In this document: one piece after another, positions 1-64,000 of the stretch
Position numbering within the stretch: the first letter of the stretch is position 1
Layout of the letters: the number at the start of each line of letters is the position of its first letter
DNA from: Blastocystis sp. ATCC 50177/Nand II
Lineage: Eukaryota
Length of the DNA: 64,000 nt
Assembly (NCBI GenBank): GCA_039096935.1
Contig: JBBPEE010000035.1
Span: 806,001-870,000 of the forward strand
Direction: 5' to 3'
Translations under genes and position numbers: made by a program
The notes under the pieces: model-generated
The model's database searches: none
What the model saw: the letters and a program-made list of their open reading frames with translations, nothing else
Told to the model about the DNA's origin: nothing

Positions 1-422
1 GGACGAGATGATGTCGAAATTGCCGATCTGGTCGTTCTCCTTAATGAAGCCGGGTATGAAGAGAGGACCATTATAGCTATCTACTGACAAAATATGGAAA
101 TCAGACGTCATCTATGCAATGAGAATCAGCAAAAGGCCGAAAACGGCCATATTTGAGGCAGTCTATCTCCCTGAATAGCAATCCATTCGGAAACGCAAAA
201 TGCATTATGACATATGTAGATTGAGTTACATCTGTCGGTACGGACCAAATTGCCAAAACGCGCGATTTGCGCTGATGATTGTGCCAAACTAGCTTATCTG
301 AGCTTAATACGATGCGTATGATCATACTATTCTTCAATATGTTCATTACTACTGGCTCCCTCTTCATATCCGGCTTCATTAAGGAGAACGACCAGATCGG
401 CAATTTCGACATCATCTCGTCC
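1..422. repeat. Inverted repeat, arms 1-63 and 360-422 (1 mismatch), ~296-bp spacer; left arm cut by the window edge
   Basis: ggacgagatgatgtcgaaattgccg...tgaagag at 1-63 is the reverse complement of ctcttcatatccgg...catcatctcgtcc at 360-422. Confidence 0.9.
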
Positions 423-1357
423 AAAGTGGTGAGATGGATCTAGGATCTTCTATCTATCTTATCTATACCCTTGAAACTGTTGAATTGCCAGTTTTGGCGA
501 AGAAGTAACCACCCTTCGTCACGAAATGAGAGTTGAAAGAGGGCTCGAATAATGGAAGGAAAAAGTTTGGGGAAATCTTGTCACTTCAAAATAGTCTATG
601 AAAGTGGCTAGTGGGGATTTCGGGCATGTATGTAGCTCTAAAAATAGATAAAATCGAGTTCTATCTATGTGTAGAAAAGCAAGTTGGTTGCACTTGTATG
701 GAGGGAGAAAAAGGGTCAGGGACAGATATATCGAAACACCCTATATATGATCATGGTAACACTGATAGGTCACAGCTCTTCCAAAGTGTAAATAACTCTC
801 TCGACAATGAAGATAATCAACATGGGCATACGAAAGCCAATCATTAAAAACGCTTGAAGTGATTCGTCTCTGCTACATCTATCTTGTAGGAGATACCCTT
901 TCACAAGTAAACTGTAAGTGTCTATTCATCTGTATTGTGATAGGGTCATGTAAACACCAATCTTAGTGCATGAGTGCTTGCGCCCTCCTCTCTCGAGTAA
1001 AAGGCACGCTTGAGTAGAAACGCCCTTGTCGCGCTGAGTAACCTCGGGCTGCTGCCTAAAGGAATACTGCCTTTGCACAGCGAGTACCCCGTGGGCCTGC
1101 CGCCGGTTCCACAGTCCTGCCCCTCCAGTGTGTGCAGTCCTGCCTACTGCCCGACCCACAGCAGATCGTACGGCATGAGTACCATTCCCTCCCGTCTGCC
1201 ATAGTGCGGTTCGTGGTCTCGCCCCAAGCCAAGACCAACAGGCATCCCAAACAACACCATTTCTGGTGTTTCCTATGACTGCCTTTGACGCCTCAAGCGA
1301 GAAACCCCTCGGGACACCCAATGACCACGAAGAACACGCTATCCCCGCTGTTCTTGG

Positions 1358-1920
1358 TCTGGCGATCATCCACAAGGAGTACTTGAACGGGGAGTGTGAG
1401 GAGGCAGTGAGAGAGGTGGTACGTGCATCTGCACGATCTGCTGAGCGGGCGCATCACACTGGAGGGCTTCCTATTGTAGGTGTTGGTGGGCGGGTTCAGC
1501 TACGCGGATGTGCTGGAGTCAGTTAGCAACAGAACAGCAACGATCCTGTTCAATACGGAGCTGAAGGCGCAGTTCGAGGCGTTCTACGCGCGGCCGGACA
1601 CCTTCTCGCTGGCATTGCTGGGCATCTGCAACGGGTGCCAGCTGATGGCGCAGCTGAACTTCGTGCCGTGGAAGGGCATCGAGGAGGCGAAGCAGCCGCG
1701 CTTCATCCAGAACAAGTCAGGCCGCTTCGAGTCGCGCTTTGTGAACGTGCACGTGGAGAAGTCGAACGCCATCACGCTGCAGGGTATGGAGGGCTCCACG
1801 CTGGGCGTGTGGGTGGCGCACGGTGAGGGTCTCTGCCTCTTTACAACCACTGTGAAGGAGAAAGCGATGCTCCAGAACTGTGTGGCGCTGAAGAACGCGA
1901 ATAACGGCAATGTAACAATG
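1358..1920 (+). pseudogene. PFAS: Fragment of FGAM synthase (PurL/PFAS) glutamine amidotransferase domain
   Basis: Motifs LAIIHKEYLNGECE, HDLLSGRITLEGF, GGFSYADVL, LGICNGCQLM, SGRFESRFV, VAHGEG; in-frame TAG at 1477-1479; N-terminal domains and C-terminus absent. Confidence 0.85.
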
Positions 1921-2399
1921 GACTGGTTAACTCGTCTGATGTGGTCCTCGTTATGGTTGCTCTTCCCAAGGACATCACCTCCCTGTCCACGCAAGCTATG
2001 CTGTCCACCTACCCCTTCGTTTTCTCCCTCTATTGCAGCACCTCCAAGAGGGAATCGCTAGCTATAATGAATGCGTCGATGAAACAGAGTGCCTGTGATG
2101 AGCTTCCTCTCCTTATTTCAATAGACACAGAAAACGGACGTGAATGCATTCAAGCGATTCTACTGCAGTCCTGCGAATACAAACTCCTGTCCTGCTATGA
2201 ATACCCATCCCATCATAGGGCAGAGTCTAATCTGTCCCCAGAACATCCACGATGATGTATACAATGACTGCCTGCTTGAAGAAAGACGAACAATATGCAA
2301 AGCAATCTGAACCGCATAAAAAGAAGAGCTCATTCTGACAGCCAATGCCTAGAGATGAGTAAGATAATGTTGGGTGACTTCCTTTGATTCTAATGAAAT

Positions 2400-4688
2400 C
2401 TCTGTAAAAGAAGGCGCGAGGCAGATGAATTGTGAGAGAAGGCACCTCTAGGCTTGAGGAATGCCGCCCTAGATTCACTCTCGAGAGTGATATGACGAGG
2501 ATTGCGGAGTGTATCACCTTTTTGCGCATTCGTAGTTAGCGATGCAAGTTTTGGCAAGTCTATTCATCAGTTCATTTCACTATCATCACTTCGCATGATC
2601 AATTCACTCGATTCCTCATCATCATTGAAACACAATGCACTCTCACCAAATCGAATGGAAGTCAATTCAAGCAAGTCTACCCATCATTCTCCTTTCCTCC
2701 ATTCACTCTCAAACACTGCACGAGAACACTGATAGAATGAGTAGCAGCCAAATGGAAGTGATTTCAATCGGGGTAAGTCTATTCATCATTTCATCCCCTT
2801 CACTCTTCAATTCCAATGAACCATACTCGAAATTGAGACTCTCTTCATCCAATTCTCCCATTTCGATCACTTCCAAGGAAGGCACATTCTCAATCTCACA
2901 CACATCATAATCAGAGAAGGAATAACGACCCATCTTCAATTCTCTCAACCTCTCACAGTTCTTCAAAGCGAAAGCACGGTTTGCATCATAACTCCAATCA
3001 TTCTTATGCTTCGTGAAACACCTCTCTCCAATCGATTCAATCCAATCAGTCTCACATCATCAACACACTCAAAGCACTTGTCTCCTACCTCAAGCAATCG
3101 CAATTTGGGCATGAAGGACAAATCCAATATTCTCCATTCCCTTCCCTTTCATCCATTCTCCATCACGACCAATTCTTCAATGTGATTATGAAGAAGTAGC
3201 TTCTCTCCATTCAGTATGACTCGTCTAACCATCTTAGTCTCGTTATTCATCCACTCTCCATCAAACACAATGTTGCCTTTTCGATCATAGTGAGTCCCTT
3301 GTCCCCAGCGCCTTCCATCATAAATCTCTCCTTCGTATTCCACCCTCTGGATGTCAGGATAGTAGCTTCTGCCATAGCACACATTCACCTCTTTGAGTCG
3401 GAAGCCCTCATACACCTTCTCTCCATCTGCGTTAAACAACACACCCCAACCATACGGTTTCTCATCAAGCACATCGCCTTCCCATCTCTCTCCATCGTCA
3501 TTCAAATCCAGTACTTGAGCATGCTCAATTCCACTCACCTCCTCTCCATTCACTCGCAACAACTCATGAGCGTTAACATTCACCTCAATCACCCCTTCTC
3601 TACTCAATTCAAAGAGCACGGAAGCAGACTCCTTCACTATTCCTTCATAATACCAACACAATCCGTTGTGTCTGAACGGGGTAACGTAGGCATGCTCATT
3701 CTCATCCCCGATACAGTCGGCAATCACTTTCTGGATCCTCAGTCCTTTCACCAACTCCTGGAGTGGCGTAGAGTAACCATCTTGTTGAATCCTTCGTATG
3801 GACTCTCTCACAAATGGGTGCTACGCCTTAAACCATTTCCCAATCACTCACCTCCATCAATTGCTTCACACTCCATCTTTTATTCACATCCTTCACCAAG
3901 CACTTCTCAACGAAACCAACATACTCTGCAGACCATATCTCGCTGGAAAGAGAAGGGCTCGTTTTGGCAAACCCGGTATTGCACTGCTGTCCTGCAAACA
4001 GCATCTTCGTAAGGATTCCTTCCTGCAGCCAATCCAATCAGTGTAATGCCAAGGGACCACACATCACTCTTCCATTCCCTCTGTCCATCGAATACCTCGG
4101 GTGCTGCATGGCATAACGTCGATCCATTCTCCTTTGAATACAATGAAATGGGTAGACCATAATCACCCAGTTTCACCACTCCATCCTCACCAAAGGGCAG
4201 ATTCGACGCTTTGATGTTCTATGCACTAAGACTATTAGCGTTCAACGACACCATGGATGATGCATTGAGAATGAAGGAAATCGAGACCTAAAAGACAGCA
4301 ACTCGCAATTTCACGCAATGCAACTTCATTCAATCCATTATTCATATTCATGTATTCTTTCAATGATCCCAATTCACAATTCTCCATTACAATCTATTCC
4401 ATTACACAATAGCTGATTTCATACCCTATATTCCTTTTCATCTTCACGGCACTTTACATATCTCACCAAATAGGGAGAATCAAATGTTTCCAGCCTTTGG
4501 AGTGAAGATCGAAATGCAGCATTCCACTTACTCTTCTTTATCACTTTCATCACTACTATTCTATTACTATTCCCTTCCAATGCTTTATAGGTTGCAACTC
4601 CTTCTCTATGTGTCATTGTCTCATCTTGCCGAAGCAGCTCTCTAACAGTTTGGATTATGCTATAGTCATCGGAAGATGACGACTGCAT
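2400..4688 (-). pseudogene. Pseudokinase-MORN-LRR family paralogue A, disrupted
   Basis: Kinase-like N-terminus (IIHG|NIKASN, KLGDYG, APE, SDVWSLG), MORN repeats (WEGDVLDEKPYGWG, YEGEIYDGRRWGQG), LRR exons; frameshift near 3960, TGA at 3149, small deletion near 3030. Confidence 0.8.
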
Positions 4689-7600
4689 TGTTTCTGAATA
4701 GAAGTGAGTGGGATTCTGATCGTTGTTGTTGGACGAGTATTAAATAGAATGAAGTGGGATTGTTCAAATGGAATGGTAGTAACGTGAACAAGGGATGAGT
4801 GTTGATTGGAGCTTCCTATTGTCACCCCTAGTTGGCAATGAATGACTTGTCCTCAATATCATATAGAATGGAATGACATCATGGATATCCACTTCATTCT
4901 TCAGTGTTGTGTTATCTCTACGGGAATGAAGTGTATTTGTGATTATATGAGTGTGGTTATGGATTCTTTGCCTTTCTAAGAGGAAGAATGTTGGCATACG
5001 AAGATGAAGTGGGGAAGAGTTCCTAGCCGTTTCAATGGAATGATGATGTTGTGATATTTCTGAATTGCATTAGTAGGAGTGGAATAAACGAGTGTAGTGA
5101 TAATTCCTGCTGTGTGCTTGCTTTTGATGAAAGAAGAGTGAATATTGATTGAGATTGTTCTCGATTGCATATTGGCATCTCTGCTACGGCTAAGTCTCTC
5201 TGTCCTTCTTGCAAATCGCAACAACAACGGGAAAGTGAAGGAGCTGATTATGTAGTACTGCTGGATTATATTCCGAACCATATGACTGCGCATACTCTCT
5301 TCTCTGATGATCACCTTCTGTTCTATGGTATAGGAGATGGATTGCATGGAAATGAACTGCTACGATGCATTCCATTTTGAATATTGCTTCGTTTGTCATG
5401 AAGTACCTGCATTGGCTGCATTTCCTTCCATTCTTCTCATTATTGTCTTTATCTACCTCCTTCCATTCAATCCCCACTCTATTCATCTTTCTCTCCTGTC
5501 ACTGCTGCTGATTGCAGTCTCTTCTTGCCATTCCAGTTTCCTCTGAAGCCCTCAACGTCTATGCGTACCATAGCCCCATCCGTTGTGCATTTGAAGTGAT
5601 TGTTGGCAACATCGTGCTGATCTTGGAGTTACACTTCCTCAACGCCAGTGAAAACAGCGTGATGCCTTCATTGACTTCCATGAGCACAGTAAACAACAAT
5701 ACCCGGCATGAAGTATGTCCTATCACCATGCCGCTCACCTCCGCCTCGGACATCAAGTCATGGACTGCGAGAAGCCCCACGGCTTCAGCGCCACACTCCC
5801 ACGCGCTGAACAGACCTCGTGAGGATCAACCCTCTCCTGTGTGACCTCCACCGGTCCGATCGCCTCTCCCAGCGCCTTCATCCTCCAACCCGTCTCGAAC
5901 GCCAGCACGGGGTGCACGAGACGACGCACCGCACGAGAACAGCGTGCACGGGGTGTTCAGCCCCTGCCGCCTGCAGACGAGGATGTCGGCACGGGTGTAA
6001 CTACGCTCTCCCACCTGCTTCGTGGCGCCCTCCACCCACCCGAGGGACATCCACGCCAGCAGCAAGTTCACCGACGGTCTGACGCTCGATGCGACCCGTG
6101 CGTGGTGAGCGGCAAGGCGACGACGCACATGCTGTCTGCGACGTGACCTCACCGGCTCGTTCCGTCTGGAGCCTGCGACGATTCTTGCTGCCGTCGTGGA
6201 GTCCTTCTCTGCCCCTGAAAGTGGCGACGGAGCAGGGGCTGTGTGTGGAGGCAGCTCGGGCAGGGGAGTCAGGACGGGAGCAGTCGCCAAGTGCGTGAGT
6301 GCCTGTGAGTGCCTGTGCGGGTCTGGCTTCTCGCGCCTGTGCGTGAACGGATGGGCGGTGAGTGTCTGTGTCCTTCGACGGGAACCCCGTGGGCCGCATC
6401 CCGAACCCTTCAACCGTGACGTGGTGGCTTCTTCCTGACGTGTTGGCGAGGGTCGGGTCATCGCGCCATTCACGACGATCCCTCTGGCGTGGCTGCGGGT
6501 GCATTCGCTCCTCCCTCGCGGCAGTGCCGACTTGCAGCGCATCGCGGTCTGTTCGGCGCCCTCCAGTGGGCGGACTCCATCGCCCCTGCGGTCGCGAGGC
6601 GCTGCTAACAGCACTCACGACAAGGCGATTCTCCTGGCGAACGACGGGTTCTGCACTCGCTTCGCCGTGCCTGCTGAGCCTCCGCTTCTGTCGCCAACCA
6701 GAGCGTGGCGCGGTCCTCCAGCGTCAGCAGCGTGTGCCACACTGTTTCCTGCAGTGCGATGAGCCTTCTCTCCATCGAGCGCATCACGACTGCTGCAGGA
6801 AGGAACAGCCCGAAGCGCCGTGTCGCCTGACCGAGCGAGGGGCGTGTGGCGCTGCAGACCGTGCCGATGCGCTGCTGCGATGGTCTGCTGATCCTGAAGG
6901 GCGTGGACCGGCATGAGAAGGTGAACGAGGCGTCACTCAATCGCTGTGTGTAAAAGCAAGATCTGCATGGATGAAGTGGATATGACGATGCTGGATGTGG
7001 AAAATGTGCATCATTCCGCAGGGCATTCGTGTTGTTCTGTGCGTGGGTGCGATTCAACAGCGATCCGTTCAATGCGTGCAGTGACGAGGCGATCTTGGGG
7101 CGTGGTGAAGATTGGCAGTGTGGAGAACATGCTGGAGAGACGAAGAGAAGATGATGGTGAACAAACGGCAGATGATGTGCGTGATTGGGTTGGTGTGCAA
7201 GGAGTGGATTAGAGTTGTTTTTGACATCAGAATAACTGCTATTGTTTGTTGACAAAACGAAGTCAAGTAATGAAGAATCAGAATACCCTTTCCAGTACAG
7301 CAATAATGAGTGATATAGTACGTATAGGTGATTACGAGTTGTTGGAGATGCAGAATGAAGGGTATGAACAAGAATCAAAGCAATGAAGCATAGAGAGTTT
7401 TTTGACGCATACAAAGCACGCAATCGAACTACAAATGAGATTGTATTGATGACAAGAGTGAAGAATGGACTGGATGTGGAGGGAATCGAATCACGCTTTA
7501 CACAATTGAAAAAACGCAGCAATGAACATCATGTGAGGTATATAGATGCTGTGAAACAGGATGACGAGTTGTGGGTAGTGATTCCGTTTCTAGGTAACTG

Positions 7601-8272
7601 AATAGATTGTGATGGAGAACAATGATTGCTACTCTCTCACACAATTCTTGGAGCATAAGGATTACATGACTATAGAGCAATTGCGTGAAATCGCTCGTGG
7701 TTGTTTATTGGGATTGAAGTATCTTCATAAGAGAGGCATCATGCATGGAGTAAGCATTCTGAAGTGGTAATGAAAGAATAGGACGTGAGACCAGTGAATC
7801 TGTTCCTGACTGAAGATGGTGTGTTGAAACTGGGTTACTACGGACTAACAACCCAAGCAGAGTGCTATTCCATTAAGGAGGCGGATTGTGAAGGAGTTCG
7901 TAGTTTTGCTCCTGAGGTGTTTAGAGGAGAGTATGGAATGAAGAGTGATGTGTGGTCTCTTGGCATTGCTTTGATTGAAATGATGGGAATGAGACCATAC
8001 GATGGGTATGGGGGTCTCTGGATGCGTATGGAAATCCGTGATTGTACACTACCATTCAAAGAAGAGGACATCGAATCAGAAGAATTGATTGATTTCCTGA
8101 AGAAGTGCTTTCTGAAGAAAGAAGAAAGATGGAGTGTGAATGCGTTGCTGAATGTGAGTATGTTGTGTGGGAGAATGATGAGTAGCATCCATTTGTGAAG
8201 GAGTGTGAAGAAGAAGTGTTGACTCCGTTTATGAAGATCCTTAAGAATCAAGAGTATTGTGAATGGATAGTA

Positions 8273-9994
8273 AAGTAGTGGCACAAACCCCTGAAATGGC
8301 ACAAACCCCGGAACGACCTCTTAGTTCTTTTTCACCAATTTTCATGTGGATAGGTATTAGTGTAAGAAACATGTTTATTCAATCAAATGTTCTAGAATCT
8401 TCCAGAATCTTCCAAAACGAATAACAGAAATCATTACCTTTTTGGCCAATCTTCATTATTTCTTTGAGATGAACCGCGTGTTTGCAAGGAGTGAAGTGAG
8501 GAATCAAACCTCACCCAGAAAGAAGTTCAGCGCCATCAAACGGCTGAGCGGCGATGTGAATTGCGATGATGTCGATTCCAATCAACTTCTTCAGAAGAAA
8601 CTGAAACTCTCCAAATCATCCTACTATAGTGCAGTGAATGCGATGAAAGAGGGGAGGGAGGTTGGGCGCAACGGGAGACCACCCTATCTTCGAGATGTGG
8701 AAAAGGTCGAATTTTGGGACTGGGTGGAGTGCAAGTCCCATGAGGGTAATTGTGCAACTATGAAGGAGATGCGCGAGTATGTTACGGACATTGTCCGGGC
8801 CAAACGCCCCGCCGTTTTGCATAACCGGAGATTGGTGTCCAGAGGGTACATTCGCAAAATCTTGGGGGAGGGGGGGCTTTTGCTGGATAAGTGTTGCAAT
8901 TCCTATACTACTAAGAAACTACTATCCATTGATGAGGCGAGCGAGTTCTTCGCTCTCGTGGGTAAGGTTCTGAAAGAGTACGGAATTACACCTGATCTTG
9001 TTTTCAATTTTGACGAATCGTGGATCTCGCCCCAGGACAAGGCGCCGCGCTGTAAAGTAGCTCATGCCCGTGGGGATATCCCTACCAAGAAGCAGGGCAA
9101 TCCGAGAGAGCACTATACTCTGGTAGGCTGTATCTCGGGGGCGGGTCTGGCATTACCCGAGTATTACATTATCCCTCCCAGAAAGCGCCTCGCGCCGATT
9201 CTGGAGAAGATTCATTTGGATAATAACTACATTGCCCAGTCCGCGAAGGGTTGGATGAGCAATGAGAGCTTAGCTCGGTGGATGCGCGATCTGCTGATTC
9301 CCGCGGTAAATCAGATCAGAGGCAACAACAAGGATAGACATGCCCTGATAATAGCAGATGCGCACGCAAGTCGGTATGACAAGGCTGTGGAGCGAGCTTT
9401 AAGAAGTGAAAACATCCATATGGTCATCCTGCCTGCGAAGACCACTGCTCTCCTCCAACCCCTGGACGTGGGGATCTATAGTCCCTATAAGACCCACCTC
9501 AAGGAGTACTGCAAGAGCAACGGGATAGAAGCCGTGCTCGATGCTTCTAGAAACGCCTTTTCGGATGCCTTCACAAGAAGCAACATCCTGCAGGCCTGGA
9601 AGCGAACGACACTGCTTTCTGATGACCACTCCTCCATCCTAGCTCAGCTGCCGGAGAAGAACGAAGAACGCCGCAATTGCCGGAAATCGCGATTGACGGG
9701 AGTGAAGCTGTTCTGAGCCTGGCCAAATTCGGTGTGATAGTGTTTTGTTGTAAACACAAAGAAAATGCAAAAGGGTTTGAAGAAATAGGCCTTGTGGGGG
9801 AGAAATGACGAAAGATACGGTCGACCAATGAGATTTGAGGACCGTTTTTCTCCAGATTCTTCCATAGGAGCTCTTGACTATCTATGGCTTAACCCTAATA
9901 ACTCTTCATGTACTATCCATTGGGCAGGGTAGTGGGCGTTTCGCCGGTGGTCGTTCCGGGGTTTGTGCCATTTCAGGGGTTTGTGCCACTACTT
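8273..9994 (+). mobile_element. pogo/Fot1-like (Tc1/mariner superfamily) DNA transposon copy 1, 1722 bp
   Basis: 46-bp TIR aagtagtggcacaaacccctgaaatggcacaaaccccggaacgacc at both ends; TA duplication at 8271-8272 and 9995-9996; internal transposase. Confidence 0.95.
8469..9716 (+). CDS. pogo-type DD35D transposase, intronless (first ATG 8469)
   Basis: FNFDESW, IIADAHASR, LQPLDVG triad with 35 residues between D2 and D3; GRPP and helical CENP-B-like N-terminus; KGWM motif. Confidence 0.92.
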   Translation: MNRVFARSEVRNQTSPRKKFSAIKRLSGDVNCDDVDSNQLLQKKLKLSKSSYYSAVNAMKEGREVGRNGRPPYLRDVEKVEFWDWVECKSHEGNCATMKEMREYVTDIVRAKRPAVLHNRRLVSRGYIRKILGEGGLLLDKCCNSYTTKKLLSIDEASEFFALVGKVLKEYGITPDLVFNFDESWISPQDKAPRCKVAHARGDIPTKKQGNPREHYTLVGCISGAGLALPEYYIIPPRKRLAPILEKIHLDNNYIAQSAKGWMSNESLARWMRDLLIPAVNQIRGNNKDRHALIIADAHASRYDKAVERALRSENIHMVILPAKTTALLQPLDVGIYSPYKTHLKEYCKSNGIEAVLDASRNAFSDAFTRSNILQAWKRTTLLSDDHSSILAQLPEKNEERRNCRKSRLTGVKLF

Positions 9995-12811
9995 TAAAGA
10001 CTGATGGGAAGGATGCTTATCTAATGATGTGTAAGAATGACATGTACTGGTATGAAGGGCTGATTGAGAGTGCCTCTTCGATGGTAGAGGAATTGTGTTT
10101 GGATGGAGTAATTGAAGTGGATGTTGACTCGCATGCGTTGTTGCACGTGAATGGAAAGGATGTGAATGCAGTTGAACACAATCGGGTGCTGGATTTGAGT
10201 GATGATGGAGAGCGATGGGAAGGCAATGTACTTGACAACAAACCCTGTGGTTGGGGCGTGTTGTATGACAGTGAGAACAGAATGGTGTATGAGGGATTCC
10301 GAATTGGAGATGTGAATGTGTGCTATGGAAGAAGTTACTATCCCGAGAATCAGAAGGTGGAGTATGAAGGAGAGATATACGAAGGAATGCGGTGGGGACG
10401 AGGCACTCATTATGATCGGAATGGAAGCATCGTGTTTGAAGGAGAATGGATGAATAATGAACCGTTAAGCAAGAGAGTAGTGGTGAATGAAGAGAGTCAA
10501 CTCCTTCACAGTCACATTGAAGAGTTGATCGTGAGTAGCAACAGTTGTAATGGAAGGGAATGGAGTGTGCTGGATTTGTCTTTCATGTCCCATTTGCGAC
10601 TGCTTGAAGTGGGTGATGAGTGCTTTGATAATGTGGAAGAAGTGAAGTTGATTGGATTGAAACAATTGGAGAGAGTGGTGATTGGAGAGAAGTGCTTTAC
10701 GAAGAAAAAGAATAGGTGTCCCAGTTATGATGCAAGTCGTCATTTCTATTTGAAGAATTGTGAGAGAGTGAGAGAATTGAAGATGGGTTGTGGTTCCTTC
10801 TATGATTATTCCGTATGTGAGATTGAGAATGTGCCTTCTTTGGAAGTGATTGAAATGGGAGAATTGAATCTATGGAGTGGCAATTACTATTATGCTTCAT
10901 TGGAATTGAAGAGTGATTCTGATAGAATGGAATGATGAATAGACTTGCCCAGTTTGAAATCACTTCTGTTTGGTGATAGTGCATTCCATGATTGTTCTCG
11001 TGCCGTGTTTGAGAGTGAATGGTTTGAAGAGGGAATAATGACTAGATTTGCCCGAATTGACTTCCATTCGACTTGGTGATGATGCATTACGCTTCACTGA
11101 ATATGATGAATCGAGTGAATTGATCATGCGAAGTGATTATGATGAAATGGAATGATGAATAGACTTGCCTAAACTCATAACACTCACTATTGATGAAAGG
11201 AGTGAAACATTCGAGAATCCTCGTTACATCACTCTGGAGGGTACTTCTTATCACTCTATCCTCACAAACAGACATGCCCTCTCTCACCACTGTCACTCTC
11301 CCTCGTGCATTTGAATGCAGAAATCAATTGTCCTACAAGAGTAATCACAATCAGAGAGAGTGATGAATAGATGTTGGTGAATTCGTCAATCATCCTGCCT
11401 TTCTTCGCAATCCCCATGCGAACGTTCATTCTGTTGACGAACTGAGGGCAACGAGTCAAAATGTGGAAGTGATGATAGTGGATCACAATGCATGCAATGA
11501 TAAGTGTTATTATCAGTTGGATTTGTCATCCCTCACGAATCTGAAGGTGTTTGAAGTGGGTGATTATTCCTTTGCCTTTGTGGATGAAGTGAAGTTGATT
11601 GGATTGAATCGATTGGAGAGAGTGGTGATTGGAGAGAAGTGCTTCACGAAGCATAAGGACCGTTATTATGGTGATGATCTAGATCGTCATTTCTATTTGA
11701 AGAATTGTGAGAGACTGAGAGAACTGAAGATTGGCTATTATTCCTTCTCTGACTATTTCGTGTGTGAGATTGAGAATGTGCCTTCTTTGGAAGTGATTGA
11801 AATGGGAGAATTGGATGAATTGAGTTTCATTTTCATGTATGCTTCATTGGAGTTGAAGAGTGATTCTGAAAGAATGAAATGATGATTAGACTTGCCCAGT
11901 TTGAAATCACTCCTGTTTGGCAATTGGACTTTTGAGAAATGCTCTCGTGCCGTGTTTGAGAGTGATTGGACTTAAAAGAGAATGATGAATAGACTTGCCC
12001 AGTTTGAAATCACTTCTATTTGGTGATAGTGCATTCCATGATTGTTCTCGTGCCGTGTTTGAGGGTGAATAGCTTGAAGAGAGAATGATGACTAGACTTA
12101 CCTGAATTGACTTCCATTCGATTTGGTGATAGTGCATTCAGTTTTGACGCAAAGGATGACTCAAGTGAATTGATCATGCGAAGTGGTTATGATGAAGAGA
12201 AGTGATGAATAGATTTGCCTAAACTCACATCCCTCACTACTGTTAAACATGGTGAATGTGGCAGTTACACATTCTGTTGTCCTCATTCCATTACTCTGGA
12301 GGGTACTTCATATCACTCTATTCTCACAAACAGACATGCCCTCTCTCACCACTATCACTCTCCCTAGTGCATTTGAGTACAGAAATCAACTGTCCTACAA
12401 GAGTAATCACGACCAGAGAGAGTGATGAATAGATGTTGGTGAGTTGATCAATCATCCTGCCTTTCTTCGCAATCCCCATGCGAACGTTCATTCTGTTGAC
12501 GAACTGAGGGCAATGAGTCAAAATGTGGAAGTGATGATTGTGGATCACAATGCATGCAATGATAAGTGTTATTATCAGTTGGATTTGTCATTCTTCTCAA
12601 ACCTCAAGGTGTTTGAAGTGGGTGATTATTCCTTTGCTTTTGTGGAAGAAGTGAAGTTGATTGGATTGAGTCAGCTGGAGAGGGTGGTGATTGGAAAGAA
12701 TAGTTTCACGAAACAGAACAATAGTGATGATGATCCAAATCGTCGTTTCTATTTGAAGAATTGTAAGCGATTGAGAGAATTGAAGATTGACGGTTATTCC
12801 TTCTCTGACTA

Positions 12812-14533
12812 AAGTAGTGGCACAAACCCCTGAAATGGCACAAACCCCGGAACGACCTCTTAGTTCTTTTTCACCAATTTTCATGTGGATAGGTATTAGT
12901 GTAAGAAACATGTTTATTCAATCAAATGTTCTAGAATCTTCCAGAATCTTCCAAAACGAATAACAGAAATCATTACCTTTTTGGCCAATCTTCATTATTT
13001 CTTTGAGATGAACCGCGTGTTTGCAAGGAGTGAAGTGAGGAATCAAACCTCACCCAGAAAGAAGTTCAGCGCCATCAAACGGCTGAGCGGCGATGTGAAT
13101 TGCGATGATGTCGATTCCAATCAACTTCTTCAGAAGAAACTGAAACTCTCCAAATCATCCTACTATAGTGCAGTGAATGCGATGAAAGAGGGGAGGGAGG
13201 TTGGGCGCAACGGGAGACCACCCTATCTTCGAGATGTGGAAAAGGTCGAATTTTGGGACTGGGTGGAGTGCAAGTCCCATGAGGGTAATTGTGCAACTAT
13301 GAAGGAGATGCGCGAGTATGTTACGGACATTGTCCGGGCCAAACGCCCCGCCGTTTTGCATAACCGGAGATTGGTGTCCAGAGGGTACATTCGCAAAATC
13401 TTGGGGGAGGGGGGGCTTTTGCTGGATAAGTGTTGCAATTCCTATACTACTAAGAAACTACTATCCATTGATGAGGCGAGCGAGTTCTTCGCTCTCGTGG
13501 GTAAGGTTCTGAAAGAGTACGGAATTACACCTGATCTTGTTTTCAATTTTGACGAATCGTGGATCTCGCCCCAGGACAAGGCGCCGCGCTGTAAAGTAGC
13601 TCATGCCCGTGGGGATATCCCTACCAAGAAGCAGGGCAATCCGAGAGAGCACTATACTCTGGTAGGCTGTATCTCGGGGGCGGGTCTGGCATTACCCGAG
13701 TATTACATTATCCCTCCCAGAAAGCGCCTCGCGCCGATTCTGGAGAAGATTCATTTGGATAATAACTACATTGCCCAGTCCGCGAAGGGTTGGATGAGCA
13801 ATGAGAGCTTAGCTCGGTGGATGCGCGATCTGCTGATTCCCGCGGTAAATCAGATCAGAGGCAACAACAAGGATAGACATGCCCTGATAATAGCAGATGC
13901 GCACGCAAGTCGGTATGACAAGGCTGTGGAGCGAGCTTTAAGAAGTGAAAACATCCATATGGTCATCCTGCCTGCGAAGACCACTGCTCTCCTCCAACCC
14001 CTGGACGTGGGGATCTATAGTCCCTATAAGACCCACCTCAAGGAGTACTGCAAGAGCAACGGGATAGAAGCCGTGCTCGATGCTTCTAGAAACGCCTTTT
14101 CGGATGCCTTCACAAGAAGCAACATCCTGCAGGCCTGGAAGCGAACGACACTGCTTTCTGATGACCACTCCTCCATCCTAGCTCAGCTGCCGGAGAAGAA
14201 CGAAGAACGCCGCAATTGCCGGAAATCGCGATTGACGGGAGTGAAGCTGTTCTGAGCCTGGCCAAATTCGGTGTGATAGTGTTTTGTTGTAAACACAAAG
14301 AAAATGCAAAAGGGTTTGAAGAAATAGGCCTTGTGGGGGAGAAATGACGAAAGATACGGTCGACCAATGAGATTTGAGGACCGTTTTTCTCCAGATTCTT
14401 CCATAGGAGCTCTTGACTATCTATGGCTTAACCCTAATAACTCTTCATGTACTATCCATTGGGCAGGGTAGTGGGCGTTTCGCCGGTGGTCGTTCCGGGG
14501 TTTGTGCCATTTCAGGGGTTTGTGCCACTACTT
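12812..14533 (+). mobile_element. pogo-like transposon copy 2, 1722 bp
   Basis: Same TIRs; TA duplication at 12810-12811 and 14534-14535; same 424-codon ORF. Confidence 0.95.
13008..14255 (+). CDS. pogo-type DD35D transposase, copy 2
   Basis: Translation identical to copy 1 in the ORF track. Confidence 0.92.
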   Translation: MNRVFARSEVRNQTSPRKKFSAIKRLSGDVNCDDVDSNQLLQKKLKLSKSSYYSAVNAMKEGREVGRNGRPPYLRDVEKVEFWDWVECKSHEGNCATMKEMREYVTDIVRAKRPAVLHNRRLVSRGYIRKILGEGGLLLDKCCNSYTTKKLLSIDEASEFFALVGKVLKEYGITPDLVFNFDESWISPQDKAPRCKVAHARGDIPTKKQGNPREHYTLVGCISGAGLALPEYYIIPPRKRLAPILEKIHLDNNYIAQSAKGWMSNESLARWMRDLLIPAVNQIRGNNKDRHALIIADAHASRYDKAVERALRSENIHMVILPAKTTALLQPLDVGIYSPYKTHLKEYCKSNGIEAVLDASRNAFSDAFTRSNILQAWKRTTLLSDDHSSILAQLPEKNEERRNCRKSRLTGVKLF

Positions 14534-15429
14534 TATTCCATATGTGAGATTGAGAATGTGCTTTCTTTGGAAGTGATTGAAATGGGAGAATTGAACGGAG
14601 ATGGTTGCAATTTCAAGTATGCTTCATTGGAATTGAAGAGTGATTCTGAAAGAATGAAATGATGAATAGACTTGCCCAGTTTGAAATCACTCCTGTTTGG
14701 TTATTGTGCATTCCGTGAGTGTTCTCGTGTGGTATTTGAGAGTGAATGGATTGAAGAGGGAATGATGAATAGATTTGCCTGAATTGACTTCGATTCAACT
14801 CGATGGTGGTGCATTTTGTTTCAAGGATAATGAATCGAGTGAATTGATCATGCGAAGTGGTTATGATGAAGAGAAGTGATGAATAGATTTGCCTATACTC
14901 ACAACACTCACTACTGTTAATGGCAGTAGCACATTCTACAGCCCTCGTTCCATCACGCTGGAGGGTATGTCTTATCACTCTGTCCTCACAAGCAGACATG
15001 CCCTCTCTCACCACTGTTACTCTTACCGAGGGCATTGCTTTCAAACGCAGTACAACCGTTCACACCAAGAGTGCCTCTCCCTCCTCTCCCTTATCTCTAG
15101 ACATCTCTCCTGCTCTTTCTTCCTACCTCTCCTTTCCTCCTTCTTTCATACACACCTCTTCCAAACCATTCACCCAACTCCTTATTAATCCCTTTACAAA
15201 CCGCCTTCTCCACTCATGACAAACAAAGACATCACTATGAAGGACTGCTCTGGGATGGATCCCGCAACACACCTCTTCATCCACATGACGCATGAACAAC
15301 AAACACCTCTTCAAAACAATCCCCCTCTCACTCCACCATCAGGAACACAACCCTCCAAAGACCCCGCATCTACCACTGAACCCCCTTCCCCACATCCACT
15401 CTTCTTCACAGAATGACTCACATGTGTGA

Positions 15430-16800
15430 ACGCCTTGACAGGAATCGAAACCCTGCGAACCAACGGCAAGTCTCATCCACTCACTCACTCTCAACAACCA
15501 CATCCCGAACCCAGCGAAACGTCATGTTGACCGTTCTTCTTCCAAACGACGGTGCTGAAATCGCTTCCAATTTCGGCATGTCTATTCCTCATCACCATCA
15601 CACGCCCTCACTTCGCATGACCAGCAGAGAACACCATTCGCGGTCATAGAAGCAGCACGAATAAGACCCCATGTCAATGGACACCAACTCGGGGAGATCT
15701 GCTCATAACACACTCACCCAACAGCCACCTTCGAGAATCACTCTACTGCAGCAATCAAAACTGCCATTTCCCAGCATCAGCATCTTCAGCACAGGCAAAT
15801 CTACTCCTGAACTCACTCCAACACATACCCCTGATTTCAAGCGACGCGGATCGGAAACAGCCCCTTTTCTCATCACTCTCCATCGTGCCCAACTGCACAG
15901 ACTCCAGCATCGGCAGGGATTGGAGAACGCAGGAGGTGCAGCACGAGAAGGAGTCGTTGCCCACGACCAGCGTCTTCAGAGCGGGACAGTCCTTGACGAC
16001 GAAGGGCTTCGATGCGGTAGAGACAGAGTCGCCGATCGCAACGCTCTCCAAGCAGTCTGCCCCCACTAGCTCCACCGCCCCTGCAAACGCGCAGTTGCTG
16101 CCAATCGCAAGCACGCGCAGACGAGGCATAAGCGAGCATTCGAGGCTTTTCCAGTCCGCCAGGAAGCGGGACTCGCTCGGAACGCACAGCTCCTCCACGC
16201 GGTTGTGCAGGACGGTTGGACGGTCGTCGCTCACCACCACCTTCTTCTCCATCTCGTGCTCGTCATTCAGCCACTCGCCTTCAAACACCGTGTTGCCTCT
16301 GCGGTCATACTGAACGCCTCGTCCCCAGCGCTTTCCTTCACACCATTCTCCTTCGTACTCCACCTTCTGAATGTCCGAATAGTACCGCGTGCCGTAGCAC
16401 ACATACGCTTCGCCAATCATGAACCCTTCATACTTCTTCTCGCCTTCTTTATCATACAACACGCCCCAACCACAGGGTTGGTTGTTGAGCACATCGCCTT
16501 CCCATCATCACTCAAATCCAACACCTGCTTGTGTTCAATGCCACTCACGTTCAGCACCGTCTTCTTCTCCACATTCACAACCACCAGCCTCTTCTCGTTC
16601 ACCTCCAACACAACCGAGCCGGCACAAATCACACCCTTGTGAAGCACGGCTCCTTCCTTCCCAACACCGAGCTGGAAAAGGGAAACCGTCATGGAGAGCA
16701 GTTTGAGCGTCAATTCCTCCAGACGCAGGCCAGCGAGTCTACAGAACACACTGCCCAGACAACCCACTTTGGATTGGGAGTCTCAATCGCGTTCATGTCA
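15430..16800 (-). pseudogene. Divergent MORN-LRR family paralogue C; no kinase seen
   Basis: IEHKQVLDLSDDG, MORN repeats QPCGWGVLYD and YEGEWCEGKRWGRG, GC-rich LRRs; frameshifting deletion near 16505 (ERW of DDGERWEG lost). Confidence 0.7.
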
Positions 16801-17543
16801 GAATTATGTGGATTGGAGGATTTCATAGTGAAAGCATTCTCCTCCTCGCAATGAACGCTGTGTTATCAATGTAGGTCCTATCCACTGAAAGTGATTTACT
16901 CTTCCTTCTCCATCAAAAACACACTCTCCCTTGCATTCACAACGCCATTCACCAGAATCATCATTACACCCTCCATGCAGAAATCACTCCCCATTTCTCC
17001 TTGTCCTTCCCATTTCATATCATCTCAAAGTGAAAATGAATCGAAAGCTCTTCAGAATCGAGATGCAACACAATTCACATCCTACATTTGATTTCCACAC
17101 CTTCACCTCCTACCCTTTCATTCTCATAAAGCGCAGCACCTTCATTCTCGCATTACACCCATTCTACTCGAAACTCGCTTCCACTCACTCTCCTCCCCAT
17201 TCTCCAACACCTCTCCCTCACAAACGACCCAATTCCTCACTCTTCCCATTCACACTCCAAAACTCACAAAACACCCCATTTCCTTCAACCTTCAATTCAA
17301 TTACCCCTCCTCAATCTTCTTTATCTCCCTTCCAACATCCATTCAACAATCACCACCCATCTGCTTCCAATCACAAAACCTCCCATCTCACCATCACCAA
17401 CACTCTCCCACAAACCCACCACACCCTTCCCCTCCCATTCGCCAATCCATCTCTAACTTACCCCCAAAAGAAAAGAAAACACAACACACGCACTCCCCTC
17501 CCAGCATTTCACTACTCCTCTCCATTCAAAAGAAAGCACAGCA

Positions 17544-20500
17544 ATGCATCTTTACAACCTCACGATTCACAAACCGTCGGTGGTGCAACGCTCGATCTAT
17601 GGTTGGTGCCGTTTGTGCTGATGTGATGGACATTGGCAGCTTCAGCTCGCCGAAGACGGAGGAGTTTATCATTTCGAGAGGAAACATCATCGAGCTGTGG
17701 AGACTGGACGAAAGCGGAAACGTCAACGTGATCTGCAGCTACGAGGTATACGGTCTCATCCGGTCGCTCAAGCCCTTCCGTTTGTCTGGTACAATCCAAT
17801 CCACTTTCCTAACGCGTAGGAAACGACACGGATTTCATTCTCATCGGCTCGGACAGCGGACGCATCGTGGTACTGTGGTTCAACGGCGAAACGAATGCCT
17901 TTGAGAAAATCCACCAATAGACCTTCGGAAAGGTGGGCGTGATTCGCGGTTTGCCCGGACAGTACCTGGCGGTGGATCCCACCGGTCGCGCCTTCATGAT
18001 CAGTCTTCCCCTTGCAATTGAGTAACTCATAGGCGCGATCGAGAAGCAGAATCTCGTGTACGTGCTGAATCGCGATTCCAAGAACAACGTCACCATTTCC
18101 TCGCCGCTGGAGGCTTACAAATCACAAACCATCGTCCTGACGACGGAGGGACTGGACGTGGGCTACGACAACCCGATCTTCGCCTGCCTGGAGCTAAACT
18201 ACGCGGAGGCGGACGAGGACCCGACGGGCGAGGCTGCGGCGCACACGGAGAAGCTGCTGACGTTCTACCAGCTGGACCTGGGTCTGAACCACGTGATTCG
18301 CAAGTGAAGTGAACGGCGAACCTGCTGGCGCGAGGTGCGAATCCCTCAACACTGTGAGGCGTAGTGCTGGGCGTGGACGGTCCGGGCGGCGTGCTGGTGT
18401 TCGCGGAGAACTGGGTGCTGTACCGCAACGAGGGCCACCCCGAGCTGCGCGTGCCGATTCCGCGACGCGAGTTCTTGCTGGAGGACAAGGGCGTGCTGAT
18501 CGTGGCGTGGGCCCTGTTCCACCAGCGCGTGATTGCAGTGGCGGTGTGTGAGGCGTAGGACAAGTTCTTCTACTTAGCGCAGAGCGAGCTGGGCGACGTG
18601 TTCAAGATCACGCTGGGCTTCGACGACGCGCGCGTGCACGACCTGACCATCCAGTACTTCGACACCATCCCCGTCGCCACCTCACTCCACATCACCAAGC
18701 ACGGCCTGCTGCTGGCCACCTCGGAGGTCGGCGACCAGTATGACTTCTCCTCCTCTCTCACCCGCAGCTGCGTCTATCAGTTCTTCAGCCTCGGCGACGG
18801 CGACGTGGCGGAAGCCTCCTTCTCCACGCTACTCGGTGCGGACGGCTCCGTGCAGATTCCGCTCTTCTCCCCGCGGGAGCTGACCAACATCAAACCCATC
18901 CACTTCCTCCCGTCGCTCGCACCGCTCATCAAACTCCACGCCCCTCATCAAACTCCACGCGCTCTGCGGTCGCGGCAGCCGTGCGCAGCTGAAGGTGTTG
19001 CAACACGGTCTGTCGGTGTCGCTCCTGTCACAAAACACACTGCCGTACGCGCCGCGCGGGCTATGGATGCTGCGCGACGAGCACAGCGGCTGCGACAAGT
19101 TCATGGTGATCAGCTTCAACAACGCCACCATCGTGCTGTCTGTGGGCGACGCTGTGGAGCAGGTCAACGACACGGGCTTCAAGGCGGACGAGGCGACGCT
19201 GCTGGCGGGCGTGCTGGACGGCGGCTCCTACCTGCAGGTGTGTCCCGGCGGCTTCCGACAGATCTTCGAGGACGGGCACACGAAAGTGTGGGATCCCCCC
19301 AGCCGGCGATCGATCGTGTGCGCAGCGATGAACAGCCGTCAGGTGGTGGTGGCCCTGTCGAACGGCGAGGTGGTGTACTTTGAGCTGGACGAGCAGTACG
19401 CGTGGGCAGAACGCGAGAGCCTCAACCGCAAGGAGGAGGTGACGTGCTCTCCGCACAAACCCTGCGCGCACCGTTTTTGGTGGTGGGGTACGGAGACCGC
19501 ACCTGCCGCGTGTACAGCCTGGCGCCCACGGCGCTGCTGGAGGAGATTTCGATGATCACGCTGGACGCCATTCCCTCCGATCTCTCTCTTGATCGCATGC
19601 GCATGGGACAGTCCGTTTCCGCCAATTCTTCTAGCACGACTGGCACGACAACTCACGCTACAGAAACGCTCCTCCTCACGGTGGGCACGGAGAACGGGAC
19701 GGTGCTGCGCGTGGAGGTGGACGAGCGCACGGGCAAGCTGGGCATGGCGCGGTCGCCGCGGCTGCTGGGTCCGCGCCCGATCCGGCTGTTCAAGGTGGTG
19801 GTGGAGGGGCAGCGGTGCGTGTTGGCGCTGAGCCTGAAGCCGTGGCTGTGCTACTGCGCGGGCAACACGATGATGCTGACGCCGCTGGTGTGCGAGAGCA
19901 TGGACTTCGCCGCCTGCTTCAACACGCCGCAGTGCACCGACGGCCTGGTGATGCTGCGCAGCGCCGACCTCCAGATCCTCCGCGTGGACAGCCTCAGTCA
20001 ACCCTTCGCCGCCGCCTCCATGCCGCTCTCCTATACGCCGCGGCAGCTGGCGGCCTACCCCGGCACCTCCTGCCTGATCCTGCTGGAGACGCAGCACCAC
20101 GCCTTCTCGGAGCTGGAGAAGCAGGCCTTCTACCAGCAGCACGACGTCGCCTACGTGAACGAGTACGATTGCGGCGCGCCCGTGCCCGCCGACCGCGAGA
20201 AGTGGGCCTCCTGCATCCGCGTGGTGGACGCGGCGACGCTGCGCACGCTGGAACGCTTCGAGCTGGCGGACAACGAGGCGGCCTTCTCCGTGTGCGTGTG
20301 TCCCTTCCACGACAAGGGCGAGGAGCCGTTCGTGGTGATCGGCACGGCGAAGAACCTTCGCCTGCACCCGCGCAGCTGTTCCGAGGGCTTCATCTCGGTA
20401 TTCCGCTTCGTGGAGGGGCGCTTGCTGGAGTTGGTGCTCCTCTTTGTGGAGGGGCGCTTGCTGGAGTTGGTGCTCCTCTTTGTGGAGGGGCGCTTGCTGG

Positions 20501-20868
20501 AGTTGGTGTTCCGCTTCGTGGAGGGGCGCTTGCTGGAGTTGGTGCTCCTCTTTGTGGAGGGGCGCTTGCTGGAGTTGGTGCTCCTCTTTGTGGAGGGGCG
20601 CTTGCTGGAGTTGGTGTTCCGCTTCGTGGAGGGCCGCTTGCTGGAGTTGGTGCTCCTCTTTGTGGAGGGGCGCTTGCTGGAGTTGGTGCTCCTCTTTGTG
20701 GAGGGCCGCTTGCTGGAGTTGGTGTTCCTCTTTGTGGAGGGGCGCTTGCTGGAGTTGGTGTTCCTCTTTGTGGAGGGGCGCTTGCTGGAGTTGGTGCTCC
20801 TCTTTGTGGAGGGCCGCTTGCTGGAGTTGGTGCTCCGCACGGAGGTGGACGAGGTGCTGTCGGTAGGC
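17544..20868 (+). pseudogene. SF3B3: Splicing factor 3B subunit 3 (SAP130/Rse1) pseudogene, truncated
   Basis: MHLYNLT start, [63 protein letters not shown]; nonsense codons TAG 17918 (HQ*TFGK) and TGA 18305 (RK*SE); frameshifts; 3' part replaced by TE sequence. Confidence 0.92.
20401..20832 (+). repeat. 12 x 36-bp tandem repeat (xxFVEGRLLELV) with a 108-bp higher-order period
   Basis: Unit starts run FR,LL,LL,FR,LL,LL,FR,LL,LL,FL,FL,LL. Confidence 0.95.
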
Positions 20869-22093
20869 CTTCTCCTCCACCGGGGTGATCTTCTCTAGTT
20901 CTACTACACCGACGCTGTCCTTCTCTATGTCATCTTCACAGATGATTCTTCTTCTTAGGGCTTTTCCATCCTCTCCGTCATTCTCCTCCATTTGTCTTAT
21001 CCTTGGATCCTCCACACTTAACAGAGAGAGGAGAGTAACACGGTTCTTATCATTCATGTAAGTGGACTTGAAGCTCTCCTTCCAGAAGAAGGCCTTCTCT
21101 CGGTCCAATTGACTCGGGAGTCTGAACAGATCTGTCAACTGCTCTCGCGCTTTTCCAACCACCGTTCGCCTGATTCTTCAGCAACCCAAGAAGGTATTCA
21201 CAGAAGAAGTCATCCTTCTCCTTCATCGTGCCGCCGTTGATGGTATTCTCGAAGAGGTGAATGGCGTTATGCCAGCTGGTGTTCGTGAAGCCAGGAGGAG
21301 TGATCGTTTCAATCACCCCCATGAAGAACTTGAGTCTCTTCTGTGCCTCAAGAGCCCTTTCAGGGTACCGATTGAAGGCATACAAGTAGCCTATCAACTG
21401 CAGACACTCAGACAGAGCAAAGATGAACGGATGACTCAAAGAGTCCTGGAAGACCCATCTGAAGAGACAGAGACAGAAGAGGATCTTCTGCTCGCACGTC
21501 AGCTTCACGTAGTAGGAGGGAAGAATGATGTCCTCCATCACCCATGTGAATCCAACCTGCTCCTGACGGAATTGACGCAGCCGCTGCATCGCACAGACCA
21601 TAGTCGCCTCCGGGTTTTTCCATATTTCCATGGAATCAACAGGCAGCCCATTCTTGTCCCTGAATAGACCATTGATGCACTCCGAAAAGGCCGGTAAATC
21701 CGCCATGACAGATGGAGTAGGAAGGAGCCCATTCATGTATCGGAGGTTTCGGTAGAAGAAATTAGGAATGAAATGCATACAATCCAAGAGACTCCGGGTC
21801 TTCTCCTCCACCGGGGTGATCTTCTCTAGTTCTACTACACCGACGCTGTCCTTCTCTATGTCATCTTCACAGATGATTCTTCTTCTTAGGGCTTTTCCAT
21901 CCTCTCCGTCATTCTCCTCCATTTGTCTTATCCTTGGATCCTCCACACTTAACAGAGAGAGGAGAGTAACACGGTTCTTATCATTCATGTAAGTGGACTT
22001 GAAGCTCTCCTTCCAGAAGAAGGCCTTCTCTCGGTCCAATTGACTCGGGAGTCTGAACAAATCTGTCCACTGCTCTCGCGCTTTTCCAACCAC
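20869..22093. repeat. ~294-bp direct duplication (20869-21162 and 21800-22093)
   Basis: cttctcctccaccggggtgatc...ttttccaaccac present twice, offset 931 bp, very few mismatches. Confidence 0.92.
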
Positions 22094-22850
22094 TGTACGC
22101 AACGTAGATCCTGTTCACCAGTAGATGCCTCCCTCTCCAACGCATTGATCTTGTCGACTCGTTCCTTCTTACTGCTCCTATTCGCAACAAAGCTATCATT
22201 CGTGTAAACGTCCTGCGCTCCAGAGGAGTAGAAGGGTGGGGAGACATCCCCGCTAATCGCTCTCTTCCCCAAAGTACACTCAAGGTCATACTGCTGATAG
22301 AGCCCTGTGAAAGGCTCCAGTCTCCAACGCTGACAGTCCCCAAACATGCAGTGGTGAGCCGAACAATGCTTCGCCGGATGGTTGGAGAACGCCTCCAAGG
22401 CCATCATATTTCCGCATATCCAATCTGCTACCCAACGAACATGATGGCATTTACAATGTAGTTGTAATACACACCTTCTTCTCCCACCGCACTAAGCACC
22501 TTCAGTATGGAATTCGCTCTCTCCTCACACTTCTTCTTCCCTCCCTTTCCCATCACCGTGACAAACCGCGAGAACACCTCGTTCACCGCATTATAGCAAT
22601 TGCAGTTCTCAATCAACAGGGACAATGCATAGAAGGATGAGTACTTCCTCGTGTAATTGTCGTAGGCAACAAAGCCATCTGTGAAGATGTTGAGAAAGAC
22701 GGTGTGTTCAACACCTCGCGCATCCCAGCTGGACAACGGCGCGTAATTGGAGGTGAGTTCTTCTCACGAGGACCTTCAAGAAAGGGAGCATCTTCATGTG
22801 GAGAACAAGGAGATGCACATGCTGTCAGTACTGTTACTCTTAACAAGGAA
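21163..22850 (-). mobile_element. Broken CACTA/EnSpm(CMC)-like transposase
   Basis: LNIFTDGF, HHCMFGDC, LDCMH, HNAIHL...GTM...FFCEYLLGLLK resemble conserved EnSpm-type transposase blocks in the expected order; split over several frames; termini not found. Confidence 0.6.
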
Positions 22851-22852
22851 TA

Positions 22853-24574
22853 AAGTAGTGGCACAAACCCCTGAAATGGCACAAACCCCGGAACGACCAC
22901 CGGCGAAACGCCCACTACCCTGCCCAATGGATAGTACATGAAGAGTTATTAGGGTTAAGCCATAGATAGTCAAGAGCTCCTATGGAAGAATCTGGAGAAA
23001 AACGGTCCTCAAATCTCATTGGTCGACCGTATCTTTCGTCATTTCTCCCCCACAAGGCCTATTTCTTCAAACCCTTTTGCATTTTCTTTGTGTTTACAAC
23101 AAAACACTATCACACCGAATTTGGCCAGGCTCAGAACAGCTTCACTCCCGTCAATCGCGATTTCCGGCAATTGCGGCGTTCTTCGTTCTTCTCCGGCAGC
23201 TGAGCTAGGATGGAGGAGTGGTCATCAGAAAGCAGTGTCGTTCGCTTCCAGGCCTGCAGGATGTTGCTTCTTGTGAAGGCATCCGAAAAGGCGTTTCTAG
23301 AAGCATCGAGCACGGCTTCTATCCCGTTGCTCTTGCAGTACTCCTTGAGGTGGGTCTTATAGGGACTATAGATCCCCACGTCCAGGGGTTGGAGGAGAGC
23401 AGTGGTCTTCGCAGGCAGGATGACCATATGGATGTTTTCACTTCTTAAAGCTCGCTCCACAGCCTTGTCATACCGACTTGCGTGCGCATCTGCTATTATC
23501 AGGGCATGTCTATCCTTGTTGTTGCCTCTGATCTGATTTACCGCGGGAATCAGCAGATCGCGCATCCACCGAGCTAAGCTCTCATTGCTCATCCAACCCT
23601 TCGCGGACTGGGCAATGTAGTTATTATCCAAATGAATCTTCTCCAGAATCGGCGCGAGGCGCTTTCTGGGAGGGATAATGTAATACTCGGGTAATGCCAG
23701 ACCCGCCCCCGAGATACAGCCTACCAGAGTATAGTGCTCTCTCGGATTGCCCTGCTTCTTGGTAGGGATATCCCCACGGGCATGAGCTACTTTACAGCGC
23801 GGCGCCTTGTCCTGGGGCGAGATCCACGATTCGTCAAAATTGAAAACAAGATCAGGTGTAATTCCGTACTCTTTCAGAACCTTACCCACGAGAGCGAAGA
23901 ACTCGCTCGCCTCATCAATGGATAGTAGTTTCTTAGTAGTATAGGAATTGCAACACTTATCCAGCAAAAGCCCCCCCTCCCCCAAGATTTTGCGAATGTA
24001 CCCTCTGGACACCAATCTCCGGTTATGCAAAACGGCGGGGCGTTTGGCCCGGACAATGTCCGTAACATACTCGCGCATCTCCTTCATAGTTGCACAATTA
24101 CCCTCATGGGACTTGCACTCCACCCAGTCCCAAAATTCGACCTTTTCCACATCTCGAAGATAGGGTGGTCTCCCGTTGCGCCCAACCTCCCTCCCCTCTT
24201 TCATCGCATTCACTGCACTATAGTAGGATGATTTGGAGAGTTTCAGTTTCTTCTGAAGAAGTTGATTGGAATCGACATCATCGCAATTCACATCGCCGCT
24301 CAGCCGTTTGATGGCGCTGAACTTCTTTCTGGGTGAGGTTTGATTCCTCACTTCACTCCTTGCAAACACGCGGTTCATCTCAAAGAAATAATGAAGATTG
24401 GCCAAAAAGGTAATGATTTCTGTTATTCGTTTTGGAAGATTCTGGAAGATTCTAGAACATTTGATTGAATAAACATGTTTCTTACACTAATACCTATCCA
24501 CATGAAAATTGGTGAAAAAGAACTAAGAGGTCGTTCCGGGGTTTGTGCCATTTCAGGGGTTTGTGCCACTACTT
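22853..24574 (-). mobile_element. pogo-like transposon copy 3, 1722 bp, inverted
   Basis: Same TIRs; TA duplication at 22851-22852 and 24575-24576. Confidence 0.95.
23131..24378 (-). CDS. pogo-type DD35D transposase, copy 3
   Basis: Translation identical to copies 1 and 2. Confidence 0.92.
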   Translation of the reverse strand: MNRVFARSEVRNQTSPRKKFSAIKRLSGDVNCDDVDSNQLLQKKLKLSKSSYYSAVNAMKEGREVGRNGRPPYLRDVEKVEFWDWVECKSHEGNCATMKEMREYVTDIVRAKRPAVLHNRRLVSRGYIRKILGEGGLLLDKCCNSYTTKKLLSIDEASEFFALVGKVLKEYGITPDLVFNFDESWISPQDKAPRCKVAHARGDIPTKKQGNPREHYTLVGCISGAGLALPEYYIIPPRKRLAPILEKIHLDNNYIAQSAKGWMSNESLARWMRDLLIPAVNQIRGNNKDRHALIIADAHASRYDKAVERALRSENIHMVILPAKTTALLQPLDVGIYSPYKTHLKEYCKSNGIEAVLDASRNAFSDAFTRSNILQAWKRTTLLSDDHSSILAQLPEKNEERRNCRKSRLTGVKLF

Positions 24575-36598: not shown

Positions 36599-39273
36599 AT
36601 GATGATGGACATGGATACGGTCATCATCTGTTGTGTCATTGTGTCGGTGCTGCTGTTGCTATTTCCAGCACTTACGTTGTATAGAGCAGGCGTTCTGCTG
36701 CTGCTTTTTGCGGTAATCAACTGTGCTCGTCCTTCATCCACCGTCGTCTTTGCCAATGGAGATTCTGCGAGTCAGGTACGTTTTCTCTTTCTCTGCTCAT
36801 CTAGGTGCTTGACTTGTCGATGGTTCGGAGCAATGACGTGTTGAAGCTGCAGCGAATGCCGAAGCATTCATCCTTTTCAAAGCTCCTTCGTGAGTGTGTC
36901 TTCTTCGTAATCATAATTGCTAGTTTTGGATCCTACGGAAGGATGTGGATGACGCCGCAGTTTTTCGACCGGTTGGTTGCTACTGCAATCGTTATTCTGT
37001 TTTCATATCATAATAATTAGATTGAAGTACGGAGTAATGGACGTATTGGCATTGTCAAGGACGATCAGATGGTTTCCTTCCTCACAGAGATCGTGTATGC
37101 GTTTTCCAAGCAATCCACATATAGTTCCTATCGGAAGGATGGCAATGACTTCGGAAGTGCCTATCTCTGCGTTCTCTACCCCCAATCCTTCCGGTACGTT
37201 CCTCCCACCTCGTCGATCATAGCGCGGACGTGTGGAAGACGCTTCTCAAGATGAGTCCCACGTTGGACAATTCCCTCTTCACCACACAGACCCGCGCCGC
37301 CTATCTCTTCGAGGAGCCCGTCGCACGTGAGCCTTCGCCATCCTCCGCCGTTTATCCTCCTGCTCGGCTCTCCAAGAAGCCGCACATTCCCCCGATGGTA
37401 AGCGATGTCGCCTCCACATTCACCGGCTCCTATCATAACTCCGTTTCGTCGATGCGTGAAGAATATGGCGAGTATGCCATCCCCATACGTGCTTCTCCTC
37501 CCCCTTCCAACACCCGCTTCTCCTCTCCCCCTTCCAACACCCGCTTCTCCTCATCCCTTTCCAACACCCGCTTCTCCTCATCCCTTTCCAACACCCCCTT
37601 CACTCCCAACACCCGCTTCTCCTCTCCCCCTTCCAACACCCCCTTCACTCCCAACACCCGCTTCTCATCTCCCCCTTCCAACACCCCCTTCACTCCCAAC
37701 ACCCGCTTCTCCTCACCCACTCTAAAACCCAAATCCACTCTCCACATTCCCTCTCTCAGCGAAGCCGTGTCCTCTCTTCAACTCTCCCCCGTCGACGAAA
37801 CCTTCTTTTCCCCCGCACGACGCACGCGCGAAGGAAAGCGGGAAAGAACGGAAACGCTGCGTTCTCACAACTCCCGTGACAGCATGCCCTCACCGCAAGA
37901 CTCGCCACAGAGTCTCGTGGGGGTTTCCAGCGTAGGCCACACCAGTCAGCGAAATCTGATCGGCGAGGACAAGACGCGATGTCGGTTTGCGGAAGTGTCG
38001 CGGAGTGGTGGAAGGAGGGCGTGATGAGCGTAGGCACGCAGAACCAGAAGAAGCTGGAGTGTTTGCTGAACGACTGGCTAGACGCCAACTGGCGGCAGGA
38101 GTATGTGCAGGGCATGCTGGCTCTGGCGGGCGTGGTGGTGATGACGGTGGAGAAGAGAGAAGACAGGAGAGACGTGTTGTATATCCTCTGTGTCGTGTTT
38201 TGCACCCCTTCACCAAACCCGCGATTATCAACCACTACTACACATCACTGCGCGTGTCGAATAAGGAGGTGTGGGCGCTGTCTCGCATCGCCTATCACCG
38301 CTTCCTTCTCCAGTTCTACTCCCCCGCGCTGTTCAGCTACCTGCAGTCAATCCAGGTGGAGGCAGAGCTGTACGTGTGGGACTGGTTCTCGCAGCTGTTC
38401 ATGGGCGTGTTTCCGCTGCAGCAGAGCTGCGTGATTCTGGACATGCTCATTTCCGTCGGCAACGACGATTTCGTTCTGGTGTGCTTGTCCGTGGCCATTG
38501 TGGATGAGATGCGCGAGATGATCATGAGAGTGCTTCTTTCCCTTTTGCGTGAACCATAGAATGATTTTGAAAGGGTCATGTCCTTCTTCGCCGACATGAA
38601 AAACAACATCCCTCTGGTCGATTTCAACGCCGCCATCGAAAAGGCGCTCCACATCTACACGACCATGCCCAAGGCCGTTTGGAGGGAGTTTCGACGCGTG
38701 GACGAGATGATCAGCAATCACGTGATCACCGAGCAGTTTGACTATAGCAACTATGTCCCCATCATCGACCTTTCTCCGAACGAGTTTCTTACCCTGCGAA
38801 CGAAGGACCTCAAGCATCTGTTAATCATCGACGTGCAAAACTGCCCATACTCTCACACATAGTGCTTCAATGTGCTCAAGACACGCACAGAGGCGCTCTA
38901 CGGCGTGAAGGGCGCAGAAGTGATGAATGTCCTTGTTTGCGTCTGTGATAACGCCTAGTTCACCGTGGAGGACTTCTCAGGCCACAGCCACCAGCAGCGC
39001 GTAGCATTCCGGCCTTTTCCGTTATTGCTAGCTGAAGGACATCTTCCAGTCGCTGGCAGCCTATCACTACAGACTCGTCATCGTCATCGTGGCGTAATGA
39101 GCAGCGGGAGCGGTGAACGGTAGACCGACGGAGAACGAGGGCAGCTGCCACGCGCTGCTGGAGGCGTTTCGAGTCCATGGCTTCGGGCGCGTGTGTCTGT
39201 ACCGCGTGAGAGAGGAGGGGAGGAATGAGGCGTAGAGCGTGGCTCTGTGCTTGCAGTAGTGTTGTACCCTATC
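36599..39273 (+). CDS. TBC-domain Rab-GAP with C-terminal rhodanese-like domain (TBC1D23/TBCK-like architecture)
   Basis: PQSFRADVWKTLL, IGEDKTR, YVQGM, YVWDWFSQLF, LLIIDV, HGFGRV; TGTTTGTT at 39278. Confidence 0.75.
37491..37717 (+). repeat. Coding minisatellite with 27-bp and 45-bp units (PPSNTRFSS / PPSNTPFTPNTRFSS)
   Basis: Direct reading of the sequence and ORF 37230. Confidence 0.9.
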
Positions 39274-39348
39274 CTGGTGTTTGTTGCAATCATCCCGCGG
39301 AAGGGATGAAGGGATTGCTTCGCCGGACGGAGAGAGCGCAGTTAAGTA

Positions 39349-39679
39349 ATGGAAGGAGAAACGGAGCAAGAATCGAGCAGCTGTCTGCGCATCCCTGTGG
39401 TAGCCGAAAACAAGGGTCTGCTGCTCTTGATCACGAACTGCATCATTCCAGGTACACGGAGCTGGGAGTGTGCCATATAGGTCTGGGGACGATGTGCGCA
39501 GCGTGCATGGAAAAGGAGAAGGATTCGTGCGACTATGGCGTGTTCATGATCGGCGTTCTTCAGTTTATTCTCGGAGCGCTTCTCGTGGGCTATGTGTGGA
39601 GCATCGTGTGGGGCGTGATGATCTACAAGAAATCGAAGCCGGTCATTCGAGTCGTTACAACTGGAGAAAACGCGGGCTG
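39349..39679 (+). CDS. Stum/SPEC3-like small membrane protein; stop probably TG+A
   Basis: TNCIIPG|LGTMCAAC...GVLQFILGALLVGYVWSIVWG. Confidence 0.75.
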
Positions 39680-39785
39680 TAACTCTTTGTTGATAATCAG
39701 GAAACCACTGAACGCTTTTAGTTACACTGAATGAGCATACATAAACAAACCACAAAAAGATTACCACAGCGCACCGGAGACCAGT

Positions 39786-40316
39786 ATGACGCCAGGGAAT
39801 AGCAACGAGCACTTGACAGGTAAGGTGCAGTACATCCAGGAGAATCAGGGGTTTATCCGGTGCCAAAAGAAGGTATTCAAGAAGAGGGATGTGATATTCT
39901 TTACAATAGACGTCGCCGTGGAAACGAGGCGGCGACTCCAAGTGGGTTGCCACGTGATGTTCCATATTGTTTGCGACTCGACTCGGAGGAATTGCAAAGG
40001 AATCGATATCACCCATTGGGCCATGATCGATGCGATCATCGATAATGACGCTACATGCGACCCGGATAGAGAAGTGTGCATATCCAGCGCTTCCTCTACA
40101 ACAGCAGACAGTTCATTCAGCGAAGACTCCGATTCCCAGCCCGTGGACGTGTTTTCCAATTCCCTGCCACTGGGTCTAAGTGAATACGATGTAATACAGA
40201 GGCGAAGGATCATCAGTGATCTCTATTCCACCGTGTACGAATCGCTCTACAAGACGGCGCTGGTAGCGATCACCAATCAATCCTCCCCATATCGCTCCTG
40301 CTGGGACATTTCGTAG
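39786..40316 (+). CDS. Cold-shock/OB-fold-like domain protein
   Basis: TGKVQYI...GFIR...IFF...LQVGCHVMFHI pattern. Confidence 0.55.
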   Translation: MTPGNSNEHLTGKVQYIQENQGFIRCQKKVFKKRDVIFFTIDVAVETRRRLQVGCHVMFHIVCDSTRRNCKGIDITHWAMIDAIIDNDATCDPDREVCISSASSTTADSSFSEDSDSQPVDVFSNSLPLGLSEYDVIQRRRIISDLYSTVYESLYKTALVAITNQSSPYRSCWDIS

Positions 40317-40558
40317 GAGCCGTAGTTTTTTCTTAGTTTCTGCTGCCGTTTTTTCTTCTTCCTTGTGTTTCTTGTCCCAAACCATGCAGAACACAACGAT
40401 GGAAGGAGCAGAGACAGTACGCACCAAAAACTGGTGCACTCAATCGCCGAGATTCGTTCTCCTGAGTGTTTTTCAGCTCAAACTCGCTCTTTTCTTGGGG
40501 GAAAAACATAGATTCGCGATCTTTTCCTCTTTTAGGATTGCTAATCGCACATTTCATC

Positions 40559-42433
40559 ATGGACGTCGTAGTCTCGTTTTTGCAGAGGAGGCTCGGGGAA
40601 AAGGAGTCGAGAAGCGTCATTTGCTACCTGTCCGCCGTGTTGATGCTGTCCATCGTGACTTTGCTCAACTACTTCTATTACAATGCCCTCTCTCCCCTGC
40701 TTTCGATCCTCGCCAACGAGTACAGGTTTAACGAGGAGCAGAGAGATTACATGCTTGGTTTGCTTCCGTACGCCGGCTTCACGCGTAGGCAGTCGTCTGA
40801 ACAGCATCTTTTTCCTCGTCGGCTGCCCCTGCTCGCTCCTCTTTTCCTTTATTGCGGATTCGCAGAACAAGAAGCCCATCTTCATCGGCATTTCGCTTGC
40901 CTGTCACATGTCCTCCTTTCTGCTCCAGTTCTGCTCCTCTTACAGCGTTCTATACTGCTGGAGGGGCTTGTCAGGCGCTCTAATCACGTCCACCATGCCC
41001 ATCTTCCTCTCCATTCTCGGAGACATCTTTCCGAGCAGCCTGCGGTCGATTGCGTCCGTGATCTCGTCGGTGGTCGTGGGCTGCGGCATGCTCCTCGGCC
41101 AAACCATCAGCGGCTTCCTGAGCGCTCACTTCGGGTGGCGCTTCTTCTTCCGCATTGTGTCGGCCGTTGGCATCCTCGCTACGTGCTCCCTCTTCTGTGT
41201 GTCTCGATGCGCCGCATTACGAATAGACATTCGCTTCCCTTCCAAGGGCGAGGCCGACGGAATGAAGCAGGTGGCAAAGGACGACACGGAGCCTCTCAAG
41301 AGCCGGGATTCCGAGATTAACGAGGAAGTGCTGGAAGAGTCGATGGAACTCGAGGCGGAAACCATCCGCTCAGATGCGTCCATCCTGAAGTACGTGTTCA
41401 CCATTCCCTCCAACATGATGCGTGCGATTGCGTGCCGTGTCTGATCCGTAGTGTTCCTGCAGGGACTTCCCGGAACGATGCCGTGGGGAGTGTACACGAT
41501 CTATCTGCACAACATTCTCTGTACGGAGAAGAAGATGAGCATCGACATGGTATGCAATGCTGTGGGTGTCAACCGCAGGCCTCGACCCTGATTCTCTCCT
41601 TTGGAGCCGGAGCGGCCGTCGGCAGTGCAGTCGCCGGCGTCATCTGCGGATTCTTGTAGATGCGATGTGCATGTCTGACAGCCAGGTGTTCCTTCAACAA
41701 ATCGCTTCTGCCCGTTGCAGTGGCCGTGTGCTACTTCGTGTCCCTGCCACTCATTTCCTCCATTTTCACGCTGCCCCAAGATGATGGCATGATCACCTTT
41801 GCACTTCACATGTTCATCCTCGTGCTCATCGGCCTGTTGTTGAGCATTCCCGGACCATGCATCCGGACGATGCTGATGAACGTAAACCGGCCACATTGCC
41901 GATCGACCGTGATTGCGATCAGCGAAGTGTTCAACAATATCGGGCGCATTTTGGGCCCCGTGTTGTTCGTGTACTACTGCCAGTAAGCGAATGGATGGGG
42001 AGTGAGACAAAGGGGGAAGAGTCGAATCGATGCGATGATGGTGATTAGCGAGTTCTTCTATGTCGCGGGCGGAATCTGCTGCGTTCTGTACTTCACGTAC
42101 GAACGAGACGAAGAGGTGGTGATGGAGTTTATTCAGGGCGTGATGAAGGAGTTGAACCGGGATGCCGAGAAAACCGCGGGAATGGATCGGACTTCGCTGG
42201 ACGGTCAATTGACGGAATACGAAGCGATTTCGCCGCATCCTGATTCCGACGCGGATAGGGGGTTGGGCCTCACGCCGTCGATGTCGATGGAGTCGTTGCG
42301 TGCCGCGGGCGAAGGCGTGAACGTGATGATTCGGAAGGTGAAGAGTGCGTTGGACGAGTTGAAGCGGAATTCCTTCAGGGAGTCTGAAGCGAAGGGGGAG
42401 GAGGCGCCGTTGCTTAGCAAGACGACAGTTTAG
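40559..42433 (+). CDS. MFS transporter (Spinster-like)
   Basis: FIADSQNKK motif A, ILGDIFPSSLRS, GMLLGQTISG...GWR, NVNRPHCRST, GRILGP; TGTTTGTT at 42443. Confidence 0.85.
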
Positions 42434-42765
42434 TTTGCGAGGTGTTTGTTATTATGAAGGGAGAGTGTTTTGAGAGAAGAGAGGATTGGATTGGTGGGAG
42501 GGAAGAGAAGAGGGTTGAATTGGTGGGAAGAGAAGAGGGTTGAATGGGTGGGAAGAGAAGAGGATTGAATGGGTGGGAGATATTATTACTCCAAAAGACA
42601 ACACTTGTATTTGGTGGAAACACAGAAGAGAAGGAAAAGCAGAAGGAGGAGGAGGAAGAGAAGAGGGAGAAGATACAAAGGGTTGAATTGGTAGGAGGAG
42701 GAAGAAGAGGGAGAGGGAAGAGGAGGGGGAGAGAGGTTGAAGTAGGAGGACTCGGCAAGGCGTGA

Positions 42766-43843
42766 CTACCGGTAAGAAGAGAGAGAGAGTAATACGGAAA
42801 GACGAGGAGATGGGGAGAAGATAGTTGCGAGGATGCATGATTGGGAGTCCCGTTGCAAGGCCGAGAAGATTTGGTTGTGGGCATGTCGGAAGAGGGATGC
42901 CAATTCCTACTGCTGAAGAAACACATCGAAAACGACTCGAAGACGACGAATCGCAGAGGGGGATTCCAAGTCCATGGAAATGTGCGTTGCTGTAGCGACG
43001 GACGAACAGAACGCAGAAAACGGATAGTTGTTTCCACGCGCAGAGGCGGGAAGCAGATTTCCTTCCTGGCTGAAGAAACGAAGGTACAACAGAAATGCAG
43101 AGCCGAGCGTGGACGACTCGTTCGGTTTTCTCAGCACAAGAAGACAGTAGAGAACGGAGAGGGGAATGAGGAAATGCAGGTCGTCCAGCACGACTCGGTT
43201 CTGAAGCAGGTAGTAGTGAATCACCGCATATAGAGGACGAAAGAGGACGTCCTTCTGGCTCTCTTGGAGAAAGGAGGAGAAGGAGCCATCGCATGTCGCC
43301 TCCACACGCACCACCAATCCCACTCCCGTTTTCTATATGTAATGATGTCTAGATGAGGATACGGAGTGCATTGCTTCGATGTAACGAGCGGAACTATTTC
43401 CGACAACTTGAACATTGTAAAACGCATTTGACGCACTGAGGGAAGCATAGACGCGATTCTCGCAGGACAATTCGTCCCCCGCCTGCAAAGGCGAAACGAT
43501 GAAATCCACATTGCTATTCGGCAGCATTCTACGATCAAAAGCAAATGCAATGACCCACAATCCAGTGGTGGCACTCCCCACTCCAATCCACTGTCCAACC
43601 CCGTCCACAGCCGAAAGGACAGTGGAAAAGTCATCTCGAAGGATGGTTCTTGCCCGTTCCTCGAAACGATTCAGCGAAAGCCAGCTGGATAGGCAGAGCA
43701 GCTCTTCCTCCAACCGCTGGGCAGGCTCCATCATCCGGAGCCGTCGCTGCGCCTTGTATAGCCACTCGGGAATGGAATTCTATGGCATCACTCCTGCTCT
43801 CTACTCCTGCTTCATCCAGCACTTGCGTGTATTGTTCTTCCAT
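42766..43843 (-). CDS. TRF4/TENT4-like nucleotidyltransferase-fold protein, probably catalytically inactive
   Basis: Spliced: RLEEELLCLSSWLS...GSATTGLMLPNSNVDFIV, LFRPLYAVIHYYLLQ, LGSAFLLYLRFF. Confidence 0.6.
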
Positions 43844-43884
43844 TCCTGCACAATTCCCACAGTCAAATGCAAAACAGACCCACT

Positions 43885-43965
43885 TCCAGCAATTCACTAC
43901 AAAACCCTATACACCTCCAGCAATTCACTGCAAAACCCTATACACCTCCAGCAATTCACTGCAAA
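43885..43965. repeat. 31-bp tandem repeat, about 2.6 copies, intergenic
   Basis: tccagcaattcactRcaaaaccctatacacc at 43885, 43916 and 43947 (partial). Confidence 0.85.
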
Positions 43966-44029
43966 AACCCACCCACGCCCAACAACTAAATACAAAAAAG
44001 AAACACACATACAAACTACAAAGCTAAAA

Positions 44030-46008
44030 CTACGACTTGATGGTTGCGCCATCATTCCCCTTCTCGGACCGCAGCGGCGACATATTCCCTCCCTCCGTGA
44101 CAGGGGTGATCATTGCCACAGCCGACGACGACGTGTGCACCAACTCCACCACCTCGCTGTTGATCGGCTTCGCATTGCCCGACAGCGCCGGCGACACCGT
44201 CACGTCCTTCACGCCCTCCGGCTTGCGCACTTCCGAATCGAACGAGTACTTCATCGGCGCGAGACAGCCCGCGGTTTCACGCACAAGAGCAGGTTGAAAG
44301 GAGATGGGCATCACGGGCGCGTACGGCGTGTTGAACGGCTCGAACGCCATGGCGGGCCGCGGCAGCTCGCTCGGGACGAACGGCGGGGAGATGGCGGGAA
44401 AAGTGGCCTCCTGGGAAACGGAGGGGTAGATGGTGGAGGGGCAGGAAAGAGCGGGGTTGCAGCTGTCACGTGACATTGCGCGGGAAATGGGAATCATGGC
44501 GGGAGCGGGGTAGAACGAGGCGGGATACACGTCGGAATAGGGACAGGGCGAGGAGGAATAGGCGCGCATCAGGTCATCGGGACAGACCGGCACAGAATAC
44601 CCGTAAGGGACACGATCATTGGGTCGAACGGCCACGGCGGGGTAGGAATACGCGGCGGTCTTGGGCGGGAGAATGGCGGGAGAACTCTTGGTGGCGCGGA
44701 TTTTGGTGGGGTGGCGCGCGGGTTTGAAACTGGCGGCAGGAACCGGGTAGGAAGACGACGAGTGGGAGAAGGAAGCGCTCTGCACGCGGGAGAGACCGGC
44801 GCGACTCTTGGACTACGGGTGAGGCGAAGAGGAGGAAGCGACCTTCACATATGCGAAGTACTGAGGGAAGAGCCAGGTGCGATGCGTCGATGTCTTCATT
44901 ATGCACTGGCTGGAGAAACTGTCCCATTCCTCGCGGGAGAAGGTGCCCTCCGTGCCGGTGTCGGCCGTTTCCGTGCTGACGGAGGACATGCAGGAATTCG
45001 TGTTCATCTCCACGTCCGGCTGCACACCGCAGACGATGGAGTAGGGAGGGACGCTCGTGCTCTTGGCAGCGTCCTCGTCCGCCGCCCGCGCCTCGTGCGC
45101 GAATGCACATTGCCAGGCGGTCTGAACGAAGCGAGTGAAGAGATCGCGGAAGAACACAAAGTACTGCTGGCTGTTGACGTTCGCCACGTGCTTCGCCGTC
45201 GCCACGTGCTAGCGATCATCATCGGGAAGAATGCCCACTTCGAGGTAGTTATTGAAGGCGACGCGACACAGCTCGCAGTTGCGTGTCTTGGACTGCTTCT
45301 TCTTCACGTTCCGTTTGAGGTAGGCTTCCTTCCAGGTCGCATCGCCGATGCGTCCCTCTTTGCGAGCGTTCACGTCGCTCTGCAGGTGATACAGCTTCCG
45401 CTTCAAATCGTCGTACATTCTATGCATGAACGGACACGTTAGGATACACTGTTTCCACAATGACTGCGGGATGAACGGAGAGATGCCCTGCGGACAGTCG
45501 CGGTTGAAAAACGGAGGGTAGTACGACTCTGCATCCTGTGGGTGAAAAACAATACGAGCAACGACGAGACTGACGGATTTGTAATGGCCGGTGAGGTCCT
45601 TGATGACCATGCTGCCGCGGGCCTGGTTGTACTGGCTCTGCCTGGGAACGTCTCTGCGGATTACGAAACAGAAGCAGACGAACGGGGTATGCTGGACGAG
45701 GGGATAACCCATCTGCATTTGCACGTTCATGCAGAGCACGAGAAGGCCTGCTGTTAAGAAACGGATTTTGTTGGGCAAAAGGATATGCTCAATGGGAACG
45801 ATGTGCTTTTGCTCCATGATCGCACGCCGCATCAAACTGACGTGGTACACATCCGTGTTCTCGACGGGAACGGAGCTGTTCGGAGGGATGGAGCCCCCAG
45901 ACAAACACGAGGCGCCATTTGAACTATTCATTATGCACAGGACATGAAACCACCCAGAAAGACAATATATAAAGTGAGTTACATTCGCTGAGTATTCATC
46001 GACAACAT
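44030..46008 (-). CDS. Dbf4-type zinc-finger protein with Pro/Ser-rich tail; start uncertain
   Basis: Across a 30-nt intron: CELCRVAFNNYLE|HVATAKHVANV...YF...DLF (motif C-like); VIKDLTGHYK (motif M-like). Confidence 0.6.
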
Positions 46009-46358
46009 CCTACGGATTATCGAGCAATAGTATAGAAGGAACATATCCACACCGACGGAGGACGGATTTCAGTTCATTTACATCGACTCCGTTGTTGTAT
46101 CCAGCAATTTCGTCGATGAACAGCACCATACTTTTCTTTGATGCACTCAGCATACGTGACTGTCAAGACGAATCAAATGAACCGATCGGGCCTGTTGCTA
46201 TTCCTATCTATGGCAAAAGAAAGACGACCGATTGTGCGCCACAAATCGAATCGATTTTGATCTCTTTCGTACGAAATAGGGTCCGTTTTTTGGAGCAGAG
46301 TTACGCTTTCGAGGCAACTGCAAGTATTAGGCAACGAGAAGCGTGTTTTGTTAAAGAA

Positions 46359-47076
46359 ATGAGCGTTGTCACGGACAGCATGATCGTACACTGCTTCGAC
46401 ACGATCATCAGTGATCTGAAGCACGTGGATCCTCCCAAACCCGAGTATGACACGTCGCAGCAATAGTGGGCGTGAAGGACTGCACTCAGTGATAGTGGGA
46501 TCTTTGTGACGTGGAAGATCCACAAGCGCGGCGAGCTGCAACTGCGTGGATGCATCGGCTGTCTCGTGCCCATTCCTCTGACCGAGATTGAGCACTACGC
46601 GCGTGAGAGGTTTGTCTCTTCTCTCTTCCTGAGGGCTAGTGCGTTCAACGATTTTCGGTTCGATCCCATCAAGGAAAAGGAAATCCCCTCGCTGCAGTGT
46701 TCCGTGTCTCTGTTGCATTCCTTCGAAGATGCGAAGGATTACAAGGACTGGGAGGTGGCATTGCACTATGGGACTTACAGGTAGGTCGGGAAGCACGGAA
46801 TCCGCATCACCTTTTATCACGGAGGACGTGCGTATCGGGCCACGTACCTTCCCGAAGTGGCTCCGGAGCAGGGTAGTTGCAAACAACAAAAGTGAATTGC
46901 AGGATGGGACCGGGAAACGACCATTCGACACCTCATCGAGAAGGCGGGATGCTCCTACGACGCATCAATCCTCCCATCTATCCAACTGCAGCGCTACCAG
47001 ACAGAAAAGAGGACGATGCAGTATGAGGAGTATGTGTCCTATATCCAGTCCAAGGGACGTCATTCGCTGTTAGAGT
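46359..47076 (+). CDS. AMMECR1: AMMECR1-domain protein; stop probably completed by poly(A)
   Basis: FVTW, LRGCIG, DFRFDPI, CSVSLL, GKHGIRI, ATYLPEVAPEQGW, RYQTEK. Confidence 0.92.
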
Positions 47077-47219
47077 TTCCTGTTTGTGGATAGAAACGAG
47101 CTTTTCTGATGAATTCTGCTTCTTGTGAATAAGCGTTGCTGTTAGACTCTGATGCTTGTGAATGCAAGCAAGCTTGATGCTAAACTCGCCTTAATGAAGA
47201 CAAACAAGCAACAACTAAA

Positions 47220-47801
47220 GTGATCACACCCCAATGAACTCAACACTCCCATCACTCCTTCTTCTAGCAACCCCAACACAGAGCAGCAACTCATCAATGA
47301 GAATGGCCATTTCGGAGTTCTCTCGCAGATCCATCAGCGCCTTCTCCTTGTTGTCGCTCTCCATGATCTTGACGATGGCTCGCTGGAGGAATGGCTCGTT
47401 CAGCAGCTCCTTAATGCTCTCTAGAGGGAATCACGCCCTGACGGCACAAACCAGACTCCTTGATCCGCTGCAGTCTTTCTTTCGATATCAAGTTGCCCAG
47501 AAGATCGGAATTCTCATCCGAATCCACATCGGAAGCGTCCTCCCCACTCTCCTTCTGCGTTGCTTGTCCAGCAGTATTGCTTTCAGTTGGCGCTGTGCAC
47601 TGCGTCTAGTCACTGATTCTCACCCTCATCCCCCACTTTGTGAACTTTGAAGCATGCCACGCTGCAGTAGGGGGCTCCACACTTCGGACAGCGATACCTA
47701 CACTGAAGAAGCACAATCGGACCCTACTTTGACTCCTGTTCCTTGCAGACGACACACAGCGGTTTGGACTCCTTCTGTGAAGGGGATGGCTCTGTTTGCA
47801 T
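47220..47801 (-). CDS. HIT-type zinc-finger protein (ZNHIT3/Hit1-like)
   Basis: CVVC...K|YRCPKCGAPYCSVACFKVHK followed by a helical C-terminal domain. Confidence 0.8.
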
Positions 47802-47895
47802 AGATTCTGTTAATCTCGGAATTGTCAGTTCCGCGGTTATTCCGGAGATCCTATGTTCTGCCAATTATTCCTTTATCCTCCGGTAGTTTAGTCCC

Positions 47896-49392
47896 ATGAA
47901 ACAGTAAACAGCTCCATTCTTTCTTGACAGTTAGGATCAAGAACATTTGCTGCGTCGGCGCTGGTTATGTGGGTGGTCCTACGATGGCCATTATTGCTCT
48001 CAAGTGCCCCGATATCACGGTCAACGTGGTCGATCTGAACGCGCAGAGAGTGAAGGAGTGGAACAGCGAGAGTCTGCCCATCTTCGAGCCGGGTCTCTAC
48101 GAGATCGTGAAGCAGGTGCGCGGAATCAACCTGTTCTTCAGCACCGAGGTGGAGAAGTGTATCGCCGAGGCTGATATGGTGTTCTTGTCTGTGAATGTGC
48201 CTGTTCCCCTTCTCCTTTATGGGTAGACTCCCACCAAGACCTTTGGCATGGGAGCTGGCTGCGCTGCCAATCTGCGTTACCTTGAGCTGGCCGCCAGAAC
48301 CATCGCCAAGGTTTCTACTAGTGATAAGATTATTGTAGCCCAACTCTTGTGATGAATAACCCATAGGTGGAGAAGTCGACTGTGCCGGTGAGAACGGCCG
48401 CGACGCTTCGCCGCATCTTCGCGGAGAACAACAAGGAGTTCACTCTCGAGGTGATCAACAACCCCGAGTTCCTTGCCGAGGGAACCGCGATCAACGATCT
48501 TCTGCACCCTCACCGCATGCTGATCGGCGGCGAGAACACGGAGTCGGGTCAGGCTGCCGTGCAGGCTCTCGCGGACATCTACGCTGTGTGGGTGCCGCGC
48601 GATCGCATCATCACCATGAACACGTGGTCTTCCGAGCTGTCCAAGCTCACTGCCAATTCTTTCCTTGCTCAGCGTATTTCCTCTATCAACGCAATCTCTG
48701 CGGTGTGTGAGAAGGTGGGCGCGGACGTCTCGGAAGTCTCTCGTGCCATCGGCGCTGACTCCCGCATTGGCAGTCGCTTCCTGCAGGCGTCCGTCGGCTA
48801 CGGCGGCTCCTGCTTCCAGAAGGACGTGCTGGACCTGGTGTACCTGGCGGAGACGTACGGGCTGCCGGAGGTGGCGGAGTACTGGAAGTGGGTGGTGCGC
48901 ATGAACGACTACCAGAAGGAGCGGTTCGCGCGTCGCGTGATCCACGACATGTTCGACACGGTGGCGGGAAAGCACCTGGCGATGTTCGGCTACGCCTTCA
49001 AGAAGGACACGGGCGACACGCGCGAGACGGCCGCGGCGTACGTGAGCAAGATTCTGCTGGAGGAGCAGGCGCACATCGTGGCGTACGACCCGAAGACGAC
49101 GGAGACGTCGATGTACATGGAGTTGGAGTACACGTGCGGCGTGAGCGAGGCCACCTGCCCGCAGCTGAAGAAGGACATGCTGATGGTGAAGGACCCGTAC
49201 GAGGCCGCGAAGGGCGCGCATGCGATTCTGGTGATGACCGAGTGGGACATGTTCAAGGACCTGGACTACGAGAGAATCTACGCGGACATGCAGAAGCCCG
49301 CGTTTTTGTTCGACGGAAGAAACATCCTGGATCACGCGAAGCTGAGAAAGATCGGTTTCCAGGTTTACGCCATCGGAAAGCCGGTGAACTAA
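47896..49392 (+). CDS. UGDH: UDP-glucose 6-dehydrogenase
   Basis: [70 protein letters not shown]. Confidence 0.97.
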
Positions 49393-49611
49393 GGCGCTGT
49401 GGAGGAGCTTGACGGTTTGTATTGGTTTGAGCTCTTTCTGTTTGTTCATACCTTCTACGTGTTATACAGGTGCTGCAAGTTCTATTTGGGGTGCAACTTC
49501 CGAAAGCTCTACGAGTTGTACGAGTGAGGATACGTTTCCGTACAAACACGAGGGCATTATTTGCCCGTGTTATTTCAGTATTACGTAGTTGGACTGGTTT
49601 GGAACGACGGA

Positions 49612-50746
49612 ATGGAGGCAAACAACGTTGAAACGAAGGAACAGCCCATTTTTCAGCTCATGAAGTCTCATTCCTTTAGCGACGAAAATATAATGCAGGA
49701 GCGTAAGCACAACAAGAAGGAGTCGTCTTCCTTGTTACTAGACTGGTTCCGATGGAATGGCGTTTATCTGTACGCGTATGGATGCTCTCTTGCTGGAATT
49801 CTGTGCGCCGTCGTGTCTCCCTTGCTGAACATGTGAGGAACGGGATTTCCGCATCACTGTTAGGTATCAGGGAGGAAACCTCTTTCCCTACGTGTCGGAA
49901 GTGATCCGAGGTGGGTACGTGAAGGCGCTGTTCTTCCTCGGCAGTTTCGTTGGTTTCATTCCCACTCTTTTCTTTGCAACGAACTACCTGCGAGTTGCCC
50001 TTCACTACAGTGTCTTCATCCAGAATGCGTGCAAACGCCACGTGTATCGCAATTCCCAGTATGTAGGGCTTCTCTCCCGTGTTTACCGTAGCTCCTTTAT
50101 GTGCTGTTTCTGTACAGTGCTGTTAGCGTGATCGGGGTTAGTTTGTTCGATATGGATACAAGCATGGACTTCCACTCCTTCTTCTCTTCCACGTGGGTCC
50201 TTTTCACGAACGTCATGGAGGTCATCCAGCTTGCTTCCGTGAAATGGACCTTGTACCAGAGTAGGAGGCGGGATTGGCGAATGAAGCATAGAAACGAAAG
50301 AACCGTGGTACATCACGGAAAAGGCTCTCATTTTGCTCTTCTCTATCGCCGGCATGCTCATGTTCGTGCTCCTCGGCATGTACGTGCCGTGCCATTGTAA
50401 TCGCTATCGCCATCTCTCAGACGTAGCTTACACCATGACGATGGACCAGTGTCTTCTGGAGTTCCCGGAGGCGTATTGTTTCAGCATTCAGCGGAAGGAG
50501 CCGGATTACCGTGCATGTGCGTGCGTCTTGCTGTGTTGAGGCCTAGTTGTCACCCTGAGGCAGTACAGTCACTGCGGCACGCTGCACTTCTGCCGGGGCC
50601 TTGGGGAGTTCGTCGCCGTCATTTCGACCATGTACTATTTAACGACCATCGTGTACGACGTGAAGAAGCTCCAGCAGGAGATCAACAGGAAGGCCGAGAA
50701 GGATGCTGGAACAAGCATTTGCATTGGTTTGTCCGAAGACGAGTAA
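49612..50746 (+). CDS. Multi-pass membrane protein, Frag1/DRAM/Sfk1-like
   Basis: FPYVSEVIRGG after the first TM, GVSLFD...FHSFF, several hydrophobic segments. Confidence 0.55.
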
Positions 50747-50749
50747 CGT

Positions 50750-50920
50750 GGCTTGTTTGTAACAACAAAGTCGGATTGTAACAATAAGGAAACAATTACT
50801 AGTAACAAACAAATGACAACACCTGTTTGTAACAAACACCCAACAACGTGTGCTAGTAACAATAACGAAACAACGTTTACTAGTTCAGACAAATAACAAC
50901 ACATGATTGTAACAAACACC
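50750..50920. terminator. Cluster of TGTTTGT(T/A)/AACAAACA 3'-end motifs between convergent genes
   Basis: tgtttgtaacaaaca at 50824-50838, aacaaaca at 50911-50918, several gtaacaa variants. Confidence 0.7.
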
Positions 50921-50922
50921 CA

Positions 50923-51968
50923 ACAGCGTCTCCGGCTTCACCTCCGTCTTCGCCTCTGCATTTGCCGGCTGCTCGTTAAACTCGTTCACCAGCGAGGTCG
51001 CCGTGTCCCTCGCGGCGCTCCACAGAGAGCTCGCCGTGCTGGACAGCCAGCTCCAGCCCGCCTGCGCCCTCTGCTTCACGTTCTCCTGGAACTCGGGGTC
51101 CTGCAGCGTCGTCGTGACCTTCGTCACGCCCGACTGAATCGTGTCGGTGATCTTCGCGTCCTTGATCGTCTGCACCACCTGACTGCCCATCGTGGTGAGC
51201 GATTTGGTCAGACTACGGTGAATCGACAACGCCATTCTCACTCATCCACCACCTTGGTCACCTCCTCCGGGAACAGGCTCTCCTCCTTCGGGGGAAGCGG
51301 GGAGGAGCCGCAGGCCTAGTCGTGAGCGTGTAGACACGCGATTACCTGATTCGCCAGACCGCCCTCGCCAAACTTGGCGTTCAGTCTGCGCTGCGCCTCC
51401 TCCTGCAACTGCACACCGTTGGGGTCCTCCGCACTGACTCTAGGGATGAAGCAGCCCATCCACGGTCACTCCACGGGGAACGCCTCCATGGGTCTCGGAA
51501 GCTCCGTCGGAGGCTCGCGTCCCTCCACCTTCGCCTTGATGCTAGGAGTGAGAAGGGAAAAGAATGGGCACATCTCGCGGTACAGCTCGGCCGCGGGAGA
51601 ATTATATTTCTGCTTGATTGTTGCATTCTTCGGGATGTTATACTTGGCGAAAAAGTCGTTGAGGTTCTGATTTCCGCCCACGCGCATGGCCTGGATTTCC
51701 TTCTCGGACCACGAGTCCATCTGCGCGGATCGCACAAAGCTGATGTGCACCTAGGCGGAACACGAAGAAAGCGAGCAAACTCCCAGACCGCGGTGCTTTC
51801 CGGAGCACTCGAGACAGATAAAGGTTCCGTATGTGACAGAGGCCCACTGCGGACGGGCGGCTCCGCAATCTGCACACACCTGCAACGTCACCATCAGGAA
51901 AGGAAGGATACGTTGTTTCCCGGGAGCTGTCGCAGCTCGTTATACACTTCGATAGGCATACGACTCAT
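50923..51968 (-). CDS. ArfGAP (ArfGAP1/Gcs1-like); stop completed by poly(A)
   Basis: CADC...[36 protein letters not shown]...GGN; GWSWLSS amphipathic tail; ends CTG-T-tggg-TGTTTGTT. Confidence 0.92.
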
Positions 51969-52084
51969 GATGAATGCGTGTTTGTGAAGAATGAAGAGTG
52001 GCAGAAAACGGTGCGAAAACGGCACCCATCGACACGCAAAACCCAGCCCATTTCGGCTGTCCGAAGCGGTCTCTTGATTTCACG

Positions 52085-55000
52085 ATGGAGATGATTCGAA
52101 TTACGGACGTGTCGGATATGCTCGATTTTGGGGTGGTTTACGCAAATGGCGTGTTGGGATTGCGTTGCGTCGTTGAGGCTCTAGACCGTTTGTGCGAGAA
52201 ATCGAAATCGAAAATGTGTCGGCCAACGATATTATCGTCGAGCTGAAGTGTCCCTCGGTGATTCAGGGCGTGGAGCTGTCCATCGAGAACCAGAGTGCCA
52301 ATTCCGAACTACAGAATTGTACGAATGCATTGTAGAGGGAAATCATGCTCCGTAGATGTGTTCTCGGATTTCCCCGTCTACCGTTTTGCAAAGCGACCCG
52401 ACGAGCTGCTCTCCTACCTGAACAAAGTGAATAAGATCGAACTCGAGAAGGGGACGAAGAAGAAGTTGACCCTGATTCTGACCGTTTCCGATTCCTTTTT
52501 CGCTGCAGCGATCAACGCAAATGACAACAACACTACGAGTGAATCGATGGGAGCGGACTCTCGGGACTTCAAGTATGTGGCGCTTCGGCTGGCGTTCCAC
52601 TGCTTCTCCACCTTCCCGTCCATTCAGATCGCGGACAGGGAGCTCAACATCCACTTTTCTACGTGCCAGAATCATCTGTCCATCGACACCACGCGGATCT
52701 TCATGAACGACCTCCATGTGGGACAGGTGTACGAGCGGAAGGTGAAGGTGACGAACGACTCCTCCATCGCCACGGCCTTCTCGATCCAGAGTGTGCAGGA
52801 CCCGGCGTACGTCTGCTCCGTCTGCGTTCCGCACAACAACACGTTCGAGTGGGTATGGAGCGGAGGCCGCTCACATTCAGGTTAATGACCGATCCGCTGG
52901 TTCTTCCTCCCTTCCAAGCCGTCTTCATCATCATCCGCATCCAGCCGCTCCAGACCGGCTATCGCGACATTCCGCTCCACCTCCAGAACGAAACGAACTT
53001 GCTCGATTTCACCTCGTTTTCCGTCACGACCGTTTTCGCCCCGATTTCGGTTCACCCCTAGTTGACGACCATTGCCATCAAGCAACACGAGGTGTTTTTC
53101 TCCCTGTCTCCCGGCAAGCCGTTGGCGGACCACGACACCCTCTTCGATTTTGGCGGGTGTTTTGCCGGGAAGGTGGTGAAGCGGGAATTGTTCGTCACCA
53201 ACGACAGTGAGGAGGACGTGATCGTGAAACCCAAATCCAATCTCAATTCTCTCGTTGGCTCTGTTTCGGGAATGCCACAAATAGATCGCTTTTTCGGCAA
53301 CGACCAATTCCCGCTCTTCCAATCTGGAGGGCGTTTCATCGCTGCGGAACAGTGTTTCCTCGGAGCTGAGCGAAGAAGAAGATCATTCCTCCATCTCCAG
53401 CACCCGAGAGGACAGTTTCACCGAAGAGCGGGAAATCCTGGACCTGTGCGTTTCGTCGAAGTCTTCCCTCCGTGTGACGGTGAGCTTCCGCCCGGAGAAC
53501 GTGGTGGGCGACGACCGGCTGAAGAAGAAGAAGGAGTTTTTCTACCTGCTGTTTGAACTGCGATCCCCGCGGGAATACGGAGAAATCAGCCTCTTCTGCG
53601 AAGCCACTGTCTGCGGGAGTTTCATCGAAGTGACGCCCTTGATTGACTACCAGAACTGCAAGCGCGGCAAGGTGCACGAGAAGAATCTGGTGCTCACCAA
53701 CCGTGTAGCCTTTTTCCAGAATTCTGACCGATTTAGAGCGACCTGCCTTGCTCGGTGATTCTGGCGTGCGGCGCGTCGTCGCTCACCTTCCCCAACTCCT
53801 CGCTGATCTCGCTGTCCCCCACACTTTCACAGAGCATTCAGGAGGAAATCCACCGACCCATTGCCGATATTGCCTACTCCTGCATCATTCCAGAAAACGG
53901 GTCGATTTCCGTCCCGGTGCAGTATCGTGTGCGGACGGCGCAGCACTCCTACTCCAACTGGATCGACGTCATCAACTTGAACGCAGAGCCCATTCAAGTG
54001 TGCACTTGTCAGGTGGGTTTGGAGGGAAGATGTGATTCCAAGATTCGGGCCGAAATCGAACAGTCGGGCGTTTCACTACAGAATGCGTTTTCAATCGTGG
54101 AGTTGGGCGCCGATTCGAGTCATTCCATAAACAGCCTTGATTTCGGTTCGGTTGCCGTGGGCGGCGTTTCGCTGAAGTGCGCGAAGCTGGTGAACGAGGG
54201 CTCGATTCCTCTGTGGATGCACATCGACACACCCGCGGAAATCACGCCGGTGGTGATATTGGCGGGCAATGCGCAGCTGTGCGTGGGTGATTGCAAAGCG
54301 GTGTGAGGGTTAGAAGCTGCACTCGGGGCACGGGAACAGCGTGCTGAAGAAGAAGCGAATGAACAACCTGAATCTCGACACGATCACGAAAGGGCGCGAC
54401 GAGTTGGCGGGAGATGGCTCCTTCGACGCGGCGGCGGAGGGCAGTGGCGGCACGGATGACATGCCGCGAGCGCGCAGTCCGCGGCGCGCGGGGCAGAGCT
54501 ATGACAACTCGACGAGCGAGCTGAAGGAGAAGAGCGACGACGAAGCCTTGCCGCACCGCCGTTATCGGAGTCAGTCACAGTACGAGCCGGGCATCGAGGC
54601 GGCAATGCCGGCGCGGGACGAACGGAACGAGAGTGATGTGGTGACGAACCTGAACGACCCGGCGGGCGTGTTGGACGTGTTCGAGGGCCGTGTGCAGAGG
54701 GAGCTGACGCTGACGGAACAACGGCACCTGCGCCTGCGCCTGCTACAGAAGCTGATGGAGCGGTCGGTGCTGGGGAGCGAGTGCGGGTTTGTGCTACCGC
54801 AGGGACGGAGTGCCTGGGTGTGACTCGTTCTTTCGGCTGATGGTTAGTTGTATCTCGTGTACTCCACCGATCCTTCTCTTGCCAATCTTACCAATTCTTC
54901 ACAACTCACCTCTTCACAACTCACTTCTTCACAACTCACTTCTTCACAACTCACATCTTCACAACTCACCACCTCACAACTCACTTCTTCACAACTCACC

Positions 55001-58000
55001 ACCTCACAACTCACCTCTTCACTCTCTTCAACAACCACCTCACCACTCACCTCTTCACTCACGACCACAGGCCAAGGACTACTCCGCGTTTCCTGCAGGT
55101 ACCCCGACTATCCCATATCACCCGCTTTGCACCCGATTTCAGTCAAATCCGCGCCTGCCCCAGAGTACGATCTCCTGCCGGTGGACTCCGACTCCTCCAC
55201 CGACTCCGTGATGAACCACTCCCGCGGGATTTCGCCCTTTTCGCCGCCGCGCCCGGACGACCTGACGTACGAGAAGGTGCCGGTGTTGGAGGTGCCTCTG
55301 GTGGCAACGGGGAAGAAACCGCGGGAGAACTCGGTGTTGGAGGGAGATGTGTTTTTGCGGGAAGTTAAGGTGGCGGCAGAGAACGTGAATTGCGAGCTGA
55401 TCACACCTCAAACACACCTGCATTTTGGAAAGCTGTTCACGAAGATGAAGTATGAGAAGAAGATCCGGATTCTGAACAACGCAGGAAATCGGGGCGATTT
55501 TGACACATAGAGCAGCATCGACATTCCCGTGCTGATTCGCCAATCTATCAACTACAACATGGGAGAGAGCAAAGAAGAGCAGGAAATCGTCATTCCCAAA
55601 TTCGGGGAGAATTTCATGAAGGTGGTGATCGAGCCCTCCGTGGTCGGCATGTACACGGTGGAGAAAGAATAGGGACATTATGAATAGGGGTCCATTGTGG
55701 TGACAAACCTGCTGAATGGCGTGAAGGCGCTGAATTTCATCCTGAAAGCGGACATTTCTCAAGAAGTCACCTTTTTGGTGCTGTCCTCGTCGCCGATCGA
55801 TTTCGGGACGTTTTCCGTCAACACGGAGCGACAAGGCGTGCTGAAGATCCAGAACACGTCGACTCGCGACTTGCAATACACAGTGACGAGTGATGGGGTG
55901 ACAGTGGTGGACGAGTGCGACGGTGTGGTGCCGGGCTACGAGGGCCTGATCGACATCCGCCGCAACGAGCGGACGAGCAACGCGCTGAACAGCAACGAGC
56001 GCGAACACTTGGAGAGCAGCGTGGGTGTGGCGTGGGGCGGTGAGGGGTAGCGAGAGAAGCTGCTGCGCGACATTCGCGTGTGCAAGCGCAAGGGGCGGCG
56101 ACGCGCGCAGGAGTTTTTGGAGCGGCGTCTGGGCAATGTGGAAAGTTGGCGGGAGAAGTGAGGCGCAGATCAACAAGCGGCTGGCGGAGGACCAGGAGGT
56201 GCCGAGTCAGGAGCTGCCGCTGCACAACACGAACCACTTCGATCAGACTATGGCGACAGGGCCCAAAAAAACGCCCTGCCCGTCCTTTCAAATATGGGTG
56301 GTAGACTATGCCCGCCGCAGGCGAAAAATTGGATTTGTTATACATAACAAAAGTACCCGCAGAATGAAAACTAGCCCAAATACGAGCTATAGAGCTGTTA
56401 GCTTTGAATCGCATTAAGGGCAATGCTGAGTCACTTCTAAACTAGTGATTATTTGAATCACATTTCTAATGCGCATCCATAATGTGACTTGATTGCCTTG
56501 AAATAGATGATTGCTCAATTCACTTGTGTGAAGAACATGATAATCGAGTATACTCATCGTACGAACTCCCTTTGGTGGTGAAGAAATCATGCGTGGTGAA
56601 TGTTGGCAAGGAAAAGGTCTCCATGAATCCTTTTCTCCGCTACTATGTAAGAGAAGTGCACTATGCAATGGGGAATGGGAAGCAGGAGAAGAAAAGTATC
56701 AACTCCATTGTGTTCAAACAAGATAGCTTTTGCATTTGTTAATCAATCGACATCTGTATAGATAGATGCGTGTATCGCGAGAATAGATATATACTCCTTT
56801 AAACCAAAACTAACAGAAGTTAGATACTACGAAACTAAGGAGAGCATGTGAATCATGAATACAATGTATATATGAGACATTGAAGAGACAAACAAAGATG
56901 AATAGTGACCTAACATATGGAAGCACATAGGGATTCCTGCATAGAAAGCAATTCAGGTAAATACACATGCCAGAGTATGACTACCCCATCAGTAGCACAG
57001 GAACACATAGTATGTGCAAACGAACCTATCTATCATGAGCAAGAGGCATTGCTAAGTCGTTATCAAAAAGTGAAAATGAAAATAGTCCCTATTCCAGGAA
57101 TCGCCTAAAGCAGGGCCTATTTTGCGAATTCGTTTTTCGCCATTTTCTCATTAACCATTTGTATTTGGGTGGAATAGCATATACTATATTATTACAAACA
57201 ATGAGAGGATTCATATTATCACATCTAGCAATGCCCAATCCGCGTGGTTGTCAATTCAGCATTAGGGCCCACTTTCCAATCAAGCACCACTGAACACTTG
57301 TTGGTCAAAATCTCGATCAATACGAAGTATTTGCACAAGTGAACTACTTCATGTGAAAGAGGACTCTGAGATCTATCGATTGCCACCCTTTCCACATTCA
57401 TACCGTGCCTGGTTACAGAAATAACCGCGATTTTAGGTGGGAGTTTCGCCCACAATGCCGGTGGATTTGAAACTGTCGCCATAGATCAGACCAAGTCCAT
57501 TCGAGTGCTCCTGGAACCCGACTATTCCATCATTCTCTTCGTGAACGTGCTGATTCGACCGCAGCCGGGATTCGCGCCCGCGGTGAACCGCCTCCGCGTG
57601 AAGGGCGACGTGGTAAGGGAGTTGGAGGGAAATGAGGAACAGTCTGTGTACCGCCATATCGCGTCCTCCCAAGAAGTCCCGATTTCGGGAGAGGTCGAGA
57701 TTCCGTACGTTCCCGTATGGCGACAGTTTCAAATCCACCGGCATTGTGGGCGAAACTCCCACCTAAAATCGCGGTTATTTCTGTAACCAGGCACGGTATG
57801 AATGTGGAAAGGGTGGCAATCGATAGATCTCAGAGTCCTCTTTCACATGAAGTAGTTCACTTGTGCAAATACTTCGTATTGATCGAGATTTTGACCAACA
57901 AGTGTTCAGTGGTGCTTGATTGGAAAGTGGGCCCTAATGCTGAATTGACAACCACGCGGATTGGGCATTGCTAGATGTGATAATATGAATCCTCTCATTG

Positions 58001-61000
58001 TTTGTAATAATATAGTATATGCTATTCCACCCAAATACAAATGGTTAATGAGAAAATGGCGAAAAACGAATTCGCAAAATAGGCCCTGCTTTAGGCGATT
58101 CCTGGAATAGGGACTATTTTCATTTTCACTTTTTGATAACGACTTAGCAATGCCTCTTGCTCATGATAGATAGGTTCGTTTGCACATACTATGTGTTCCT
58201 GTGCTACTGATGGGGTAGTCATACTCTGGCATGTGTATTTACCTGGAATTGCTTTCTATGCAGGAATCCCTATGTGCTTCCATATGTTAGGTCACTATTC
58301 ATCTTTGTTTGTCTCTTCAATGTCTCATATATACATTGTATTCATGATTCACATGCTCTCCTTAGTTTCGTAGTATCTAACTTCTGTTAGTTTTGGTTTA
58401 AAGGAGTATATATCTATTCTCGCGATACACGCATCTATCTATACAGATGTCGATTGATTAACAAATGCAAAAGCTATCTTGTTTGAACACAATGGAGTTG
58501 ATACTTTTCTTCTCCTGCTTCCCATTCCCCATTGCATAGTGCACTTCTCTTACATAGTAGCGGAGAAAAGGATTCATGGAGACCTTTTCCTTGCCAACAT
58601 TCACCACGCATGATTTCTTCACCACCAAAGGGAGTTCGTACGATGAGTATACTCGATTATCATGTTCTTCACACAAGTGAATTGAGCAATCATCTATTTC
58701 AAGGCAATCAAGTCACATTATGGATGCGCATTAGAAATGTGATTCAAATAATCACTAGTTTAGAAGTGACTCAGCATTGCCCTTAATGCGATTCAAAGCT
58801 AACAGCTCTATAGCTCGTATTTGGGCTAGTTTTCATTCTGCGGGTACTTTTGTTATGTATAACAAATCCAATTTTTCGCCTGCGGCGGGCATAGTCTACC
58901 ACCCATATTTGAAAGGACGGGCAGGGCGTTTTTTTGGGCCCTGTCGCCATACGTTCCCGAACTGCCGTGGAAACAGGGAACCGCGGCCTGCCAGGTCCCC
59001 TTTTCGGTTGTGTACAACAGTGTCCCGATTGTTCCGGACAGGACCCAAATACCCTCCATTGTGGTCACGAACGAGCCGTCCGACATGTTCCAGTACATCA
59101 CGCTGAAGAACGACATTTACGACACCCTGACCCTAATGGTGAATTGGGTCAACCTCTACAACATCGGGCCCGAAATCGGCGAGGTGCGCTTCTTCGTCCA
59201 GGATTCCGGCATTCCCGAAAAGGAGTCGTTTTTCTCCTCCATCGACAACCATCTCCGACAGTCCAAATCCATGACCAAAATCGACTCGATTGTGCTCACC
59301 GCCAAGGCGTCGGTGACGCTGGTGGTCTTCTGGAAGGCGGGCATGCGCTTCAAGCAGTGCTGCAACCAAGCGGTGGTGACTTCGCTGGGTATGATGGCAG
59401 TGGTCCCGAAGCGGTCCAACTCCATGTTGTTGCACGTCCCGATTCTGCTGAAGCCGGTCGTGTCGCATTTGATTGTGTCTCCCACAGAGGTGAAACTCCC
59501 CGACTTCAACTTCGGCCGCGTGTTCACGCTGAAGCTGACGCTGTGCAACACGTCCGACGAGCCGATGACGGTGGTATCTCGCCCCTCTCTGCTGTACACC
59601 TCGCCCATTCAGGAGACGTTGCGACCGCGTGAGAAGAAGGTGGTGTCGGTTCCGGTGCAGTGTTCTGCGAAGGCGCTGCAGAACAACAACCTGGTGCAGG
59701 AGAGTATTGGCTTTGTGTGTCCCGATTCCATCGTGAATCAGGCCTCCTGTTTGTTCACCGCGGTTATTTCCAACCCTCTCTTTTTGACGCTGCCCGAGCT
59801 TGATCCCAACAACACCGGCCGGCCCGGCGTGTTCCAAATCGCCCCGATTTTCTTCTCCTCCCCCACACAGGAGTCTGCCTTCTCCATCACTTCTCTTCGC
59901 ATTCGCAACCTGCGCGACATCGACGTGTTCGTTCAGGTCAGCGAGGAGGGCAAGAATCATTTCACGCTTCTCGACTACAGTCTCCAACCCACCGAGTACG
60001 CCAAGATTCCTCAGGAGTCTGAGGCCACTGTCCAGCTCAAATTCACCACCTCCAATCGCTACTTCCAGAGCGCGGACGGCACCTGCACGTCGCCGTTCCG
60101 CCTCTTCAAGGGGAAGGCGAGAATCACGGGCTTTTCGGTTCTGACCAAAACGGAGACACTGTCGTTGCGCGAGTCGGATTCTTCCTTCCAGGATGCCGAG
60201 TACATGTCACTCACCCAACTCACCTCCTCTCTCCCGGACCTGCCCGCCGAAACGCCCGAAACGGAAAACGACCTGACGTCGCTGTTCTCCTTTTTGGTGG
60301 ATTATTCTGGAGTGGCGGGAACCGTCCAGTTTTCGCTCAGCGAGACGCAATTCCTCCTGATTCCGAAGGACTCGCAAACGCGCTCGATTTCCCGCGAAGT
60401 CAAAATCACCAACCTGAATCCGGGAATGAAACTCCCCTTCTGCATCAAGGTGATCGAGTGCTCGAACCCGTCCCTGCGCATCAAGCTATCGAAATCGGGC
60501 GGAATTCTGGAGGAGGGGAAATACACGTATTTCGTGTTCACTGCGTCCTTCTCCTGCGTCGGCTACAATTACTTCATTCTTCGCGTGTCCGACGAGGAGG
60601 AAACGGTGTACCAGGATATTCGTGCGCACGTGTTTGTCACCAGCGAGTCGCTCTCCATCACCGAGAAGGACGCCGTTCCCCGCGGGTTGAGCGCCTTCCC
60701 CGCGGTGTCCATCGGCAACGTCGCCGTCTGCCGCGACGCCAGCGGGCACATCGCCATGAACCCGCACGGCGCGTCGAGCGTCGTTCTCACCATTACCAAC
60801 ACCTCAGGCATCACTACGACCATCACGCCCTTCTCCACACTCCCGCTGCGCATCGCCGAGCCAGCCATGCCCCCGGACTTCTTCTCTTCCCTCGACTTCC
60901 CCGACACCTCCTTCTCCCTCCAAGACACAATTCCTTCCTTCTTCGACGACCTCCACGCCAGGCCCTGCTGCTCCGGCTTCGAGCTCCTGTCCGACCAGAC

Positions 61001-64000
61001 CGTGGAAGTGGCTCTCAGCGTGGTTCCGCGGGAACCGGTCCTCGCCTGCTCGAAGGAACAGGCGGAGGAGATCGAGTCCCGCGGGGAAGCCGCCTTTTCG
61101 GGGGAGATCTTCTTCTTCAACTCTCGGCGGGAAAACTGCATTCAGCAAATCCTGACGGTTTCCGGAGTGTACTATATCGAGCACATTTCCGTCTCCTGTA
61201 AGACGACCGATTTCGGGTACATTTTCGTCAACAGCTCACGACCGCGTCGTCTCGACATTCGCATCACCAATTTGTCGCGCAACAAGGTGGACATCGACCT
61301 GTCGAAACTCCCGGTGGGGTTCGTTCCCGCGGTTTTCTACATCTTTTCGCAGAAGCACGCGAATCAGAACATGAAGCGAAACACCATTGACCGGACGAAA
61401 TCTCCCTCTTTCCCGATCGACGAGGGGTGCTACGCGATTCTGACGGTGGAGCTGGACATGAAGAAGGTCAACTACCAAAATGGGAAGAATTTCTGGCAGC
61501 TGGTGTTCTCGACGAAGTGCAATCCCACGGAGGAGTGTGTGGTGGATTTGCAAGCGACCGTGTTCACGGACGCCATTTGCTGTCGTGTGAAGGACGCCGT
61601 GGTGGAGGAGTCCCTGTTGTGGCAGGGCATTCCCTTCCCGTCACTGCAGGATTCTGTGCTGGAGATGGAGGTGTGTAACCAGTGCCCGCTGTCTGTCCGA
61701 ATTCAGCCCATTTTCTGTCAGGAGTGGCTTCAGCAGGCGTTGAGCGTCTCCGTAACGCCCACTCTTTTTTCCCTCCAACAGGGCAAGAAGATGACGCTTC
61801 GTCTCTCTCTTCACGTGATCACCATGAGCAATCTGGACCAGAAGCAGTACTGTCAAATGAACAGTTCCAGCCAGCTCGGCACTTTGCAGTTGTTCGTCGA
61901 CATCAACACCAAACAGGAGAACGGGAAAACCCGAACCATCACGGAAATCCCGTGTCTCGCCGACTTCTCGCTGCTCGGCCTCATCGAGGTGGTGCCCCCC
62001 GTTTTGAACATCATCGCCACTGTGGAACACTATTCCAAGTTGGACGAGCTGTTCGTTCCCCACTTCAATTTGCCGCCCGGCAGCTCGCAACTCTCCAAAC
62101 CTCCTTCCTCCACGGAACTGAGTCTGATGGACACCACGGCGGAACCCGACTCTTCTCTCTCCACGCCACGTGACGTGGATGAAACGGCCATCGAGGACGT
62201 GGTGGTGACGCCTCGTCTGTCGCAGAAGCAGGCGCTGTCGGATCACCTGAAGGAATCCGCTCTGCACTCTGTGATTTGCTCCGTGTCGAAGGACGCGTTT
62301 GAGTTCGAGATTCGCAATCGTTGGCGCGAGCGGCTGACAGTGACGCTGCACCGAACGCAACTGAAGCACGCGAAGCACGGCATTCTGTTCCCGGGCGAGA
62401 GCGAGCCGGTGTACTCGTCGTTCATCGAAGTCCCCGAGCGCATCGTGATCGAGCCTGAGGGCACCGTGACGGTCACAGCACGCATCATTCCCGACACTGT
62501 CGACGGCAAGGAGAAGGTGAGTGTGATGTGCGGAATTGACCGTAGCCCGAAGATGACACGGAGATGCCGACATCGCTGGTTCTTCAAACCTCCATCTGTT
62601 CCTTCTTGTCCATCAATCTTCCCATCGTTATCCACTCCTCCACCGCACGTCACCTCCTCTTCGATTCCTCCTCCTTCTCCTCTCCCCTCTCTCTCTCGCT
62701 CATCGTGCGTGGGGCCGCGGCGGTCGTGGACGGCTCCATCATTCACGTGGACATGGAGAAGCTCTCCATCCACCAGCAAAAGGAGATCCGTGTGACCGCG
62801 TCCGGACGCAACGGAGACTTCATCCACACATTCTGCGTGAGGGTTGCAATATGACTTCATTCTAGTACATGCCAGAAACCGCCCCGTTTTTGACGGTGAC
62901 GAAGGAGAAGGGATCGTTCCTTCTCCACCTGAAGTGCGATTCGGTGGGTTTCTTCTCTTCCCTTCTTCTTGTGGTTGACGAAAAGAACCACGATTTCTGC
63001 TTCATGACCGTTTCGGCCTCCGTACGGAATCTCCCGCCAATCAACCTTAGTTCATCTGCAATGTGGAGGAACTGTGTTCCGTGCCGCACGTGGCGCCTCT
63101 CCTGATTCCCGCCAACTCTCCCGCCAACTCCGATTCCCCGATTTCCCTCTCTTCCCTGTCCAGAACGGGTCAGTGGCAATGTCTACCACTCAACGAGGAT
63201 ATTCAGATCGAGGCGGACGCCTTCGACGAGGATTGCAGTGCGGAGAGTGAGGTGTTTGGTTTGACGAACCGCGGGAATATCGACTTGTCGGTGATTCTGT
63301 TCCACCTGGACCACAATCACATCTCGATTAACTTTGTGGACCTCGAGACCAATCAGAAGACGAAACTGATGTGGCCGCGGTAATTCGGCGTTACTCGTAG
63401 GGTGCTTCCCGCCAACTCCACGAAGTTCTTCTCCATCACCGTGAACGGGTTTGAGGAGGAAACGGACGAAACGGCCGCCTTGGAGGGAAATGACGGAAGC
63501 AGCAGCGATTTTGAGAACGACGCCGTTCCCGCCAAGTATTTGTGTTTCCGCCTGTTGTTCTCGAACCTGCAGGACTGCTTCATTCCCTTCTGCTTCCGCA
63601 TCAACAAGAAGCCGCAACAGTTCGACGTGGTGAACAAGGAGGGAAAATCGGTGCGAAACTCCCTCTTCGTGCTGCAGATCGAAGAAGCCTCCGGACAGTA
63701 CGCGTTCCGCGAAACGCCCACGCTGCGAGTGAGAAAGAAATCGGGGCATACCCAGTAGATTTGCAACCGTGGGGATGAGTCCATCCAAGTTCTGATCTTC
63801 AGCACCAGCTCCTATTTCAAACTGCAAGCAGAGGGCGTTTCCCTCCAACCTCACAATTCCCACCTTTCTGTTGATTCCCACCATCCTGTCAATTCCCTCC
63901 AACCTCACAACTCCCTCCAACCTCACAACTCCCTCCAACCTCACAATTCCCTCCAACCTCCCAGTTCCCTCCAACTTCACAACTCCCTCCATTCTCCTAA
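52085..64000 (+). CDS. Very large multi-exon protein with repeated Ig-like (ASH/PapD-like) modules, interrupted by two insertions; runs off the window
   Basis: Repeated (L/I/F)(D/H)FG...(I/V)xN modules (LDFGVV, FDFGGC, LDFGSV, LHFGKL, IDFGTF, TDFGYI); 1261-aa open exon; frame restored on removing both elements. Confidence 0.65.
54894..55020 (+). repeat. Coding 15-bp repeat (LTSSQ), about 8 copies
   Basis: tcttcacaactcacN units. Confidence 0.9.
56249..57483 (+). mobile_element. 1235-bp non-autonomous TIR element A (hAT-like by TSD length)
   Basis: 11-bp TIR TATGGCGACAG; 8-bp TSD GATCAGAC at 56241-56248 and 57484-57491; AT-rich, no long ORF. Confidence 0.92.
57716..58951 (-). mobile_element. 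1236-bp non-autonomous TIR element B, inverted copy of A
   Basis: Same TIR; 8-bp TSD CGTTCCCG at 57708-57715 and 58952-58959; differs from A by a 1-bp indel near 58246. Confidence 0.92.
63841..63990 (+). repeat. 18-bp tandem repeat ccctccaacctcacaa(c/t)t
   Basis: About 8 degenerate units at the end of the window. Confidence 0.85.

Follow-up and report, generated by a model that had tools for sequence, protein, structure and literature searches.

A Blastocystis family of STE20-like kinase-fold genes whose leucine-rich repeat exons are symmetric and kept in a nearly fixed order

In Blastocystis sp. ATCC 50177/Nand II, some leucine-rich repeats (LRRs) are encoded by short exon cassettes that hold one repeat each, and across the gene family the order of these cassettes is almost fixed. 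Free combinatorial shuffling, which a first-pass annotation had proposed from the symmetry of the exons, is not supported. We consider it probable that the gene belongs to an expanded family of STE20-like kinase-fold, MORN and LRR proteins with near-fixed phase-1 exons, which would serve as cytosolic sensors or scaffolds and would vary mainly by short exchanges between gene copies. Symmetric one-repeat exons need not imply free shuffling.

Architecture of the gene

The window, a stretch of 64,000 nt (contig JBBPEE010000035.1, forward-strand positions 806,001-870,000), contains a gene composed of an STE20-like kinase fold, MORN and three LRR blocks (Table 1). The cassettes of 72, 87, 78 and 69 nt and the extra 72-nt pair reported by the first-pass annotation are exact in their coordinates, have AG/GT ends and are all multiples of three in length. 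Its short phase-1 introns were recovered as well, all 16 in positions 10913-15100 being GT-AG, 30-31 nt long and in phase 1. Each cassette does encode one LRR turn, and this rule covers just four of the roughly nine turns per block. Another symmetric phase-1 exon, L2, had been left out of that description; it opens block 2 and carries about five LRR turns without introns.

Table 1. Parts of the gene, in positions of the window
Feature	Positions	Strand
STE20-like kinase-fold exons 1-4	7306-7361, 7394-7574, 7606-7749, 7782-8153	+
Exon 5, first piece (kinase-fold region)	8186-8272	+
DNA transposon copy 1, inside exon 5	8273-9994	+
Exon 5 remainder: MORN-like beta region and intron-free large LRR part L1 (block 1)	9997-10912	+
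Cassette A1, 72 nt, phase 1-1	10943-11014	+
Candidate conversion tract inside A1	10973-10993	+
Cassette B1, 87 nt, phase 1-1	11046-11132	+
Cassette C1, 78 nt, phase 1-1	11163-11240	+
Cassette D1 (internal type), 69 nt, phase 1-1	11272-11340	+
Large LRR exon L2, 489 nt, phase 1-1	11371-11859	+
Tandem cassettes A2a, A2b (72 nt each)	11890-11961, 11993-12064	+
Cassettes B2, C2, D2	12096-12182, 12213-12302, 12334-12402	+
Large LRR exon L3, split by transposon copy 2	12433-12811, 14536-14639	+
DNA transposon copy 2, inside L3	12812-14533	+
Cassettes A3, B3, C3	14670-14741, 14773-14856, 14887-14964	+
Cassette D3, terminal type	14996-15070	+
Last exon, to first in-frame stop; true end may be earlier	15101-15219	+

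The four upstream introns, in the kinase part of the gene, are in phases 2, 0, 0 and 0, unlike the phase-1 LRR introns. One 3′ motif is common to four of the five intron positions and within the window occurs at LRR junctions only, so the 16 phase-1 introns are not independent. Uniform phase would follow if an ancestral intron had been copied together with the repeat. An 18-nt intron-exon motif is common to the L-A, A-B and B-C junctions, and the C-D junction differs. Family-wide, GT-AG stands at the profile-expected phase-1 position in 540 of 550 genomic junctions. Contigs of likely RNA runs indicate that the family is transcribed and spliced, and in paralogues splicing is seen at junctions of the L-A, A-B and B-C types.

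The gene is a transposon-broken member of the family that has been hit twice, by insertions on which the first-pass annotation was silent. The two copies are identical, each 1722 nt long with a TA duplication. Copy 2 sits inside the stretch that had been singled out (10913-15110), and copy 1, with 46-nt perfect terminal inverted repeats and a DDE_1 transposase ORF (8472-9716), lies upstream in the same gene. Such near-identical copies point to DNA transposition in the recent past of the genome. All four family loci in the window look damaged.

Domains of the encoded proteins

By family profile, MST1/MST2 rank top for the kinase fold (E 7e-46), as they do by Foldseek on P0007; with the window's single kinase exon alone, Nek7/MEK6 rank first. 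The subfamily of the window gene carries HG(D/G)xRPxN and G(Y/T)YG without intact HRD or DFG, and the glycine-rich loop GxGxxG is absent from it. Because the HRD and DFG motifs are degenerate, we predict a pseudokinase, and from these residues the domain is probably inactive. Sister proteins P0024 and P0026-P0029 retain HRDIK and DFG.

Pfam gives only kinase, MORN (weak) and LRR, with no ROC-COR GTPase tandem among its matches. LRR_EndoS is the best Pfam model for the repeats; LRR_5 reaches 13-14 bits in P0001 and P0032 against a cut-off of 27.7, which only the more distant P0021 passes, and the published TpLRR pattern has 0 matches in 20 proteins. No hydrophobic 19-mer above 1.82 and no membrane span were found in 14 proteins. 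The earlier proposal of a diversified intracellular sensor system is supported in its intracellular part and not supported in its combinatorial part. The pairing of hypervariable LRR solenoids with a kinase that is probably inactive points to a function in sensing or binding, a proposal that can be tested. Named homologues are all from Blastocystis subtype 1 isolates. Related proteins with MORN, a predicted membrane span and LRRs also exist, as read by eye.

Order of the cassettes

The order L-A-B-C-D is kept in 539 of 550 genomic junctions (98%) and in 222 of 223 junctions of database proteins. The 11 genomic exceptions, about seven events, all lead from L, A or B into A or B. These are the junction classes that carry the 18-nt motif, and none of the exceptions lies at C-D; this is the pattern expected from unequal crossing-over. 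The shared motif may allow cassettes to be gained or lost without a shift of frame when crossing-over is out of register. Such changes are indeed seen (A-A, B-B, A-B-A-B and loss of A), which bears out the claim that cassette number can change without a frameshift, and a DNA run (X1) adds joints of the A-to-A and A-to-C types. Blocks number one to four in the family and are carried on several N-termini.

If cassettes were instead skipped, swapped and duplicated freely, in DNA or by splicing, a combinatorial repertoire like that of Ectocarpus ROCO genes would result. The symmetry of every cassette accords with this model, as do the 11 non-canonical junctions, the loss of A from L014/L060 (which join one block's C to a terminal D, at a locus allelic to 29-33 kb of the window) and a single contig (X14) in which C leads into the following large exon across a stretch of unknown letters. 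We nevertheless judge it very improbable, given the 98% fixed order. L105, an allele of the window gene in a different assembly (99.0% over 1667 nt), shows no change of cassette order and also has A-A. In a partial sample of the family, 52 non-allelic blocks share no identical exon, the closest pairs being 96-97% alike for A, 93% for B and 91% for C; linkage within cassettes (r2 0.032-0.036) does not exceed that across their borders, in a test of little power. The X14 joint could arise without skipping from paralogues whose D exon is only 59-72% like D1, and no clear skipped form is among the joints listed (15 in each of two scans, with 154 and 67 more beyond these) from contigs of likely RNA runs, which drop rare variants.

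Incongruence between neighbouring exons, put forward earlier as a mark of shuffling, is equally strong within the large exon, which lacks introns, and across introns. A PHI-like test gave p=0.002, but p=0.015 also arose on one of three clonal simulations. The 70/72 identity of A2b with A1, offered as direct evidence of exon duplication, was reproduced but is weak evidence, because L105 has 67/72 and the two values differ through three bases that lie in an 11-nt stretch of the exon. A2a and A2b are just 57/72 alike, and the pair is also present in L105.

Probable exchange of short tracts

Allele differences are clustered in 19 of 28 pairs, most alleles coming from one short-read assembly. The clusters span 6-40 nt, mostly within one exon or one intron, and some match paralogues exactly; between L001 and L015, all 20 differences in 1007 nt lie in one intron and exon B. 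An exact non-allelic match was found for 6 of 39 clusters as against 0 of 1170 random controls, a lenient control since the ancestral state also matches paralogues; the other 33 have no donor in the partial family sample. Sixteen of the 39 lie outside annotated LRR segments, and clusters are also seen in an unrelated flanking gene (L042/L049). In A1, bases 10978, 10987 and 10988 differ from L105 and equal those of A2b. Loop residues may be reshuffled by ectopic gene conversion whose tracts measure tens of bases.

Clustered differences and some odd junctions would also appear if assembly or polishing had made chimeras between paralogues, the real variation being old point mutation. The loci do come from low-coverage short-read metagenome assemblies, paralogues have exact 20-mers in common, and the A1 tract is identical to A2b in the window gene, an outcome to be expected of mis-polishing. 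We give this account very little credence: A-A is found in the window and in L105, B-A in the window and in L005, and E-B in two assemblies (which may be one sample), and several assemblies have some of the tract states in common.

Segmental gene conversion copies short tracts between paralogues in antigen families such as VSG, ves and vlsE, and here too the variable regions seem to have received short tracts from paralogues. The Blastocystis proteins are predicted to be cytosolic, whereas an expression site, a silent archive and programmed switching are traits of the antigen families.

Loop diversity and possible selection

The A, B and C peptides are all distinct in 52 of 52 non-allelic blocks. 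Their variable positions, which hold 12-17 residues among 35 blocks, fall in the loop that connects one strand of an LRR turn to the other. At 16 loop codons, picked after seeing the alignment, pooled omega, which recombination inflates, is 1.67 (2dlnL 7.4), against 0.43-0.44 in the framework; restricted to exon A, the test does not reach significance.

Such diversity could be a neutral by-product, in which an intron-bearing unit was duplicated, loops are unconstrained and background conversion acts among tandem paralogues with no selected repertoire. Between alleles, loop pN (0.071) is no more than level with the intron rate (0.064) and with framework pS (0.085); pS at loop codons is itself raised (0.43-0.64), clusters occur outside LRRs, and the damaged look of the four window loci fits as well. 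We nonetheless hold this to be unlikely, since loop pN between paralogues (0.41-0.62) is higher than pS overall (0.37) and than the distance in introns (0.26-0.31), pooled omega is above one, A, B and C are free of stops and frameshifts in 71 of 71 blocks, and the family is transcribed and spliced.

Under the favoured reading of cytosolic sensors or scaffolds, the loops would together make a variable surface for binding, linked to the probably inactive kinase domain; as a guess, candidate ligands might be microbial or viral proteins that reach the cytosol. A bolder version appears quite improbable to us: that subtype 1 maintains ongoing templated diversification, with short tracts passed among dozens of paralogues into LRR loops, blocks moved onto new N-termini and cassettes added or dropped through the junction motif, so that cytosolic pseudokinase-LRR receptors would serve this gut protist as an innate-immune repertoire directed at microbes or viruses.

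Relation to known systems

We found no published description of a one-LRR-per-exon array in Blastocystis, in agreement with the first-pass annotation. Going by the available parts of the reports cited below, such arrays have been described from Ectocarpus and from Tetrahymena, and the Blastocystis form differs by its fixed exon order. The ROCO and LRR-kinase genes of Ectocarpus and brown algae resemble the present family in being stramenopile genes with symmetric exons of roughly 72 nt that each hold a single LRR, with an intracellular signalling domain and with signs of diversifying selection (PMC3341825, PMC11378527). Ectocarpus ROCO genes have homotypic 72-nt LRR exons in phase 2, vary in repeat number (13 versus 17 in recent duplicates), keep spare exons in introns and are alternatively spliced (PMC3341825, PMC11378527). 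In contrast, the Blastocystis exons are in phase 1, of four distinct types and in fixed order, with no ROC-COR, and introns of 30-31 nt leave no room for spare exons. The Ectocarpus LRR-kinases are the closer parallel, having repeat exons with no reshuffled or inactivated exons shown in the text available (PMC3341825, PMC11378527).

Tetrahymena offers another protist example of LRR arrays with extreme intron phase bias, some fused to kinases. Its thousands of genes have 1-51 exons each, all of one length (90 bp) and in phase 2, and the bias is attributed to a clonal origin together with unequal crossing-over or gene conversion (PMC6564038). Blastocystis, by comparison, commonly duplicates the five-exon block, and single-cassette change accounts for about 2% of junctions. 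The BspA/TpLRR proteins of Trichomonas and Entamoeba are likewise an expanded LRR family of mucosal anaerobic protists, with an AFxxC-type motif and weak LRR_5 similarity (PMC2843621, as far as its accessible text goes); the Blastocystis protein differs in its kinase fusion and in the absence of a membrane span and of the TpLRR pattern.

Blastocystis ST1 has a specific clade of 58 STE20/7 kinases (PMC5608401), in whose main text, so far as available, the words leucine, LRR and MORN do not occur. The present family shares with that clade its STE20-like kinase and the subtype 1 origin of all named homologues, but this subfamily is without HRD/DFG. It offers a candidate anatomy for the unexplained STE20 kinase expansion of subtype 1.

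Gene architecture and relatives

A kinase fold (Pfam E 3.6e-13) opens the gene at 7306 and is followed by a weakly matching MORN-like region and by three LRR blocks, each consisting of a large intron-free LRR exon (L) of about five turns and one-turn exon cassettes A, B, C and D. The listed cassettes are 72, 87, 78, 69, 72 and 72 nt long with AG/GT ends on each, and 10913-15100 contains sixteen GT-AG introns of 30-31 nt. Frame arithmetic, performed piece by piece, shows phase 1 for 16 of 16 LRR introns and phases 2, 0, 0 and 0 for the four kinase introns; none of the pieces ahead of the last exon contains a stop. The exon coordinates, 3n lengths and short phase-1 introns of the first-pass annotation are correct. 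As introns of about 30 nt are described as the norm in human-associated Blastocystis (PMC12129017, PMC5608401), the length of the LRR introns is ordinary; their uniform phase, unlike their length, is particular to the LRR part.

The kinase is nearest to MST1/2. HRD, DFG and the glycine-rich loop are absent from its subfamily and present in a sister subfamily. All named homologues are from Blastocystis subtype 1 (among 36 matches, and among 120 listed of 888). The family probably belongs to a set of 58 STE20/7 kinases specific to subtype 1 and of unknown role, beside which the main text of the source makes no mention of LRRs (PMC5608401). LRR-superfamily matches number 366-404 for subtype 1; subtypes 3 and 4 have 204-247, and isolates from tortoises 53-66 (PMC12129017, supplement).

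The whole LRR block occurs one to four times per protein, behind N-termini that are kinase-MORN, kinase-LRR-coiled coil, MORN only, Pro/Thr-rich or LRR only. Database protein P0012 carries a Pro/Thr-rich repeat region and four LRR blocks without a kinase, so the block is also used by a very different protein. Six unnamed relatives (P0140, P0154, P0180, P0195, P0224 and P0266) combine MORN repeats with long uninterrupted LRR frames and an apparent membrane span, and may represent a surface-type branch of this repeat family. The architecture suggests a possible sensor role. The literature searched, outside which lay subscription papers and most PMC5608401 supplements, held no description of a kinase-MORN-LRR cassette family in Blastocystis; the first-pass annotation knew of none.

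Cassette order is nearly invariant

The proposal that cassettes are freely interchanged in combinatorial order is not supported by a count of adjacent junctions, made with a profile per cassette type in the window and 116 metagenome loci. These come from 119 loci (three same-contig overlaps removed) found with a 20-nt motif closing B, a sample biased to loci retaining B. Canonical order was found in 539/550 junctions, the exceptions being six A-A, two B-A, two L-B and one B-B; alleles are counted more than once in this total, and the 11 exceptions represent about seven events. GT-AG stood at the expected phase-1 positions in 540/550 junctions, and 222 of 223 junctions in database proteins (n=132) were canonical. 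In complete blocks (n=71) the length of A is constant at 72 nt, that of B ranges over 81-96 nt and that of C over 75-99 nt; none of the three contains a stop or frameshift.

Locus L105 is an allele of the window locus (98.98% over 1667 nt) from another assembly and carries the same cassette order, including the A-A pair. Genomic A-to-C type joints in contigs of DNA run X1 indicate that B can probably be lost too. Loci L075 and L097 have identical A, B and C, with D of internal type in one and of terminal type in the other, a difference that collapse of a multi-block gene would produce.

An 18-nt consensus spanning intron end and exon start is common to L-A, A-B and B-C junctions and present in part in D-L; C-D differs. 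All 11 noncanonical junctions fall in classes sharing this motif. Out-of-register crossing-over at the motif could produce the cassette changes, and the LRR introns may descend from one intron copied along with the repeat. In L014/L060, whose flanks are shared with the paralogue at 29-33 kb of the window, A is absent and C is joined to terminal D; the two may be one single sample, and the arrangement could be chimeric. The 29-33 kb copy itself has a B-A-B arrangement, common to L005.

Probable sequence exchange between copies

Exon 10943-11014 (A1) matches 11993-12064 (A2b) at 70/72 nt, and the tandem cassettes of block 2 match each other at 57/72. The first of these matches, previously read as direct evidence of duplication, is real; its value is allele-specific (67/72 in L105), because three bases of A1 within 11 nt differ from L105 and equal A2b. 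As the flanking sites are unchanged, this is a candidate exchange tract inside exon A1, with mis-polishing a possible source.

Allele differences were clustered beyond chance in 19/28 allele pairs. Among the 11 allele pairs with a similarity of 96.5% or more, 39 clusters were called. Of these, 23 lay in LRR segments and measured 6-40 nt: seven in L, five in A, two in B, one in D, five in introns and three across a border; the other 16 lay elsewhere. Exact matches at a non-allelic place were found for 6/39 clusters vs 0/1170 random controls, the control being a lenient one. The PHI-like test returned p=0.002, but also 0.015 on one of three clonal simulations. Relative to clonal simulations, segment correlations were lower inside L (0.29) and across B-C (0.30), not across A-B (0.42), and linkage inside cassettes was no higher than over borders in a low-power test. 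Nothing in the cluster, correlation or linkage results indicates introns as sole breakpoints.

Uniform-phase one-LRR-per-exon arrays are described in Ectocarpus and other brown algae (PMC3341825, PMC11378527) and in Tetrahymena (PMC6564038), with variable repeat number and, in PMC11378527 and PMC6564038, phase 2. Like these, the Blastocystis family has symmetric repeat exons and probable ectopic recombination; unlike them, its exons do not behave as interchangeable. The TpLRR pattern had 0 matches in 20 proteins.

Variation is concentrated in predicted loops

The A, B and C peptides are distinct in all 52 non-allelic blocks. Variation is concentrated at x of G-x-x-A-F-x-x-C and equivalent positions in L, with 12-17 residues at A-cassette variable positions among 35 blocks. 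A model of protein P0007 places the variable positions in a loop between predicted strands 596-599 and 609-613, so that one exon would form one two-stranded turn; an LRR-only model of P0022 is a confident beta-rich solenoid (pLDDT 89.6) with weak Foldseek matches to LRR proteins.

For 33 blocks, after exclusion of two with disrupted L, loop pN was 0.41-0.62 vs an overall pS of 0.37, and omega was 1.67 at 16 loop codons, picked after the alignment was viewed, vs 0.43-0.44 in the framework. Fourteen allele pairs showed residue changes at 14/98 loop codons vs 9/448 framework codons; their loop pN (0.071) was no more than the intron rate (0.064). Diversifying selection on the loops is suggested by these sequence comparisons, not proven.

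Splicing

Over 10850-11430, contig depth dips in intron bins in runs X17 and X14, taken as RNA by guess, with no such dips in X1. Loose contig ends and joints mark splicing of L to A (10943), of A to B (11014/11046) and of B to C (11132), and D-to-L joints were present too, all derived from paralogues and not from the window locus itself. No clear exon-skipped form is among the joints listed, and contigs may miss rare isoforms. In one contig of X14, 11240 is connected to 11371 across unknown letters, which could be explained by paralogues with a divergent D exon; paralogues with D just 59-72% like D1 exist.

Transposons and other features

Two of three identical transposons break the gene, and all four family copies of the window look damaged.

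Transposons, further family members and repeats in the window
Feature	Position	Strand	Remarks
DDE_1 transposon, 1722 nt	8273-9994		in gene; 46-nt terminal inverted repeats, TA duplication
DDE_1 transposon, 1722 nt	12812-14533		identical copy in same gene; 46-nt terminal inverted repeats, TA duplication
DDE_1 transposon, 1722 nt	22853-24574	minus	identical third copy
Family member	2200-4690	minus	frame change or stop (tblastn)
Family member	15500-16800	minus	frame change or stop (tblastn)
Family member	29400-32960	minus	frame change or stop (tblastn)
Perfect inverted repeat	56249-58951		arms ~1.24 kb, spacer 232 nt

Transposon pieces identical to those of the window occur in X17 at very high contig depth; this depth and the three identical copies suggest recent transposition. 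The 119 metagenome loci contain no copy of this element. A separate insertion of ~930 nt, not resembling the window's transposon, lies in a large LRR exon of locus L052 (1004-1931). The inverted repeat stems either from palindromic duplication or from an artefact of assembly. At 20289-20936 and 20866-22096, a ~13-copy 36-nt tandem array closes a long ORF and is adjoined by a direct repeat whose copies are 99% identical and lie 931 nt apart.
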